Shown here: one piece after another, positions 1 through 64,000 of the stretch | Position numbering within the stretch: the first letter of the stretch is position 1 | Layout of the letters: each line of letters opens with the position of its first letter | Origin: Candidatus Planktophila sp. | GTDB lineage: Bacteria > Actinomycetota > Actinomycetes > Nanopelagicales > Nanopelagicaceae | NCBI GenBank assembly: GCA_044348425.1 | Contig: JBIKSV010000001.1 | Location: forward strand, 2,079 to 66,078 | Length of the DNA: 64,000 nt | Reading direction: 5' to 3' | Program-made: the position numbers and the translations under genes | The notes under the pieces: model-generated | What the model was told of the DNA's origin: nothing | Database searches by the model: none | Seen by the model: only the letters and a program-made list of their open reading frames with translations

Positions 1-1
1 T

Positions 2-490
2 TCCATCTTCATCCATCTCAACATGGACAACAGATGCTTCATATTGGCGGAATGTGCCGAGAGCTCCAACATATGAAGGTGCCTCAACAAGGACAACATC
101 GCCTGGATCAATAAAAATACGTGAAATCAAATCAAGTGCTTGCTGGGATCCGGTAGTTACGACGATATCGTCAGGATTAGCGCGGATACCTTCGAGCGCC
201 ATCACATCGCAGATCTGTTCGCGCAATTTAGGATGACCTTGTCCGCTTCCATATTGGAGCGCTTCAGAACCGTTGGAGAGAATAAGGTTGTTAACAACGC
301 CAGCCATCATCTCCATCGGTAGCGCTGAGAGATTAGGCATACCACCGGCAAGTGAGACGATTTCAGGGCGTGAAGCCACTGCAAAGAGGGCGCGAATTTC
401 AGAGGGCAACATTCCGGCGGCGCGAGCGGCAAATCTCTCTTCAAGATTTTGGGGCGCACCGGTCTGATAACGAAGATTTACCTCTGACAT
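2..490 (-). CDS. PLP-dependent aminotransferase (class I/II), runs off the left window edge
   Basis: Manual translation from ATG at 490: MSEVNLRYQTGAPQNLEERFAARAAGMLPSEIRALFAVASRPEIVSLAGGMPN. No stop within the window, so absent from the ORF track. Confidence 0.85.
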   Translation of the reverse strand, partial: MSEVNLRYQTGAPQNLEERFAARAAGMLPSEIRALFAVASRPEIVSLAGGMPNLSALPMEMMAGVVNNLILSNGSEALQYGSGQGHPKLREQICDVMALEGIRANPDDIVVTTGSQQALDLISRIFIDPGDVVLVEAPSYVGALGTFRQYEASVVHVEMDEDG

Positions 491-532
491 AAGGAGAATC
501 TTCCCACACCAAGAGCCATGCTTGAAGAGCTT

Positions 533-1531
533 TTAGCGAATACCAGCGCGACGGAGGTCGCTCACTCGCAAAGTTCCAGTCTTTGCATCATCTTCAGCGG
601 CTAGATAGAGACGTTGAATAGCAATAATGAAACTTTCGGCGATCGTGTCACGAAATTCTGGACGTTCCAAACGCTGTAAATCGCCAGGGTTGCTCAAATA
701 ACCGACTTCGACCCTAATCGCTGGTGCCTCAGTTAAACGCAGTAAATCCCAGGTCTTTGAATGAGTGCGACAGTTGAGTAAATCAGTGCGAGCAGCGATT
801 TCGCGCTGGACTAAGGATGCAAATCTTTCACCGACAACAGAGTGAATTCCGTGAGCATCACTTCCGTAGAAGAATGTGGCAACACCGCGTGCTTGCGCAC
901 TTGAATTGATTTCACCATGAATTGATATCAAGAGATCGGCGTTACTTTGATTTGCAAATGCTATTCGTTCACTCTCACTGGGATTATTAAGCGCACCTCG
1001 AGTAAGAAAGACTGTTGCACCGAGTGCCAATAAACGACCTTCAACACGCCGCGCGATATCGAGCATAATCTCAGCTTCTTCAACTCCTGATCCAGGATCA
1101 AGAACAATAACTTTATTTGCTAGCGCAGGTCCACGGTTTTTCTGAGTTGCACTCTCTCGCAGAACTGCAGGAGTTCCACCCGATATAGTTTTTGTAAGAC
1201 GCAAGAGAGCAATAATTGTGGCAGGACCACATCTGCCATCAACTTTTGCACCAACAGATTTTTGGAATTCTTTAACCGCAGATTCTGTCATTGGTCCAAA
1301 AATTCCATCTACTCGCCCGCAGTTAAATCCCATCTCAGTAAGGCGAGACTGTAGTGTTGCGATGTCATCGCCATGCATCATCGGCGAAGGTTGCAGATTG
1401 AGTGAGCGATCTCCTAGTTTCCAGCGCGACTCTTCAAGTGCACGCAATGTCGCACTATCGAGTTCACCTGTAATGTGCAGACCACGTTCTTGTTGAAAAG
1501 AACGGATCTCATCGGGAGATAACTCCTTCAT
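533..1531 (-). CDS. cwlM: N-acetylmuramoyl-L-alanine amidase-like protein CwlM (peptidoglycan-binding domains plus Amidase_3)
   Basis: PG-binding repeats (FQQERGLHITG, DGIFGPMTESAVKEFQ), amidase-like C-terminal half, TGT tail; adjacent to trxA/trxB as in other Actinobacteria. Confidence 0.85.
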   Translation of the reverse strand: MKELSPDEIRSFQQERGLHITGELDSATLRALEESRWKLGDRSLNLQPSPMMHGDDIATLQSRLTEMGFNCGRVDGIFGPMTESAVKEFQKSVGAKVDGRCGPATIIALLRLTKTISGGTPAVLRESATQKNRGPALANKVIVLDPGSGVEEAEIMLDIARRVEGRLLALGATVFLTRGALNNPSESERIAFANQSNADLLISIHGEINSSAQARGVATFFYGSDAHGIHSVVGERFASLVQREIAARTDLLNCRTHSKTWDLLRLTEAPAIRVEVGYLSNPGDLQRLERPEFRDTIAESFIIAIQRLYLAAEDDAKTGTLRVSDLRRAGIR

Positions 1532-1537
1532 AAGAAA

Positions 1538-1861
1538 TTAAATGAAACCTTCTAGTTCCTTTAATAACGCTGGCTTTGGCTTCGCGCCTATAATTGTCTT
1601 AACAACCTCGCCATTAACATAAACATTAAGCATTGGAATTGATGTAACTCCGTACTTAATTGCGATAGCTGACTCTTCATCTGTATTGAGCTTTGCGATA
1701 GTGAGTTTATCCCCATGCTCTGCAGCAATATCATCAAGAATTGGAGCAATTGCACGGCATGGACCACACCATTCTGCCCAGAAATCAACGAGAACAGGCT
1801 TGCTGCTCTTTAATACGACCTGATCGAAATCTGCCGCTGTTACTTTAATTGGTGCGCCCAT
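1538..1861 (-). CDS. trxA: thioredoxin
   Basis: WCGPC active site, 107 aa. Confidence 0.97.
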   Translation of the reverse strand: MGAPIKVTAADFDQVVLKSSKPVLVDFWAEWCGPCRAIAPILDDIAAEHGDKLTIAKLNTDEESAIAIKYGVTSIPMLNVYVNGEVVKTIIGAKPKPALLKELEGFI

Positions 1862-1918
1862 CTTCTTCTCCTCTTTTAGTTTTATACTTTAAATGATTTA
1901 TTCAGATACTACTTAAAC

Positions 1919-2854
1919 TTAGTGGCTCAAAAACTTTTCAGCATCGATTGCTGCTTGGCAACCTGATCCAGCAGCAGTAATTGCTTGTTGATAGGTATGG
2001 TCGACGAGATCTCCACAGGCAAAGACTCCTGAAACATTTGTCTTTGTGCTTCGTCCTTCAACGGTGACATAACCCTCGTTATCAAGATTGACTTGACCAA
2101 CAACAAGTTCAGAGCGGGGAATATGCCCAATAGCAACAAAGAGTCCAGTAAATGCAGATTGAGTTTCTTCGCCAGTTACTGTGTTGCGAAGTTTTAGCCC
2201 CTCTACTTTATTTTCACCCAAGACGTCGATGACTTCGGTATTCCAGAGCATCTCTAGCTTAGGATTATTAAAGGCACGTTCTTGCATAATCTTTGAAGCA
2301 CGCAATGAATCGCGGCGATGAATCAGAACAACCTTCGATGCAAATTTTGTAAGGAAGGTAGCTTCTTCAACAGCAGAGTCTCCACCACCAACAACTGCAA
2401 TAACCTGATCGCGGAAGAAGAAACCATCGCAGGTAGCGCACCAAGATACGCCGCGTCCCGAGAGTCGCTTCTCATTTTCAAGCCCGATCTCGCGATAGGC
2501 AGAACCCATAGCAAGAATTACCGATTTTGCTTTAACAACATTTCCAGAACCATCGGTGATTACTTTGATTTCACCCTCAAGTTCCATCTTTACAACATCA
2601 TCGGTAACAAGTTCGGCGCCAAAGCGCTTTGACTGGTTACGCATGCTCTCCATGAGATCTGGACCCATTACGCCATCAACAAAACCAGGAAAGTTTTCGA
2701 CCTCAGTAGTGTTCATAAGAGCGCCACCAGCTGTGACAGAACCTTCGTAGATCAGTGGCTTAAGGTCGGCGCGTGCAGCGTAAATGGCGGCGGTATAGCC
2801 AGCGGGCCCGGAGCCGACAATCACTACTTCGCGTACAGGGTTTTCTGAGCTCAT
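1919..2854 (-). CDS. trxB: thioredoxin-disulfide reductase
   Basis: GSGPAG FAD motif, CATCDG, GGGDSA NADPH motif. Confidence 0.97.
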   Translation of the reverse strand: MSSENPVREVVIVGSGPAGYTAAIYAARADLKPLIYEGSVTAGGALMNTTEVENFPGFVDGVMGPDLMESMRNQSKRFGAELVTDDVVKMELEGEIKVITDGSGNVVKAKSVILAMGSAYREIGLENEKRLSGRGVSWCATCDGFFFRDQVIAVVGGGDSAVEEATFLTKFASKVVLIHRRDSLRASKIMQERAFNNPKLEMLWNTEVIDVLGENKVEGLKLRNTVTGEETQSAFTGLFVAIGHIPRSELVVGQVNLDNEGYVTVEGRSTKTNVSGVFACGDLVDHTYQQAITAAGSGCQAAIDAEKFLSH

Positions 2855-2874
2855 AACCCCACCTTATCGCGCCT

Positions 2875-4506
2875 TTACTTCTTGCGACGCCTAAGGGTTC
2901 TGGTGGCGAAATCACGAAGGCCAGCGATTTCACCAATCTTTAATAGATGTGAGGCGATAAGGAAGCCGACTCCGCTTACTGAGATTATGAGGAGAAGACG
3001 CAGACTTCGTATCAGGAGCTCGGCGCCATCGCTATCCCATTGCAGATAACGGACGAGAAGATAGATAGGCAACATCGCCGCAAGGGAGGCAAAGATCAAA
3101 AGGAAATGTTGTTTGCCAAAATCACGAATCCGAAGCAAGCCAACATGTCTTCTAATTAAACGTAAGGTTACAAAAAGTCCCACGATATAACTGATTGAGA
3201 AAGCTAATCCAAGTCCGATTGTGACAACACCGCTATCGAGGTGCGCTAAGAAAATATAACTAAGGACGACAGATATAACGTTAATGATAAAGATAGAGAC
3301 GACTTGAGTTTTTGTATCTTCAAATGCATTGAAGCCGCGGATAAGAATCAAATTAATGCTAAATGGGATAAGACCAAAACCCATCGCAGCTAAGACATAA
3401 CCAATATACCGAGAGTCCTCTAGCGAAATTCCCATATAGAGAACTTCAGTGATTGAAGGACCGAAGAGAATGAGAGCGATTGCGCTGGGCACAGTCACAA
3501 CACCAACCATCTTAATTGCGCGAATTAATTGCTCTCTGACTTCTTCAGATTTCTTCTCAATAGCTAAACGCGATAGATGCGGTAACAAAGCGGTGATAAT
3601 TGAAATAGTAACAATTGAATAAGGAAGCAACATTACGTAATAAGCACTTGTGTATGGCGTGAAACCAACACCAGCATCTATACCTGCTTGTGCGTTACGG
3701 ACCGCCGCAGCTGTTGCGACATTGACGGTGACGAGATATCCAAGTTGAGAAATCAAAACATAAATCAAAGTCCAGCCCGCTAATCCGAAAGATTTACCGA
3801 GACCTTTGACCCCAAAAGATAAACGCAACTTGATTCCAGATCTTCGTACAATCGGAATAAGAATCAAGGCCTGCAAAATTACTCCAGCTGTGGTTCCCCA
3901 ACCAAGTAGTTGAACCTGAAAGTTCGTGATATTTCCTACTGCTAAATCATTCTGCAGTGCTAAGAAGCCACCAAAGACCGCGATAACAATGAGATTGTTA
4001 GCTATTGGCGCCCACATCAGGGGTGCAAATGACCCACGGGAATTAGCTACCTGACCCAACATTGTAAAAAGACCAAGGAAGAAGATTTGCGGCAAGCAGT
4101 ACCGCGTAAAGGCGATCGCAATCTCAAGTTCGCGCTCAAATCCGGTCTCTGAAAATTCAGGTGCATAGAGACGTACCAAAGCTGGTGCAAAGATCACGCC
4201 AATGAGAACAAGGAGAAGGAGAATTCCAGAAATTGTAGTGACAAGGCGAGATGCGAAACCTTCGCCGCCATCGGCATCCGAAAACGAACGCACTAGTTGG
4301 GGAACAAATATTGCAGTGAGCGCACCGCCAACAAGTAAGTTGTAGAGAATGTTTGGCATTGTGTTTGCGACGTTGTAGGTATCAGCCAAGAGAGCAGTAC
4401 CAAGAACAGCGACGGCTAAGACGGCGCGGAAGAAACCAGTAATTCTGGAAAGGATTGTTCCAAGAGCCATAACACCTGAGGCTCTAAAAAGCTCATTGTT
4501 TTTCAT
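2875..4506 (-). CDS. murJ: lipid II flippase MurJ (MviN), without the C-terminal pseudokinase extension
   Basis: SRITGFFR, ANTMPNILYNLLVGG and multi-TM MOP profile; conserved position. Confidence 0.92.
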   Translation of the reverse strand: MKNNELFRASGVMALGTILSRITGFFRAVLAVAVLGTALLADTYNVANTMPNILYNLLVGGALTAIFVPQLVRSFSDADGGEGFASRLVTTISGILLLLVLIGVIFAPALVRLYAPEFSETGFERELEIAIAFTRYCLPQIFFLGLFTMLGQVANSRGSFAPLMWAPIANNLIVIAVFGGFLALQNDLAVGNITNFQVQLLGWGTTAGVILQALILIPIVRRSGIKLRLSFGVKGLGKSFGLAGWTLIYVLISQLGYLVTVNVATAAAVRNAQAGIDAGVGFTPYTSAYYVMLLPYSIVTISIITALLPHLSRLAIEKKSEEVREQLIRAIKMVGVVTVPSAIALILFGPSITEVLYMGISLEDSRYIGYVLAAMGFGLIPFSINLILIRGFNAFEDTKTQVVSIFIINVISVVLSYIFLAHLDSGVVTIGLGLAFSISYIVGLFVTLRLIRRHVGLLRIRDFGKQHFLLIFASLAAMLPIYLLVRYLQWDSDGAELLIRSLRLLLIISVSGVGFLIASHLLKIGEIAGLRDFATRTLRRRKK

Positions 4507-5596
4507 TGCGCCCCTTTCGAATTCTCCGTACTGACTGTGCTATAGCTCCAAGGAATAAGAAGATTGCGGCTCCGGTGGTAAACCAGGCTACCCGCGAATC
4601 AATTACAGTTAAAGATAAATTAAGGCGGGATGCCTCTCCGACCCGATCACCCTTATTAGTTATAAATTGTGCATAGACCAAGGTAGAGCCAGAGGCAATT
4701 ACAGTAAATGGCACCGAGATTTGAATCCGAGACTTTGGCGGAATTGTTATCTCATTGACATTTTCAACCTGTACACGAGAGTTCATTGGAATCAGTGAGA
4801 GATTTACGATGGTTGCAGTTTCGAAATCATTTACGAGAGTGAGAGGGACCTCAACTTTGGTTGAGGTTAATTGAAAACGTCCCGGCACAACTCGTAGTTT
4901 CTTCACAAACTCTGTAGTTGCATCGCGCCCTTGAAATGAGAAATAAGCACGATCGCGAGAATCAAGTAATGGGTTGAGAATGCGACCTAGCTTTAATTGC
5001 AAACTCTTTACCTCTTCGACTTCAATCACTTTATTCAATCCAGCCAATAATGCTCGCTGGCGCTTGTATAGTGTTTGAAAATCACTATTTAATCGTGATT
5101 TTCCACTACCCCAACCATTCTGTGAAATAACTGGGCGACCAAAGAACGCCTCTAGTCGAGATTGAGCTGCACTGTTGTATAAAGCCAAATCCTGCTTACT
5201 TAATTTACGAGCAAGAGCAGAATCTGGATTGCCATAAGGTAGAGCAACAATTGGATTGCCAGCCGTTGCAATACGCAGCTGATCTAACCAGGCAAGTGCT
5301 ACCTGCTGACCAATTACATCAGGAGCTTCTTTATAAAGGTAGCCATCTGACATATCAATTACTTCATCAATTAGGGCTGCGTCAATAACCCAGGTAGCGC
5401 TGCGGTTCTGTGCAAAAACTTTCTTACCTAATTTTCCGCCAGGAGATAATTCGCCGACTAAATCATTGTCGCGGAAAGTTCCGTCATAATTAGTATGAGG
5501 AATATCAACGATACGAATTACTGGTGTAGCTGCAGTTGCGGGCGGCACAGAAAGAAATGAAAAAAGTACGATTACTATCGCAACTATCTTCTTCAT
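4493..5596 (-). CDS. secreted, membrane-anchored conserved protein (DUF6049-like)
   Basis: Signal peptide, ALPYGNPD motif, C-terminal TM with basic tail; lies between the NUDIX gene and murJ as in other Actinobacteria. Confidence 0.65.
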   Translation of the reverse strand: MKKIVAIVIVLFSFLSVPPATAATPVIRIVDIPHTNYDGTFRDNDLVGELSPGGKLGKKVFAQNRSATWVIDAALIDEVIDMSDGYLYKEAPDVIGQQVALAWLDQLRIATAGNPIVALPYGNPDSALARKLSKQDLALYNSAAQSRLEAFFGRPVISQNGWGSGKSRLNSDFQTLYKRQRALLAGLNKVIEVEEVKSLQLKLGRILNPLLDSRDRAYFSFQGRDATTEFVKKLRVVPGRFQLTSTKVEVPLTLVNDFETATIVNLSLIPMNSRVQVENVNEITIPPKSRIQISVPFTVIASGSTLVYAQFITNKGDRVGEASRLNLSLTVIDSRVAWFTTGAAIFLFLGAIAQSVRRIRKGRNEKQ

Positions 5597-6201
5597 AGTT
5601 GTTGCAGCTCAACTGTGGCATTGGTGCGCGAAATCAACTTCTTCTCGTCAGGGTAAGCCAACTTTTCAATAATTTGATCAAGTGGGAACCAAGCGACTTC
5701 ATCTACTTCACTCTCTTGTGCGGCGAGCAACCCGCCACTTTCTCTGAAGAGATAGTGATGAACGGTTTTATGAATTCGCTTTCCACCAGCCATAAACCAG
5801 AAATCAATAACACCGAGAGATTTCTCAATCACTGAATGAATTCCAGTTTCTTCTGCAACTTCTCGCAACGCCGCTTCTTCGGGAGTCTCGCCTTCTTCAA
5901 TATGTCCTTTAGGTAGCGACCAAAGAATTCTCTTTCCAGATGCATCTTTAAGATCTCGCCGACCAATGAGCAGGCCGAGTTTTCCGGTGGTATCTACGAC
6001 GAGACCGCCAGCCGATACTTCATCGACTCGTTTTGCATAGGGAGGTTTGGGATGTGCCGGTTTGCTGGCAGCACTCTTCGCCGATGTACTGCGTGCGCCC
6101 TCGAGCGTTGAGGGAGAATTCTGTGGGGCGCGATTCGTAGGGCGCTTACGCCTACGCTTTTTCTTCGGAACTTCGCTGCCCGCACCAGGTGCCGGGGTCA
6201 T
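5593..6201 (-). CDS. NUDIX hydrolase with basic N-terminal extension
   Basis: Nudix box GHIEEGETPEEAALREVAEETG. Confidence 0.92.
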   Translation of the reverse strand: MTPAPGAGSEVPKKKRRRKRPTNRAPQNSPSTLEGARSTSAKSAASKPAHPKPPYAKRVDEVSAGGLVVDTTGKLGLLIGRRDLKDASGKRILWSLPKGHIEEGETPEEAALREVAEETGIHSVIEKSLGVIDFWFMAGGKRIHKTVHHYLFRESGGLLAAQESEVDEVAWFPLDQIIEKLAYPDEKKLISRTNATVELQQL

Positions 6202-6233
6202 GGAGTAAGAGTACGCGACTAGGCTTATCTATT

Positions 6234-7691
6234 GTGAGTAACGAGAAGATCATTTTGGGGCGCGAGCTTGCGCTGCAATCGCTGGTTGAGCGGGCGCCGC
6301 TCGCCAGCTCTCTCGCGAGCGCATTTAAGGCGAAAGGTTTCCGCCTCGCACTCGTAGGTGGACCAGTCCGCGATGCAATTTTAGGTCGACTCGGAAATGA
6401 TCTTGATTTCACAACAGATGCCCATCCGCTTGAAACAAAAAAAATTCTAAAGGCGTGGGCAGAACATGTTTGGGATACCGGAATCGCTTTTGGAACTGTT
6501 GCAGGAAAGCGTGGAGAGACCACGGTTGAAGTAACTACATATCGCAGCGAAAAATATGAAGAGGATTCACGAAACCCTGATGTTGAATATGGAGATTCAA
6601 TTGATGGAGATTTGTCACGTCGCGATTTCACTATAAATGCGATGGCTCTTGAGTTAACAACGGATAGTCCTGAATTCATAGATCCATTTAACGGAATCGA
6701 TGATTTAGCAAAGAAAATAATTCGAACACCAGCAAGCGCCAAACAATCATTTAGCGATGATCCACTTCGAATGATGCGCGCTGCCAGATTTGCGGCACAA
6801 CTTGATTTTACGTTAGATGATGATGTTGTAGACGCGATGAAAAATATGGCTGGACGTATCTCGATTATCTCTTCAGAACGTATCCGAGATGAGTTTATTA
6901 AATTGATGCTTTCACCAACTCCGCGCATCGGAATCACCATCCTGGTAGATACGGGTATCGCATCAATAGTTTTGCCAGAGATTCCGCAATTGCAATTAGA
7001 GGTAGATGAGCATCACCACCATAAGGATGTATACGAACATTCGATTACTGTTCTTGAGCAGGCAATTGCGCAGGAAGAGCGTCTTGGCGGAGTAAACCTT
7101 GTTCTGCGCTTGGCTGCGTTGTTGCATGACATCGGAAAGCCAAAGACACGCAATCTGATCCCAGGGGGCGGAGTTTCTTTCCATCACCACGAAGTAGTTG
7201 GGGCTCGTCTTGCCAAGAAACGTCTAAAAGAGCTGCGCTTTGATAACGAGACAATCGAGGCGGTTGAGACTTTGGTAGCGCTACATCTTCGTTTCCACGG
7301 TTATGGCGAAGGAGAGTGGACCGATTCAGCGGTCCGCCGCTATGTGCGTGATGCCGGAGAACTCTTGGTTCACCTACATCTTCTTACTCGCGCTGATTGC
7401 ACGACGAGAAATGCTAAGAAAGCTGAGCGTTTATCCCGTATTTATGACAGCCTGGAAGCCCGCATTGCCACCCTTATGGAGCAAGAGGAGCTTTCAAAGA
7501 TCCGCCCAGATCTAGATGGCGCTGAAGTTATGGCGTTGCTAGAAATTAAACCAAGTGCCGAAGTTGGTAAAGCTTTAGATTTTCTGATGGAGCTACGTAT
7601 GGAGCATGGACCGTTAGGTAAAGAGCGAGCCGAGCAAGAGTTGATGCAGTGGTGGGTCAATCGCGATCGCACGCGTCGCTCTAATTCTTGA
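6234..7691 (+). CDS. cca: CCA tRNA nucleotidyltransferase with HD domain
   Basis: LVGGPVRD, DLDFTT, RRDFTINA, DDPLRMMRAARF, LLHDIGK. Start moved to GTG 6234, 8 nt after a TAGGCT -10. Confidence 0.92.
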   Translation: MSNEKIILGRELALQSLVERAPLASSLASAFKAKGFRLALVGGPVRDAILGRLGNDLDFTTDAHPLETKKILKAWAEHVWDTGIAFGTVAGKRGETTVEVTTYRSEKYEEDSRNPDVEYGDSIDGDLSRRDFTINAMALELTTDSPEFIDPFNGIDDLAKKIIRTPASAKQSFSDDPLRMMRAARFAAQLDFTLDDDVVDAMKNMAGRISIISSERIRDEFIKLMLSPTPRIGITILVDTGIASIVLPEIPQLQLEVDEHHHHKDVYEHSITVLEQAIAQEERLGGVNLVLRLAALLHDIGKPKTRNLIPGGGVSFHHHEVVGARLAKKRLKELRFDNETIEAVETLVALHLRFHGYGEGEWTDSAVRRYVRDAGELLVHLHLLTRADCTTRNAKKAERLSRIYDSLEARIATLMEQEELSKIRPDLDGAEVMALLEIKPSAEVGKALDFLMELRMEHGPLGKERAEQELMQWWVNRDRTRRSNS

Positions 7692-8967
7692 GAAAGAATT
7701 TACTTGGTCGCAGAGTTATGGTCGCTACCAAGTAATAACCAAGGGCAATTATAAGGGGAACAATCCAAGAGTCTCCGCTCTGTGGCAGTATCAACGCTGC
7801 AACAAGTGAACAACTCACAATTGATCCATTAACAACTACGTCATAGACCGCAAAGACACGACCACGGTATTCATCACTAATCTTTACTTGAACCAACGCA
7901 TCATTTGTAACTTTTAAGCTCTGTCCAAAAAGCCCGGTAATGAATGCGGTAATAATCAGATGAATCTGCGTTCTGTCGATAACTAAGACGAGTGAACCAA
8001 GGGATGCGATAAAGAGCGAGAGTCGCATCCAGCGATGTCGCCCAAAGTGCCTAACACCGATGGGCGCAACAATCGCACCGATTGTAAATCCGACTGCTGC
8101 GAAAGAGAGCGCGACACTTAATCCAGCAAGACCGGCAGCGGTGTCAGTTGGATCATTGAAGGTATTTCTTTCTAATAAGAGCGCCGTCAAAGTAAGTGCA
8201 GTGATGCCTCCACGATGTATTGCGGTTGCAAAGATGCCACGGGCGGCATCAGCATGATCTTGTAAGAAGCGAAAACCCTCACGCATCTCAACAAAACCTT
8301 GCTTAAATGAACCTTCCACCACTTCATGCGGCAGCGGACCAACTTCAGATTTCTTTAACATCGCGGCAAAGATTGCCGCCATGAGATATCCGAGAGCCGC
8401 CGTTAAAATCAAAATAGAATCAGCATGATCGGCTGTTGCAGCACCATCAGTTAAACGTCTGATTAAAAGTCCAATACCACCGCCAATTACAACCGCAACT
8501 GAACCTGCAGTTACCGCTAAAGCATTTGATTCGATGAGCTTTGTTGGTTGCGCAAAGAGTGGCAGACCAGCCGATAAACCAGCGAGAATTAAGCGATTCA
8601 CGCCGAATGCAATAAGTACCAAAACGGTTAACTCGAGACCTGTTCGTCCTTGAAAAATTAGTAGTGCAATAAATAAAAGAGTCGTTGCTCGAGCAAGATT
8701 TGCAAAAAGTATTGCGCGCTGGCGAGAGAAGCGATCAAGAATCGTTCCCACCATAGGTCCGATGAGTGAATACGGAAGTAGCACTACAGCGAAAGCTAGA
8801 GCTGCATTAAGGGCCGAAGCCTGGCGCTCGGGCGAGAAGAGAATAAAAGAGGCTAGCGCTGATTGAAAGATGCCATCAGTAAATTGCCCCATCCAACGCA
8901 ACCGCAAAAGTCGGCGAAGCTTGGAATCAGTCAGTAATTGCCAGAAAGCTGAGCCCTGTATCTGCAC
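7681..8967 (-). CDS. MFS transporter
   Basis: About 12 TM segments, GTILDRFSRQR motif A, YRGRVFA. Confidence 0.85.
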   Translation of the reverse strand: MQIQGSAFWQLLTDSKLRRLLRLRWMGQFTDGIFQSALASFILFSPERQASALNAALAFAVVLLPYSLIGPMVGTILDRFSRQRAILFANLARATTLLFIALLIFQGRTGLELTVLVLIAFGVNRLILAGLSAGLPLFAQPTKLIESNALAVTAGSVAVVIGGGIGLLIRRLTDGAATADHADSILILTAALGYLMAAIFAAMLKKSEVGPLPHEVVEGSFKQGFVEMREGFRFLQDHADAARGIFATAIHRGGITALTLTALLLERNTFNDPTDTAAGLAGLSVALSFAAVGFTIGAIVAPIGVRHFGRHRWMRLSLFIASLGSLVLVIDRTQIHLIITAFITGLFGQSLKVTNDALVQVKISDEYRGRVFAVYDVVVNGSIVSCSLVAALILPQSGDSWIVPLIIALGYYLVATITLRPSKFFLKN

Positions 8968-9008
8968 ACGAGAAGCGTAGTTATAGAAAGAGGAATATTC
9001 TTCTCTTT

Positions 9009-9443
9009 ATGGCATCAGGAGCGAGAACGGCGCGAGGATTCATCGATTATTCACTCGATAAACGCGCCACCCTTCTTAATCTCTTCAAAGGCGTAGTCGA
9101 TGCCTGCGATGCCGACCCCTATCTTTTAAGAGCAGCTAAATATCATGGCGAGAAAGCAGGTCGCAATTGTCCTGTCTGTAAGAAAGATCGTCTGGTAGAG
9201 ATTCGATACATCTTCGGCGACCAACTTGGTCAATTCTCCGGAAGGATTAAGACCGCAGAAGAGTTGATTGAATTAGAGAATGAGTTTGGCGAGTTTGCTG
9301 TGTATATCGTTGAAGTTTGTAGAGATTGTTCATGGAATCACCTCTGCACCTCTTACTTATTGGGTGATGGAAGAGTCCGGAAGCCGCCTCGGCGCCAGCG
9401 AACACTCGAAGATGAGGATTTCAGCGGTAACCTTGGCTCGTGA
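9009..9443 (+). CDS. DUF5318-family protein
   Basis: DACDADPYLLRAAKYHG, CPVC and VEVCRDCSWNHL; conserved upstream of ponA. Confidence 0.8.
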   Translation: MASGARTARGFIDYSLDKRATLLNLFKGVVDACDADPYLLRAAKYHGEKAGRNCPVCKKDRLVEIRYIFGDQLGQFSGRIKTAEELIELENEFGEFAVYIVEVCRDCSWNHLCTSYLLGDGRVRKPPRRQRTLEDEDFSGNLGS

Positions 9444-11377
9444 GCAAAGCTAAATCATCTGCGATGGTTGTGATTCGACGCAGACTTTTACGTGCCGCAA
9501 TCTTCTTAGGTGGCTTCGGTTTTGTGGCTGGCTCAACTCTCTTCGCCCTTGCTTGGTTTACCGTTGATATTCCAGATCCCAACGCATATGTAAATAGTCA
9601 AGCCACGGTTATCCAGTATTCAAATGGTCAAGAGATTGGCCGCATTGGCGCCCAGAATCGCCAGATTTTGCCACTCGCGAAAATTCCATTGCGTCTGCGT
9701 TATGCAGTGATGGCGGCTGAAGATAAAAAGTTCTACTCAAATCGTGCATTTAGCGTCACGGGGTTAATCTCAGCAGTTGCAGATAACGTGCTTACCTTAG
9801 GAAAAGGTCGCGGCGGTTCTACTATCACGCAGCAGTATGCCAAAACCGCTTTCCTTACCCCTGAAAGAAGTATTCAACGTAAGATAAAAGAGTTGGTCAT
9901 TGCACTCAAGCTTGAAAACGCGATGACAAAAGATCAGATTCTTGAAAATTACCTCAATACTATTTACTTTGGCCGCGGTTCTTACGGTGTTCAGACTGCA
10001 GCACAACAATATTTCAATCGCAATGCTAATCAGTTATCAATTTCGCAATCTGCTGTAATTGCCAGCATCTTGCGATCACCAGGGCTCTATGATCCAGCGC
10101 TCGGTGGCGACAACCAAGCGCGCATTGAGGCGCGATTTAAGTATGTCATTGATGGAATGCTTGAAGAGAAATGGATCACCGAAGAAGAAGCAGCTGCAGC
10201 TAAGTTGCCGGTAATCGCACCACGCACCACAGGTGGTTCACTCAGTGGTCCAAAGGGTTACATCATTGATGCAGCACTTAAAGAGTTGAGCAAACTTGGT
10301 TTTTCTAATGAACAGTTAATGGTCGGCGGATATGTAATTAAAACGACCATCGTGCAGAAGGCACAAACTTCAGCGGTTGATGCAGTAAACAAGTTCTCTC
10401 CAAAAGATGCTCCTGAAAATCTTCATATTGGACTCGTAGCAATTCGGCCCGGTACTGGAGAAATCATCTCTATGTACGGCGGAAAAGATTATGTAGTTCG
10501 ACAGCTCAATGATGCGACGCAATCTATTGCGCTAGCTGGCTCCACCTTTAAGCCTTTTGCACTGATTGCGGCCCTTGAAGCGGGAATTCCACTTACCTCT
10601 ATGTGGAACGGTGATTCTCCACAAACTTTCGATGATTTAGGCCGCCCATATATTGTGAAAAATTATGGTGATGAAGGTTGGGGCCAGACCGATCTCCTTA
10701 ATGCCACACAGCACTCGATTAACACAATTTACGTCCCACTTGGAATGAAGGCAGGACTCGATAAAGTTGTTGATGTTGCGCGACGTTCTGGCATTCCAGA
10801 GAGCGTGGCAATGATTCCAACACCTTCAGTTTCATTGGGTGTAGCAAGCCCGCGCGTAATTGATGTTGCAAACTCATATGCAACTTTTGCCGCAAACGGA
10901 ATCTATGCAAAGCCTTATTTGATTGCATCTGTTGCGGGACCAAATAAAGGAATTCTTTACGAAGGCAAAGCAGAGACCCGCGAAGCATTTAGTGCAGAGG
11001 TTGCAGCAGATTTAACCTATGCACTTAAATCTGTGGTTAACGGCGGAACAGGTGCAGCAGCTCTTTCCCTTGGTCGACCAGCAGCTGGAAAGACCGGTAC
11101 ATCACAGTCCAATGCATCAGCGTGGTTTAGCGCTTACACCCCAGAGCTCGCAGCATCTGTTGCATTATTTAGAGATAGCGCTTCAGAGACTCTCAATGGA
11201 ATCGGTGGATTGACATCGGTTACTGGTGGATCATTCCCGGCGCGAATCTGGACGGCATTTATGAAGGGCGCGCTAAGGGGCGAACCCATTACAGAATTCC
11301 CAGCCCCTTCAAATATCGGCGGGCTTGATCCGATTGTGTACACCGATGGCGGCGTACAAACACCTAAAAAGAAATAA
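9440..11377 (+). CDS. ponA: class A penicillin-binding protein (transglycosylase/transpeptidase)
   Basis: AAED, GGSTITQQYAK, RKIKE, YLNTIYFG; STFK, SIN and KTG transpeptidase motifs. Confidence 0.93.
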   Translation: MSKAKSSAMVVIRRRLLRAAIFLGGFGFVAGSTLFALAWFTVDIPDPNAYVNSQATVIQYSNGQEIGRIGAQNRQILPLAKIPLRLRYAVMAAEDKKFYSNRAFSVTGLISAVADNVLTLGKGRGGSTITQQYAKTAFLTPERSIQRKIKELVIALKLENAMTKDQILENYLNTIYFGRGSYGVQTAAQQYFNRNANQLSISQSAVIASILRSPGLYDPALGGDNQARIEARFKYVIDGMLEEKWITEEEAAAAKLPVIAPRTTGGSLSGPKGYIIDAALKELSKLGFSNEQLMVGGYVIKTTIVQKAQTSAVDAVNKFSPKDAPENLHIGLVAIRPGTGEIISMYGGKDYVVRQLNDATQSIALAGSTFKPFALIAALEAGIPLTSMWNGDSPQTFDDLGRPYIVKNYGDEGWGQTDLLNATQHSINTIYVPLGMKAGLDKVVDVARRSGIPESVAMIPTPSVSLGVASPRVIDVANSYATFAANGIYAKPYLIASVAGPNKGILYEGKAETREAFSAEVAADLTYALKSVVNGGTGAAALSLGRPAAGKTGTSQSNASAWFSAYTPELAASVALFRDSASETLNGIGGLTSVTGGSFPARIWTAFMKGALRGEPITEFPAPSNIGGLDPIVYTDGGVQTPKKK

Positions 11378-11391
11378 GCAGACCGCAAAGA

Positions 11392-12597
11392 ATGCGCTCC
11401 ACTGCTCGTGTTGCAACAGTTCGAATAGTTCTTGCTCTAGCAATACTTGCGACCGTACTTTCGTACTTTAAATTCAACCATTGCGAAGATAATAATTTTG
11501 CAGGCCCAGATCAATATATTCACGCTTGTTATTCAGATTTACCTGCCCTCTTTAGCGAAAGAGCTTTTGGGCAAGGAGAATGGGCGTTTTCAGGTGGCGA
11601 TCAAGCCGCTGAATATCCTGCGCTACAAGGATTGGTTATGTGGGCGACTGCCCAGATATCAAGTGATAGCCCAATAACTTACTTCAGGATAAATATATTT
11701 TTAATTGCACTTCTCTTTGTTGCATCAGCTTTTATTCTCTATCGAATTCGCCCCGACCTCTCTTATCTCTATGCGATAGCTCCAACAGGGATTGCTGCCC
11801 TCTTCATCAATTGGGATCTCTGGGCGATTGTGACGATGTTGCTTTCAATTTATTGGTTTGACCGAAAACGCGAAACACTCAGCGCAGTAATTTTGGCAAT
11901 TTCGATTGCCACAAAGTTTTTCCCGATAGTTCTGCTCTTACCGGTAGCAATTATTTTTCTACGCCGCCAAGATATTCGAGGCGCAATCAGATATATCGTA
12001 TTAACTCTTTCAGTATTTGTTGCAATTAATATTCCATTTGCACTAACCACCCCACAAGGGTGGTGGCGATTCTATGAACTCAATCTCGAGCGCAAAGCTG
12101 ATTGGGGTTCGCTCTGGTATGCCCTCAGCGTGCTCGGCTTAGATTTAGCAGCAATAAATTATCTATCGATACTTACCTTACTCATTGTGATTACAGCCGT
12201 CTCTATCTTTCTCCTGCAGGTTGAGCGAACGTTGTCACTATCTGAGAGTGCGCTCTATATATTTATTGGAGTAATGGCGGTGAGCAAGGTTTACTCACCG
12301 CAATTTGTACTGTGGTTGGCTCCTCTTGTAATTCTCGCGCTCAGAGATAAACGAGATCTTCCCTGGTTCTGGGGTTGGCAGATTGCTGAAATCGGTTATC
12401 ACATTGCGATTTGGCAACATCTGGCTCTCTTAACAGGTGCGACCTACGGGCTCTCAGTGAAGGCATATGCGGTATTTATCCTTATTCGAATTGCCGCCTC
12501 AATCGCCTTGGGCATAGCGCTCGCCCGCCGCCATAAGCGTAGAGATGAGCCCTGGGCGACCGAATTTCTCTTATCCAGCGCCTCGAGTTACCCTTAA
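11392..12597 (+). CDS. GT87-family integral membrane glycosyltransferase (DUF2029)
   Basis: HACYSD, EYP, NWDL, KVYSPQF motifs; typical position between ponA and rpsF. Confidence 0.8.
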   Translation: MRSTARVATVRIVLALAILATVLSYFKFNHCEDNNFAGPDQYIHACYSDLPALFSERAFGQGEWAFSGGDQAAEYPALQGLVMWATAQISSDSPITYFRINIFLIALLFVASAFILYRIRPDLSYLYAIAPTGIAALFINWDLWAIVTMLLSIYWFDRKRETLSAVILAISIATKFFPIVLLLPVAIIFLRRQDIRGAIRYIVLTLSVFVAINIPFALTTPQGWWRFYELNLERKADWGSLWYALSVLGLDLAAINYLSILTLLIVITAVSIFLLQVERTLSLSESALYIFIGVMAVSKVYSPQFVLWLAPLVILALRDKRDLPWFWGWQIAEIGYHIAIWQHLALLTGATYGLSVKAYAVFILIRIAASIALGIALARRHKRRDEPWATEFLLSSASSYP

Positions 12598-12638
12598 CCT
12601 CCCTTCAATAAGGCCATCCGGCCTTTGAGATAGGGCTT

Positions 12639-12699
12639 TTAACCCTCCTGTCACGGAAATCCCGTGGCCGTCTTAGTCCAGAGGAGGTCGGGTTAACAC
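12639..12699 (+). ncRNA. putative S6:S18 autoregulatory leader of the rpsF-ssb-rpsR-rplI operon
   Basis: CCCTCCT (12643-49) can pair with GAGGAGG (12681-87), enclosing the hairpin tcacgg-aaatc-ccgtgg followed by CCG, the layout of the known S6:S18-binding motif. Confidence 0.7.
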
Positions 12700-12984
12700 A
12701 TGCGTCACTATGAACTCATGATCATTCTTGATCCAGATCTAGAAGAACGTACAGTCACACCATCACTTGAGACATATCTCAAGATCATCAAAGATAGCGG
12801 CGGCGCCGTTAATAAGCTCGATGTTTGGGGCAAGCGCCGTATGTCATTCGAGATAAATAAGAAGGGTGAAGGCATCTACGCAGTTGCAGATATGAACTGT
12901 GAGCCTGCCGCAATCAAGGAGCTTGATCGTCAGCTCAACTTGAATGAATCCATCCTTCGCACCAAAGTAATCCGCCCCGAGTAA
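12700..12984 (+). CDS. rpsF: 30S ribosomal protein S6
   Basis: [12 protein letters not shown]...WGKRR... Confidence 0.97.
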
Positions 12985-13025
12985 TCGGTAGAACTATCCA
13001 CAACTCTCGGAATTGCTTCCAAGAA

Positions 13026-13048
13026 ATGTGGGTGGAGACGGGTAACTT
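13026..13048 (+). promoter_or_regulatory. RecA-NDp (PafBC-type) promoter-like element upstream of ssb
   Basis: aTGTGGGTG-N8-TAACTT versus the actinobacterial consensus tTGTCRgtg-N8-TAnnnT. Confidence 0.55.
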
Positions 13049-13115
13049 AATCGCACGGACTCAACCAGTAGAGAACCCCAACAGGTTCTGATATCAGAGA
13101 ATAGAAGGTAAAAAA

Positions 13116-13628
13116 ATGGCAGCAGGAGATACAACAATCACATTAATCGGCAACCTCGTTGACGATCCAGAGCTTCGCTTTACCCCATCGGGTGCAGCGG
13201 TAGCTAAATTCCGCGTTGCTTCAACCCCTCGTTATTTAGATCGAACAACTAACGAGTGGAAAGATGGCGAGAGCCTCTTCCTTCAATGCAATATCTGGCG
13301 TCAAGCTGCTGAGAATGTTGCTGAGTCATTGACCAAGGGAATGCGCGTCATTCTTACTGGTCGACTTAAGCAGCGTTCATATGAGACAAAAGAAGGCGAG
13401 AAGCGCACAGTCTTCGAGGTAGAGGTAGATGAAGTAGGTCCATCACTTCGCAATGCAACAGCAAAGGTCACTCGTACACAACGAGCAGCCGGCGCCGCAG
13501 GCGGAAATGGAGGGGGCTTCTCAGCTCCCGCTGCTGATTTTGCTGATGATCCTTGGGCTGCAGCTTCAACGTCACCAGCCGGTGGTGGATGGGGATCTCC
13601 ATCTACAACCGACGAACCTCCATTTTAA
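13116..13628 (+). CDS. ssb: single-stranded DNA-binding protein
   Basis: [15 protein letters not shown]; acidic DEPPF C-terminus. Confidence 0.97.
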
Positions 13629-13701
13629 AAAATTAAACCAATCAACAATCCATTCCTACCAACTTATTTAGTAAGCGTAGGGCCCGAAAAGGAGCACCAT
13701 A

Positions 13702-13989
13702 ATGGGAGCAAGAAATAACCGTAATCTCAAAGAGATTAAGAATAAGGGCGCAAAAGCCGCTGCCCTTAATAAGAAATTCAAGAAGAAGCCTTGCAGCTTC
13801 TGCCGTGACAAGGTCACATATATCGATTACAAAGATATTGCGACACTTCGTAAGTACATCTCAGATCGCGGCAAGATCCGCGCTCGCCGTGTCACCGGTG
13901 CATGTACACAACATCAGCGCGCAGTAGCAACAGCTGTCAAGAACAGCCGTGAAGTTGCTCTACTGCCTTACACATCTTCAGCGAAGTAA
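13702..13989 (+). CDS. rpsR: 30S ribosomal protein S18 (zinc-binding C+ form)
   Basis: CSFC...IDYKD...ISDRGKI...GACTQHQR. Confidence 0.96.
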
Positions 13990-14004
13990 GGAGATAAGCC
14001 AACT

Positions 14005-14451
14005 ATGAAACTTATTCTTACTCGCGAAGTAGCAAAGCTCGGCGTAGCCGGAGATGTTGTTACAGTAAAAGATGGTTATGCACGTAACTTCCTTCTCCCA
14101 CGTGGTGCAGCTATTGCATGGACACAGGGTGGAGAGAAGCAGATCGAAGGTATCCGTCGTTCACGCGCAGCGCGCGAGATCCGCGATATCGATCACGCTA
14201 AAGAGATTAAGGCGACTCTCGAGTCAGCTAAGGTCACTGTTGCGGTTAAGACAGGTGTTGCAGGTCGCCTCTTCGGTTCAGTAACCGATAAGGACATCGC
14301 AGCAGCTATCAAGAGCACAACAAAGCTTGATATCGATCGCCACACAATTAAGACAACCGGCCACATCAAGAAGGTTGGCTCATACTCTGTAAAGGTTTCA
14401 CTCGGACATAACATCGTCGCGACTGTTGCTTTCTCAGTAGTAGCTGCTTAA
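14005..14451 (+). CDS. rplI: 50S ribosomal protein L9
   Basis: MKLILT...LG..GDVVTVKDGYARNFLLP. Confidence 0.97.
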   Translation: MKLILTREVAKLGVAGDVVTVKDGYARNFLLPRGAAIAWTQGGEKQIEGIRRSRAAREIRDIDHAKEIKATLESAKVTVAVKTGVAGRLFGSVTDKDIAAAIKSTTKLDIDRHTIKTTGHIKKVGSYSVKVSLGHNIVATVAFSVVAA

Positions 14452-14466
14452 TACTCAGTTCTCTAC

Positions 14467-14504
14467 AAGAAACACCCTCACCGTACGCGGTGGGGGTGTT
14501 TCTT
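14467..14504 (+). terminator. intrinsic terminator after rplI
   Basis: aagaaacaccctcaccg-tacg-cggtgggggtgtttctt stem-loop followed by a pyrimidine tract. Confidence 0.85.
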
Positions 14505-14505
14505 A

Positions 14506-14548
14506 CTTTCTCTCTCGCTTTCTCTCTCGCTTTCTCTCTCGCTTTCTC
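14506..14548. repeat. 12-bp tandem repeat (CTTTCTCTCTCG) x3.6
   Basis: Perfect units at 14506, 14518 and 14530, plus a partial unit at 14542. Confidence 0.95.
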
Positions 14549-14607
14549 AAGGTGTGAGATTGCTCGAAGAAATATCTCTCCACAGCGACTTACGCCTAAA
14601 GTCGGGG

Positions 14608-14692
14608 TTATCCACCAGAATCGCTTCTTATCCACACCTTATCCCCAGCTATCTACACAGGAAAGCGCGACTTACCCACAGTCTTACCCACA
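14608..14692 (+). promoter_or_regulatory. cluster of six co-oriented DnaA-box-like 9-mers
   Basis: TTATCCACC 14608, TTATCCACA 14628 (perfect), TTATCCCCA 14639, CTATCTACA 14649, TTACCCACA 14672, TTACCCACA 14684. Confidence 0.8.
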
Positions 14693-14705
14693 CCCTCCTT
14701 CGCTT

Positions 14706-14728
14706 TTGTCGGTGGAAGGTGGGAAGTT
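14706..14728 (+). promoter_or_regulatory. RecA-NDp (PafBC-type) promoter-like element for a probably leaderless dnaB
   Basis: TTGTCGGTG-N8-GAAGTT-N6-GTG start. Confidence 0.6.
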
Positions 14729-14734
14729 TCACCC

Positions 14735-16207
14735 GTGAGCATCGCTGAATTCCCATCCAACACCCCCCGTAGCGTCGGGGTTGAATTCGAGCGTACCCCG
14801 CCGCAAGATTTACAAGCAGAACAATCTGTTCTCGGTGGAATGTTGTTATCAAAAGATGCGATTGCAGATGTTGTTGAAGTTTTACGTTCGCGCGATTTCT
14901 ATCGACCTGCTCACGAATTAATCTTCGAAGCAGTTCTTGATCTCTATGGACGCGGCGAACCGGCAGATGCAATCACTGTCTCTGCTGAACTTACAAAGCG
15001 TGGCGAGATTGCACGCGCAGGCGGCGCACCTTATCTACACACACTTATCTCATCTGTTCCAACCGCTGCTAACGCTGGTTACTACGCAAAGATTGTTCTT
15101 GATCATGCAATTATGCGCCGACTCGTTGAGGCCGGAACAAAAGTTGTTCAACTTGGTTATGATCAAAATGGCGAAGTAGATGATGCGGTAGATGCAGCAC
15201 AAGCAGAGATCTATGCAGTTACAGAGCGACGTTCATCAGAAGATTATGTTCAACTCAATACCTTACTTCCACAAGCACTCGATGAGATTGAGGCAATCTC
15301 AAAAGGAAATGGAGTCGAAGGCGTTAAGTCAGGTTTCCGTGATCTCGATGCGCTGACCCACGGTTTCCATCCTGGCAACATGATTATCCTTGCAGCACGT
15401 CCTGCAGTTGGTAAATCAACTCTTGGTCTTGATATTGCCCGACATGCAGCGATTCACGATAATCAAACCGCAGTGATCTTCTCTCTCGAAATGTCGCGCT
15501 CTGAAATCACGATGCGTATGTTATCTGCTGAAGCACGAGTAGGACTTAACAATATTCGCTCTGGTCAACTCAGCGATGATGAGTGGGCAAAGCTTGCACG
15601 ACGTATGGGAGAAATCTCAGATGCACCACTTTTTATCGATGACTCTCCCAATCTTTCAATGATGGAGATCCGCGCAAAGGCGCGTCGACTCAAGCAACGC
15701 CACGACCTTAAACTCATTGTTATCGATTACCTACAGTTGATGACATCAGGTAAAAAAGTTGAAAACCGCCAACAGGAAGTTTCGGAGTTCTCACGTCAGA
15801 TTAAATTGATGGCTAAAGAGCTTAATGTCCCTGTTATTGCTATCTCTCAGCTCAACCGCGGTCCTGAACAACGCTCTGATAAGAAGCCTTTGCTCTCAGA
15901 TCTTCGCGAATCAGGTTCTATCGAACAAGATGCTGACGTCGTAATTCTTCTGCACCGTGAAGATATGTACGATGCACAGAATCGTGCAGGCGAGGCAGAT
16001 CTCCATGTTGCTAAGCACCGTAATGGTCCTACACGAACAATCCCTGTCTCAGCCCAACTTCACTTTGCACGATTCTTCGACCTTGCACAATCAGCGCCAA
16101 TGCGATCATTTGATGAACCTAAGAGCGCACCTGCAGGATATGTACCAACATCACCGTATGGAGATCAACAACCATCCGAACCTGGTGATGGCGGTTGGAA
16201 CGAATAA
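14735..16207 (+). CDS. dnaB: replicative DNA helicase (no intein)
   Basis: AARPAVGKS Walker A, FSLEMS, VIDYLQL, SQLNR, SDLRESGSIEQDAD. Confidence 0.97.
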   Translation: MSIAEFPSNTPRSVGVEFERTPPQDLQAEQSVLGGMLLSKDAIADVVEVLRSRDFYRPAHELIFEAVLDLYGRGEPADAITVSAELTKRGEIARAGGAPYLHTLISSVPTAANAGYYAKIVLDHAIMRRLVEAGTKVVQLGYDQNGEVDDAVDAAQAEIYAVTERRSSEDYVQLNTLLPQALDEIEAISKGNGVEGVKSGFRDLDALTHGFHPGNMIILAARPAVGKSTLGLDIARHAAIHDNQTAVIFSLEMSRSEITMRMLSAEARVGLNNIRSGQLSDDEWAKLARRMGEISDAPLFIDDSPNLSMMEIRAKARRLKQRHDLKLIVIDYLQLMTSGKKVENRQQEVSEFSRQIKLMAKELNVPVIAISQLNRGPEQRSDKKPLLSDLRESGSIEQDADVVILLHREDMYDAQNRAGEADLHVAKHRNGPTRTIPVSAQLHFARFFDLAQSAPMRSFDEPKSAPAGYVPTSPYGDQQPSEPGDGGWNE

Positions 16208-16209
16208 GT

Positions 16210-17130
16210 TTAAGCTGTAACCGATTTACTTCGATCTGCGATATAGATTCCGATAAGCACAACAAGAGCGCCCATTAATTGGATTAAATCCCAACCCTGA
16301 TTGAGCCAAACCCAAGCAAGAGCGCCAGCTAAGACAGGTTCAATCATTCCTAAAACACTGCTCTTCGATGCACTTAAAATGCGTAACCCGCTGACAACAA
16401 AGAGATAAGGAACGATTGTTCCCATTACAACAATCCAAAGCAACAAGACCCATCCTGGATATTGATTGCCGGCTAGGTACCCATGGAGATCTAGCTTCGC
16501 AGAGAAAACATCGGTTGGAAAGTTCCAGATGGGGAGAACTAAAATCCAGAAAATCGAAGCCACACCCAAACCAATAATGGTTGAACCCATGGGATGGCGA
16601 GTCTTGCCAAATTTTTCACCCATTAAAAAATAACCAGCTAAGGCGAATGCGCTTCCGAGTGCTGCGGCAAGTCCTAAGAGATCGAATTTAAAGCCATCCC
16701 AAATCTTTGTAAGAAGAACCAACCCGATGAGAGAGAGCCCGATAGCTATCCACATATCTTCGCTGACGTTGCCCCTGCGAACATATTTGATCCAGAGCGC
16801 GACCCAGATTGGGGCGGTGAATTCGATAACAAGAACGAGGCCAAGCGGAAGCCCGCGTTCGATACCAAGGAAATAACCCACATTTACAAGGGCAAATCCA
16901 ACGACGCCCAAGGCTATTGCCAGAGGGATATCTGCTTTTGATAAACGCAAGAGTTCGCGCCTAAAGATAAGAGCGAAGATAAGGAGAAGAATAAATGCAG
17001 AGATGGCACGAATCTGGGCAAGTCGAAAGGCAGAGAGTTCTTCAAGTACGACAGTTGAGACAATTCCGTTAACAGAAAAAGTTAAGGCGCCGAGAAAGAT
17101 ATAAAGCTCGCCGCGATGACTTTTTAACAC
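16210..17130 (-). CDS. EamA/DMT family transporter
   Basis: About 10 TM segments in two EamA repeats; IEFTAP and IEPV motifs. Confidence 0.85.
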   Translation of the reverse strand: MLKSHRGELYIFLGALTFSVNGIVSTVVLEELSAFRLAQIRAISAFILLLIFALIFRRELLRLSKADIPLAIALGVVGFALVNVGYFLGIERGLPLGLVLVIEFTAPIWVALWIKYVRRGNVSEDMWIAIGLSLIGLVLLTKIWDGFKFDLLGLAAALGSAFALAGYFLMGEKFGKTRHPMGSTIIGLGVASIFWILVLPIWNFPTDVFSAKLDLHGYLAGNQYPGWVLLLWIVVMGTIVPYLFVVSGLRILSASKSSVLGMIEPVLAGALAWVWLNQGWDLIQLMGALVVLIGIYIADRSKSVTA

Positions 17131-17139
17131 GCGGCGAGC
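17094..17139 (-). terminator. putative intrinsic terminator overlapping the EamA start codon
   Basis: Minus strand gctcgccgcg-N14-cgcggcgagc-tttatatctttc (10-bp perfect GC-rich stem plus U-rich tail), 26 nt past the acyl-CoA dehydrogenase stop. Confidence 0.55.
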
Positions 17140-17165
17140 CTATCTTATGAAATGGTCAAAATTGC

Positions 17166-18992
17166 CTAGAAAGCACCCTCTGCAATATCCATAATTGCAT
17201 TATCTGTTGCTTCAACAATCTTGCGATCAGCTGTGATGTGCGGAAGAACGGTGCTTACAAAGAATTTAGCTGATGCAATTTTTCCGGTGTAGAAATCTGC
17301 ATCTTTGCCAGTAGCTGTTGGAAGCTTCTCTGCAGCAATATCTGCTTGACGTAGAAGTAACCAAGAGATGATCACATCACCGACGGCCATGAGCGCACGA
17401 GATGTGCTGAGGCCGACCTTATAAATCTCATCTGACTTTTCTTGTGATGCCATGGCGTGACCAACAAGTACACCGATGATTCCGTTGAGATCACCGAGTG
17501 CTTTAGCGAGTGCTTGCTTTTCTGCTGCGTGCACTCCACCAGTTTCAGTAAAAGCTTGAATCTCTTTGCCTAGTAAGCCAAGTGCGCGACCGCCATCTTT
17601 AACAACCTTGCGGAAGAAGAAATCTAGTCCCTGGATTGCAGTTGTGCCTTCGTATAAGGTATCAATTTTGGCATCGCGAACATATTGTTCGAGTGGCCAA
17701 TCTTGCGTAAACCCAGCTCCACCAAATGTCTGTAGTGATTCTGTTCCGAGTAGAGTCCATGAACGCTCTGAACCAAAACCCTTTACAACAGGGAGCAAGA
17801 GATCATTGAGCGCTTCCATCTTTGCCAACTTATCTTCATCGCCAGCAGCGCGTGCAAGTTCGATTTCATCCTGAATTGTGGCGGTGTAGAGAACGAGAGC
17901 TCTCATGCCTTCAGAATATGACTTTTGCACCATCAGCGAACGGCGCACATCTGGGTGATGAATGATTGTCACACGTGGTGAAGCTTTATCGTTCATTACC
18001 TTCATATCGCCACCTTGCACACGAGTCTTGGCATAAGCCAACGCCTGCTGATAACCAGCCGAAAGTGTTGCAATAGCTTTTGTACCAACCATCATGCGAG
18101 CAAACTCAATAATCTTAAACATCTGTGCGATACCTTCATGGACATCTCCTAAGAGATAACCAACAGCAGGTTCTTTCTCGCCTAGATTTACTTCACAAGT
18201 GGCAGAGACGTTAAGTCCCATCTTGTTTTCAACACCAGTGACATATACACCGTTACGTTTTCCGAGGTCACCAGTTTTGTGATCAAACATAAACTTTGGA
18301 ATCAAGAAGAGCGATAGACCTTTAGTACCTGGTCCACCACCTTCGCGACGAGCCAGAGTGAAGTGCATAATGTTTTCGTAGATATCAGCATCACCAGAAG
18401 TGATGTAGCGCTTTGTGCCGGTGATATGCCATGTGCCATCAGGTTGTTGCACCGCCTTAGTGCGACCAGCACCAACATCAGAGCCAGCATCTGGTTCTGT
18501 TAATTGCATCGTTGCACCCCAGTGGCGCTCGACCATGTGCTTGGCAAAGATTTTCTGTTCTGGTGTACCCAATACATAAGCAACGTGTGCAAAGGCATAA
18601 CCAGATGCGTAGATGTGAATTGCTGGGTTAGAACCAAGAACCATCTCTGCAATTGCCCAACGAAGTGATGGAGGGACTCTTGTGCCACCGAGTTCGACTG
18701 GTGCATCAAGGCTCCACCAACCTTGGTCAACAAATGCCTTGTAAGATTTTTTGAAACTCTCTGGCAGCTTTATCTCGCCAGTTGCTTTATCAAAGTTTGT
18801 TCCGATGCGATCGCCATCAACAAAAGATGCAGCGAGATCGTTTTCGGTAATGCGCTTAATCTCATCGAGCATTCCGGTAGCGGTATCCCTATCGATTTCA
18901 GAGTAGAGAGAGGTACCGAGAATCTTCTCGCGACCGAAGAGGTCGAAGAGGCAGAATTCGATATCGCGGGTATTTGATATGTAATGGCTCAT
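17166..18992 (-). CDS. acyl-CoA dehydrogenase (FadE5-like)
   Basis: [34 protein letters not shown]. Confidence 0.92.
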
Positions 18993-19075
18993 GGCGGTAT
19001 TTTCCTACCGACCAGTAACTTGCGCAAGTGGTGGCGGTCAGCTTTTTGCTAGGCCCCAGATAGTAGGCTCGGCGC

Positions 19076-19654
19076 GTGCTACTAAGTGACCGCGATATCC
19101 GTGCCCAGATTGCCGAAAAGCGTGTGGGGGTCGAGCCATTCTCTGATGCGATGATCCAGCCGTCATCGGTAGATGTCCGCCTCGATAAGTTCTTCCGAGT
19201 CTTCGAAAACCATAAATACGAGGTCATCGATCCGGCGCTCGAGCAACCAGAGCTCACTCGCGAGATTGTCGCCGAAGATGGCGAAGCATTTATCTTGCAC
19301 CCAGGCGAATTCGTTCTCGCCAGCACCTACGAAGTAATCACGCTCCCCGACGATATCGCGGGACGTTTAGAGGGAAAGTCATCTTTAGGTCGCCTCGGTC
19401 TCTTGACCCACTCAACAGCAGGATTTATCGATCCAGGATTTTCGGGGCACATCACCCTGGAGCTCTCTAATGTCGCAAACCTTCCTGTGAAGTTATACCC
19501 AGGGATGAAAATCGGTCAGCTCTGTCTCGTTAAGCTTTCATCGCCGGCAGAACACCCATACGGTTCAGCGCAATATCTCAACCGTTACCAGGGGCAGCGC
19601 GGGCCAACCGCAAGCCGTTCATTTATGAACTTTCACCGCAGTATTATCAAATAG
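19076..19654 (+). CDS. dcd: dCTP deaminase
   Basis: [41 protein letters not shown]. Confidence 0.96.
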
Positions 19655-19692
19655 CCGGGAATACCACCCGGAGAAATCGGGTTAGATAAGCC

Positions 19693-20244
19693 ATGGAAAT
19701 AATCATCGTTCTCGCCGTACTTGGCCTCATCGCTCTCTTCTTAATCGCCCAATACAACCGCCTTGTCAGACTCAATATCACTGTTGATGAGGCATGGGCA
19801 CAGATTGAGGTTCAACTCAAGCGTCGTGCAGATCTGATTCCTAACTTAGTAGAGACTGTTAAAGGTTATGCCGCACACGAACAAGGGACCCTTGACGCAG
19901 TCATTACTGCGCGCGCTGCATCAACAAGTGCCACAACAATCGGTGAAGTGTCCAAGGCCGATGGTGCACTCACCAATGCACTTCGTGGTTTGTTAGCCGT
20001 TGCTGAGGCGTATCCAGATCTCAAGGCATCAGCAAACTTTCTCTCATTGCAAGAAGAGCTTTCAACAACAGAAAATAAAGTTTCTTTCGCACGCCAGTTC
20101 TATAACGATAATGTGCGTAATCTCAATCAAGCGGTTGCAACTATTCCAACAAGTTTCTTCGCCGGCTTTGCAAAGGTAGAGGCTCGTAACTTCTACGAAG
20201 TTGAAAACCCTGCAGATCGCGAAGTTCCTAACGTAAAGTTCTAA
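19693..20244 (+). CDS. lemA: LemA family protein
   Basis: N-terminal TM, QLKRRADLIPNLVETVKGYA, EAYPDLKA. Confidence 0.93.
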   Translation: MEIIIVLAVLGLIALFLIAQYNRLVRLNITVDEAWAQIEVQLKRRADLIPNLVETVKGYAAHEQGTLDAVITARAASTSATTIGEVSKADGALTNALRGLLAVAEAYPDLKASANFLSLQEELSTTENKVSFARQFYNDNVRNLNQAVATIPTSFFAGFAKVEARNFYEVENPADREVPNVKF

Positions 20245-20257
20245 GGCATATTAATTA

Positions 20258-21181
20258 ATGGCTAATACCAGCGACTTTAGAGCTGCGCAGTCAGCAAATA
20301 AGGGCAAGACATATTTCTTACTTGCCTCTATGGGTGTTTTGACGTGGCTCGTTGCTTACGCAGCACTCACATACTTTGGCGTGGGTACTGCATCTGCAAT
20401 TGTTCCGATTGCTGTTGGTATTTCACTTATCGGTGTCTGGGGTTCGTATTACGGCTCAGATAAATTAGTTTTAACGATGACGGGCGCAAAACTTATTCAA
20501 CGTGAAGATGCACCAGAGCTCTTTAATCTTATTGAAGAGATTGTTATCGCCTCAGGTCTGCCGATGCCCAAAGTGGCCATCGTCGAAGATACAGCGCCCA
20601 ATGCATTTGCCACAGGGCGCGATCCAGAGCACGCCCTCATTGCATTTACAACACGAATTCTTGAAGTTATGGACCGTGATGAACTTCAAGGCGTGATCGC
20701 CCACGAACTAAGCCATGTAGCAAACCGCGACACTTTGGTCTCAGCAGTTGCTGCGACGACGGCAGGTGCGATTGCGATACTCAGTGACTTTATGGCGCGG
20801 ATGATGTTCTTTGGCGGAGGCCGCGATCGCCGCGATGGAAACTCAAACCCACTTCTCCTAGTTGTCTCTCTCTTTATTATGATTTTGGCGCCAATGGCTG
20901 CCATGCTCCTAAAATCTGCAATTTCCCGTAAGCGTGAATCTCTCGCCGACGCCACAGCGGTCTCATTTACGCGAAACCCTGCCGGACTTCGTAAAGCGCT
21001 AGAGGTATTAGCTGCAGACTCAACTGTTGTTCGACAGAAATCAAATGCCGTCGCGCATATCTGGATTGAATCCCCGCTCGATGGAAAATCACTATCGAAG
21101 CTATTTAGTACTCATCCACCGATTGAAGAGCGGATTGCAACGTTGCGAGCAATGGAATCACTCGGGCCCTCAAAGAATTAG
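20258..21181 (+). CDS. htpX: M48 zinc metalloprotease HtpX
   Basis: PNAFATG, HELSH, RESLADA, FSTHPP; paired with lemA. Confidence 0.9.
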   Translation: MANTSDFRAAQSANKGKTYFLLASMGVLTWLVAYAALTYFGVGTASAIVPIAVGISLIGVWGSYYGSDKLVLTMTGAKLIQREDAPELFNLIEEIVIASGLPMPKVAIVEDTAPNAFATGRDPEHALIAFTTRILEVMDRDELQGVIAHELSHVANRDTLVSAVAATTAGAIAILSDFMARMMFFGGGRDRRDGNSNPLLLVVSLFIMILAPMAAMLLKSAISRKRESLADATAVSFTRNPAGLRKALEVLAADSTVVRQKSNAVAHIWIESPLDGKSLSKLFSTHPPIEERIATLRAMESLGPSKN

Positions 21182-21215
21182 TTACTTATCCTCTGGTTAC
21201 TTATCACATTCATTC

Positions 21216-22676
21216 TTAGAGTGGGAAGAAGAGCGTGAATTTTGCTCCATTGCCGGGCTCTGATTGAACTGAGACCGAACCACCATGGGCGCGCATAACA
21301 GCGTCCACTATTGATAATCCAAGGCCACTGCCTTCACCATCAACGCGCGCACGCGAAGGATCTGCGCGATAGAAGCGTTGAAAGATTTTATTTTGGGCTT
21401 CAGGAGATAACCCAGGACCATTGTCAGAGACAGCAACTGCAACACCTAAAGCCTCTTGCGAAATAGTTAAGGCAACCTGACTTCCCATCGGAGTATGTAC
21501 GCCAGCATTGGCGAGCAAATTAGCGATGACCTGATGGACACGAGGGGCATCACCTAAGATAAATATTTCATGGGATGGTTTTTCAAGTTCAATTTTATGA
21601 TGCGGGTTAGAGACGCGTGCTGAAGAGACCGCGGCATCAACGATGTCTACGAGATTAATTGGCTTCATCTCCATTTGACGCTCTTCATCGAGTCGAGCAA
21701 GTAGTAAGAGATTCTCAACTAAGGTGCTCATGCGAACAGATTCACCTTCAATTCTTGCCACTAAATCTTTAGTTGGTTGCTCTCCTTGCACAGCACCTTG
21801 ACGATAGAGCTCAGAGAAACCGCGAATCGCAGTTATTGGTGTGCGGAGTTCGTGGCTAGCGTCGGCGACAAAACGACGCAAACGATCTTCAGACTCAACT
21901 CGCGCAGCAAATGACCCTTCGATTCGCGAAAGCATGGAATTGAGCGCAGTAACCAAACGCCCGACTTCAGTATCGGGATTGGCATCTGGCATACGGACCG
22001 AGAGGTTACCTCCCGCAATTTCTCCAGCAGTTGCCTCTACATCTTTAAGGGGCCGCATACCGATACGAATAACAAGGCGAGTCGCCACAGTGATCAGCGT
22101 CAATAAGAGAAGCCCAATAAGTAGAAAGAGAAGCCCAAGTCTGTCCACTGTGCGGTTGAGATCTCCCAATGATTGCGCAGCTACAACCGAACCGGCACCG
22201 TTCGGTAATACAACAGCGATTGCACGGAAATCATCACGAGTACCTTTTACAGTAAAGGCTTCACCATTGAGATCGGCAACGTCCTGCATAGATAAACCAC
22301 CGAGATAATTAGCGATTGGTGATGAGTTGAGATCTCCACCTAATTCAGCGAGAACAGTGCCATTTGAATCGAGAAGAGAGATCGATGTAGAGGTCGGAAT
22401 TCGTTGCAGAGGAGTGGCAACAATCAAAGGACGATTTTTCCGGCGCTCATCGCGATTCTCTTCGAAATCGTCACTATCTGCAATACCGAAAGCTGCAACG
22501 CGGGGCAGAGTGCCACCGGATAGAGCTACTAACTGCGAATCAACCTGATGTAAGAGATACCCCTTAAGTGCTTGCTGTGCAATAACACCAGAGATTACAT
22601 AACCAGTTGCTGTAAGAATAAGAATGCCGAAAGTTATTCGCCTTCTCAGACTCCAGGTAGCAATAGGACTTTTCAT
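21216..22676 (-). CDS. two-component sensor histidine kinase (HAMP-HisKA-HATPase)
   Basis: Two TM segments, ADASHELRTP, NLLANA, DNGPG, GSGLGL. Confidence 0.93.
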   Translation of the reverse strand: MKSPIATWSLRRRITFGILILTATGYVISGVIAQQALKGYLLHQVDSQLVALSGGTLPRVAAFGIADSDDFEENRDERRKNRPLIVATPLQRIPTSTSISLLDSNGTVLAELGGDLNSSPIANYLGGLSMQDVADLNGEAFTVKGTRDDFRAIAVVLPNGAGSVVAAQSLGDLNRTVDRLGLLFLLIGLLLLTLITVATRLVIRIGMRPLKDVEATAGEIAGGNLSVRMPDANPDTEVGRLVTALNSMLSRIEGSFAARVESEDRLRRFVADASHELRTPITAIRGFSELYRQGAVQGEQPTKDLVARIEGESVRMSTLVENLLLLARLDEERQMEMKPINLVDIVDAAVSSARVSNPHHKIELEKPSHEIFILGDAPRVHQVIANLLANAGVHTPMGSQVALTISQEALGVAVAVSDNGPGLSPEAQNKIFQRFYRADPSRARVDGEGSGLGLSIVDAVMRAHGGSVSVQSEPGNGAKFTLFFPL

Positions 22677-22702
22677 TTCTTCCGCATCCAGTTATTCGGT
22701 AA

Positions 22703-23410
22703 CTACTCTGTAGGGACTATTCGCAGACGGTATCCAACACCACGAACTGTGTGGATGAGTGCAGGCTCGGTGATATCAATCTTCTTACGAAGGTAGGAGA
22801 TGTAAGTTTCAACTATTCCAGCGTCGCCACCAAAATCGTAATCCCAGACATGATCTAAAATTTGAGCTTTAGAAACAACACGATCGGCGTTGATGAGTAA
22901 GTAACGTAGCAATGTAAATTCAGTGGGGGATAAATCAATTAAGTTGCCGGCGCGATGAACTTCGTGAGCAGCCTCATTAAGTTCTAAATCTGCAAATGAA
23001 ATTTTCTCATCATTGACATCTTGTTCTACGACGCCGATGCGACGTAATAGTGCACGTAGACGCGCAACGAGTTCTTCAAGGCTAAATGGCTTTGTCATAT
23101 AGTCATCGCCGCCAATTGTGAGACCTTGCACTTTATCTTTCATCTCATCTTTTGCAGATAAGAAGAGAACACCTATCGGGTGGCCTTCATCGCGAATACG
23201 CCGACAGACTTCAAAGCCATCGAGATCGGGCAACATCACATCAAGAATCATCGCGTGCGGTTTAAATTCTTCAGCAACTGTAAGAGCTTGCGAACCGGTA
23301 GCAGCGGTGCGAACATCGAAGCCAACAAATTTAAGGCTTGTAGAAATGAGATCGCTGATGTTGGGCTCGTCATCAACTACGAGGATTCGAAAGAGTTCGC
23401 CTTGTTTCAT
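22703..23410 (-). CDS. OmpR-family response regulator (PhoP/TrcR-like)
   Basis: VVDDE, LDVMLP, KPFS, winged helix VETYISYLRKK...TVRGVGY. Confidence 0.93.
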   Translation of the reverse strand: MKQGELFRILVVDDEPNISDLISTSLKFVGFDVRTAATGSQALTVAEEFKPHAMILDVMLPDLDGFEVCRRIRDEGHPIGVLFLSAKDEMKDKVQGLTIGGDDYMTKPFSLEELVARLRALLRRIGVVEQDVNDEKISFADLELNEAAHEVHRAGNLIDLSPTEFTLLRYLLINADRVVSKAQILDHVWDYDFGGDAGIVETYISYLRKKIDITEPALIHTVRGVGYRLRIVPTE

Positions 23411-23431
23411 GGCTCAATACTCCTTGGCGAA

Positions 23432-23458
23432 GCTGGGGGTTAGCTGAGAAATCTGAGA
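23432..23458 (-). promoter_or_regulatory. candidate autoregulatory OmpR-family direct-repeat box
   Basis: Minus strand TCTCAGA-tt-TCTCAGC-taac-CCCCAGC, 22-48 nt upstream of the regulator ATG. Confidence 0.45.
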
Positions 23459-23623
23459 AGAAAGGCGGGGGTAAATCACGCTTATCCCCGAGCGAAAATG
23501 GGTTATAAATGGTGTGAGGCTAGGAGGGAGCCTAGGAAAGGGAGCGAAAGGGCGTAATTTCCCGCGTCTAAGGCTTTTAGCGGTATTTACAGATCTGATA
23601 TACCACTAGGATAATTACCCTGA

Positions 23624-25680
<2,057 letters not shown>

Positions 25681-25681
<1 letters not shown>

Positions 25682-28179
25682 TGAGCGACGAAAAAATAAC
25701 AGCACCCGACTCGAGCGGAGCAACCTATGACCGCGTAGAGACTGTTGACCTACAAGTTGAGATGGCGCGAAGCTATCTTGATTATGCGATGTCAGTCATT
25801 GTTGGTCGCGCACTGCCTGATGTTCGTGATGGGCTGAAGCCAGTTCACCGCCGCGTCTTATATGCAATGTTTGATGCCGGTTATCGCCCAGATAAGGGTT
25901 ATTACAAATCGTCTCGTATCGTCGGTGACGTCATGGGTAATTACCACCCACATGGTGACACAGCAATCTATGACTCTGTAGTCCGCTTAGCTCAGCCATG
26001 GTCGCTTCGCTACCCATTAGTTGATGGCAATGGAAACTTTGGCTCTCCCGGCAACGATCCAGCTGCAGCTATGCGTTATACCGAAGCCCGCTTGGCGCCA
26101 CTTGCCATGGAGATGATGCGCGATATCGATGAAGATACCGTCAACTTCTCACCAAACTACGATGGCCGCTCACAAGAGCCAGATGTTCTACCTTCACGTT
26201 TTCCCAATCTTTTAGTTAATGGTTCTGCTGGTATCGCAGTCGGAATGGCTACAAATATTCCGCCACATAATTTACGTGAAATTGGCGAAGCAGTTATCTA
26301 TACCCTCGAACACCTAGATCAATCACCGGAAGATTTACTTGCACATTTATTAACTGTTGTGAAAGGCCCAGATTTCCCAACCAAGGCGCTCATCGTAGGT
26401 CGCGGCGGAATCGAAGATGCTTATCGAACCGGTCGTGGTTCGATCACCATGCGTGCAGTTGTAAATGTTGAAGAGATTAATAAGCGCACATGTCTTGTTG
26501 TCACCGAGCTTCCTTATCAGGTTAACCCAGATAACTTAGCTCTCAAGATTGCTGAGCTTGTTAAGGATGGCAAGATCAAAGGCATCGCTGATGTACGCGA
26601 TGAAGGTAACGAACGTTTAGGTCAACGCCTCGTCATTGTCTTGCAGACTTCAGCTATCCCAAAGGTTGTACTTAACAATCTCTTTAAGCAGACCCAGCTG
26701 CAAGATACATTTGGCGCAAATATGTTGGCTCTGGTCGACGGTGTTCCTCGTACCTTGCGCCTTGATGAATTTATTAAGTATTACATCGAACATCAGATCG
26801 AAGTTATTGTCCGTCGCACCAAGTTCCGACTTGTCGAAAAAGAGAAGCGCGCCCATATCTTGCAGGGCTATCTCAAGGCACTTGATGCACTCGATGCTGT
26901 GATTGCCCTGATTCGCGCCTCTAAGACGCCAGAGGAAGCGCGTACCGGCTTAATGAAGCTGCTTGATGTTGATGAGATTCAGGCCAATGCAATTTTGGAT
27001 ATGCAGCTTCGTCGTATCGCGGCTCTGGAGCGCCAGAAGATCAATGACGAATACGAAGGCTTAATGGCAGACATCATCGAACTCAACGCTATCTTGGCAT
27101 CAGAGGCCAAACAGCGTGAGATTGTGAAGAGCGAGCTATCAGATCTCGTTATTAAGTATGGAGATGAGCGCCGCACGCAGCTCGTTGCCAGCGAAGGTGA
27201 TTTCTCTGCAGAGGATTTGATTCCGGATCACGATGTAGTTGTCACAATCACCCATGGCGGATATTCAAAGCGCACAACTGCAGATTTATATAAATCACAA
27301 CGTCGTGGCGGTCGTGGAGTAAAGGGCGCATCTCTAAAGCAAGATGATGTTGTCGACCATTTCTTTGTTGCATCCACCCACGATTGGTTGCTCTTCTTTA
27401 CCAATCAGGGGCGCGTCTATCGCGCCAAGGTCCACGAACTTCCTGATGCAGGACGCGATGCCCGCGGTCAACATGTAGCAAATCTTCTAGCATTTAAACC
27501 AGATGAAACCATTGCGCAAGTTCTCTCCTTTAAAGATTACAACGCAGCTCCGTTCTTAGTGTTAGCAACTAAGGGTGGGCTCATTAAGAAGACTCCTTTA
27601 ATTGAATACGATTCACCGCGCACAGGTGGGTTGATTGCAATCAATCTCAAGGGTGGCGATGAAGTTGTATCTGCAACTTTGGCTGCTGATGGTGATGAGA
27701 TTCTTCTCGTTTCACGGAAAGCGATGTCGGTGAGATTTGTTTGTAACGAAGAATCATTGCGCTCGATGGGTCGATCAACATCAGGTGTTATTGGCATGAA
27801 GTTCCGCGCCGGCGATGAGCTATTAACGATGTCACGAGTTGATAGCGCTAATTCATTTGTCTTTACTGCAACCGATGGTGGTTACGGAAAGAAGACACCA
27901 ATCGAGGAGTACCGCCTACAAGGTCGCGGCGGTATTGGAATCAAGGCTGCAAAGATTGATGAGGACTCACGTGGCACTCTCGTCTCAGCGTTAGTGATTA
28001 TTGATAGCGATGAGATTCTCGCAATTACCAGCGCTGGCACAGTCATGCGCACCCAAGCTTCTGAGATCCGCCAGACAGGCCGTGACTCAATGGGCGTTCG
28101 CCTCGTCAATCTTGATGAAGGTGCAACCTTGCTCACTGTTACCCGCAGCCGGGAAGATGAGATTTCGGAAGAAAAGTAG
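25681..28179 (+). CDS. gyrA: DNA gyrase subunit A
   Basis: [22 protein letters not shown], GyrA-box QRRGGRG, beta-pinwheel C-terminal domain. Confidence 0.97.
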
Positions 28180-28276
28180 TACCCTTTCGCTCTGCTGTTA
28201 TAGGTAAGAGCGTTTTGGTTACTTGAGTAAAATCAAGTATTCTTCGCATTCTGCATATGGACGAAAGTACATCTGC

Positions 28277-28351
28277 GGGCCTATAGCTCAGCCCGGTTAG
28301 AGCGCTTCCCTGATAAGGAAGAGGTCGATGGTTCAAGTCCATCTAGGCCCA
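28277..28351 (+). tRNA. tRNA-Ile (GAT), CCA not encoded
   Basis: GGGCCTA...TAGGCCC acceptor stem, anticodon arm cttcc-ctGATaa-ggaag, TTCAAG T-loop. Confidence 0.96.
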
Positions 28352-28366
28352 CCCCGCACTAACAAC

Positions 28367-28439
28367 GGGGACCTAGCTCAATTGGTAGAGCACCGCCTTT
28401 GCAAGGCGGGGGTTAGGGGTTCGATTCCCCTGGTCTCCA
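28367..28439 (+). tRNA. tRNA-Ala (TGC), CCA not encoded
   Basis: GGGGACC...GGTCTCC acceptor stem with G3:U70, anticodon arm ccgcc-ttTGCaa-ggcgg. Confidence 0.96.
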
Positions 28440-28500
28440 CAACGTAGTGAAGGAGAGCGTAAAGATGGTCTCCACAACGAAGTGAAAAAGATAGTAAAAA
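28431..28500. repeat. 35-bp-period direct repeat duplicating the tRNA-Ala 3' end
   Basis: tggtctccacaacgtagtgaa (28431-51) versus tggtctccacaacgaagtgaa (28466-86), 20/21 identical; the rest of each unit is degenerate. Confidence 0.85.
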
Positions 28501-28533
28501 CCCCACCGGATAACCGGCGGGGCTTTTTACTTT
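28493..28533. terminator. bidirectional intrinsic terminator between the tRNA operon and the ABC permease
   Basis: agtaaaaa-ccccaccgg-ataa-ccggcgggg-ctttttact. Confidence 0.8.
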
Positions 28534-28566
28534 ACATCTCTTATTGCGCTGCTATTTACGGCACTG

Positions 28567-29433
28567 CTATCCCTTGATTGAACCTGCTGTCATACCCGCA
28601 ACGATCCTCTTATTGAAGAAGATAAAGGCGAGAAGTGGGAAAGCGGTGATGTACAAAATATCGGTAAACAATAAGTTGTACTGCGTCGAATAACGGCTGA
28701 CGTAGTTAAAGAGCGTCTGCTGCAACGTTGCATTCTCTTCACCCGGCAAGTAGTACAACGGGTTGGTAAAGTCGTTAAAGACTGCTGCGGTAGCGATAAT
28801 TCCGATTGTGATTGTGACAGGCTTCAAAAGAGGGAAAATCACTCGGAAGTAGAGTCCCCAACCGGTGCAGCCATCAATCATTGCCGCTTCATCGATTTCG
28901 CGAGGAATTGTTGACATGAAGTTACGGAAGATAAGAACTGCAAATGCCAGGCCATATGCCACCTGGATCATAATCATTCCTGTCATAGTCTTATAGAGAC
29001 CGAGGCGCTGCAACACCCAGATGGTTGGGACAATCGCTGGGGGAACAACGAGGGCAGTCAAAACGAAGATATTACCGACGGTTGTCACAATATTTCGCTT
29101 ACGGTGCATGACATAACCAGTCATTCCGCTGATGATGATCAAGAAGAAGACTGAACCGATTGTCATGACAAGTGAGTTCCAGGTGGAGCGCAGAACCATG
29201 TAGTCATTATCTGTAATAACTGTCTTGAAGTTGGTCCAGAGCTGCCATTCTTTCGGCGGAGACATGTTTAAGCGGAATGAATCTTCTTCATTCTTGCCAG
29301 CGTTCACTAGTAAGAAATAAAAGGGGAGGATAAAGACAACGACAGTCAAGATTACGCCGACAATGTCGTTCCAGATGCTGCGGTACTTAACTTTAGGCTT
29401 TGCAACCTTATCTTTATTGCGGCTGAGTATCAC
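28567..29433 (-). CDS. carbohydrate ABC transporter permease (MalG-like)
   Basis: EAA loop IPREIDEAAMIDGC; GMTAGSIKG C-terminus. Confidence 0.93.
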   Translation of the reverse strand: MILSRNKDKVAKPKVKYRSIWNDIVGVILTVVVFILPFYFLLVNAGKNEEDSFRLNMSPPKEWQLWTNFKTVITDNDYMVLRSTWNSLVMTIGSVFFLIIISGMTGYVMHRKRNIVTTVGNIFVLTALVVPPAIVPTIWVLQRLGLYKTMTGMIMIQVAYGLAFAVLIFRNFMSTIPREIDEAAMIDGCTGWGLYFRVIFPLLKPVTITIGIIATAAVFNDFTNPLYYLPGEENATLQQTLFNYVSRYSTQYNLLFTDILYITAFPLLAFIFFNKRIVAGMTAGSIKG

Positions 29434-30326
29434 ATTGTCACCTCTCTCTTATTGAGGAACCTCGCTAATGGGAATACCAAGATCGAGACTAATGCGAAGA
29501 GAATTACATTTCCTGCAGTAGCAAGGCCGAAGTAGCCTGAGGTGTACTGCTTGTAATTAATTGACCCCAAAACGTCTGTAATAAAGCCAGGGCCACCACC
29601 GGTCATCGCCCAAATTAAGTCGAAGGATCTCAAACCGCCCACGAAGGAGAGGATAATGACGGTAAACATCGCTGGGCGAACAAGTGGAAGAGTAATTTGA
29701 TAGAACTGCTGGCGCTTACTTGCGCCATCAATAGATGCAGCTTCATAATAATCAGTAGGAATCGCAGCGATACCTGCGATATAAATAAGGGTTGCGATAC
29801 CAACACCTTTCCAAACATCAACCATTGAGACAGAGATAATTGGAAGCAAGTTTGGATCAACTAACCAGCCAGGACCATCAGTGGTGATGCCAATGAGTCC
29901 AGCAGCCCACTTGATAAATTGATTTACAACACCTTCCCAAGGATTAAGCAAGATTGAGAAAGTGATTCCGACTCCGATAGTACTTACGAGAGTCGGGAAA
30001 AATAGAACAGAGCGCATAAATCCTGAAGTGCGCAATTTTGATGAGAGGAAGCTGGCAAGGTAGAGGCCAATGATTACCTTGAGCGCACTCGTTAAGAATC
30101 CGTAAATGATTGTATTTCTAAATCCGATACGTAGATATTCTTCAGAGAAGTAGAGGATAAAATTTTCAAATCCGATAAATGTCCACTCTTGAAGTGTCCA
30201 ACGAGTCAAGCTAAAGAACAGCGATAAAACTGTTGGTATAAAGAAAAGGACTATGTATAAAACTGCACCCGGCACAAGGAGCGACATTGGGTATGGGCTC
30301 TTGATCTTGTTTTTTCTCTTCTTCAT
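29430..30326 (-). CDS. carbohydrate ABC transporter permease (MalF-like)
   Basis: FIGFENF, YYEAASIDGA, MTGGGPG. Confidence 0.93.
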   Translation of the reverse strand: MKKRKNKIKSPYPMSLLVPGAVLYIVLFFIPTVLSLFFSLTRWTLQEWTFIGFENFILYFSEEYLRIGFRNTIIYGFLTSALKVIIGLYLASFLSSKLRTSGFMRSVLFFPTLVSTIGVGITFSILLNPWEGVVNQFIKWAAGLIGITTDGPGWLVDPNLLPIISVSMVDVWKGVGIATLIYIAGIAAIPTDYYEAASIDGASKRQQFYQITLPLVRPAMFTVIILSFVGGLRSFDLIWAMTGGGPGFITDVLGSINYKQYTSGYFGLATAGNVILFALVSILVFPLARFLNKREVTM

Positions 30327-30365
30327 TTCACTCCAATGAGGTAAGGGGCATTGATGAAACTATAG

Positions 30366-30401
30366 GAAGAGAACCGGGCCGAAACCGACCCGGTTCTCTT
30401 C
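30366..30401 (-). other. intercistronic stem-loop after the binding-protein gene (mRNA stabiliser or attenuator)
   Basis: gaagagaaccggg-N10-cccggttctcttc, a 13-bp perfect stem. Confidence 0.7.
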
Positions 30402-30434
30402 ACTATTTAGTTATTGCTATTTATTTACTGCTCT

Positions 30435-31739
30435 TTACCAGCCAGGAAGACCGAGCTGCTGTGACTGCTTCTGAAGATCCTTCTGGTACGAATTCGCACC
30501 TTCCAGAGCTGTCTTCTGTCCTGTTCCAATCTCTACACAAATCTGTGAGAGGTTTGGACCCTTTACAGGGGTAAGGAACTCGAGAGCTGGGTAGCTTGCG
30601 CCCTTCTTCTGCATGTAGTTGTAGAGGTCAGTAAATACACCAGTCAAGTTACCTGAAACTGGAGCACCAGTTACGAAGTATGGACCTGATGGAGGTACAA
30701 CCTTGTTCTGAACCTGGAATGACTCCTTAGATACTGTCCAAGCTACAAACTTCTTAGCTTCTGCAAGTTCCTTGGTTGTCTTTGAGATGTACACACCAGC
30801 TGGCATCCAGACTGTTGCACCGTTGCTCTTAGCGTTTGTTCCTGGCTGTGCAAAGAATCCAATATCTGGAGCCTTTGTTGGGAAGTTAGTAACGATTGTG
30901 TCGATACCAGCTGAGAGCATTGGGTAGTGAGCACCCTTGCCAAGTGCTAGATACTCAAGAGCCTTAGCAAATGTTGTTGCTGCAGCATCCTTGTTTGTGT
31001 ATCCAGCTTTTCTGATCTGCTCTAGGTAGGTAAAGCCAGCAAGTGTTGCCTTGTTCTTAGCAAGAACAATCTTGTTCTCTGTGAACTTCTTCTCAAATCC
31101 TGGCATTGCAGCTGCTACGTTGAAGTGATCTCCAAGTACGAATAGCTGCGCTGTCCATGAATCCTTGAATGAGTTGATAACTGGAACAATTCCAGCCTTC
31201 TTGATCTTGGCATTGTTAGCCATGAATTCATTCCATGTTAGAGGAACCTTAAGACCAAGCTGTGCATAAATCTTCTTGTTGTAAAGGATTCCGCCACCCA
31301 TTGCAGTACCAAATGGAGCAGCGTAAACGCCCCCATCAGGACCTGTTGCAGATGGAATAAAACCTGTGTTAACAGTCTTCATCCATGGCTCGTTCTTGAG
31401 GTTTACAAGGTTACGAACTGGATCGATAGCCTGAAGAAGAGCACCAGTGTTGTAAATAAATACATCTGCTGCTGTACCTGATGCAAGCTGTGACTTAAGG
31501 AGTGCATCACCCTCGACGCCACCAGGAACATAGTTGACCTTGATTGTGACATCTGGGTTTGCCTTCATGTAGGCAGCTGTAAGCGCATCCCACATGTTTC
31601 GTGATGTCTCTGAATTTTGGGTTTGGAATGTAAGTTCTGTAGCTGCTTGAGCTGGCGCTGCAAGTGCTGCAGATGCGAGAACGGCAGAGACACCAAATAC
31701 GAGTGCTCTTGAAGTTCTCTTGCTTTGAATAAACTTCAT
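30435..31739 (-). CDS. sugar ABC transporter substrate-binding protein (family 1), probably for rhamnosides or rhamno-oligosaccharides
   Basis: SBP_bac_1-like sequence (GGILYNKKIY...LKVPLTW). Start moved to ATG 31739, which has an AGGAG SD. Specificity inferred only from the shared operator. Confidence 0.88.
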   Translation of the reverse strand: MKFIQSKRTSRALVFGVSAVLASAALAAPAQAATELTFQTQNSETSRNMWDALTAAYMKANPDVTIKVNYVPGGVEGDALLKSQLASGTAADVFIYNTGALLQAIDPVRNLVNLKNEPWMKTVNTGFIPSATGPDGGVYAAPFGTAMGGGILYNKKIYAQLGLKVPLTWNEFMANNAKIKKAGIVPVINSFKDSWTAQLFVLGDHFNVAAAMPGFEKKFTENKIVLAKNKATLAGFTYLEQIRKAGYTNKDAAATTFAKALEYLALGKGAHYPMLSAGIDTIVTNFPTKAPDIGFFAQPGTNAKSNGATVWMPAGVYISKTTKELAEAKKFVAWTVSKESFQVQNKVVPPSGPYFVTGAPVSGNLTGVFTDLYNYMQKKGASYPALEFLTPVKGPNLSQICVEIGTGQKTALEGANSYQKDLQKQSQQLGLPGW

Positions 31740-31858
31740 TACTGCTCCTATCATTTTTGCTTAATGAAAGATCCAAGCGACCCGATGTCTCTTGGAGTAG
31801 ATCCCATCAAACTAACTTCGCTGGCAGACCGAAAATGTGAGGCTCGCCACTTCACAAA

Positions 31859-31926
31859 TTGAATCCTTTCAACTGAGGTAGAAATTACTGGCCTCGGCGA
31901 GGGTGCGTCAAGGATATTTTTATAAC
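31859..31926 (-). promoter_or_regulatory. promoter and LacI-type operator of the ABC operon
   Basis: Minus strand GTTATAAAAA..TTGACG (31911-06)-N18-TAATTT (31887-82)-N9-TTGAAAGGATTCAA (31872-59). Confidence 0.75.
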
Positions 31927-32026
31927 GTTCTAGTCTCGATTTCCTATAGCATCTCATTTATTGAGATGGAAATATCATGCTTTGAGCTGGGATTTGGGGC
32001 TGGCTCGCCTGCTTTAGGATTACAGC

Positions 32027-32536
32027 ATGACAACAGCAACCCTACATACGACCCTTGGCGATATCGTCATCGAACTCTTCCCAGATCACGCACCTAAGAC
32101 TGTAGCCAACTTCGTTGAGCTAGCAACAGGGGCAAAAGAGTGGACCGACCCACGTACCGGCAAGAAGTCCACCGAGAAGCTCTATGACGGCACAATTTTT
32201 CACCGCGTCATTAGCGGCTTCATGATTCAGGGTGGAGACCCACTTGGCCAGGGATTCGGCGGCCCAGGTTATTCATTCGCGGACGAGTTCCATGGAGAAC
32301 TGCAATTTGATCGTCCATACATCCTTGCGATGGCTAACTCCGGACCAAATTCAAATGGTTCACAATTTTTCATCACAGCAGCTCCAACAACATGGCTTAA
32401 CCGTAAGCACACAATCTTCGGTGAAGTTAAGGATGCAGCATCACAAGCAGTCGTCGACAAGATTGAGTCAACACCAACAGGTGCGCAAGATAAGCCTGTA
32501 ACACCTGTTGTAATCAATAGCGTCACAATCGCTTGA
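32027..32536 (+). CDS. ppiA: cyclophilin-type peptidyl-prolyl cis-trans isomerase
   Basis: FHRVISGFMIQGGDP, MANSGPNSNGSQFFI. Confidence 0.96.
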   Translation: MTTATLHTTLGDIVIELFPDHAPKTVANFVELATGAKEWTDPRTGKKSTEKLYDGTIFHRVISGFMIQGGDPLGQGFGGPGYSFADEFHGELQFDRPYILAMANSGPNSNGSQFFITAAPTTWLNRKHTIFGEVKDAASQAVVDKIESTPTGAQDKPVTPVVINSVTIA

Positions 32537-32564
32537 TTTCTACACTTTTTTGTTTATAAAAAGT

Positions 32565-33122
32565 ATGTTGAAGCCGCGCAGCACCGTAATTGCTCTGATT
32601 GCGGTGATCTGCGCCTTCTATCTTTGGGAACTTCTTGATGCAGGAATTATCAACACTTTGGCCTTGGTAAACATCGAGTATTTAAGCGCTAGCAATGAGT
32701 GGTATCGCCTCTTTACTGTGGCGCTTTTGCACGACACATCATCATCAATCCCGATTCACTTGGCATTTAATATGATGGCAATTCATTCGTTGGGCTCACC
32801 GATTGAAAGTTTATTAGGGCGCACACGCTTTCTGATTATCTTCTTCGTATCTCTACTTACCGGATCACTTACATCGGCTTTCTCACTTGGTTGGAACGGG
32901 TACTCAATAGGGGCATCTGGCGCTGTTTTTGGGCTCTTTGGCGCATTTATTGCACTCGGTCGCAGACTCGGATCAGAGATAAAGGGGATAGTGATCATCG
33001 TGGTCATTAATTTTGCACTCGGCTTCACAATCGGCGGAGTTGATTGGCGCGCCCACTTAGGTGGGCTCGTTGGTGGACTCTTGATTACAAAGGCATTATT
33101 GGTTTTTAACGCTGCGAAGTAA
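32565..33122 (+). CDS. rhomboid intramembrane serine protease
   Basis: WYRL, HLAFNM, GASG, AHLGG. Confidence 0.92.
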   Translation: MLKPRSTVIALIAVICAFYLWELLDAGIINTLALVNIEYLSASNEWYRLFTVALLHDTSSSIPIHLAFNMMAIHSLGSPIESLLGRTRFLIIFFVSLLTGSLTSAFSLGWNGYSIGASGAVFGLFGAFIALGRRLGSEIKGIVIIVVINFALGFTIGGVDWRAHLGGLVGGLLITKALLVFNAAK

Positions 33123-35147
33123 AATCTGCGCAACATCTAAAACTTCAACATCTGATTGACGGGCTGTCATGCCATCTCCAACCATGATGCGACAGAACGG
33201 ACAGGCCACCGCAACTTCAGGGGCACCAGTTGCAATAGCTTCATCAACACGATTGAGATTGATACGAGAACCTAAACTCTCTTCCATCCACATGCGTCCT
33301 CCGCCGCCACCGCAACAGAATGAGCGCTCTTTATTTCGCGGCATCTCTTCAACATCGCATCCGGATGCTTCAAGCAGTTCACGAGGTGGCGCATAAATTT
33401 GATTGTGGCGACCGAGATAACAAGGATCATGGAAAGTAATTTTTTGGTCAGCTTTATGCGGACTTGTCTTTAACTTTCCTTCTTTAACTAATGTGTTCAG
33501 AAGTTGAGTGTGGTGCAACATCTCAAGTTCGTAGCCACTCTGCGCATAGTCGCGACCGATTGTTGTAAAGCAATGAGGGCAAGTGACAACAACCTTTTTC
33601 TTACCTTTAGGGCGATCACCGAATGTCTCCTTAAATGTTTCAATATTCTCTGCTGAAAGAATTTGATAGAGAAATTCATTTCCTGATCTGCGAGCGGGGT
33701 CTCCGGTACATGTTTCACGCTTTCCAAGAACGGCAAAGTTAACGCCTGCCATATGCAAGAGTTCTGCAACCGCCTTGGTAGTTTTCTTAGCGCGATCTTC
33801 ATAAGCGCCAGCGCATCCAACCCAGAAGAGGTATTCAACTTCTTCAGGGAGTTCACCACTTACCACGCGAACCGGGAAGTCACATTCTGCAATCCAACCT
33901 TCACGATCTTGCTTATTGGCACCCCAAGGGTTACCAGCCTTCTCAAGGTTTTTAAATGTTCCACCGAGCTCTTTTGGAAACTCTGATTCAACTAAGACCT
34001 GGAATCGACGCATGTTTACAATGTGATCAACATGCTCGATATCAACTGGGCACTCATTTACACATGCGCCACAAGAGGTACATGACCAGAGGACATCTTG
34101 CGAAATGGGAGCACCGGTACCAACAAGATTTTCAGTTTCAACAACGCCTGCCATAGCGTGATCGCGCATCGCCATAATGAGAAGTTTTGGAGAGAGTGGT
34201 TTTTCGGTATGCCATGCAGGACATTGAGATTGGCAACGTCCGCACTCGGTACAGCTCGTCATATCGAGCAGACCCTTCCAGGAGATATCTCCGCGTGTGC
34301 CTAGACCAAAGACATCATCTTCTGCGGGATCTTCAAAATTAACTGGCTTACCTTTAGATAGCATTTCTGGCAACGCACCGAGAGCTGGTTGGTCAATATC
34401 GCGCTTAAAGTAAATATTGAAGAATGCTAAGAAGCGGTGCCACGCGACGCCCATTGTTAAATTAGTTGAGATAACGATAAACCACGCCATCGAGACGAGA
34501 ATCTTGATTGTTGCAACAATAAAGATTGCATTCTCAATCGAGGCAACGCTCCATGATGAGAAGAAAGAGACCGCTGGCCAAGAAATTGCATAATGCCAGT
34601 TCCAGGATTCTTTACCTTGCAGTGCACCCTCAAGTCCACGAAGGGCAATTACACAGAAGACGATGGCAAGAATTGTTGCCTCAACATAGTAAGCACGCCC
34701 TGAGTTTGACCCTGCAAAACGTGATGTTCGACCTTTATGAATGAAGCGGGTGGCTTGTCTAATTCCAATTAAGGTAACGATTCCGATTCCGGTAAGCGCT
34801 GCAATCGTTTCAGCGAAGAGTTCGTAGCCAACAAAGTGGCCGATAATTGGAAGTGCAAAATGTGGGTCAAGCAATTGTCCGTATGCAGTAACTAGTGTTC
34901 CAAATAAAGCACCGAAGCCGACCATGACAAACCAATGTGCAATACCGGTAGCTGTGAAGTTGAGCATCTTGGTATGGCCAAGGACTTCAACCAACATATT
35001 CTTTGTGCGCGCTGCGCGATCGCCAGAACGAGTCGGATCAGGTTGCTGTTTGCGATAGAGAGCAATTAACGTGCGAACGCTCTTAGCAAAGAGTCCGATA
35101 GCCACAATTGTGATGGCATATGTAACGAGAGCAATAGCTAGCTTCAT
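33096..35147 (-). CDS. membrane Fe-S oxidoreductase (FadF/EtfD-like: TM domain, 2x[4Fe-4S], two CCG domains)
   Basis: CTECGRCQSQCP, CTSCGACVNECP, CTGD, CCGGGGG; has its own TACCCT -10 7 nt before the ATG. Confidence 0.88.
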   Translation of the reverse strand: MKLAIALVTYAITIVAIGLFAKSVRTLIALYRKQQPDPTRSGDRAARTKNMLVEVLGHTKMLNFTATGIAHWFVMVGFGALFGTLVTAYGQLLDPHFALPIIGHFVGYELFAETIAALTGIGIVTLIGIRQATRFIHKGRTSRFAGSNSGRAYYVEATILAIVFCVIALRGLEGALQGKESWNWHYAISWPAVSFFSSWSVASIENAIFIVATIKILVSMAWFIVISTNLTMGVAWHRFLAFFNIYFKRDIDQPALGALPEMLSKGKPVNFEDPAEDDVFGLGTRGDISWKGLLDMTSCTECGRCQSQCPAWHTEKPLSPKLLIMAMRDHAMAGVVETENLVGTGAPISQDVLWSCTSCGACVNECPVDIEHVDHIVNMRRFQVLVESEFPKELGGTFKNLEKAGNPWGANKQDREGWIAECDFPVRVVSGELPEEVEYLFWVGCAGAYEDRAKKTTKAVAELLHMAGVNFAVLGKRETCTGDPARRSGNEFLYQILSAENIETFKETFGDRPKGKKKVVVTCPHCFTTIGRDYAQSGYELEMLHHTQLLNTLVKEGKLKTSPHKADQKITFHDPCYLGRHNQIYAPPRELLEASGCDVEEMPRNKERSFCCGGGGGRMWMEESLGSRINLNRVDEAIATGAPEVAVACPFCRIMVGDGMTARQSDVEVLDVAQILLRSVKNQ

Positions 35148-35164
35148 GAGGGCTAGGGTAATCG

Positions 35165-36577
35165 TTAGCGCGGGATAAATTCCTTTGAAGTAAAGGAATT
35201 CTTAATGAGAGCCCTCGCCTCTGTGAGGTCTTTGACCACACCGGCTGCAATTGCTTGCACGGCAATATTTCCAAAGAGAGTCGCCTCGACCGGGCCGGTC
35301 TTTACGGGCACTCCACAGATATCAGCGGTAATTTGGTTGAGCAGGTCATTCTGTGAGCCCCCACCGAGGATATGAATCAGGTTGATCTGTCGCCCAGAGA
35401 CAGTGGCGATCTCGGCGAGCGTCTTTTTGTAGGCGTGGGCAAGGCTATTAAAGATAGTAATCGCAAATTCGCCTGGGGTCGTTGGGGCGGTTAGGCCGCG
35501 ATCACGACAGTAATCAACGATGCGCTTTGGCATATCTCCCGGAGGTGCAAAGAGGGGATCGTTGGGATCGATAAGAGTTGAAAATCCGCGAGCTGCTTCT
35601 GCTTGGGCAATAAGAGCAGGCATCTCTATTTCGGCACCGCTTTCACGCCAAGTGCGACGACATTCTTCTAATAACCACATACCAGTTACATTTTTAAGGA
35701 CGCGCACCGTTCCCTCAACACCTAATTCATTTGTCACATTAGCTGCAAAGGCGGCGTTCGATGTAAATGGGCGCTCGCTCTCTATTCCCACAAGTGACCA
35801 TGTACCGCTGGATATGTATGCCTCCACTTCGCGATTACCAAATGGAACACCCGCAATCGCAGATGCAGTGTCATGTGATGCTGCAGCTACAACGTTGATT
35901 CCATCGAGGCCCGGATAACCTGAAACTTTGCCGATATGAGTGCCTGGTTCATGAAGTGCTGAAAAGAGCGAAAACTTTAGATCTGCTAACTCAATAAGTT
36001 CTTTATCCCAAGTTCGAGTAGCTGTGTTGAGTGCTTGAGTGCTTGAGGCGTTAGTTACTTCAGTTGAGATTACTCCAGAGAGAATAAAGTTAATCAAGTC
36101 AGGGAGCATCAAGAATTTATCTGCGTTCTTATACTCAGGCAAAGAACGTGATGCGTAAAGTTGGTAGATAGTGTTAAAAGTTAAGAACTGAATACCTGTT
36201 GTTGAATAAATCCGCTCTTTACCCAACTTTGCAATCAGCTCTTTAGAGGCAATCTCATTACGGAAATCCCGGTAAGCGTGGATATCACCGATTAACTTTT
36301 TATCACTCGAGATAAATCCATAATCAACAGCCCACGAATCAACAGCAATACTTATTGGCTTAGAGATTTTTGCTGCCTCATTGAGTCCAGTTAGAACTTG
36401 CGAGAAAATGAAATCCCAATCCCAAAGAAGTGAACCGTTGGATTGTTCGGCTACTTCGTGAGAGAAGCGGTGAACGATTGAGAGCTCGATTGAACCTTTA
36501 TCTACGCTACCGATAGCAACGCGTCCGCTGGTCGCGCCGAGATCTACCGCTAAGAATTGGTCCATTTTTGAGCTCAA
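35165..36577 (-). CDS. rhaB: rhamnulokinase
   Basis: AVDLGATSGR, DSWAVDY, SHDTASA, ISSGTWSL, GGGSQN. Confidence 0.92.
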   Translation of the reverse strand: MSSKMDQFLAVDLGATSGRVAIGSVDKGSIELSIVHRFSHEVAEQSNGSLLWDWDFIFSQVLTGLNEAAKISKPISIAVDSWAVDYGFISSDKKLIGDIHAYRDFRNEIASKELIAKLGKERIYSTTGIQFLTFNTIYQLYASRSLPEYKNADKFLMLPDLINFILSGVISTEVTNASSTQALNTATRTWDKELIELADLKFSLFSALHEPGTHIGKVSGYPGLDGINVVAAASHDTASAIAGVPFGNREVEAYISSGTWSLVGIESERPFTSNAAFAANVTNELGVEGTVRVLKNVTGMWLLEECRRTWRESGAEIEMPALIAQAEAARGFSTLIDPNDPLFAPPGDMPKRIVDYCRDRGLTAPTTPGEFAITIFNSLAHAYKKTLAEIATVSGRQINLIHILGGGSQNDLLNQITADICGVPVKTGPVEATLFGNIAVQAIAAGVVKDLTEARALIKNSFTSKEFIPR

Positions 36578-38614
36578 TTAGCGCATAAATGCAGCTGCTA
36601 CTCCGCTATCAACCGGAATATGCAACCCAGTGGTGAGTTGAAGATCGGATGCACAGAGAACAAATACAGCTGCAGCAATATTCTCAGGGAGAACCTCGCG
36701 TTTTAAAATTGAGCGCTGCGCGTAATATTCGCCAAGCTTCTCTTCTTCAACACCATAAACAGCAGCGCGATTAGCGCCCCATCCGGATGAGAAGATGCCT
36801 GAACCGCGAACAACTCCATCAGGATTTACGCCATTGACGCGAATCTGATGCGCACCGAGCTCAGCAGCAAGAAGTCTTACCTGATGAGCTTGGTCAGCCT
36901 TAGTGGCGCCGTATGCGATGTTATTTGGTCCAGCAAAGATCGAATTCTTTGAAGAGATGTAGACGATGTCGCCACCCATATTTTGGGCAATCATCGCCTT
37001 TGCTGATTCACGAGACATCAAGAATGAACCGCGGGCCATTACATCGTGCTGTAAATCCCAATCAGCAACAGTTGTTTCGGTCAGTGGCTTACTTAATGAG
37101 AGACCAGCGTTATTGACAACGAGATCAACGCCACCAAATGCAATTGAAGCAGCATGCACTGTAGCAATAATTGCTTCTTCATCCGTGACATCCACCTTGA
37201 CGGCGATAGCACGATCAGCATTTCCGATTTCAAGAGCAACTGCAGTTGCTGCATCAAGATCGCGATCGGCAACGACGACACAGGCACCTTCAGCTGCCAA
37301 GCGAAGGCTTGTTGCTTTTCCGATACCTGAACCGCCACCTGTAACAATTGCCACACGACCAGCAAGTGGCTTTGGCTTTGGCATGCGACGAAGTTTCGCC
37401 TCTTCAAGCTCCCAGTATTCAATTCTGAACTTTTCAGATTCATCAATTGGCTCATAAGTTGATACTGATTCAGCCCCACGCATTACGTTGATTGCATTGG
37501 TATAGAACTCACCTGCAACTCGAGCGGTCTGCTTATCTTTTCCGTAGCTAAACATTCCAACGCCAGGAACCAGAATGATTAATGGATCAGCACCACGCAT
37601 GGCAGGAGAGTCTGCGGTGGCATACTTTTTATAGTAATTGGCGTAGGTTTCACGATATCCAACATGGAGCTCATGTGCGCGAGCGATAATCTCTTCAACT
37701 GAGGCGCTCGAAGGGGTGTCGATTACCATCGGAGAAATCTTTGTTCGCAAGAAGTGATCAGGACATGATGTTCCGAGCGCAGCAAGGCGCCCTAGCTCTG
37801 CGTGTGAAATGAAATCTAGAACGACATCGCTATCGTTAAAGTGACCGAGCATTGGATTATCTTGTGATGCGATTCCACGTAGCGCTGGTGCAAGTAAAGC
37901 TGCCTTTGCTAGACGAGCCTCAGGCGCCAGGGGAGCTCTCTCTTTAACTGCTGCACCAAAAGGATCCTTCTTTCCTTTGCTTGCTAAAAACTTTTCGGCT
38001 TTTTCAATTGCATCGATAGAACGCTTCTCGCACTCATCAGATGTATCCGCCCATGTTGTTAAGCCATGTCCGCCGAGGATTGCTCCCTTGGCTTTTGGAT
38101 TCTCTTTGGCAATAGCGGCAATATCGAGACCGAGTTGAAAACCAGGGCGACGCCAATCAACCCAGAGAATCTCATCGCCAAAACATTCGCGAGTAAGAGC
38201 TTGACCATCTGCAGCTGTTGCTAGAGCGATAATTGAATCTGGGTGTAGGTGATCTACGTGTGCAGTATCAACCAGCCCGTGCATTGCAGTATCAATTGAC
38301 GGCGCTGCGCCACCACGACCAAAAGTGCAGTAATCAAAGAGTGCAACCATTTCATCTTCGTGTTCGACGCCACGATAAACGTTAACGAGTGCACGCATTC
38401 GATCAAGATAGAGCGCTGCTAGACCCGACTCTTTAAGAGTTCCTAGATCACCGCCAGAGCCTTTGACGTAGAGAACATCTACTTTTTCTCCTGTAGATGG
38501 ATCCTGAGCTTCACCTTTGGCAGATGTATTGCCGCCTGCGTAGTTGGTGAACTTTGGGTTACTCCCTAGTCGATTACTGCGACCTAATAACTCTTCAACG
38601 CTCTTCTTACTCAT
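36578..38614 (-). CDS. rhaEW: bifunctional rhamnulose-1-phosphate aldolase / short-chain (lactaldehyde) dehydrogenase
   Basis: GGNTSAK, HVDHLHPD, CPDHFLRTK aldolase half fused to an SDR domain (TGGGSGIG, NNAG, YGATK). Confidence 0.92.
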   Translation of the reverse strand: MSKKSVEELLGRSNRLGSNPKFTNYAGGNTSAKGEAQDPSTGEKVDVLYVKGSGGDLGTLKESGLAALYLDRMRALVNVYRGVEHEDEMVALFDYCTFGRGGAAPSIDTAMHGLVDTAHVDHLHPDSIIALATAADGQALTRECFGDEILWVDWRRPGFQLGLDIAAIAKENPKAKGAILGGHGLTTWADTSDECEKRSIDAIEKAEKFLASKGKKDPFGAAVKERAPLAPEARLAKAALLAPALRGIASQDNPMLGHFNDSDVVLDFISHAELGRLAALGTSCPDHFLRTKISPMVIDTPSSASVEEIIARAHELHVGYRETYANYYKKYATADSPAMRGADPLIILVPGVGMFSYGKDKQTARVAGEFYTNAINVMRGAESVSTYEPIDESEKFRIEYWELEEAKLRRMPKPKPLAGRVAIVTGGGSGIGKATSLRLAAEGACVVVADRDLDAATAVALEIGNADRAIAVKVDVTDEEAIIATVHAASIAFGGVDLVVNNAGLSLSKPLTETTVADWDLQHDVMARGSFLMSRESAKAMIAQNMGGDIVYISSKNSIFAGPNNIAYGATKADQAHQVRLLAAELGAHQIRVNGVNPDGVVRGSGIFSSGWGANRAAVYGVEEEKLGEYYAQRSILKREVLPENIAAAVFVLCASDLQLTTGLHIPVDSGVAAAFMR

Positions 38615-38618
38615 CTAA

Positions 38619-39785
38619 TTAAGCACCCCAACCAGCTTGGTTTCCACCGACACGTTCTGTTGCAATCTTTGCGGCATATCCGCTTGCGGCATAAGCCTTC
38701 ATTGGTTCTGGATCAATGCCTTTATCACTTCTCCATTCGCGCAAAAGTCCACGAACATCAGTGTTGTAAGCATCCATTAAGCATTCGTGTGCAGCCAAAA
38801 CATCACCAGCACGTTGTGCAGCCTTAAGTGCATCTTGATCGACAAGAACTGCTTTTGCTACTGCCTCTTGGACATTCATAATCGAACGAATCTGACCAGG
38901 AATCTTGGCTTCAATGTTGTGGCATTGATCGAGTACATATGAAACTGGAGTTCCAACATCAAAACCACCGTTGATATTTACCTCATGCATAATGCGGAAG
39001 AGCTGGAATGGATCTGCTGCTCCAACAATCAAATCGTCATCTGCATAGAAACGTGAGTTGAAGTCAAATGCCCCAAGGCGCTTGGCGCGCAATAAACCTG
39101 CGACGATGAATTCAATATTTGTTCCTGGTGCATGGTGTCCTGTATCAACAACAACCATCGCCTTTGGACCGAGCGCCATGCAGTGCAATAGTGATGTGCC
39201 CCAGTCAGGAACATCAGTGTGATAAAAAGCTGGCTCGAAGAATTTGTATTCAAGCAACATACGCTGATGATCGCCTAGGTGTGCATAAGCCTGCTGAAGT
39301 GAATCAGCTAAACGGTTCTGGCGATCTGCGATGTCATCTTGGCCTGGATAGTTTGTTCCGTCAGCAAACCAGAGCTTGAGATCTTGCACGCCGGTCTGGT
39401 TCATAATGTCGATACAATCGATTAGATGCTTTACTGCATTTGCTCGCACTTTTGGATCTGGGGCGCAGACTGAACCCAAGATGTATTGATCATCTTGAAA
39501 TGTATTGGAGTTAATTGTTCCGAGCTTTACACCCAGGCTCTGTGCGTGGGCGCTAAAGTCTTTGTAATCTTCGACTTTATCCCATGGGATATGAAGAGCA
39601 ACTGTTGGAGCGGCACCGGTGTACTTATTTACCTGCGCGGCATCTGCAACTTTTTCGTAAGGATCGCGCGGAACTCCTGGTTGCCCGAAGACCTTAAAGC
39701 GCGTACCTGAGTTTCCGTAAGCCCATGAAGGAGTTTCGACTCCTAAGCGATTGAGGACGCTCTTGACTTCACTGTTGCTTGCCAT
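38619..39785 (-). CDS. rhaI: L-rhamnose isomerase (RhaI type)
   Basis: ETPSWAYGNSGTRF, LHIPWD, EYKFFEP, DTGHHA, DQCHNIE. Start moved to ATG 39785 because the longer ORF runs through the operator. Confidence 0.92.
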   Translation of the reverse strand: MASNSEVKSVLNRLGVETPSWAYGNSGTRFKVFGQPGVPRDPYEKVADAAQVNKYTGAAPTVALHIPWDKVEDYKDFSAHAQSLGVKLGTINSNTFQDDQYILGSVCAPDPKVRANAVKHLIDCIDIMNQTGVQDLKLWFADGTNYPGQDDIADRQNRLADSLQQAYAHLGDHQRMLLEYKFFEPAFYHTDVPDWGTSLLHCMALGPKAMVVVDTGHHAPGTNIEFIVAGLLRAKRLGAFDFNSRFYADDDLIVGAADPFQLFRIMHEVNINGGFDVGTPVSYVLDQCHNIEAKIPGQIRSIMNVQEAVAKAVLVDQDALKAAQRAGDVLAAHECLMDAYNTDVRGLLREWRSDKGIDPEPMKAYAASGYAAKIATERVGGNQAGWGA

Positions 39786-39801
39786 TGTTGCCACCATTTC
39801 A

Positions 39802-39857
39802 TTGAATCGGTTCACTTCCAATATGCTCACCGTAAGGCGATTTCAAGCGTGAGTCAA
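39802..39857 (-). promoter_or_regulatory. promoter and LacI-type operator of rhaI-rhaEW-rhaB
   Basis: Minus strand TTGACT (39857-52)-N17-TACGGT (39834-29); operator TTGAATCGGTTCAC at 39802-15. Confidence 0.75.
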
Positions 39858-39895
39858 TAAGGCTTATGGGCGAAGGGAGCTCGATTAGAGAAGAA

Positions 39896-39926
39896 AATTG
39901 ACACCGTTCAATTACAGGAGCAGACT
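39896..39926 (+). promoter_or_regulatory. promoter of the LacI regulator with a weaker operator overlapping its -35
   Basis: AATTGACACCGTTCAATT; TTGACA-N17-CAGACT-N8-ATG. Confidence 0.55.
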
Positions 39927-39934
39927 CCCGACCC

Positions 39935-40933
39935 ATGAGCGTAAGCCTTCGAGATGTCGCGAAATCAGCGAAAGTCTCAGTGGGTACCGTTTCGAATGTA
40001 CTTAATCGCCCCGAGATCGTTGCCGAAAAAACATTGCTTCGGGTACGAGAAACAATTAAAGAGCTGGGTTTTGTCCCAAATGGTTTCGCCCGGCAACTGC
40101 GCTTTGGCAATAGCCGCACAATCGGATTGATTGTTCCTGATGTAGCAAACCCATTCTTTACTGAAGTTGCACGCGGTGTAGAAGATGGTGCCAATAAACG
40201 AGAGTATGCAGTTTTTCTCTGCAATTCAGATGAATCGGTAGTAAAAGAAGAGCGCTACATAAATGTTTTGATTGAACAACAAGTGCGCGGTGTTCTATTT
40301 GCACCTAGCGATATCAAATCAAATCGCATGGATGAGATGAAGAGCCGCGGAATTTCAGTCACTCTTTTAGATAGAGAGCAGAAAGGCAACGATCATTGCT
40401 CTGTCTCGGTCGATGATGTTTATGGCGGACATATTGCCATCGAATATCTTGGAGAATTAGGACATCAGAACATTGCCTGGGTCGCAGGTCCTGAAAGCAT
40501 TCCGCAAGTTGCAGATCGAGGCGTAGGCGTTGCAAAAGCAGCAAAAGCCGGAGGACTAAATATTGAGACGATACGAGTTCAGCTGCAGAACTCTGCACAA
40601 GGAGAAGAAGCGGCAAAGTTGATTCTTCAACTTCCCAAGATGCCGACCGCAGTTTTCTGCGCCAACGACCTCTTGGCGCTCGGATTAATGCGTGGGCTGA
40701 TGGCAGCTAAAGTAAAGGTGCCAGATCAGGTTTCTATTTTGGGTTATGACGACATCAATTTTGCATCGTCAGCAGCAGTACCGCTCTCATCAATCTCGCA
40801 GCCCGCTTATCAGATGGGTGTTACTGCAGCAGATTTATTGTTAAGCGAGTGCGAGGACGGCGAAAACCATCAGCACCAACAGATTCGATTCCAACCAAAA
40901 CTCGTAGAGCGCGAATCTACAAAGAAGCGTTGA
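39935..40933 (+). CDS. LacI-family transcriptional regulator of the rhamnose locus (RhaR-like)
   Basis: HTH SLRDVAKSAKVSVGTVSNVLN, NPFF, FCANDLLA, GYDD, LVERES; divergent from rhaI. Confidence 0.92.
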   Translation: MSVSLRDVAKSAKVSVGTVSNVLNRPEIVAEKTLLRVRETIKELGFVPNGFARQLRFGNSRTIGLIVPDVANPFFTEVARGVEDGANKREYAVFLCNSDESVVKEERYINVLIEQQVRGVLFAPSDIKSNRMDEMKSRGISVTLLDREQKGNDHCSVSVDDVYGGHIAIEYLGELGHQNIAWVAGPESIPQVADRGVGVAKAAKAGGLNIETIRVQLQNSAQGEEAAKLILQLPKMPTAVFCANDLLALGLMRGLMAAKVKVPDQVSILGYDDINFASSAAVPLSSISQPAYQMGVTAADLLLSECEDGENHQHQQIRFQPKLVERESTKKR

Positions 40934-40978
40934 CCACACATCGTTTCGTTGCTATCTTTTCAGCTTGAATCGGTTCAA
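40930..40978 (+). promoter_or_regulatory. promoter and LacI-type operator of the ferredoxin-reductase-P450-NHL operon
   Basis: TTGACC (40930-35)-N17-TATCTT (40953-58, preceded by TGc)-N6-TTGAATCGGTTCAA (40965-78). Confidence 0.8.
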
Positions 40979-41014
40979 AGAAGCCTGATCAAAGTAGATA
41001 TTGTGGAGAAATCA

Positions 41015-41206
41015 ATGAAAGTTCGCGTAGACCGTGAAGCATGTATCGGCGCTGGACAATGTGCACTCGTTGCAGGATCTATCTTTGATCAAGATGATGA
41101 AGGATTAGTAATTCTCCTCGTCGAAACTCCTGGCGAAGATTCACATGCAATGGCGCGCAAGGCTGCCACTCTCTGTCCTGCAAAAGCTATCTCCATCGAG
41201 GAGTAA
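41015..41206 (+). CDS. [3Fe-4S]-type ferredoxin (P450 partner)
   Basis: 63 aa from ATG 41015 (GGAG SD): CIGAGQC...LCPAKAI. Confidence 0.9.
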   Translation: MKVRVDREACIGAGQCALVAGSIFDQDDEGLVILLVETPGEDSHAMARKAATLCPAKAISIEE

Positions 41207-41209
41207 GAA

Positions 41210-42382
41210 TTGGCGCCAGCACGTGGGTCAGGAACCATTATCGCTGGCGGATCATTGGCAGGATTTACAACTGCGCAATCACTTCGCTCGGCCGGATATT
41301 CAGAGCGGATACAAATTTTTAGCGGCGAAGATACTTTGCCTTATAACAGACCGCCACTTTCAAAACAGATTCTTTTGGGCACGTGGAGTAGCGAAAAAAC
41401 TATGATTGCAACTCCAGAACTGATGGAGAAGTTAGAGGTTGAATTTCATTCTGGGCAGAACGTTGATTCACTTTCGACCGAAAACCAAGAAGTTACCGTA
41501 GGAAGAGACACATTCGAATTTGAGAAGCTGGTAATTGCTACAGGTGTTCGTGCACGGCAATTAAGCCACACTGCAACATCAAAGCGAACTTTTACATTTA
41601 GAACACTTGCAGATGCTCTTGCAATAAAGGGTTTAATCCCCGAGTTAAGAACAGTAGGAGTTATCGGTTCAGGAGTCTTGGGTTGTGAAATTGCATCTGC
41701 TCTCTCAACGCTAGGCAAAAAAGTTACGATTGTGGATCAAATACCTTTGCCAAATCTTCCTATGACAGGTGGACATGTATCCGGCAAGATTCACGAACTC
41801 TTTACTGCTAACCAGGTAGATATGCGAATGAATACGCAGATTGAAAGTATCTCTGAAGGCGAAAAGTCAGTCAGAATCGAGCTGAAAGATGGCGCTGTAT
41901 TTGAGGTAGATATTTTGATTATTACTATCGGCTCAATAGCAAATACAGAGTGGTTACAGTCCAGCGGAATAGATATCTCTAACGGAGTTCTCTGTGATGC
42001 TAAGGGAGAGGCTAAAGAGAATATCTTTGCAGTGGGAGATGTAGCGCGCTGGTGGAGCAACTCAGCGGGTGCTGCGCTTAAGCGAGAAAATCAGAGTTCG
42101 GCAATTGAGCAAGGCCTTGCGGTTGGCCACTTTATTGCCACCGGTGAAGAGAGCGCTATCTCTCTTCCATTCTTCTGGAGCGAAATATTTGGCGCCAAAA
42201 TTACGCTGACCGGAACCCTAGAGCCAGAACTTCCCTTTGAGGTATTGCATGGCAGTATCGATGAAGATACTTTTGTGGGAGCTACCTTCCGCGGTGATCA
42301 GATGACAGGCGTTATTGGTTGGAATATGTCGAAGGAGTTTCGACAAGAACGTAAAAAAATGGAGGAGAGAGCAAATGGATGA
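41210..42382 (+). CDS. FAD-dependent NAD(P)H:ferredoxin reductase
   Basis: GGSLAG, PYNRPPLSK, ATG, GSGVLGCE, AVGDVA, PFFWS. Confidence 0.9.
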   Translation: MAPARGSGTIIAGGSLAGFTTAQSLRSAGYSERIQIFSGEDTLPYNRPPLSKQILLGTWSSEKTMIATPELMEKLEVEFHSGQNVDSLSTENQEVTVGRDTFEFEKLVIATGVRARQLSHTATSKRTFTFRTLADALAIKGLIPELRTVGVIGSGVLGCEIASALSTLGKKVTIVDQIPLPNLPMTGGHVSGKIHELFTANQVDMRMNTQIESISEGEKSVRIELKDGAVFEVDILIITIGSIANTEWLQSSGIDISNGVLCDAKGEAKENIFAVGDVARWWSNSAGAALKRENQSSAIEQGLAVGHFIATGEESAISLPFFWSEIFGAKITLTGTLEPELPFEVLHGSIDEDTFVGATFRGDQMTGVIGWNMSKEFRQERKKMEERANG

Positions 42383-43580
42383 AGTCAAAGATCAAGTGAG
42401 CGCATGTCCTGCACATAACGTTCGCCGGATTCCAAATGACGGAACCCCTCTCTGTCCTTCACCCACCTTCGCTATTTGGCGAGATGAGGGTGCAGCAACT
42501 CCGCTCGAGTATTCAGATGGTCATCAAGGAATGATCATCAATCGTTACGAACTTGCTCGTTTGATTCTGGAAGATAAGCGATTTAGCCAATCTCCACCTC
42601 GGATGCCGGCGCATCACGGTGAAGTGCTTATAACTGGATACGAACTAACTTCGGGAAGTGAATTAGATGCCGGAAATGTTCTCGGCTTAGATGGCGAGCA
42701 GCACGCTCGAATCCGCAGAACAATTTTAAATCGCTATTCAGTGAAGTCAGCGCGCAGCTATGAGAGCGATATGAAAGAAATTATCGCTAAACAATTTGAG
42801 TTTTTAAAGAGCCAACCGCGCCCAGTTGATATCACCAAGCATTATTCACAACCAATTTCTGCTGCTGGTCATATGCGTGTACTCGGTATCCCAGAGCAAT
42901 TCCGCACGCGATACTCAGAACTTTTTGTCGGAGAGTCAGAGACAGAAGAGAAGGTTGCATTTCTCCGCGAAGTCCTTGCGGTGAAAAAGGATTTATTAGC
43001 TGAAGATGTCTTAAGTGACTTACTTCGCACCGATTTAACTGTTCCTGAAATTGAGGGATTAACGCTCTCATTGATGGTTTCCGGTCGAGATTCAGTTGCG
43101 TACATGATCTCAACAGCGATGACAGCGCTCTTAAACAATCCCGATCAACTAGAAGCACTCAAAGCTAACCCTGAGTTAATACATGGCGGTATGGAAGAAT
43201 TTATGCGCGTAGGCGCCATGTTCCTCACTGTATTCCCACGTACCGCCACTGAAGATGTTGAATTTGGCGATGTTAAAATCCCTGCTGGGCAATCAGTTTC
43301 AGTATCTCCGGTTGCGGCAAATCATGATGAACGCCAATTTGAAGACCCAGATCGCTTTGATTTATCTCGTGATGCCTTCGGCCACATGGGCTTTGGTCAT
43401 GGAATTCACGGATGTGTGGGACAACAAGTCGCTCGTGTAGAGATTAAAACTGCGGTTATGCAACTTATTTCTAACACACCGGGCTTGCACTTGATTAAGG
43501 CAGAACAAAATGAGCCAATGCCATTTGCTCATCCAGTTGCTACCTATGAAGCCGGCGCTGTGATTGTTGATTGGAATTAA
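42375..43580 (+). CDS. cytochrome P450
   Basis: EEFMR (ExxR), DPDRFD, heme loop FGHGIHGCVG (Cys codon 43413); start ATG 42375 with GGAGGA SD. Confidence 0.95.
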   Translation: MDEVKDQVSACPAHNVRRIPNDGTPLCPSPTFAIWRDEGAATPLEYSDGHQGMIINRYELARLILEDKRFSQSPPRMPAHHGEVLITGYELTSGSELDAGNVLGLDGEQHARIRRTILNRYSVKSARSYESDMKEIIAKQFEFLKSQPRPVDITKHYSQPISAAGHMRVLGIPEQFRTRYSELFVGESETEEKVAFLREVLAVKKDLLAEDVLSDLLRTDLTVPEIEGLTLSLMVSGRDSVAYMISTAMTALLNNPDQLEALKANPELIHGGMEEFMRVGAMFLTVFPRTATEDVEFGDVKIPAGQSVSVSPVAANHDERQFEDPDRFDLSRDAFGHMGFGHGIHGCVGQQVARVEIKTAVMQLISNTPGLHLIKAEQNEPMPFAHPVATYEAGAVIVDWN

Positions 43581-43581
43581 T

Positions 43582-44475
43582 GTGAGCGCGAAGTTTAAGA
43601 TTTTATTCGAGGGTGATGCAGCGCATGGCTGGATGCATTCAGGTATTGCAATTCTCAGCGACGGGCGTTTAGTTTTTGAGGCAGCAGGTGGCCGTGGTCT
43701 TGTTTTTCTTGATCTAGCCACTGGCAAGTCAGAGAAGATTGCAGTCGATATAGCAGTCGCACACGGCATAGCAACGACATTCGAATCCGGCGATGATTTT
43801 ATTTGGGTATGCGATCCAGGCGAGCAAGCACCTGGCAAAGTTGTTAAAGTCGATATCAAAGGCAACATTGTTGATGATCTGAAACCGCCCGCAGCATCTC
43901 CTCTCTCAAAAGAGAAGTGGCGACCAACTTCTGTTGCTGTTACTGAAGACGGCGACATTTGGATTGCAGATGGATATGGGTTGAGTCTCGTTCACCGATA
44001 TTCTCCTAATGGAGATGTGATTACTCTCGATGGTAGCGAATCAGGTTTAAAATTTAATTGTCCCCACGGTGTTGCAGTTGATGACCGCGGATCTCAAATG
44101 AGAATCGCCGTGGCAGACCGCACCAACAAGAGAGTCCTACTCTTTGAAAAAGATGGGCGATACATTCGTTCAATCGCTGCCGAGATAATGACTAGTCCTT
44201 CCTCAATCGCCGCATCTGGTGACAATCTATTTATAACGGATCTCCGCGGAGCAATTCTTTCGATATCAAGTGATGACCAAGTCAGCGCGGTTATCCCTTC
44301 AGCCCATATTGATGGGAGAGAGGGCTGGCCAAATGCATTGGTTGATGGCGAAAGCGTCGCCCCGATGATTCAAGCTGGTGAGATCAATAGTCCACACGGA
44401 ATCGTCGCCTCGCAAGATGGCTCGGTCTATGCAACCGAGTGGTACTTCGGCGGGCGGGTTATCTCGCTCATCTAG
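43582..44475 (+). CDS. NHL-repeat beta-propeller protein, peptidylamidoglycolate lyase (PAL)-like
   Basis: AHGI, PTSVAVTEDGDIWIADGYG, FNCPHGVAVD, VADRTNKRV, SPHGI; no signal peptide; probable GTG start at 43582. Confidence 0.75.
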   Translation: MSAKFKILFEGDAAHGWMHSGIAILSDGRLVFEAAGGRGLVFLDLATGKSEKIAVDIAVAHGIATTFESGDDFIWVCDPGEQAPGKVVKVDIKGNIVDDLKPPAASPLSKEKWRPTSVAVTEDGDIWIADGYGLSLVHRYSPNGDVITLDGSESGLKFNCPHGVAVDDRGSQMRIAVADRTNKRVLLFEKDGRYIRSIAAEIMTSPSSIAASGDNLFITDLRGAILSISSDDQVSAVIPSAHIDGREGWPNALVDGESVAPMIQAGEINSPHGIVASQDGSVYATEWYFGGRVISLI

Positions 44476-44494
44476 TACCTGCAGCCCTGAAAAA

Positions 44495-44564
44495 GTTATA
44501 AAAAAAGGATTGACGCAGGCGCAAGCTCCCCACTAAATTCGTCCATATTCTTGAAACGATTCAA
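44495..44564 (+). promoter_or_regulatory. promoter and LacI-type operator of the GH78 pair
   Basis: GTTATAAAAA..TTGACG (44510-15)-N18-TAAATT (44534-39)-N11-TTGAAACGATTCAA (44551-64). Confidence 0.8.
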
Positions 44565-44589
44565 GAGAAATCAGAAATCGAGGCGCATA

Positions 44590-47289
44590 ATGTCCAATCT
44601 GCCAGCACTTACTCAGCGCGATGATCAGAGTCGAGTAATCGGTCTACAGACTCAGTTTTCAGCAGACCTCATTGGTCTGCCAATTGTTGATCCTTTGCTG
44701 ACGTGGCAGATTTCTAGTGATCGCGCAGATGCGGTGCAAGTCGGTTATGAAATTTCATCTATTGGTGAAGATGGTTCAATCATTACATCACCTGCTGTTG
44801 CAAGCTCTGAACAAATCGAGATTCTTGCTTCAGGTCACATTGCCAAAGCGCAAGAGATTCGCCGCTTACGTGTTCGCATCGCAACGCAGCATGGTTGGAG
44901 CGATTACAGCCCAATCGCAACATTTGAGACAGGTCTCGCATCCGGAAATGATTTAGTAGGACGTGCTATTGGCGACAACTCACTTCACTCAGCTCCTTCA
45001 CCAATTTTGCGTAAAGAATTCTCAACAAAGAAGAGTGTTGCTAAGGCGCGCCTCTACGCAACATCTCACGGTATTCATTCACTTTATCTCAATGGCGTAA
45101 ATGTCACAGATGAGTATTTCACTCCAGGTTGGACCGCATTCGATGATCGCGTTACATATTTGACCCATGATGTCACTCGTCTAGTTCAAGATGGCGCAAA
45201 TTGTTTTGCAGCTGAACTCGGTGATGGTTGGACTCGTGGCAAATTTGGATTTATGAACATCTATGACAATTACGGCACAACTATCTCTTTACTTGCACAG
45301 CTTGAAATTACCTATACAGATGGCAGCAAGGATGTCATTGCAACTGATGAAAGCTGGAAAGTTTCAACTGGCGAGATTCAATTTGGCGATATCTACGATG
45401 GATCACATATTGATTTCACTAAGGAGCAGAAGGGCTGGAAACTAGCTGGCTTTAACGATGGTTCGTGGAGCGCACCAACAATCCACACCATTAAGCGCGA
45501 AAATCTATTGCCACGCACTTCTACTCGCGTCATCAAGATTGAAGAGTTCGCTTCAAAGGTAGTCGATTCAAATAACAGAACACTTCTGGATTTTTCACAG
45601 AACATCTCTGGTTGGGTTCGTCTGGTTGTTGACGGCAAGAAGGGCGATGTCATCACAATTCGCCATGCTGAAGTTCTAGAGCCAGGACCAAACCTACATA
45701 CAGCTGCGCTTCGTACTGCAAAGGCGACTGATATCTACACACTCGGACATGATGGTCGCAGTGTTATCGAACCAAAATTTACATTCCACGGTTTCCAATT
45801 TGCTGAAGTTACCGGTCCAGCTAAGTTCATATCTGCAACAGGCGTGGCCATCTCTTCTGCTAATGAGCGACGCGGTCACTTCACATCTTCTGATGCGCGA
45901 CTTAATCGTCTCCATCAGAATGTTGTCTGGTCTATTCATGACAACATGGTTTCTGTCCCTACAGATTGCCCACAGCGCGATGAGCGCCTCGGTTGGACTG
46001 GTGATGCGCAAGCAATCGCAACAACTGCAAACACACTCTTTAAGATCGATTCATTCTGGCGCAGCTGGTTGCAAGATCTTGCAATCGACCAGAAGCGATT
46101 TGGCGCAGTTGGCGCAGTGGTTCCAGATATTTTATCTAAGCACCCATCGCCTGCTTCAGAGGAAGAAGCATGGATCATTACTGACCGCGCCGGATGGGCA
46201 GATGCTGCAACTATCGTTCCGATGGCCGCATATGAATCTTATGGAAGCCTTTCAACGCTAAAGCAACAGGTCGAATCAATTCGCACTTATGTAAAGGGAC
46301 TCTCAGATCGCCGCAAGGGTGAGAAGTTCTTGCCAGAAGAGTTCCAGTTCGGTGACTGGTGTGATCCAGATGCACCTGTTGATCGTCCTTGGCTCTCAAA
46401 GGTAAAGGCGCAGTTTGTAGCTAACGCTTTCTTTGCAAACACAGTTCAGCTAGCTGCTGATGTTGAAGCACTTGCTGGCGACGCTGCTCATCAGAAGGAG
46501 TACACAGAACTAGCGGCAACACTTCGCAAAGATATTTGGGAGCACTTTGGTGCAGAGGCGAAAGAGACAACCGCTGGTTGCTCAATCGCAATTGAATTCG
46601 GCATCGTTCCAGAATCAGAGCGTGCAGCTGTTGCTCAAATCTTGAGCGATAAAGTTATTGCAGATCAAGGAAAGATCACAACCGGCTTCCTTGGAACTCC
46701 GCTGATTTTGCATGCTCTCTCTAAGAACGGTCACTTCAGCGCGGCATACACAATGCTTATGCGTCGCAAGGTTCTTTCATGGCTCTACCAAGTTGATCAG
46801 AAAGCAACAACAATTTGGGAGCGCTGGGATGCAATCTATGAAGATGGTTCTATTCACAAGGGACAGATGTCTACTGCGAGCGAAGAACAAGATAATCCTT
46901 CAATGATTTCATTTAATCACTATGCATACGGCGCTGTAATTGATTGGGTCTACCGCAACGTTGCAGGTATTGCTCCAACAGTTAAGAATCCGGGATATCG
47001 CCACATTACTTTCGCACCACGTCCGGGTGAAGGTTTCTCTTATGCATCTGCATCAGTGAATACACCTCTTGGCGTTGCTTCTATCGATTGGCAGATCGTC
47101 GATGGCGGCAATCTCACTGCAAAAGTTGTGGTGCCATTTGGATCAAAGGCAGTTTTGGATTTCCCAACAACCTCTGGTTCTACAGTTCGCGTTAATGGAA
47201 AAGCTGTTTCAAATAAGCATGAAGTGAGCCATGGTCACTACGACATTCTCGTTTCAGCACCTGCAGTAGCTTCTTTCAAAGTCGCATAA
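44590..47289 (+). CDS. alpha-L-rhamnosidase (GH78), cytoplasmic
   Basis: ARLYATSHG, DFSQNISG, FTFHGFQ, PTDCPQRDERLGWTGD, FGDW, TTIWERW, SFNHYAYG. Start moved to ATG 44590; no signal peptide. Confidence 0.93.
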   Translation: MSNLPALTQRDDQSRVIGLQTQFSADLIGLPIVDPLLTWQISSDRADAVQVGYEISSIGEDGSIITSPAVASSEQIEILASGHIAKAQEIRRLRVRIATQHGWSDYSPIATFETGLASGNDLVGRAIGDNSLHSAPSPILRKEFSTKKSVAKARLYATSHGIHSLYLNGVNVTDEYFTPGWTAFDDRVTYLTHDVTRLVQDGANCFAAELGDGWTRGKFGFMNIYDNYGTTISLLAQLEITYTDGSKDVIATDESWKVSTGEIQFGDIYDGSHIDFTKEQKGWKLAGFNDGSWSAPTIHTIKRENLLPRTSTRVIKIEEFASKVVDSNNRTLLDFSQNISGWVRLVVDGKKGDVITIRHAEVLEPGPNLHTAALRTAKATDIYTLGHDGRSVIEPKFTFHGFQFAEVTGPAKFISATGVAISSANERRGHFTSSDARLNRLHQNVVWSIHDNMVSVPTDCPQRDERLGWTGDAQAIATTANTLFKIDSFWRSWLQDLAIDQKRFGAVGAVVPDILSKHPSPASEEEAWIITDRAGWADAATIVPMAAYESYGSLSTLKQQVESIRTYVKGLSDRRKGEKFLPEEFQFGDWCDPDAPVDRPWLSKVKAQFVANAFFANTVQLAADVEALAGDAAHQKEYTELAATLRKDIWEHFGAEAKETTAGCSIAIEFGIVPESERAAVAQILSDKVIADQGKITTGFLGTPLILHALSKNGHFSAAYTMLMRRKVLSWLYQVDQKATTIWERWDAIYEDGSIHKGQMSTASEEQDNPSMISFNHYAYGAVIDWVYRNVAGIAPTVKNPGYRHITFAPRPGEGFSYASASVNTPLGVASIDWQIVDGGNLTAKVVVPFGSKAVLDFPTTSGSTVRVNGKAVSNKHEVSHGHYDILVSAPAVASFKVA

Positions 47290-47291
47290 AA

Positions 47292-49673
47292 ATGTCATAT
47301 CAGCTTACAGAATCTTCCCCATATCAATATTTCTGGAGCGATGGAAAGCCTCGCGCACAATGGATGCAGGTGCGCGAGGAAGTTGTTGCAGAGCGGGCTG
47401 AGCGTCCGGCATATTTTCTCCGTAAAGAATTTGATGTTTCAACAACAGTAAAAAGAGCATTAATTAAAGCAACCGCTCAAGGCATCTACAATATTTATAT
47501 TGATGGTAAACGCATCGGAGATAAGGTTTTAACCCCCGATACAACAGATTACCGTTTTCATATCGCCGTGCAGGAATACGATGTCACCCGTACTCTCGAG
47601 CCAGGAAAACATACAGTTGTAATTGAGTTAGCAGATGGGTTCTTTCGAAGCTCAACTGGTGTCTGGCGTGTAGATCTCAATTATGAGAATCACGTGGCAG
47701 CGCTCTTCGAAATGGATATCGACTATGCAGATGGAGCTCACCAATCAGTCGATAGTGATATGACTTGGAAAGTTTCACCTTCTCACATCCTTGCTGCCGA
47801 TTTAATGGAAGGCCAAGTTGAAGATCGTCGTCTTTTTGATCCTGCTATAAAGATGAATGGTTTTGATGATTCGACTTGGGGCACACCTATTTTGGGTAGT
47901 ACAGATGCCGCATTAGTAAGAGAGTTTGCACCACCAATCCGAGCGATTGAAGAGCTCAAACCAGTTTCAATTAAAACTTTAGGTGATGGCGCGATTGTTA
48001 TTGATTTTGGTCAGAATATTAATGGTTGGATAAAACTTTCAAATTTAGGCCCACGCGATACGAAAATCGAGGTAAAGCACGGTGAGGGTCTTTATCCAAA
48101 TGGCCACGTAAATATGGAGAGCATGATTCTCTCACTGCCTGGAGCAGCAAGTGATACAGGTGGGCAGCGAGCATTCGTGACTTCAAGTGGTGTGAATGGT
48201 GATCTCTTTGAAAATTACTTTACAACTCAAGGTTTTCAGTTTGTTGAAATCATCGGGCACCCGGGTCCAATTACTGCAGAAGAGATAAGTGCGGTCGTTG
48301 TACATTCAGATCTTCGTCGCACAGGGTGGTTCACCTCCGATAACGAGAACCTCAATTGGTTGCATGAAGCGACAGTCTGGTCATTCCGAGACAATATGTG
48401 TGGAGTTCCCACAGATTGTCCAACCCGAGAACGCGCTGGATGGACTGGAGATTGGCAACTCTTTTCACCAACCGCAGCATTTTTATATGACGTCCTTGAT
48501 GCCACGCGAAAATGGATGGCAGATGTTGTGGTGGGTCAGACACCTGATGGTGTAATCCCGAACATCGCCCCATCGGATAAGAAAATGCGCCCTGAGGGTG
48601 AGTACTCACTCATGAACGGTTCAGCAGGTTGGGGAGATGCAATCGTTTCTACTCCGCTGGATATGTATAACGCTTATGGCGACCTCAAATTAGCGCGTGA
48701 ATCTTGGGGCGCTATGGTGAAGTGGATGGATTTTGCTTATGCACGAGCAAAGAATTTGCGCCATCCTGATCGTGCCGCAGCGCGCCCTGTACCTGCCGAG
48801 CATGAAGAATTTATCTGGGATGCTGCATTTCACTGGGGTGAATGGCTTGCAGCAGGAGACGCCCTCCCTACTAAACCCGAAGAGTTTTTCACACCTGATC
48901 ATGGAATTACTGCAACTGCCTACATGTACCGCTCTACTTTGCAGATGATTGAGATTGGAAAATTATTAGGCAAATCAGATACAGAATTAGGGAAATATTT
49001 CGATATCGCTCCAAAAATTAAAGATGCCTGGCAAAAAGAGTACATCCGTTCAAGTGGACTTCTTTCAGAAGAAACTCAAGCAAATTACTTGCGAGCACTG
49101 CACTTTGATTTAGCACCAAATGAACTACGAGATGGTATGGGCAAGCGACTTGTTGCAATCATTCGCGAAGCCGGAAATCACTTAGGAACGGGCTTTCTTG
49201 CTACACCGTATCTTCTTACTACGCTTGCAGATGTTGGCTATACCGATGTTGCCTATGACTTATTGTTTCAAGATACCGTGCCATCATGGATGTACATGAA
49301 AAAGAAAGGCGCTACAACAATTTGGGAAAGCTGGAATGGTATTGATGATGATGGAAAGCTTGAAGCATCGCTCAACCACTACAGCAAGGGTGCGGTGATT
49401 TCATTTTTGCATAGATACATCGCTGGATTAAAACCACTGGCTCCCGCATATAAGAGTTTTGTAGTAAAGCCACATTTGAGCAGCAAGGTCAATGAAATTG
49501 ATCTCAAGCTAGATTCGCCAAACGGTCGCGTCGAAGTTCAATGGCAATCCAAGAATGGAAAATTTGATATTCGAATTCTGGTTCCGGCCGGATCAACTGC
49601 TACAGCAGAGCTACCAGATGGCAGTTCTCACGCTTTAACTTCAGGTGAAAACAAACTTAGCTGCGCTCTGTAA
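47292..49673 (+). CDS. alpha-L-rhamnosidase (GH78), cytoplasmic, lacking the first N-terminal domain
   Basis: DFGQNING, PTDCPTRERAGWTGD, HWGEW, TGFLAT, TTIWESW, SLNHYSKG. Confidence 0.92.
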   Translation: MSYQLTESSPYQYFWSDGKPRAQWMQVREEVVAERAERPAYFLRKEFDVSTTVKRALIKATAQGIYNIYIDGKRIGDKVLTPDTTDYRFHIAVQEYDVTRTLEPGKHTVVIELADGFFRSSTGVWRVDLNYENHVAALFEMDIDYADGAHQSVDSDMTWKVSPSHILAADLMEGQVEDRRLFDPAIKMNGFDDSTWGTPILGSTDAALVREFAPPIRAIEELKPVSIKTLGDGAIVIDFGQNINGWIKLSNLGPRDTKIEVKHGEGLYPNGHVNMESMILSLPGAASDTGGQRAFVTSSGVNGDLFENYFTTQGFQFVEIIGHPGPITAEEISAVVVHSDLRRTGWFTSDNENLNWLHEATVWSFRDNMCGVPTDCPTRERAGWTGDWQLFSPTAAFLYDVLDATRKWMADVVVGQTPDGVIPNIAPSDKKMRPEGEYSLMNGSAGWGDAIVSTPLDMYNAYGDLKLARESWGAMVKWMDFAYARAKNLRHPDRAAARPVPAEHEEFIWDAAFHWGEWLAAGDALPTKPEEFFTPDHGITATAYMYRSTLQMIEIGKLLGKSDTELGKYFDIAPKIKDAWQKEYIRSSGLLSEETQANYLRALHFDLAPNELRDGMGKRLVAIIREAGNHLGTGFLATPYLLTTLADVGYTDVAYDLLFQDTVPSWMYMKKKGATTIWESWNGIDDDGKLEASLNHYSKGAVISFLHRYIAGLKPLAPAYKSFVVKPHLSSKVNEIDLKLDSPNGRVEVQWQSKNGKFDIRILVPAGSTATAELPDGSSHALTSGENKLSCAL

Positions 49674-49674
49674 C

Positions 49675-49935
49675 CTATCGCCACTTGGTAGCGAGGCTGA
49701 AGCCAACTGCGATAAAGGTAAATCCAATTGCCATGTTCCAGTTGCCGAGGCCACCGATAGGTAGATTGGTATTTACGTAGTAGATAACGATCCAGAAGAG
49801 GCCAATGAGGAAGTTTGCAACCATGACAGGTGCAAGCCATGCTGGACTCTCCTGGTAGGGAGTCTCTACAGCGTGAATCTGCTCGTCGTGAGCGTGCTGC
49901 TCTTGGACCTTTTTACGCAATTTTGACTTTGGCAT
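49675..49935 (-). CDS. crgA: cell division protein CrgA
   Basis: MPKSKLRKK, SPAW, two TM segments, LGNWN, TKWR; divergent from trpG. Confidence 0.93.
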   Translation of the reverse strand: MPKSKLRKKVQEQHAHDEQIHAVETPYQESPAWLAPVMVANFLIGLFWIVIYYVNTNLPIGGLGNWNMAIGFTFIAVGFSLATKWR

Positions 49936-49963
49936 AGGCGCTAGATTACAGGAGAATTACCCT

Positions 49964-50587
49964 GTGGCCCACATCCTTGTCATCGATAACTATGACTCCT
50001 TCGTCTTCAATCTTGTGCAATATCTCGCACAACTTGGGGCGAAGACCACTGTCGTACGTAACGATCAGGTCGAGGCAGGCGAGGCAGCCAAGTACGACGG
50101 CGTTCTCATTAGCCCAGGACCAGGCACTCCCGATAAAGCTGGTGTATCTATCGCGATGATTAAGTATTGCGCCGAAAACTCGATTCCGCTCTTTGGTGTG
50201 TGTCTTGGACACCAAGCAATCGGTGAAGCATTTGGTGCAACTGTTTCGCGAGCACCTGAGTTATTGCACGGAAAAACATCGCAGGTCAATCACAATGGTT
50301 TAGGTGTGATGAAAAATCTACCGACACCATTTACTGCAACTCGTTATCACTCACTTGCAGTCGAGCGCGACACTGTTCCGGCAGAACTTGAGATAACAAG
50401 CAGCACAGATTCCGGAGTCGTAATGTCTCTGCGTCACCGCACATTGCCGATCGAAGGCGTGCAGTTTCATCCTGAATCTGTTCTTACCGAACATGGACAT
50501 AAGATGTTAGGAAATTGGTTGGTGCAATGCGGTGATGCTGAAGCAATTAACCGCGCTGAAGGATTATCTCCAGTAATCAGCAAATAA
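49964..50587 (+). CDS. trpG: anthranilate/aminodeoxychorismate synthase glutamine amidotransferase
   Basis: IDNYDSF, SPGPG, GVCLGHQ, RYHSL, QFHPES. Confidence 0.93.
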   Translation: MAHILVIDNYDSFVFNLVQYLAQLGAKTTVVRNDQVEAGEAAKYDGVLISPGPGTPDKAGVSIAMIKYCAENSIPLFGVCLGHQAIGEAFGATVSRAPELLHGKTSQVNHNGLGVMKNLPTPFTATRYHSLAVERDTVPAELEITSSTDSGVVMSLRHRTLPIEGVQFHPESVLTEHGHKMLGNWLVQCGDAEAINRAEGLSPVISK

Positions 50588-50589
50588 GT

Positions 50590-52134
50590 TTAAGGCTGCT
50601 TATTAATTGTGATCGTTACTGAATTTCCAATTGTCTGGGTACTGCCAGCTTCAGGAGCTTGCCTGATAACAACTCCTTCGGGCTGAGTTGCATCGTATTC
50701 AATAAACTCTTTGATTAAGAATCCTGCTTGAATCAAAATTGTCTTAGCTTGAATTACTTCAACACCAATGAGATCTGGGACAGTGATTTCACCGCTGGCA
50801 ATTGTCAGAACAACTCCGCTACCTGCTGTGGTTATTGAACCAACTTCAGGCGAGACTTCGAGGATTGTTCCTTGCGGTTGATCAGATGGAGCGGCAATAG
50901 TCTGCGAAACCCTAAGTCCAACAGCGGTTAAGGCGGCGCGAGCATCGATGAGCGCCATTCCAATTAAATTGTCAGGAACAATCGCATTTCCGGGACCATC
51001 AGAAATTGTGAGAACAACAGCAGAACCACTTGGTGCGCGAGTAGTAGCAAGTGGTGATTGGCTAGCAATGCGCCCCTTAGGGATTACCGCATCATGGGCG
51101 GTCTTTATCGTGATGACATAGCCATCTAACAGGGCACGAGCTTCGCTTTCAGAGAGGCCGACAAGATTAGGAATCATTGGACCAGGCTCCTCTACACCGC
51201 TGAGCAAGAAGCCAGTGATTGAGATGGTTATTGCTGCGAGAAAAGCGCCACCGTAGGCAAGTGCGCTGCGACGAGTAAATAGCGGTTTGGTTGCAACTTT
51301 GGTTGTGACGCTCTGGCCTTGGCGTACTCTAACTAAATCACTCAACATCGCATCGGCGCTTTGATAACGATCATCAACTTTCTTAGCTAGCGCAACTTTG
51401 ATAATTGTTTCAATGCCGGCAGGCAAATCACTTTGCAATGCGCGCGCAGATGGGATCTCTCCTGATACATGTTGATAAGCGATAGATACCGGGGTCTCTC
51501 CAGTAAATGGAGGTTGACCAGTGAGAAGTTCAAAGAGCAGGCAACCTGTTGAATAGATATCGCTACGCGCATCAGCAGGTTCGCCCACTGCTTGCTCAGG
51601 AGAAAGGTATTGAGCAGTGCCGACTACGTTCCAGGTACTAGTAAGTGTCGCACCTAAGTCATCCATCGCTCGGGCAATGCCAAAATCCATCACCTTTACA
51701 TCGCCCGTATCTGTAATCATGACATTAGCGGGTTTGATATCGCGATGAACGATATTGCGCTGATGTGAATACTCAAGTGCAACGAGAACTTGTTCAACAA
51801 TTGTCAGTGCACGATTGAGCTCTACTCGCTCGCCTTGATGTATCAACTGGCGCAAGGTGTGGCCTGTAACTAGTTCCATAACTATGTACGGAGCTGGCTC
51901 TTCGCCAGAGTCATAGACCGCAACGATTCCAGGATGGTTAAGACCGGCAGCAGCTTTTGCCTCTTTGCGGAAACGTGAAACGAAGGCAGGATCTTTTGCA
52001 AGATCGCTTCGCAAAATCTTTACTGCGACTTCACGGGAGAGGCGCTGATCTTGGGCGATATAGACATCGGCCATTCCGCCAGTGCCAATCATTTCGCCTA
52101 AGAGATAGCGATCTCCAAGGAGCGTAGACATCAT
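50590..52134 (-). CDS. pknB: PASTA-domain Ser/Thr protein kinase
   Basis: GTGGMA, VAVK, HRDIKPAN, DFG, GTAQYLSPEQ, TM segment, about three PASTA repeats. Confidence 0.93.
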   Translation of the reverse strand: MMSTLLGDRYLLGEMIGTGGMADVYIAQDQRLSREVAVKILRSDLAKDPAFVSRFRKEAKAAAGLNHPGIVAVYDSGEEPAPYIVMELVTGHTLRQLIHQGERVELNRALTIVEQVLVALEYSHQRNIVHRDIKPANVMITDTGDVKVMDFGIARAMDDLGATLTSTWNVVGTAQYLSPEQAVGEPADARSDIYSTGCLLFELLTGQPPFTGETPVSIAYQHVSGEIPSARALQSDLPAGIETIIKVALAKKVDDRYQSADAMLSDLVRVRQGQSVTTKVATKPLFTRRSALAYGGAFLAAITISITGFLLSGVEEPGPMIPNLVGLSESEARALLDGYVITIKTAHDAVIPKGRIASQSPLATTRAPSGSAVVLTISDGPGNAIVPDNLIGMALIDARAALTAVGLRVSQTIAAPSDQPQGTILEVSPEVGSITTAGSGVVLTIASGEITVPDLIGVEVIQAKTILIQAGFLIKEFIEYDATQPEGVVIRQAPEAGSTQTIGNSVTITINKQP

Positions 52135-52907
52135 TTTGCTGCTCCTAGATAGCTCTCTGGTTCTTGAATATCGTTATCGAGAATATCTGCAACGATGACG
52201 GTGACATTATCAGGTGCACCATTTATATGTGCAGCTTCAATAAGTGCATCGACTGCGGTGCCTCGACCTTTCCCCTTCAAAATCGCCTTTATCTCTTTAT
52301 CTGCGACGACTCCTGTAAGGCCATCACTACAGAGAAGGAAGCGATCCTCAGCTTTGATATCTAAGGTGATTAAGGCAGGAAGATGGCGACCTTCGCCCAT
52401 CAAAACTTGAGTGAGTACCGATCTTTGTGGATGTGTAGCGATTTCAGATTCTGTAATCGCTCCCTGGTCAAGGAGTTCCTGGATAACTGTGTGATCAACA
52501 GTTAACTGCTCAAAAGTGTTTCCGCGCAAGCGGTAGATTCTTGAATCACCAATGTGCAGGAGAGCGATTGAACCATCACGCAAGAAGAGAGCAGAGAGAG
52601 TGGTTCCCATGCCTGCCAGGGATGGATTCTCATCAACAGAATTCGCTAAGGCGCCATCAATTTGCATGATTGATTTTGCCAAGAGCTCATCAATCTCTTC
52701 CTCTGCCATCTCTTTTGATTGCAGACTTTTTGCGATGGTAGAAATTGCACGTATTGCGATCTTGGAGGCCACTTCACCAGCGGCATGTCCGCCCATCCCG
52801 TCAGCGACTGCAACGAGAAAGTTAGAAGTCACAGCAGAGTCTTCGTTACCGGCGCGCACCATTCCAACAGCAGATTTTCCTGCCGTTGCGAAGTAGCGCT
52901 TGCTCAT
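52131..52907 (-). CDS. pstP: PP2C-family Ser/Thr phosphatase (soluble)
   Basis: RAGNED, VADGMGGH, GDSR, CSDGL, DNVT. Start moved to ATG 52907 to avoid head-to-head overlap with the next gene. Confidence 0.88.
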   Translation of the reverse strand: MSKRYFATAGKSAVGMVRAGNEDSAVTSNFLVAVADGMGGHAAGEVASKIAIRAISTIAKSLQSKEMAEEEIDELLAKSIMQIDGALANSVDENPSLAGMGTTLSALFLRDGSIALLHIGDSRIYRLRGNTFEQLTVDHTVIQELLDQGAITESEIATHPQRSVLTQVLMGEGRHLPALITLDIKAEDRFLLCSDGLTGVVADKEIKAILKGKGRGTAVDALIEAAHINGAPDNVTVIVADILDNDIQEPESYLGAAK

Positions 52908-52944
52908 GCCTGCAATCTTAATGGGTGGTAGATAGTCTTGGGGC

Positions 52945-53631
52945 ATGCTCATTTACGCACACCGGGGCGCATCCTGGAATTCACCTGAGCTAACTGAGTC
53001 TGCCTTTCTCGCTGCAGTTGATGAAGGTGCCGATGGATTTGAGTGTGATCTGCGTTTGAGCCGAGATGAAGTACCCGTGCTCTGGCATAACGCCTCAATG
53101 CAAGAAATCGCAGGAAGCCCTGGGCTCATTGCAGAGATGAACTTTAAGGAGATTTTGGCGGTTTATCCTCAAGTGTTAACACTTGATCAGTTTTTAGATA
53201 TTGCGCTTCTTCATAAGAAACATGTATTGCTTGAGACAAAACATCCAGTGATCTCGGGCAGTCGAATTGAAGAGATTATTGTGAAGACTCTGCGCGATAG
53301 AAATGTTATGGATTCGATTAGTGTTTCGATTCTTTCATTTAGTTGGAGCGCAATCGAAAAACTGGGGCGAATTGATGCTGATGTATCGCGCACCTATCTT
53401 CTATCATCACATTCACTTTGGGCTCAAGCACGTTTCTCTTCAGCTGATTATTTAGGTCCAGGAATCAATCGAATTCGAAAAGATCCAGCTATCGTCGAAA
53501 AGATTCATAATTACGGCAAGAAAGTAGCTGTTTGGACTGTAGATGATGGGGCTGATGTCGAGCTGTGTCGTGATTTAGGCGTAGATATTCTGATTACAAA
53601 TAAGCCGGCACATGCTCGCACTTTCCTTTAG
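52945..53631 (+). CDS. glycerophosphodiester phosphodiesterase
   Basis: AHRGAS, ECDLR, ETK, WTVD, ITNKP. Confidence 0.9.
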   Translation: MLIYAHRGASWNSPELTESAFLAAVDEGADGFECDLRLSRDEVPVLWHNASMQEIAGSPGLIAEMNFKEILAVYPQVLTLDQFLDIALLHKKHVLLETKHPVISGSRIEEIIVKTLRDRNVMDSISVSILSFSWSAIEKLGRIDADVSRTYLLSSHSLWAQARFSSADYLGPGINRIRKDPAIVEKIHNYGKKVAVWTVDDGADVELCRDLGVDILITNKPAHARTFL

Positions 53632-53643
53632 TATCCTTAGCCA

Positions 53644-54471
53644 GTGCATACCTTCGCCTACCTCGGTCCTGTTGGGACATTCACTGAAGCGGCATTGAAC
53701 AAGGTAACTTGCGATACTGATAAGAAGATTCCATATATAAACGTTACAGCCGCACTCGATGCAGTCAGAACAGGCGAAGCCGACTTTGCTTTAGTTCCAA
53801 TCGAAAATTCTGTTGAAGGCGTAGTCGCCCGTACGCTCGATGAACTTGCAAATGGCGAGCCCCTCACAATTTCAGGTGAAGTAACCCTCGCTGTCACCTT
53901 TGATTTCATGGTGAAGGCCGGCACTAAGGCAATCAATCGAATTGGCACCCACCCACACGCCGAAGCACAATGTCGCGCATACCTATCTATTAACTATCCA
54001 CATGCAGAGATAGTGCCAACCAACTCAACATCAGCCGCCGCTGAGATGGTTGCAAAGGGCGAACTCGATGCGGCGATTGCATCAACAGCTGCCGCCGAAC
54101 ATTTCAACCTCGAAGTTCTAGCCTCAAATATCGGCGATAACACCGGCGCAGTTACTCGCTTTATTGCAGCCCAGAAGCCTGGCTATATCCCAGAGCCAAC
54201 CGGGCACGATCGCACCTCTCTTGTTGTCTATATCGATATCGATCATGCCGGCGCTTTGCTGGAGATTCTTACCGTCTTTGCCAAATACAACGTCAACTTA
54301 ACTTTTATTCAATCACGTCCCACCGGACGCGAACTCGGTCACTACCATTTCGTCATAGATGTTGAGGGTCATATCAATGATGAAGCCGTTGCCAAATCAT
54401 TGGCCGAACTTCGCGAAATCTGCGATGACATCAGATTCTTAGGTTCATATCCACGAGAGGCACAACCATGA
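53644..54471 (+). CDS. pheA: prephenate dehydratase
   Basis: [24 protein letters not shown] domain IQSRP, FLGSYP. Confidence 0.95.
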
Positions 54472-55736
54472 TTGATATCAAATTCTTACGTGAGAATCCT
54501 GATGTTGTCCGCCTTTCTCAAAAAGGTCGCGGCGAAAGCGTTGATTTAGTAGATCAAATTCTTGCTATTGATGAAGTCAAGCGTGCTGCTATCAGCGAAT
54601 TTGAAGCGCTACGTCAAGAGCAGAATGCGCATTCAAAGAGTGTTGGAGCAGCTAAAGGTGATGAAAAGACAGCGCTATTAGCTAACGCGAAAGAGCTTGC
54701 AGAAAAAGTTAAAGCAGCTGATAGCAAGCGCTCTGAAATAGAAGAGAAGGCAAAAGCACTACTTCTTCAACTTTCTAACCTCCTTGATCCTGCCGCGCCT
54801 CTTGGCGGAGAAGAAGATTTTGTCACTATCGAACACGTCGGGACCCCTCGTGATTTCGCAAAGGATGGATTTACTCCAAAGGATCACGTTGAACTTGGCA
54901 AGTTGCTCGGCGCTATAGATACCGAACGTGGTGCCAAAGTTGCAGGATCACGCTCATATTATTTAACAGGTGCTGGTGCCATGCTCGAATTTGCTCTCGT
55001 TAATTACGCGATTCAAAGCGCACTCAAAAATGGTTTTACTCCAGTTATTCCACCAGTACTGGTTAATCCAGCGGCGATGGAGGGAACAGGATTTCTCGGT
55101 CAGGCGGCTGAGAATGTCTATCGCATCGAAAGTGATGATGTGTATTTGGTTGGAACCTCAGAAGTTCCACTTGCTGCAATGCATATGGATGAGATTCTCG
55201 TCGGCGATAAATTGCCTATGCGCTATGCCGGATATTCATCATGCTTCCGCCGTGAAGCAGGTACTTACGGAAAAGATACCCGCGGCATCATCCGAGTTCA
55301 CCAATTTGATAAGGTCGAAATGTTTACCTTCTGCAAGCCAGAGGATGCAGCTGCAGAACATCAACGTTTATTGCAGTGGGAGAAGGATTTTCTCAATGCC
55401 ATGGAGATCCCATATCGAGTTATTGATGTGGCCTCTGGCGATCTCGGATCTAGCGCAACACGTAAGTTTGATATCGAAGCCTGGATTCCAACTCAAGAGG
55501 CATATCGCGAAGTAACCAGCACATCTAATTGCACCGAATTTCAAGCTCGCCGCCTCAATATTCGCTATAAAGATAGTGATGGAACAAAAGCAGTGGCAAC
55601 GCTCAACGGCACTTTAGTTGCTATTCCACGCATGATTGTCGCGATTCTAGAGAACCATCAAAATGCCGATGGAACAGTAAATGTTCCGGCAGCGCTCCAA
55701 CCCTTCCTCGGTAAAGCAAAGCTTGATTTGGTATGA
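54468..55736 (+). CDS. serS: serine--tRNA ligase
   Basis: [27 protein letters not shown]. Confidence 0.97.
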
Positions 55737-56557
55737 GTTCATTGAGCGGACGCCGCCCAAAGTTAATTGCTACAGATCTTGACGGAACAATCGTCAATCA
55801 CGATGGAACAATTTCCGATCGGACCGTAACAACATTTAAACGTGCACGAGATATGGGCGTCGAAATATTTTTTGTAACTGGTCGCCCTCCCCGCTGGATG
55901 CCCGAAATCCGCGAAGCATTTGGTTTTGGAAATGCTATCTGCGGTAATGGTGCGATGTTATATGACTTGCTCGGAGATAAAGTTCTCGAAGAGTGGCTCA
56001 TTAGCGTTGAAGATCAACTCGAAACCATTAAGCGATTACGTATTGCGATCCCTAGCGTTTCATTTGCAGTTGAGTCTCACAGCTATTTCCATCGCGAGAA
56101 GGCATACATTCCTCGCTGGGATGTCGGACTAGACAACATCGGTGTGAATAGAATTGAAGATATAATTCAATCACCGGCGCTCAAACTCTTAGCTCGTTGT
56201 TCCGCTCAGGAAATCTCATCTGATGCGATGCTCGCAACCGCTATTCCTGTTCTTGATGGTTTAGTAACAGTTACGCATTCCAATCCAGATGATTCTTTGC
56301 TTGAGATATCTGCAATCAATGTTTCTAAAGGGGCAACACTTGCAAAGATGGCAGCGCGACTGGGTATTGATGCTGCTGATTGCGTAACTTTTGGTGATAA
56401 CCCCAATGATTTCTCGATGCTTGCATGGAGTGGACGCTCTTATGCGATGGCTTCAGGCCACCCGGATGGCGCCAAAATCGCAAAAAGTGTCGCTGCACCT
56501 TGTGAAGAAGATGGGGTCGCGCAAGCAATCGATGCCCTCCTCGATCTTCCCGCCTAA
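55733..56557 (+). CDS. Cof-type HAD hydrolase
   Basis: DLDGT, VTGR, SKG, FGDNPND. Confidence 0.92.
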
Positions 56558-56604
56558 GCCCCTTCATTTTTCAAAATTACTCAAACTCAGGTAGCCTCTC
56601 CCAC

Positions 56605-56687
56605 GGAGGACTCGCATAGCGGCCGAGTGCACCGGTCTTGAAAACCGGCAGGTGAAAGCCTCGTGGGTTCAAATCCCACGTCCTCCG
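56605..56687 (+). tRNA. tRNA-Ser (TGA), CCA not encoded
   Basis: GGAGGAC...GTCCTCC acceptor stem, anticodon arm ccggt-ctTGAaa-accgg, long variable arm. Confidence 0.95.
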
Positions 56688-56698
56688 CGGTAAAGATA

Positions 56699-56750
56699 AG
56701 AACCCGCCTCATGCCCAAAATTGGGAGCTTGGGGCGGGTTCTCTTTTTGT
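56699..56750 (+). terminator. intrinsic terminator after tRNA-Ser
   Basis: agaacccgcctca...tggggcgggttct stem followed by ctttttgt. Confidence 0.75.
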
Positions 56751-56870
56751 GTTTGACTTCATAATGCAATGAGCTCAGCTGATATGGATACTTTTGCTCA
56801 ATAAGCGCACACTTACCCCATAAGTGAACCGGCGCTAGCTGGCCGCAAACGTTGAAGCAGGGGAGTCGTA

Positions 56871-57674
56871 ATGTCCGGAGTTTTTTCTCCAACACGCGCC
56901 AAAATCAATGAGCGCACACTCAGAACAGATAAGTGGTGGCTTGAGCCCGCAATTACATTCGGTGTGCTCTTCTCATTCGTTATCTATGCAACATTTAGAG
57001 CATTTGAGGGCGCTAATTACTATAAAGATCACTTGATTTCCCCATTCTATTCACCGTGTTTATCAAAGGCTTGCGTCCCTGAAGCGACTCTCTTCGGTTG
57101 GACTCCAGTCAGTGCAGAAATTTTTAGCTTCGCACTTTCTCCAGCGCTAATCATTTTGATCTTCCCACTTGGTTTCCGTATGACTTGTTATTACTACCGC
57201 AAGGCTTACTACCGTGCATTCTGGTTATCACCTCCTGCATGTGCTGTTGCAGAGCCACACACCAAGTACACAGGTGAAACACGTGCACCACTTATTTTGC
57301 AGAATGCGCACCGTTGGTTCTTCTATGCAGGCCTTGTCTTTAACGTCATCTTGACCTACGACGCGATTCTTGCCTTTAAGGGTAAAGATGGAGAATGGGG
57401 CGCTTTCTCAGTTGGAACGATCGTTCTTTCGTTAAGCGCAGCGATGCTGTGGATGTATTCATTGTCTTGCCACACATGTCGCCACACCGTCGGTGGTCGC
57501 CTCAAGCACTTCTCAAAGCACCCAGTGCGTTACAAGCTCTGGTCATGGGTTTCAGTCCTTAACCATTCACACCAAAAGTTTGCGTGGTACTCATTGGCAG
57601 CGGTTGCTTTCGCCGATATTTATGTCCGCCAAGTTGCAACTGGCGCCTGGACCAACTACTACTTCTTCTCGTAA
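56871..57674 (+). CDS. succinate dehydrogenase membrane anchor, mycobacterial Sdh1 (type F) class
   Basis: FRMTCYYYRKAYYR, QNAHRW, SCHTCRH; precedes the flavoprotein gene. Confidence 0.82.
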   Translation: MSGVFSPTRAKINERTLRTDKWWLEPAITFGVLFSFVIYATFRAFEGANYYKDHLISPFYSPCLSKACVPEATLFGWTPVSAEIFSFALSPALIILIFPLGFRMTCYYYRKAYYRAFWLSPPACAVAEPHTKYTGETRAPLILQNAHRWFFYAGLVFNVILTYDAILAFKGKDGEWGAFSVGTIVLSLSAAMLWMYSLSCHTCRHTVGGRLKHFSKHPVRYKLWSWVSVLNHSHQKFAWYSLAAVAFADIYVRQVATGAWTNYYFFS

Positions 57675-57695
57675 GAAGATAAAGGGATTAAATAA

Positions 57696-59582
57696 ATGCC
57701 ACAGAATCTTCAGAAGTTAAAGTACGACGTAGTCATTATCGGTGCCGGCGGAGCGGGTCTTCGTGCAGCAGTCGAAGCGCGCGAATCAGGCCTTCGTGTA
57801 GCGATCATCTGTAAATCATTATTTGGTAAAGCCCACACTGTTATGGCAGAAGGCGGCGCCGCTGCATCTATGGGTAATGCCAATAGCAATGACAATTGGA
57901 TGGTTCACTTCCGCGACACAATGCGTGGCGGTAAGTTCCTGAATCATTACCGTATGGCAGAGCTTCACGCTAAAGAGTCACCAGATCGAATTTGGGAACT
58001 TGAAGTATGGGGCGCGCTCTTTGATCGCACCAAAGAAGGAAAGATTTCACAACGTAACTTTGGTGGTCACGAGTATCCACGTCTTGCACACGTTGGTGAC
58101 CGCACTGGTCTTGAACTCATCCGCACAATGCAGCAGAAGATTGTTGCATTGCAGCAAGCAGATAAGGCTGAGTACGGAGATGCTGAGGCAAATCTCAAGG
58201 TCTATGCCGAACTTACAGTCACAGATATTCTGAAAGAAAATGGCAAAGTTGCAGGTGTCTACGGATACTGGCGCGAGAACGGCGATGAAGTTCTCGTTGA
58301 AGCACCAGCTGTAGTAATTGCAACCGGTGGCGTAGGTAAGACTTTCAAGATTACTTCAAACTCTTGGGAGGGTACTGGCGATGGCCATGCGCTCGCCCTT
58401 AAGGCTGGAGCAAATCTCAAAGATATGGAGTTCTTACAATTCCACCCAACAGGAATGGTCTGGCCACCATCTGTTCGCGGAATTTTGGTTACTGAATCAG
58501 TTCGTGGTGAAGGTGGAGTTCTCACCAACAATAAGGGCGAACGGTTTATGTTTAATTACATCCCTGATGTCTTTAAAGATAAGTATGCAACGACCGCTGA
58601 AGAAGCAGATCGCTGGTATGAAGATCAAGATAACAACCGCCGCCCGCCAGAGCTTCTGCCTCGCGATGAAGTAGCACGCGCGATTAACGCAGAAGTTAAA
58701 GCCGGTCGCGGTACTGAACACGGTGGAGTATTCCTCGATGTTTCAAAGCGTTTGCCAGCTGAAGTCATTAAAAAGCGCCTTCCATCTATGTGGCACCAGT
58801 TCTACGAATTAGCTGGCGTAGATATCACCAAAGAAGCGATGGAAGTTGGTCCAACCTGTCACTACGTGATGGGTGGCGTTGAGGTAGATCCAGATACTGC
58901 TGCTGCAATTGGAGTTCCAGGACTCTTTGCAGCTGGCGAAGTTGCTGGTGGAATGCACGGCTCTAACCGTTTGGGTGGAAACTCGCTCTCAGATCTTCTT
59001 GTCTTTGGTCGTCGCGCTGGAATGGGCGCTGCGCAATACCTAAAGAACAACGGATCTAATCCGGTTTCAGATGCAACGATTAAGGCAGCAGCTGATCGCA
59101 TTGAAGCGCCATTTAAGAATCAAGGCGGCGAAAATGCTTACTCATTGCACCAGGAGCTTCAAGAAGTCGCCCACAACTTAGTTGGAATCATTCGTACCGG
59201 TTCTGAACTTAAAGAAGCGATTACCAAGATTGCACAGATTCGTGATCGCAGTCAGAAAGTAACAGTCGCTGGAGACCGTAAGTTCAATCCTGGCTTCCAC
59301 CTTGCCTTCGATCTCGACAATATGTTGTTAGTTGCTGAATCAACAGCAAAGTCAGCAATCTTGCGTGAGGAATCGCGTGGTGGACATACCCGTGATGACT
59401 TCCCTGCCATGGATAATAAGTGGCGTCAGGTCAACCACATCGCTAGCTATAACGGCAGCGAAGTTGTTGTAAAGGCACAAGAACTTGCGCCAATTCCTAA
59501 AGAACTCTTCAATCTCTTTGATATTCACGAGCTGGAGAAATACATGACACCGGAAGAAATTGCGAAAGGCGGTTCCAACTAA
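57696..59582 (+). CDS. sdhA: succinate dehydrogenase / fumarate reductase flavoprotein
   Basis: GAGGAG, AHTVMAEGG, QFHPT, HYVMGG, HGSNRLGGNSL, ESRGGH. Confidence 0.93.
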   Translation: MPQNLQKLKYDVVIIGAGGAGLRAAVEARESGLRVAIICKSLFGKAHTVMAEGGAAASMGNANSNDNWMVHFRDTMRGGKFLNHYRMAELHAKESPDRIWELEVWGALFDRTKEGKISQRNFGGHEYPRLAHVGDRTGLELIRTMQQKIVALQQADKAEYGDAEANLKVYAELTVTDILKENGKVAGVYGYWRENGDEVLVEAPAVVIATGGVGKTFKITSNSWEGTGDGHALALKAGANLKDMEFLQFHPTGMVWPPSVRGILVTESVRGEGGVLTNNKGERFMFNYIPDVFKDKYATTAEEADRWYEDQDNNRRPPELLPRDEVARAINAEVKAGRGTEHGGVFLDVSKRLPAEVIKKRLPSMWHQFYELAGVDITKEAMEVGPTCHYVMGGVEVDPDTAAAIGVPGLFAAGEVAGGMHGSNRLGGNSLSDLLVFGRRAGMGAAQYLKNNGSNPVSDATIKAAADRIEAPFKNQGGENAYSLHQELQEVAHNLVGIIRTGSELKEAITKIAQIRDRSQKVTVAGDRKFNPGFHLAFDLDNMLLVAESTAKSAILREESRGGHTRDDFPAMDNKWRQVNHIASYNGSEVVVKAQELAPIPKELFNLFDIHELEKYMTPEEIAKGGSN

Positions 59583-60340
59583 TGGCGCGCAAACTCAATC
59601 TTCGTATCTGGCGCGGTGACGCAACAGATGGTGGCTTAAAAGATGTCGTCGTTGATGTCAACGAGGGCGAAGTTGTCCTCGATGTAATCCATCGCGTGCA
59701 AGCAACCCAGATGGGCGATCTTGCAGTTCGTTGGAACTGTAAGGCCGGTAAGTGCGGTTCATGTTCGATGGAGATCAACGGTAAGCCACGTCTAGCGTGT
59801 ATGACTCAGGTCGCCTCTTTCGATGAGGATGAAACCATTACCGTTACCCCACTTCGCGCGTTTCCAATCATCAAGGATCTCGTCACCGATGTCTCCTTTA
59901 ACTACAAGAAGGCGATGGAGATTCCGGCTTACTCACACCCAAAGGACTTAGCGCCAGGTGAAGCTCGTATGGAACAGGTCGATGTCGAGCGTTCCCAAGA
60001 GTTCCGTAAATGTATTGAGTGCTTCCTTTGCCAAGATACATGTCACGTAATCCGCGATCACGAAGAGAACAAGCCATCATTTGCTGGCCCACGTTTCTTT
60101 ATCCGTATTGCAGAACTAGATATGCACCCACTAGATACTCTTAAAAATCGTAAGCGCACCGCACAAGAAGAGCATGGTCTCGGAATGTGTAACATCACAA
60201 AGTGCTGTACTGAGGTCTGTCCAGAACATATCAAGATTACAGATAACGCCATTATCCCTATGAAAGAGCGCGTCGTAGATATTAAGTACGATCCAGCTCG
60301 CATGTTTAGCGGATTGTTGCGTCGCGAAAAGAGAAATTAA
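59582..60340 (+). CDS. sdhB: succinate dehydrogenase iron-sulfur subunit
   Basis: CKAGKCGSC, CIECFLCQDTC, CNITKCCTEVCP. Confidence 0.93.
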   Translation: MARKLNLRIWRGDATDGGLKDVVVDVNEGEVVLDVIHRVQATQMGDLAVRWNCKAGKCGSCSMEINGKPRLACMTQVASFDEDETITVTPLRAFPIIKDLVTDVSFNYKKAMEIPAYSHPKDLAPGEARMEQVDVERSQEFRKCIECFLCQDTCHVIRDHEENKPSFAGPRFFIRIAELDMHPLDTLKNRKRTAQEEHGLGMCNITKCCTEVCPEHIKITDNAIIPMKERVVDIKYDPARMFSGLLRREKRN

Positions 60341-60682
60341 TTGATTCTCATCCGTTGGGCAGTACTCGCATTTGCTATGTGGGTATCTACCGTCTTTGTC
60401 TCAGGAATTGAGGTAGATGGCGGGCCGTTGACCTATCTCTGGGTGGCGCTGCTCTTCGGATTGATCAATGCATTCTTTGGTTCGATTATTAAAGTTTTAA
60501 CTTTTCCAGTTTCTATTGTGACTTTTGGATTATTTATCTTTGTAATCAACGCTGCGATGTTATCTCTAACAGATGTATGGTCAGATAAATTGGCCGTAAA
60601 TGGATTTTGGTCAGCCATCTTTGCATCTCTAATTATCTCGGTGATAACAACAGCTTTCCGCGCTCTGTCAAAGAAGGCTTAG
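60341..60682 (+). CDS. 4-TM YvlD-like membrane protein (annotated as phage holin family)
   Basis: LINA...LTFP..IVTFGLF..VINA motif. Confidence 0.8.
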   Translation: MILIRWAVLAFAMWVSTVFVSGIEVDGGPLTYLWVALLFGLINAFFGSIIKVLTFPVSIVTFGLFIFVINAAMLSLTDVWSDKLAVNGFWSAIFASLIISVITTAFRALSKKA

Positions 60683-60684
60683 TC

Positions 60685-61038
60685 CTGAAGGCGGTTCTGC
60701 TCGTTTCGGCGGGAGGAATCTTAGGATCCCTAAGTCGTTTGACTCTTGGGTTTTTCTTTCCAACAACCGCACAAGGCAATCTGGCAGCAAACATCATCGC
60801 GTCTGCTCTTGCTGCATTCTTCTTGGTATTGATGGAGCGTCGTGGAATCACTGAACTACGCTGGTTTTTGCTCCCTGGATTCTGCGGTGGCCTCGGCACA
60901 TTCTCTGCGATCACATATGAAGTAATCGAACGAGGCGAAGGAGGCGGTCCGCTCTACCTTTTTCTCAATGTGATTCTTTGCCTACTAGTTGTTGCGATAG
61001 CGATTCCTTTATCGCGTAAATGGGTACCAGTGCGATGA
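60685..61038 (+). CDS. crcB: fluoride channel Fluc/CrcB subunit 1 (start uncertain: CTG 60685 or TTG 60607)
   Basis: GGILGSLSR, GNLAANI, GFCGGLGTFS. Confidence 0.82.
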   Translation: MKAVLLVSAGGILGSLSRLTLGFFFPTTAQGNLAANIIASALAAFFLVLMERRGITELRWFLLPGFCGGLGTFSAITYEVIERGEGGGPLYLFLNVILCLLVVAIAIPLSRKWVPVR

Positions 61039-61376
61039 CTCAATATTTGATGGTCGCATTAGGTTCTGCAATCGGCGCCCCTGCTAGATACCTTGTTGAC
61101 CAATACTTCAAGAAGTTTACTGATCATCCAGTAGGAACCTTCTTAGTAAATATATTCGGTTCATTTCTAATCGGAGTTACCTTCGCACGGACCGACCGCT
61201 GGCATGATTTTCTTGCAATTGGCTTTGCAGGCTCATTTACAACCTGGTCAACATTTATGCTTGACCTCTACCTTGGCTATGAACTCAAGCATTACAAAAA
61301 GATTGCGATTAACCTTCTAGCATCTCTCATCTTTGGATTACTTGCAGCTTGGTTTGGAATTCAATTAGCTAGTTGA
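61035..61376 (+). CDS. crcB: fluoride channel Fluc/CrcB subunit 2
   Basis: GSAIGAPARY, GTFLVNIFGS, GFAGSFTTWSTF; ATGA overlap with the first copy. Confidence 0.88.
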   Translation: MTQYLMVALGSAIGAPARYLVDQYFKKFTDHPVGTFLVNIFGSFLIGVTFARTDRWHDFLAIGFAGSFTTWSTFMLDLYLGYELKHYKKIAINLLASLIFGLLAAWFGIQLAS

Positions 61377-61392
61377 TTATTTACCCGGTCGG

Positions 61393-62841
61393 CTACTTAC
61401 CGAGGATGGTTTTCATCCACTGTTCTATATCGTCAGGATGGCGTGGGATATTCTCGCTAAGGTTGAGATACCCATCAGCTGTTACAACAACGTCATCTTC
61501 AATACGGATACCGATGCCACGGTATTCAGGGGCAAATAACTCATCATCAGGCTGAATGTAGAGGCCGGGTTCGACAGTAAAGACCATTCCCTCACGTAGC
61601 TCTGCATCAAGATAATTCTCTGTACGGGCATGCGCGCAATCATGAACATCCATACCAAGATGATGACTTACTCCATGTAAAGTCCAACGGCGGTGCAGCC
61701 CCATCTCCGGGGTTAGGGATTCTTCTGCAGTGACCGTTAAGACACCGAGATCTTCTAAACCTTTCGCGAGCACTGCTTGAGCTGCAGCATTTACATCTGA
61801 GAATTTCGCACCTGGTTTGATCGCAGCAAAACCAGCTAATTGCGCCTCATAAACCAACATATAAAGGGCGCGCTGTTCGCGCGAGAATCTTCCGTTGACT
61901 GGAAGAGTGCGAGTGATATCTGCAGTGTAGAAAGAGTCAACTTCAACACCGGCATCGATAAGCACTAGATCACCACGACGAATATCACCATCGTTGCGGA
62001 TCCAGTGCAGCACGCATGCGTGTGCACCAGAGCCAACAATCGTGCTGTAACCCAAATCGTTTCCTAATGATCGAGCGCGTCCGTAGAAGGCTGACTCCAA
62101 AATGCGCTCACCACGTGGGCGTTCGGATGCAGCTGGAATAGCTGAGATGACATCACAAAATCCGAGCGCAGTTGCATCAACGGCTCTCTGCAACTCATCA
62201 ATTTCGTAGAGATCTTTTATGAGACGTTGTTCTGATGTGAAGGTAAGAAACTCTTCTTCACGTGCGTGCTTTGCAACGAGTTCATCCACCTTGGCATCTT
62301 CGCCACGAATAGTTAGTGATTTAGTGCGCCCCTTAAAGATAAGCGGTAGATCTGCGAGGTTACGAGTTTCAATTTGGTATGAGGTTTGTGCTTCCTCTAA
62401 TGTAAAACGACGTCCAACCCAGAGTTCTCCATAACGGTAATCGCGATAGAAGGCATCACTCTCACGAGTAGAACGCGGATTGATATAAAGATAAGTATGG
62501 TGCCCCTCTTCGTGAGGTTCCATAACAAGCACTGCATCTGCTGTTGCATCTGCCCCTTGTACTCCGCTGTAGTAAGCAAAAGCGCTATGAGGTCTAAACT
62601 GATAATCAGTATCGTTGGAGCGAACCTTGAAACCGCCCGCCGGAATCACTAAACGCAGACCAGGAAAGGCTTGCGATAAAGCTGCGCGACGAGTGAATGC
62701 ATATGTGACAACTTCAAGAGGCGCTAAATCAGGTAGGTCAGATTGAGCCCAGCCCGAGCGCATGAACTCTGCAAAGCGGTCAGATGGCACCTGATCATGC
62801 TTGCGATTTTCTGACTCATCTTTCGTGGTTTCTGCGCTCAT
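61393..62841 (-). CDS. pepP: Xaa-Pro aminopeptidase (M24B)
   Basis: RSNDTDYQFR, DAG, ADITRT, HHLGMDVHD, TVEPG, GIRIEDD. Confidence 0.93.
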   Translation of the reverse strand: MSAETTKDESENRKHDQVPSDRFAEFMRSGWAQSDLPDLAPLEVVTYAFTRRAALSQAFPGLRLVIPAGGFKVRSNDTDYQFRPHSAFAYYSGVQGADATADAVLVMEPHEEGHHTYLYINPRSTRESDAFYRDYRYGELWVGRRFTLEEAQTSYQIETRNLADLPLIFKGRTKSLTIRGEDAKVDELVAKHAREEEFLTFTSEQRLIKDLYEIDELQRAVDATALGFCDVISAIPAASERPRGERILESAFYGRARSLGNDLGYSTIVGSGAHACVLHWIRNDGDIRRGDLVLIDAGVEVDSFYTADITRTLPVNGRFSREQRALYMLVYEAQLAGFAAIKPGAKFSDVNAAAQAVLAKGLEDLGVLTVTAEESLTPEMGLHRRWTLHGVSHHLGMDVHDCAHARTENYLDAELREGMVFTVEPGLYIQPDDELFAPEYRGIGIRIEDDVVVTADGYLNLSENIPRHPDDIEQWMKTILGK

Positions 62842-62998
62842 AAGGCTAGATTACGCGGTTTAGCAGAAGAAGGAAGAATTAGGTGGCCACCCCCTGTTGG
62901 GCGATACTTGAGGGTCACAGCGCAGACCAAAAAATGATTCTTAATCCAAATAGAATGTGTTCAGGGAAAACGTCACATACAGCCTCAGGGAGTCATGA

Positions 62999-64000
62999 GT
63001 GAAGGCAGCAAAGAAGTCTCTGGTCATTTCACTCTTCGTAGCATTTTATTTGCACCCGGTTGCGCCGGCCACAGCGAATAGTCCAGCTGTAACTTTCTCA
63101 CAAACATTCACTGCAAATAATGCTGCCAGCGCTTCAGTTAAATCAGCCTGGACAACTTTCCGGTCAGCTCTAACAGGAACATACACACAATTCACATTTT
63201 CCAGTACATTTAATAATACTTCGATTACAGTCAGTGATCCCACCAAAGTTCAGACACTAGCTAATGCCATGCTCAACTCGACATTTGCGTCAGCGGTAAT
63301 TGGTTCAAATACCTGGTCTTATTCCCCGAGCAGTAGTTGGGACGAATTTGGCAACGCTGGATATGGAAACTGTACTTCAACTTCAACTACCTTTGTAGTT
63401 AGGCCGCAAATTCAAAATCAAAACTGGGGAGGCGTTGGCGGATTAACATGTTCCGCTCAAACGCAAACTATTACTTTGACCTTTGGACAGTCCACTCCTC
63501 AACTATCTACACCAGCGGCACCAATTCTCACAAACTCTGGAGGCACTGGAGTATTAGTCTCAGAAACAAGTACAGTCGCTAACGCATCAAGCTACATAAT
63601 CAATCTGTATGCAAGCAATGGCACGACGTTTTTGGAATCCCGAACAGTTGCCAGCTCTGCGATCACATCAACTACTTTGTTTAGCGGATTGACGCCATTG
63701 ACGACATATCGGGTAGGAGTAGTTGCTAAGGGTGATGGAATCAACTACACAGACTCAGCACAAAGCGCTCTTTCTTCAATAACGCTCTCGGCCGGGGCAA
63801 CCACTGTCTCGGTAACGCTCTCACCAGTATCTAATCGCGTAGTTTTCCGAAAAAGTTCAACACTAGTAGCAACTGTATCTGGAACAAATGGCCGTGTTAC
63901 TTTCTTCGAGAACAAAAAGAGAATCGTTAAATGCATCAGTCTGCCTACAACAAGTTTCTCTGCTAGTTGCACTTACAAACCGAGTTCTCGTGGATCAATA
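62999..64000 (+). CDS. secreted Ser/Thr-rich surface protein with FN3-like and Ig-like domains, runs off the right window edge
   Basis: Manual translation from GTG 62999 (GGGAG SD): MKAAKKSLVISLFVAFYLHPVAPATA|NSPA..., open to the window end; FSGLTPLTTYRVGVVAKGDG (FN3-like), GRVTFFENKKRIVKC (Ig-like). Missing from the ORF track. Confidence 0.8.
   Translation, partial: MKAAKKSLVISLFVAFYLHPVAPATANSPAVTFSQTFTANNAASASVKSAWTTFRSALTGTYTQFTFSSTFNNTSITVSDPTKVQTLANAMLNSTFASAVIGSNTWSYSPSSSWDEFGNAGYGNCTSTSTTFVVRPQIQNQNWGGVGGLTCSAQTQTITLTFGQSTPQLSTPAAPILTNSGGTGVLVSETSTVANASSYIINLYASNGTTFLESRTVASSAITSTTLFSGLTPLTTYRVGVVAKGDGINYTDSAQSALSSITLSAGATTVSVTLSPVSNRVVFRKSSTLVATVSGTNGRVTFFENKKRIVKCISLPTTSFSASCTYKPSSRGSI

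Follow-up and report, generated by a model that had tools for sequence, protein, structure and literature searches.

A rhamnose-linked cytochrome P450 system in Candidatus Planktophila, a candidate O-demethylase of O-methyl-L-rhamnose

O-methyl ethers block the catabolism of sugars. In the open literature that we searched, the only P450 sugar O-demethylases were those of the CYP236A family from marine Bacteroidetes, and no rhamnose-linked P450 was described. CYP236A demethylates 6-O-methyl-galactose by hydroxylation followed by spontaneous collapse (PMC6292453), and its gene clusters also carry an unexplained dehydrogenase and esterase (PMC10033563). Another P450, StvP2, hydroxylates an O-methyl group (PMC7481197), and the available text of a paper on pinitol described no bacterial P450 demethylase (PMC9788770). 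Methylated rhamnose occurs as 2-O- and 3-O-methyl-rhamnose in the walls of Spirogyra and in the AGPs of mosses and ferns (PMC7612518). Here we analysed a 64,000-nucleotide stretch of Candidatus Planktophila sp. (contig JBIKSV010000001.1; hereafter the window), in which a complete P450 system lies among rhamnose genes.

Gene cluster and predicted regulation

The P450 operon comprised four coupled genes encoding a ferredoxin, a reductase, the P450 and an NHL propeller protein, with intergenic gaps of 3, -8 and 1 nt, the negative value marking an overlap between the reductase stop and the P450 start. It was flanked by the lacI gene on its 5' side and two GH78 rhamnosidase genes on its 3' side (Table 1); open reading frames, domains and gaps all agreed with the tight four-gene operon of the original prediction. 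The ferredoxin start at 41015 was chosen by comparison with close relatives, and the probable start of RhaI was at 39785. The Fe-S/CCG oxidoreductase likely serves in lactate oxidation, and the LacI-family regulator is putatively the actinobacterial RhaR. Homologues of the ABC transporter were present in many P450 loci.

Table 1. Coordinates of genes and predicted regulatory sites at the P450 locus, as positions in the window.
Feature	Position	Strand	Basis or remark
Oligosaccharide ABC binding protein and two permeases	28567..31871	-	domain matches
Fe-S/CCG oxidoreductase	33096..35147	-	no curated model above cut-off
Rhamnulokinase RhaB	35165..36577	-	TIGR02627, 472 bits, just below cut-off (528)
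Bifunctional aldolase/dehydrogenase RhaEW	36578..38614	-	TIGR02632, 1001 bits (cut-off 568)
L-rhamnose isomerase RhaI	38619..39830 (ORF limits as called)	-	TIGR02635, 604 bits (cut-off 531)
Operator copy 5' of rhaI	39802..39815	.	13/14 bases equal to TTGAATCGGTTCAA at 40965-40978
LacI-family regulator	39935..40933	+	domain match; RhaR identity putative
Predicted P450-operon promoter, TTGACC-N17-TATCTT, extended -10 (TG)	40930..40958	+	consensus scan; conserved in close relatives
LacI-type operator TTGAATCGGTTCAA	40965..40978	.	starts 6 nt past -10 box
Single-cluster ferredoxin, 63 aa	41015..41206	+	PF13459 (Fer4_15), E 3e-12
FAD-dependent ferredoxin reductase	41210..42382	+	Pyr_redox_2 and Reductase_C domains
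Cytochrome P450, 401 aa	42375..43580	+	heme Cys347, E275-x-x-R278, acid-alcohol pair D239-S240
Six-bladed NHL propeller protein	43582..44475	+	invariant H61, Y132, H162, R180, H272
Promoter-like site (44510-44539) and third exact operator copy (44551-44564)	44510..44564	+	before GH78 pair
GH78 alpha-L-rhamnosidase a	44590..47289	+	domain match
GH78 alpha-L-rhamnosidase b	47292..49673	+	domain match; 29% identity to GH78 a

The promoter and the downstream operator resembling that of rhaI, both claimed originally, were present as described, the -35 box overlapping the lacI stop codon. A consensus scan of the window gave 15 promoter sites against 25.5 expected, and because this is fewer than chance, the promoter consensus alone is no evidence. 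Three close relatives (two of them near-identical to each other) kept the -35 box, the extended -10 and the operator; the spacer varied, and the operator varied only at its two free positions. The exact 10-base operator pattern occurred six times in the 1.46 Mb assembly against 1.5 expected, and three of the six fell within 4.75 kb at this locus, where 0.005 would be expected per 5 kb. Allowing one mismatch, the window held 8 copies against 3.3 +/- 1.8 expected. The gene for the ABC binding protein was preceded by one such one-mismatch copy (31860-31871); this copy and that at 44551-44564 were absent from the original prediction. The pattern was also found in rha clusters of relatives. With palindromic operators preceding both rhaI and the P450 operon, the host locus matches the layout of the actinobacterial RhaR regulon.

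Across the P450 family, the operator preceded the P450 unit in only 5/80 genome loci, and an AraC gene was found instead in 50/80; family-wide conservation of LacI-operator control was rejected. Predicted direct control by LacI at this operator is a local trait of the host lineage. The claim that the P450 operon is wired into the rhamnose regulon was supported for this locus, where the predicted operator is conserved, but did not generalize to the relatives, most of which carry an adjacent AraC gene. One metatranscriptome run contained 7% of the words; its contigs, which indicate presence only, reached genes of the ABC, rha and GH78 groups, and none covered 39952-43271.

The P450 family and its rhamnose neighbourhoods

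Judged by sequence, the P450 and its relatives form a compact actinobacterial family that is so far uncharacterised: profile scores of its members ran down to 410 bits, and those of other full-length P450s began at 281 bits. The heme Cys motif, ExxR and acid-alcohol pair were all intact in the host P450, and C347, E275/R278 and D239 were kept in at least 95% of 149 family sequences, among which position 240 was S in 122, N in 19, T in 5 and A in 3. The I-helix motif was (S/A)GRDSV. Cognate redox partners adjoined the host P450, and a ferredoxin was found in 60/80 and a reductase in 57/80 genome loci. By its motifs and partners the host system matches a catalytically competent class I bacterial P450 system. 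The best solved match was StvP2 (PDB 6M4P; 189 bits, 30-31% identity). Identity to CYP105/CYP107-type enzymes was 22-31% in the listed fold-search rows, below the 40% family line, and membership of those families was rejected. Neither of the P450ZoGa structures, 6G5O and 6G5Q, appeared in the 60 top-ranked sequence matches or in the fold matches listed; membership of CYP236A (at least 40% identity to P450ZoGa) was likewise rejected from these database searches, the best PDB match of any kind being 30-31% identical. CYP236A binds its sugar through a B-C loop signature (V58, E62, Q70 and F73); in the present family, R76 is invariant and the loop is variable. Mean pLDDT of the structure model was 70, with residues 74-106 and the substrate loops below 50, too low for an active-site argument.

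Loci were counted using tblastn with our own bit-score cut-offs, plus codon-model gene recall. In high-GC loci, the initial ORF predictions contained antisense shadows and were excluded as a basis of counts, as were regions of relatives overlapping loci already in the set; genome and metagenome loci, which partly duplicate each other, were counted apart. A rhamnose gene was found in 49/80 genome loci of the P450 family (40/57 among loci of at least 15 kb) and in 32/79 metagenome loci. Rhamnose-linked loci were scattered over many branches of the P450 tree; a survey of homologue neighbourhoods, proposed originally as a check, left the rhamnose association standing. RhaI was encoded by 6/7 P450-bearing genomes of the genus compared to 14/60 genomes overall, and by 7/7 compared to 172/301 in a family draw around genome G101 (p = 0.0004 and 0.04, values that overstate the association because the genomes are related and not independent). 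Of 26 genomes in which no rhamnose gene was seen at the P450 locus, 23 encoded RhaI. The cassette could instead be a passenger that travels with a carbohydrate island and plays no part in rhamnose use, as its occurrence at unrelated sites in some genomes might suggest; its own conserved operator, the recurrence of linkage in rearranged gene orders across families and the genome-level co-occurrence with RhaI make this the least probable of the readings we weighed. In two clades of 8 loci each, both drawn from the host's close relatives and one of them being the nearest clade (~80% identity), no rhamnose gene lay in the locus; one of the two adjoined a dimethylargininase-like gene.

At least 18 loci had the monosaccharide transporter RhaS (above cut-off) or the mutarotase RhaM as neighbours, often without GH78, suggestive of a free sugar. 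In the minimal loci L047 and L065, the cassette among the rha genes was reduced to AraC, ferredoxin, reductase and P450, suggesting that the P450 product needs no additional dedicated enzyme. These neighbourhoods bear on the possibility that the P450 oxidises an aglycone or linker freed by GH78 (the saponin, flavonoid or lipid part of a glycoside), the rhamnose link reflecting a shared parent glycoside. GH78 was present in 24/80 genome loci and GH3 or GH116 glucosidases in others, the solved P450s closest to this one have macrolides and comparable molecules as substrates, and a separate AraC gene would suit an inducer other than rhamnose. However, many loci have RhaS, RhaM and RhaI without any glycosidase, the host assembly is small (1.46 Mb), and no steroid or aromatic catabolic gene recurred among scanned neighbours, with no aromatic ring-cleavage family among 85 recurrent cluster representatives and 115 further neighbours. 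We regard aglycone oxidation as unlikely, and of the two options raised originally we favour O-demethylation.

Accessory proteins and the predicted fate of the methyl group

The NHL protein modelled as a six-bladed propeller (pLDDT 93.9) with a fold match to PAL (3FW0; Z 26.4, rmsd 2.9, 259 aligned residues), which at 24% had the highest identity among the 50 listed rows; TRIM NHL domains scored higher (Z 29) and a lactonase tied with PAL. H61, Y132, H162, R180 and H272 were invariant in 15/15 homologues. Considering match end-points only, Y132 was in register with PAL 653-654 and H272 with PAL 786, and in a weak match (E 0.054) H162 aligned with PAL 690 and R180 with PAL 706. In PAL, Tyr654 and Arg706 are catalytic and His690 and His786 are zinc ligands; His585 and Arg533 are further characteristic positions. 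In the region outside the sequence matches, H61 is plausibly the equivalent of His585, and H19 has no assigned PAL partner. The protein is predicted to be a PAL-type propeller with residues in register with the PAL catalytic set. Its gene was found in 15/80 genome loci; of the original idea that a PAL-like lyase is part of the system, the PAL-like propeller in the operon stood, but as an optional accessory and not as core.

A pair consisting of an aldo-keto reductase and a creatininase-fold protein occurred in 23/80 loci, never together with the NHL protein, and also beside an unrelated sugar-linked P450 family. This mutual exclusion, and the second P450 family of the pair, suggest two alternative ways of clearing a hydroxymethyl product. 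A search for the creatininase-like protein across the phylum gave 0/401 and, having no positive control, carries no weight. The host assembly (84% complete) yielded neither a mycothiol-dependent formaldehyde dehydrogenase nor HxlA or formate-THF ligase, and the one-carbon and thiol genes found in it were FolD and MshA only; the mycothiol-dependent enzyme was also not found in five relatives.

The families to which the two accessory modules belong act on C-N bonds, and methylguanidine is known to be handled by an oxygenase paired with a lyase (PMC12508155). The P450 might be an N-dealkylase forming a stable carbinolamide, to be split by the PAL-like lyase or else oxidised and deformylated by the reductase and an amidohydrolase. 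The dimethylargininase-like gene, flanking 7/80 loci, would fit but is limited to one clade, and the 42/80 loci with neither accessory module fit a self-collapsing product. An abundant N-methyl rhamnose conjugate is not known, and N-dealkylation appears very unlikely. Alternatively, the substrate may be methylated rhamnose or else a sugar that neighbours it in the same glycans (such as 2-O-methyl-fucose or -xylose), or the P450 may attack a ring carbon, releasing methanol and leaving a keto-sugar that the reductase repairs. Beside the P450, L060, L062 and L064 carried apiosidase-like, GH42 and apiose-type catabolic genes and L032 an apiosidase-like gene, as the use of rhamnogalacturonan II would predict; an aldo-keto reductase regularly accompanied the P450 (24/80 loci), and an SGRDN paralog clade may use another substrate. 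Against this, the downstream enzymes that recur are specific to rhamnose, the clusters show no recurrent pathway for fucose or xylose and the reductase was not detected in 56/80 loci, and we consider this reading improbable.

Proposed function and comparison with known systems

We postulate that the P450 system is probably an O-demethylase of O-methyl-L-rhamnose derived from the walls of algae and mosses, with the 3-O- or 2-O-methyl form as the likeliest substrate, and that it acts like CYP236A from outside that family. Rhamnosides would enter via the ABC transporter and be cut by the GH78 rhamnosidases. Electrons from NAD(P)H would pass through the reductase and ferredoxin to the P450, which would hydroxylate the O-methyl group, and the resulting sugar-O-CH2OH hemiacetal would collapse to rhamnose and formaldehyde. 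The PAL-like metalloprotein may speed this breakdown, with the aldo-keto reductase and creatininase-fold hydrolase standing in for it in other hosts, and the freed rhamnose would enter the adjoining isomerase pathway. The O-methyl oxidation by StvP2, at 30-31% identity, is a weak hint in favour of O-demethylation. Against it stand the closest solved relatives, CYP105/107-type enzymes of large hydrophobic natural products, together with the rhamnose-less clades, the scarcity of the operator across loci, the formaldehyde genes that were not found and the modest share of O-methyl-rhamnose in Spirogyra fractions (~1-2 mol%; PMC7612518).

If correct, this would be a second, independently evolved family of P450 sugar O-demethylases, in small-genome freshwater actinobacteria and soil Microbacteriaceae, naming the entry step so far missing from the breakdown of a methylated sugar found in algae, mosses and ferns, identifying a source of formaldehyde or formate in lakes and offering a regioselective deprotection catalyst for carbohydrates. 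A more speculative extension, which we hold to be doubtful, is that several unrelated actinobacterial P450 families uncap O-methyl sugars (rhamnose, and others beside fucose-isomerase-like and inositol-type genes) using interchangeable clean-up modules: a PAL-type metallolyase would split the sugar hemiacetal, or the aldo-keto reductase and creatininase-fold hydrolase would yield a formate ester and then formate, with no free formaldehyde. Such modules would constitute a thiol-independent route of one-carbon disposal and the first native role of a bacterial PAL-like enzyme in sugar catabolism.

Among described systems, the Actinomycetales RhaR regulon (Rodionova 2013, PMC3870299) shares the LacI regulator, palindromic operator, RhaI/RhaEW/RhaB, oligosaccharide transport and rhamnosidases, but the words 'P450' and 'cytochrome' are absent from the main text of that paper. 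The NHL protein resembles PAL in its six-bladed propeller, its invariant Tyr, Arg and His in register and its predicted action after an oxygenase; it is bacterial and paired with a heme P450, whereas PAL is paired with a copper monooxygenase. Methylguanidine demethylation by MgdH/MgdL likewise joins an oxygenase to a dedicated formaldehyde-releasing lyase, but uses a 2-oxoglutarate dioxygenase on an N-methyl substrate and is not a sugar pathway (PMC12508155). StvP2 and CYP105/CYP107-type enzymes differ in falling below 40% identity, in the I-helix motif and, for StvP2, in the biosynthetic tailoring of a large antibiotic. The CYP236A system of marine Bacteroidetes is similar in placing a P450, ferredoxin and reductase in a glycan-use locus with an accessory dehydrogenase and hydrolase nearby, and its chemistry is presumably the same. 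It belongs to another phylum, acts on another sugar (6-O-methyl-D-galactose) and has different accessories, and the methyl ether predicted here is secondary, not primary.

Gene cluster and P450 family

The four tightly coupled genes of the original prediction, the P450 cassette, were all found at 41015-44475 (Table). The surrounding cluster was a genuine rhamnose pathway, with the isomerase RhaI and the aldolase/dehydrogenase RhaEW above curated cut-offs, the kinase RhaB close to its cut-off, and two GH78 genes downstream of the cassette. The host was an actinobacterium with a small genome of ~46% GC, represented by an assembly (G000) of 1.46 Mb that was 84% complete. Within the window, the annotation ahead of gyrB contained no dnaA or dnaN ORF.

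Table. Features of the host and related loci (window positions unless a contig or locus is named)
Feature	Position	Context
Ferredoxin gene	41015-41206	P450 cassette
Ferredoxin reductase gene	41210-42382	P450 cassette
P450 gene	42375-43580	P450 cassette
NHL protein gene	43582-44475	P450 cassette
gyrB, gyrA, tRNA-Ile, tRNA-Ala	23684-28440	immediately ahead of rhamnose ABC genes
Cyclophilin and rhomboid gene	32027-33122	between ABC transporter and remaining rhamnose cluster
Two tandem matches to mutarotase RhaM	G000:C56:118-820	contig other than that of rhamnose cluster
Exact operator match	G000:C59:3642	surroundings without rhamnose gene
Exact operator match	G000:C78:3291	precedes another LacI gene
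Exact operator match	G000:C80:5361	host assembly
P450 paralog (L195)	G000:C79:343-1521	redox genes absent alongside; GH3 gene next
Second uncharacterised P450 family	L212:4506-7463	
Second uncharacterised P450 family	L214:9777-12689	
Second uncharacterised P450 family	L213:4991-8509	
Second uncharacterised P450 family	L215:6652-11331	
Third P450 family (L196)	G000:C40:76-5350	host genome; beside SDR, fucose-isomerase-like protein, sugar ABC permease

The P450 had intact motifs, and its best solved match, StvP2, was 30-31% identical, under the 40% that usually delimits a P450 family. When 1.8 billion representatives were screened with a profile, eight full-length members scored 410-537 bits and the next match 281 bits, a gap that marks the family as compact. 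We conclude that it is a real, undescribed family. Searches of the open-access literature listed no rhamnose-linked P450, and the main text of the principal comparative study of rhamnose regulons, which lists regulon members in its supplements, never mentions a P450 (PMC3870299). The assembly contained five P450 genes, and the window ferredoxin and reductase were the only close homologues found there, so they may serve several host P450s. One paralog was 64% identical to the cassette P450, with SGRDN at the acid-alcohol site.

Rhamnose linkage and regulation

The rhamnose association at issue in the original prediction was borne out by homologue neighbourhoods. Of 108 genome loci we surveyed the best 80, whose P450s were 43-92% identical to that of the host; they came from Actinomycetota MAGs, Microbacteriaceae, Brachybacterium, Jiangella, Nonomuraea and others, and rhamnose genes were scored by tblastn with fixed cut-offs. 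Such a gene occurred in 49 of these 80 (catabolic or transport in 35, GH78 in 24) and in 40 of the 57 of at least 15 kb; for metagenome loci the counts were 32/79 and 17/23. Linkage recurred on many branches with differing gene orders. Two clades close to the host (8 loci each) had no rhamnose gene at the locus level. It is highly improbable that the cassette is a passenger. Within the genus, RhaI was present in 6/7 P450-bearing genomes versus 14/60 overall, and an evenly sampled set of 301 genomes centred on the relative G101 contained the P450 in 7 and RhaI in 172, including all seven with the P450, although p values for such co-occurrence are overstated since related genomes are not independent. 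Among the 31 of the best 80 loci that lacked a rhamnose gene, 26 were searched (the other five came from assemblies already listed), and 23 had RhaI elsewhere in the genome. The P450 behaves like a dispensable extension of rhamnose use. Loci L060, L062, L064 and L032 were rhamnogalacturonan-II-like, combining the P450 with apiose-type catabolic genes and with apiosidase-like, GH42 or GH78 genes.

Exact copies of the operator pattern TGAANCGNTTCA were located at 39803 (before rhaI), 40966 (before the ferredoxin gene) and 44552 (before the first GH78 gene); the assembly held six against 1.5 expected, three of them in the rhamnose cluster. In the relatives' loci L023, L103 and L104, the operator and both promoter boxes (-35 and extended -10) were unchanged islands around a variable spacer. 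The proposed co-regulation would be a trait of this lineage and not of the family: of the best 80 of 108 loci, just 5 had an operator within 300 bases upstream of the P450 unit. An AraC-family gene was found within 5.2 kb of the P450 in 50 of the same best 80, mostly divergent from the ferredoxin gene; the host assembly yielded none. We infer that these systems usually respond to an inducer other than rhamnose, and that the host lineage swapped an AraC activator for the rhamnose repressor.

Accessory modules and other P450 families

Among the best 80 of 108 genome loci, 15 carried the NHL protein, 23 a creatininase-fold protein, each time with an aldo-keto reductase, and 42 neither module; the two never occurred together there or in the 79 metagenome loci, an exclusion that is partly phylogenetic. 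The NHL protein was modelled confidently as a six-bladed propeller, for which PAL, the lyase domain of PAM, ranked first among the matches by identity but not by Z. Its invariant Y132, H162, R180 and H272 were in register, by match end-points, with rat PAM 653-654, 690, 706 and 786, which we take to be the positions of PAL active-site residues. The creatininase-like protein retained motifs aligning with creatininase and exceeded the cut-off of no curated model.

In the 301-genome set the creatininase-like protein had four matches besides G101, all with the aldo-keto reductase and adjoining a different, flavodoxin-using P450 family (25-30% identical to the host P450, 52-87% among themselves). 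Two of these loci had Gfo/Idh/MocA dehydrogenases and sugar ABC genes on their flanks, and another had a sugar kinase, an aldolase and ABC genes. The pair tracks P450s in sugar loci, not rhamnose itself, and its company with unrelated P450s there suggests a role in processing a product that these enzymes share.

This second uncharacterised family (Table) had flavodoxin and reductase partners, which two genomes encode as a single fused chain of 970-985 aa, the same aldo-keto reductase and creatininase-like pair, an HtaA-domain protein in three loci and inositol-type catabolic genes at two; it is a candidate O-methyl-inositol demethylase. The third family occurred in 11/150 genus genomes, adjoined by the SDR in 11/11 and the isomerase-like gene in 4/11.

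Proposed role of the P450

The rhamnose isomerase pathway requires no oxygen, and therefore the P450 must act upstream of it. Some loci had the monosaccharide transporter RhaS and a mutarotase without a glycosidase, and minimal loci had no accessory enzyme, which fits a free modified rhamnose that the P450 would oxidise to a spontaneously collapsing product. By analogy, we consider it reasonably probable that the enzyme is an O-methyl-rhamnose O-demethylase: CYP236A provides a precedent for P450 O-demethylation of a methyl sugar (PMC6292453), and Spirogyra as well as moss and fern glycoproteins are documented sources of 2-O- and 3-O-methyl-rhamnose (PMC7612518). The large, hydrophobic substrates of the nearest solved P450 relatives count against demethylation; oxidation of the aglycone is a doubtful alternative, as is action on another sugar or at a ring carbon, and N-dealkylation seems improbable. 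Also counting against demethylation, the 84% complete assembly yielded neither a mycothiol-dependent dehydrogenase nor HxlA nor a formate-THF ligase; of the genes sought, FolD and MshA alone were recovered. This is not fatal to the demethylase role, because one CYP236A host likewise lacks the RuMP route (PMC9400963). The family likely acts as CYP236A does without belonging to it. A dehydrogenase and an esterase, described as needed yet functionally unexplained, accompany CYP236A in its clusters (PMC10033563) and parallel the aldo-keto reductase and hydrolase pair of the host P450's relatives.

What the first reader, a model, noticed from the sequence alone, without database searches (positions are those of the whole stretch)
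43582..44475. NHL propeller keeps apparent PAL catalytic residues: a P450 + lyase analogue of the PHM + PAL amidation pair
Seen, in order: AHG (His codon 43762), DGYG (Tyr 43975), CPHG (His 44065), VADR (Arg 44119), SPHG (His 44395); no signal peptide; begins 1 nt after the P450 stop. Established: peptidyl-alpha-hydroxyglycine alpha-amidating lyase is a six-bladed NHL propeller with three Zn-binding His, a catalytic Tyr in DGY and an Arg in ADR (rat His585/His690/His786, Tyr654, Arg706). It cleaves the carbinolamide made by its partner monooxygenase PHM, releasing an aldehyde. Inference from by-eye motif matching: here a P450 replaces the copper monooxygenase, hydroxylating a carbon next to O or N, and the propeller resolves the hemiacetal or carbinolamide. 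Carbinolamides are more stable than hemiacetals, so a dedicated lyase may point to an N-linked substrate.
Basis: partly seen in the sequence, partly recalled or inferred. Interest (0 to 1): 0.85.

Follow-up and report, generated by a model that had tools for sequence, protein, structure and literature searches.

The report
Candidate formaldehyde-releasing PAL-like lyase
This bacterial gene keeps all five active-site residues of the animal peptide-amidating lyase and, in most relatives examined, lies beside one of several unrelated oxygenases or a formaldehyde dehydrogenase, so it likely speeds the release of formaldehyde after a neighbouring P450 that is predicted to strip methyl groups from a methylated rhamnose sugar.

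Summary
H61, Y132, H162, R180 and H272 lie at the stated codons and are kept in 78 of 80 genomic relatives. The model is a six-bladed propeller in register with rat PAL (Z 27.1). Bacterial PAL-like proteins are already in print, with unknown natural roles. What is new is the company this subfamily keeps. In 56 of 80 loci it lies within 4.5 kb of a P450 (25 loci, five P450 groups), a MocD-type methyl-ether oxygenase (7) or a glutathione-independent formaldehyde dehydrogenase (26; two loci have both of the last two). One further genome has an Fe/2OG dioxygenase directly upstream. The oxygenase loci are mostly sugar or inositol clusters, and here the gene sits in a rhamnose cluster. The best-fitting shared metabolite is formaldehyde. 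Best reading (0.5): a zinc lyase that collapses R-O-CH2-OH (and possibly methanediol) to formaldehyde after O-demethylation. Against: nothing is assayed; the reaction also runs unaided in minutes; 24 of 80 loci lack a partner; and the P450 and the dehydrogenase often occur without the propeller. A formate-ester hydrolase is the main rival.

The parts
43582..44475 (+). PAL-like six-bladed NHL propeller, 297 aa; candidate formaldehyde-releasing zinc lyase
   Evidence: PF01436; pLDDT 95.6; Z 27.1 to 3fvz
43762..43764 (+). His61, predicted Zn ligand (rat His585 position)
43975..43977 (+). Tyr132, predicted catalytic base (rat Tyr654 position)
44065..44067 (+). His162, predicted Zn ligand
44119..44121 (+). 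Arg180, predicted partner of the catalytic Tyr
44395..44397 (+). His272, predicted Zn ligand; followed by Gly, not by the Ca-binding Asp of PAL
43636..43638 (+). His19, a fourth conserved His at the start of blade 1, specific to this subfamily; role unknown
   Evidence: 79 of 80 loci, the other truncated; 65 of 66
44326..44334 (+). W249-P250-N251 motif on a subfamily-specific insertion
   Evidence: 80 of 80; absent from the canonical PAL-like paralogue in L048
42375..43580 (+). Cytochrome P450, 401 aa, heme Cys in FGHGIHGCVG, Asp-Ser acid-alcohol pair; candidate methyl-sugar O-demethylase
41210..42382 (+). Ferredoxin reductase
41015..41206 (+). Small ferredoxin, 63 aa
39935..40933 (+). LacI-family regulator
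38619..39830 (-). L-rhamnose isomerase RhaI
   Evidence: TIGR02635 604 bits, over the cut-off
36578..38614 (-). Rhamnulose-1-phosphate aldolase/dehydrogenase RhaD
   Evidence: TIGR02632 1001 bits, over the cut-off
35165..36577 (-). Rhamnulokinase-like kinase RhaB
   Evidence: TIGR02627 472 bits, best hit but under the 528 cut-off
44551..47289 (+). GH78 alpha-L-rhamnosidase A
47292..49673 (+). GH78 alpha-L-rhamnosidase B

Best explanation
The gene encodes a six-bladed propeller with the five PAL active-site residues, and it is likely a cytoplasmic zinc lyase that releases formaldehyde from a hydroxymethyl ether (R-O-CH2-OH), the intermediate that the adjacent ferredoxin/reductase/P450 system would leave when it oxidises the O-methyl group of, most likely, a methylated rhamnose. 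Proposed steps: (1) the two GH78 enzymes free rhamnose and methyl-rhamnose from glycans (families shown; the methylated substrate is inferred); (2) the P450 hydroxylates O-CH3 to O-CH2-OH (inferred from the CYP236A and MocDEF precedents); (3) in the propeller, Zn held by H61/H162/H272 binds the hemiacetal oxygen, Y132 aided by R180 removes its proton, and the C-O bond breaks to give CH2=O and free rhamnose (residues shown; chemistry carried over from PAL); (4) RhaI/RhaB/RhaD consume the rhamnose, and the formaldehyde would go to folate, since FolD and PurU are present (disposal inferred). In relatives the same enzyme would serve MocD-type or Fe/2OG oxygenases, or feed free formaldehyde to FdhA from adducts or from methanediol (R = H). 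It would be an accelerator of a slow spontaneous step, dispensable like Gfa.
For: Site kept in 78 of 80 loci; fold in register with PAL, model 1-297 on 500-810. Partners within 4.5 kb: P450 25, FdhA-type only 24, MocD only 5, both 2, none 24 of 80; 30 of 41 clusters after dereplication at 70%. All 26 FdhA-type genes are within 500 bp on the same strand. 10 of the 26 exceed the NCBIfam cut-off, 3 are partial and 13 score 358-376 with FdhA still the best hit; the two tested against the PDB hit formaldehyde dehydrogenase and dismutase first. The P450 partners form five groups only 21-35% identical between groups, and the P450 label needs at least 6 changes on the quick tree, so partners were recruited or swapped more than once. 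The MocD-like partner is 57.7% identical to annotated Rhizobium mocD; MocDEF demethylates 3-O-methyl-scyllo-inosamine (PMC13434037). In evenly drawn genome samples, 5 of 6 other hits have an oxygenase directly upstream (4 P450, 1 PhyH). Sugar-type genes or regulators occur in 19 of 32 oxygenase loci. P450 sugar demethylation giving formaldehyde is known (PMC8360166). The closest solved P450, StvP2, oxidises a methoxy group through a hemiacetal and shares the Asp-Ser pair (weak at this distance). Published values give methanediol a half-life of about 127 s, slow enough to be worth catalysing.
Against: No activity, metal or expression data. The reaction runs unaided, and the known CYP236A and R. 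etli mocDEF clusters have no such propeller. 24 of 80 loci have no partner, among them an 11-locus freshwater clade in housekeeping surroundings whose site is intact. The link is one-way: FdhA is in 58 of 401 sampled genomes, none of them among the 3 with the propeller, and 0 of 29 FdhA loci have it within 1.5 kb. Of 7 other P450 matches, 2 have it next door and 5 do not, including this genome's own 64%-identical paralogue. This genome (84% complete) has no FdhA, mycothiol-dependent FDH or HxlA over the cut-offs. The same P450 group sits with an alpha-N-acetylglucosaminidase in two genomes and, in a 6-locus clade, beside a dimethylargininase-like gene with no rhamnose gene in the fetched flanks, so methyl-rhamnose is not its only context. 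PAL is not the top fold match (TRIM71 Z 29.6).
Confidence: 0.5

Rival explanations
1. Formate-ester hydrolase. The hemiacetal is oxidised once more, by the oxygenase or by the FdhA-type dehydrogenase, to R-O-CHO, and the His3-Zn propeller hydrolyses it to formate and the free sugar. This avoids free formaldehyde altogether.
For: Fits the same neighbours. It explains why the propeller follows FdhA in gene order. The CYP236A clusters carry an unexplained ADH plus esterase in the same slot (PMC10033563). This genome has no dedicated formaldehyde dehydrogenase.
Against: The Tyr/Arg dyad of the lyase is kept invariant. No dehydrogenase lies in the window's operon, so the P450 would have to oxidise twice. 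SMP-30-type hydrolase ligands are absent.
Confidence: 0.18
2. One reading: a true carbinolamide lyase for an N-linked substrate (an N-hydroxymethyl or alpha-hydroxy amide made by the P450).
For: This is the proven chemistry of animal and bacterial PALs (PMC10900485), and hemiaminals are relatively stable (PMC12636437). A GH89 N-acetylglucosaminidase lies beside the same P450 group in two genomes, and a dimethylargininase-like gene in 6 related loci. FdhA often serves N-demethylation (recalled).
Against: Rhamnose, inositol and fucose contexts, and the MocDEF partner, point to methyl ethers. The FNRG Arg of canonical PAL-like proteins is missing; its role in binding the substrate carboxylate is recalled, not read. 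Some members could still act on N-hydroxymethyl adducts, which would merge with the best reading.
Confidence: 0.13
3. A formaldehyde-activating or transfer enzyme that condenses the released one-carbon unit with a carrier (tetrahydrofolate or a thiol), like Fae or Gfa, rather than releasing it free.
For: Fae and Gfa accelerate spontaneous formaldehyde reactions, and Gfa is dispensable (PMC8879981). This genome has FolD and PurU. A ketopantoate hydroxymethyltransferase-like gene follows mocDEF in R. etli. The extra conserved W/H/E residues could bind a second substrate.
Against: Its commonest non-oxygenase partner, FdhA, needs no carrier. No folate or thiol genes were seen among the neighbours annotated.
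Confidence: 0.09
4. A general sugar lactonase or hydrolase, or a metal-binding non-catalytic propeller, that travels with catabolic cassettes.
For: 24 of 80 loci have no partner. Non-catalytic NHL domains score as high as PAL in sequence and fold searches.
Against: Invariant His3/Tyr/Arg; SGL score under the cut-off; does not explain 26 tight pairings with FdhA outside sugar clusters (2 of 24 FdhA-only loci have sugar markers).
Confidence: 0.1

Closest known systems
PAL, peptidyl-alpha-hydroxyglycine alpha-amidating lyase (rat PAM core, PDB 3FVZ/3FW0)
   Same: Six-bladed propeller in the same register (Z 27.1, rmsd 2.8, 259 aligned, 24% identity); three His plus the Tyr/Arg dyad in order; follows an oxygenase
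   Different: No signal peptide and no PHM partner; Gly in place of the Ca-binding Asp after the third His; lacks the FNRG-type Arg; extra H19, WPN and EW motifs; one-carbon and sugar context
Bacterial PALs such as ExiPAL of Exiguobacterium (PMC10900485)
   Same: Same five residues (H95, H210, H309, Y178, R225 there); the paper says natural functions remain unclear
   Different: ExiPAL is proposed to keep the Ca-site Asp and cleaves hydroxyglycine peptides in vitro; it was not aligned here. This subfamily has a recurring genomic link to oxygenases and FdhA
CYP236A 6-O-methyl-D-galactose demethylase system of marine Flavobacteriia (PMC8360166, PMC10033563)
   Same: P450, ferredoxin and reductase among glycosidases; methyl sugar converted to sugar plus formaldehyde
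   Different: Helpers there are an ADH and an esterase, and the decomposition step has no assigned enzyme in the passages read; here the context is rhamnose and the helper is a PAL-like propeller. The P450s were not compared directly
MocDEF rhizopine O-demethylase
   Same: MocD/E/F-like genes lie beside the propeller in 7 of 80 loci (57.7% to R. etli mocD)
   Different: The R. etli cluster has no propeller
Formaldehyde-activating enzymes Fae and Gfa (PMC8879981)
   Same: Speed a spontaneous formaldehyde reaction; Gfa is dispensable, which would match the patchy distribution
   Different: Unrelated families (recalled); they condense formaldehyde with a carrier
Virginiamycin B lyase (Vgb) and SMP-30/gluconolactonase propellers
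   Same: Propeller enzymes with weak Pfam and fold matches
   Different: Scores under the cut-offs (19.7 against 50; 24 against 26.3); Vgb superposes at rmsd 6-8

Membership tests
PAL (EC 4.3.2.5) | Six-bladed NHL beta-propeller in PAL's register | tested here: met
PAL (EC 4.3.2.5) | Three Zn-binding His at the starts of blades 2, 4 and 6 | tested here: met
   H61, H162 and H272 precede or open strands E62, E161 and E271; register to His585. Distances could not be measured: no coordinates were available
PAL (EC 4.3.2.5) | Catalytic Tyr/Arg dyad | tested here: met
   Y132 and R180 are 66/66; the dyad is described in PMC10303134 and PMC10900485
PAL (EC 4.3.2.5) | Ca-binding Asp directly after the third His | tested here: not met
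   G273; Gly in 77 of 80, Asp in 1; D310 in ExiPAL
PAL (EC 4.3.2.5) | Blade-1 Arg that binds the substrate carboxylate (rat Arg533, recalled) | tested here: inconclusive
   The column of the FNRG Arg of a canonical PAL-like paralogue holds Arg in 1 of 80; its equivalence to rat Arg533 was not shown by a printed alignment
PAL (EC 4.3.2.5) | PHM copper monooxygenase partner and secretory location | tested here: not met
   No signal-like stretch; the adjacent oxygenase is a P450; no PHM among the neighbours annotated
PAL (EC 4.3.2.5) | Zn binding and lyase activity on alpha-hydroxyglycine amides | not testable with these tools
   needs an assay
SMP-30/gluconolactonase | Pfam SGL over the cut-off; Glu/Asn/Asp metal ligands (recalled) | tested here: not met
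   24 bits against 26.3; blade starts carry His, Thr and Ser
Virginiamycin B lyase | Pfam Vgb_lyase over the cut-off | tested here: not met
   19.7 bits against 50
Sugar O-demethylating P450 system (CYP236A-like function) | Complete P450/ferredoxin/reductase set among glycosidases and sugar catabolic genes | tested here: met
Sugar O-demethylating P450 system (CYP236A-like function) | Formaldehyde formed from an O-methyl sugar | not testable with these tools
   needs an assay
CYP236A family | Sequence identity of 40% or more to CYP236A | tested here: inconclusive
   No direct comparison was made; the 60 best PDB matches shown were led by StvP2 and other actinobacterial P450s

The most novel reading that the evidence does not exclude
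This subfamily is a general formaldehyde-hemiacetal lyase (R-O-CH2-OH to R-OH + CH2O, with R a sugar, a cyclitol or H). It would be an enzyme for a step textbooks call spontaneous, recruited repeatedly to heme, di-iron and Fe/2OG demethylases and to FdhA across Actinomycetota and Chloroflexota (SAR202), and a natural function for a bacterial PAL-type active site.
Probability: 0.4. Interest if true: 0.85.

Novelty: new variant of a known kind. Interest (0 to 1): 0.7.

Why it matters
The natural role of bacterial PAL-like enzymes is stated in print to be unclear (PMC10900485). This subfamily offers a concrete, cheap-to-test substrate class. If true, it adds a catalyst for the collapse of formaldehyde hemiacetals after oxidative O-demethylation, links the animal amidating lyase site to microbial one-carbon chemistry, and points to an oxidative route for methylated rhamnose in small-genome freshwater actinobacteria and to formaldehyde handling in SAR202. 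It could also serve as a helper in demethylase biocatalysis.

Tried and rejected
Printing a residue-level alignment to rat PAL failed in six PDB searches: repeat proteins filled the five shown slots, so only matched ranges were usable. No 3D distances were available from the model. The promoter and terminator scan is at chance level (11 against 14.8; 9 against 8.6). GC is flat across the cluster, so there is no compositional sign of recent transfer. The metagenome scan with the P450 gave only 3 near-identical loci and adds no independent evidence. The 332-aa gene after R. etli mocDEF was suspected to be the propeller but is an NrtR regulator. The Embleya plasmid homologue has none of the partner genes tested within 7 kb. 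'P450-specific partner' was rejected. 'Obligate pair' was rejected. SMP-30 and Vgb membership were rejected. The tree is the quick version without bootstrap; the careful search did not finish. No complex was predicted, because no binding is claimed, and no expression data were sought. Paper searches returned nothing, one search was swamped by unrelated words, and PMC13425298 held nothing relevant. Sequence, place and first word look-ups in earlier findings were empty.

Full report
Observation. The ORF at 43582-44475 (+) encodes 297 aa. The GTG begins one base after the P450 stop. Pfam gives NHL (56.7 bits, cut-off 20), with SGL and Vgb under their cut-offs. In 66 aligned proteins (the query and 65 of the 120 hits listed), Y132, H162, R180 and H272 are invariant and H61 is 65/66. 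In the 80 best of 232 genome loci all five are kept in 78; one exception has Tyr for H162 and one is cut at a contig end. Those loci were found with a DGYG pattern, so their Tyr count is not independent. The ordered motif set occurs in 1 of 910 long frames of this genome.

Fold and relation to PAL. The AlphaFold model (pLDDT 95.6) is a six-bladed propeller. It aligns to rat PAL 3fvz over residues 1-297 against 500-810, with Z 27.1, rmsd 2.8 and 24% identity, but non-catalytic NHL domains score slightly higher (TRIM71, 29.6), so the fold alone shows no function. Matched ranges against full-length rat PAM place the blade-2 His of two paralogues on residue 585 and the query's Tyr on 653-654. The three His stand at the starts of the inner strands of blades 2, 4 and 6; the Tyr and Arg follow the second strands of blades 3 and 4. 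By general propeller topology (my knowledge) these share one face; I could not measure distances. The Tyr/Arg dyad is described in PMC10303134 (passages). PMC10900485 (passages) shows that bacterial PALs with in-vitro activity are known, lists the same five residues for ExiPAL, and says their natural functions remain unclear. Differences from PAL: Gly instead of the Ca-binding Asp after the third His (77 of 80); Arg in only 1 of 80 at the FNRG position of a more canonical PAL-like paralogue; and subfamily-specific W17, H19, W249-P-N and E286-W287. The ESM Atlas puts it among unnamed or 'peptidylamidoglycolate lyase' NHL clusters. It is therefore a PAL-type site in a distinct subfamily, not a PAL by full membership.

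Local context. The gene is the fourth of ferredoxin (41015-41206), reductase, P450 (42375-43580) and propeller. Two GH78 rhamnosidases follow; a LacI gene precedes, with rhaI, rhaD and a rhaB-like kinase on the other strand. The P450 has its heme Cys and an Asp-Ser acid-alcohol pair. Its best PDB match is StvP2, which oxidises a methoxy group through a hemiacetal and has the same pair (PMC7481197 passages); at this distance that is only a hint. The closest relatives are freshwater actinobacteria.

Neighbourhoods. Using profiles built from the loci themselves, partners within 4.5 kb of the propeller are: P450 25, FdhA-type only 24, MocD-type only 5, MocD plus FdhA 2, none 24, of 80. After dereplication at 70% identity, 30 of 41 clusters have a partner. 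All 26 FdhA-type genes are within 500 bp on the same strand. 10 pass the cut-off for glutathione-independent formaldehyde dehydrogenase, 3 are partial, and 13 from Chloroflexota score 358-376 with FdhA as the best family; one of each full-length kind hits formaldehyde dehydrogenase and dismutase structures first. The P450 partners fall into five groups at 40% identity, 21-35% between groups. On the quick tree the P450 label needs 9 changes (at least 6 by starred branches), MocD 4 and FdhA 4, so partners changed repeatedly. The MocD-like protein is 57.7% identical to annotated R. etli mocD and comes with a Rieske ferredoxin and a reductase, in three loci with inositol-type genes. MocDEF is reported to demethylate 3-O-methyl-scyllo-inosamine (PMC13434037 passages); PMC5132102 (passages) cautions that other mocDEF clusters may act on other substrates. 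In two evenly drawn samples of 401 genomes the profile found 6 other genomes: four with a P450 directly upstream (one propeller broken), one with a PhyH-family Fe/2OG dioxygenase in a fucose/rhamnose-type cluster, and one orphan. Sugar markers (GH78, RhaI, IolG/E, LacI, ROK) occur in 19 of 32 oxygenase loci and in 2 of 24 FdhA-only loci.

Results against. 24 of 80 loci have no partner; 11 are one freshwater clade in housekeeping surroundings with an intact site, and several others have short flanks. FdhA is in 58 of 401 phylum genomes, none among the 3 with the propeller; two of the 58 are unpublished genomes that only enter this count. 0 of 29 FdhA loci examined (of 30 fetched) have it within 1.5 kb. 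Of 7 other matches to the P450, 2 have the propeller and 5 do not, including a 64%-identical paralogue in this genome. This 84%-complete genome has no FdhA, mycothiol-dependent dehydrogenase or HxlA over the cut-offs and no Fhs match, but has FolD and PurU. The window's P450 group lies with GH78 or RhaI in 3 of its 14 loci among the 80, with a GH89 in two further genomes, and beside a dimethylargininase-like gene in a 6-locus clade.

Mechanism. Three unrelated oxygenase chemistries and a formaldehyde dehydrogenase have one obvious metabolite in common: formaldehyde (inference). Oxidative O-demethylation passes through R-O-CH2-OH; for 6-O-methyl-galactose this is described as hydroxylation plus a decomposition step (PMC8360166 passages). 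PAL chemistry, a zinc-bound alkoxide expelling a leaving group to give an aldehyde, fits this intermediate directly. But the hydration barrier of 67.1 kJ/mol (PMC12160001 passages) and K of about 2000 (PMC12599531 passages) give methanediol a half-life near 127 s at 25 C; that sugar hemiacetals of formaldehyde are similar is my recall. Fae and Gfa are precedents for enzymes that speed spontaneous formaldehyde reactions, and Gfa is dispensable (PMC8879981 passages), which would fit the one-way, patchy association. 3-O-methyl-rhamnose occurs in moss and fern walls, and methylated sugars are frequent in algae (PMC12590268, passage and reference titles). I put the lyase reading at 0.5, a formate-ester hydrolase at 0.18 (the marine system has an unexplained ADH-esterase pair, PMC10033563 passages), an N-carbinolamide lyase at 0.13 (PMC12636437 passage, for hemiaminal stability), a carrier-loading enzyme at 0.09 and an unrelated role at 0.10.

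Novelty. Bacterial PAL-like proteins, P450 sugar demethylation and MocDEF are each known. I found no paper linking a PAL-like propeller to formaldehyde, FdhA or methyl-ether oxygenases in searches (listings only; subscription papers and supplements were not seen). Earlier findings of this scan report other PAL-like subfamilies beside PHM-like or iron hydroxylases and another rhamnose-linked P450; they are leads, not support. Verdict: a new variant of a known kind with a testable and fairly surprising functional hypothesis; interest 0.7.

Noticed in passing
G000:C79:334-1542 (L092); L014-L017, L019, L044: This genome's orphan P450 paralogue (64% identical, no reductase or propeller) sits next to yajQ-rarD-polyprenyl synthase, the same slot where related freshwater genomes carry the orphan propeller: a split cassette or an insertion hotspot.
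   Followed up: partly
L086-L088, L104; window 49964-52134: Same-genus genomes carry an orphan P450 of this group (45-46%) between pknB and the glutamine amidotransferase gene that borders the window's cluster; in one of them (L104) a GH78 lies 4.5 kb away and no redox partner or propeller was found within 20 kb.
   Followed up: partly
L143:8697-9506: In R. etli, mocDEF is followed by a ketopantoate hydroxymethyltransferase-like gene, in the slot the propeller fills elsewhere; possibly another one-carbon helper, or part of the adjacent nad operon.
   Followed up: partly
L140:2180-6738; L141:1-6735: More distant PAL-like propellers (DGYG kept; ADR replaced by SRE, SRG or ARI) lie beside a glycyl-radical enzyme and its activase on Moraxella and Persicobacter plasmids, with a PhyH dioxygenase in the latter.
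   Followed up: no
L043, L049, L051, L052, L054, L055, L062, L067, L075: SAR202-type Chloroflexota carry FdhA-like gene, propeller and a second paralogous propeller in tandem, with a third, divergent NHL protein upstream.
   Followed up: partly
L059, L061: The subfamily also occurs in two records titled Nitrososphaerota archaea, without any tested partner.
   Followed up: no
L022: Ferredoxin, reductase, LacI and rhaI are kept beside the propeller but the P450 present in the sister locus L023 is missing.
   Followed up: no
L031:5701-7899, L053:4118-6388: Self-sufficient P450-reductase-2Fe-2S fusions directly upstream of the propeller, in L031 with inositol catabolic genes.
   Followed up: no
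L003-L005, L011, L016: Record titles read 'Bifidobacterium breve' or 'Streptomyces griseus' although the propellers group with freshwater actinobacteria; the titles look mislabelled.
   Followed up: no
window 28567-31754: A sugar-type ABC transporter binding protein with two probable permeases lies 3.4 kb beyond the rhaB-like gene; link to the rhamnose cluster not tested.
   Followed up: no
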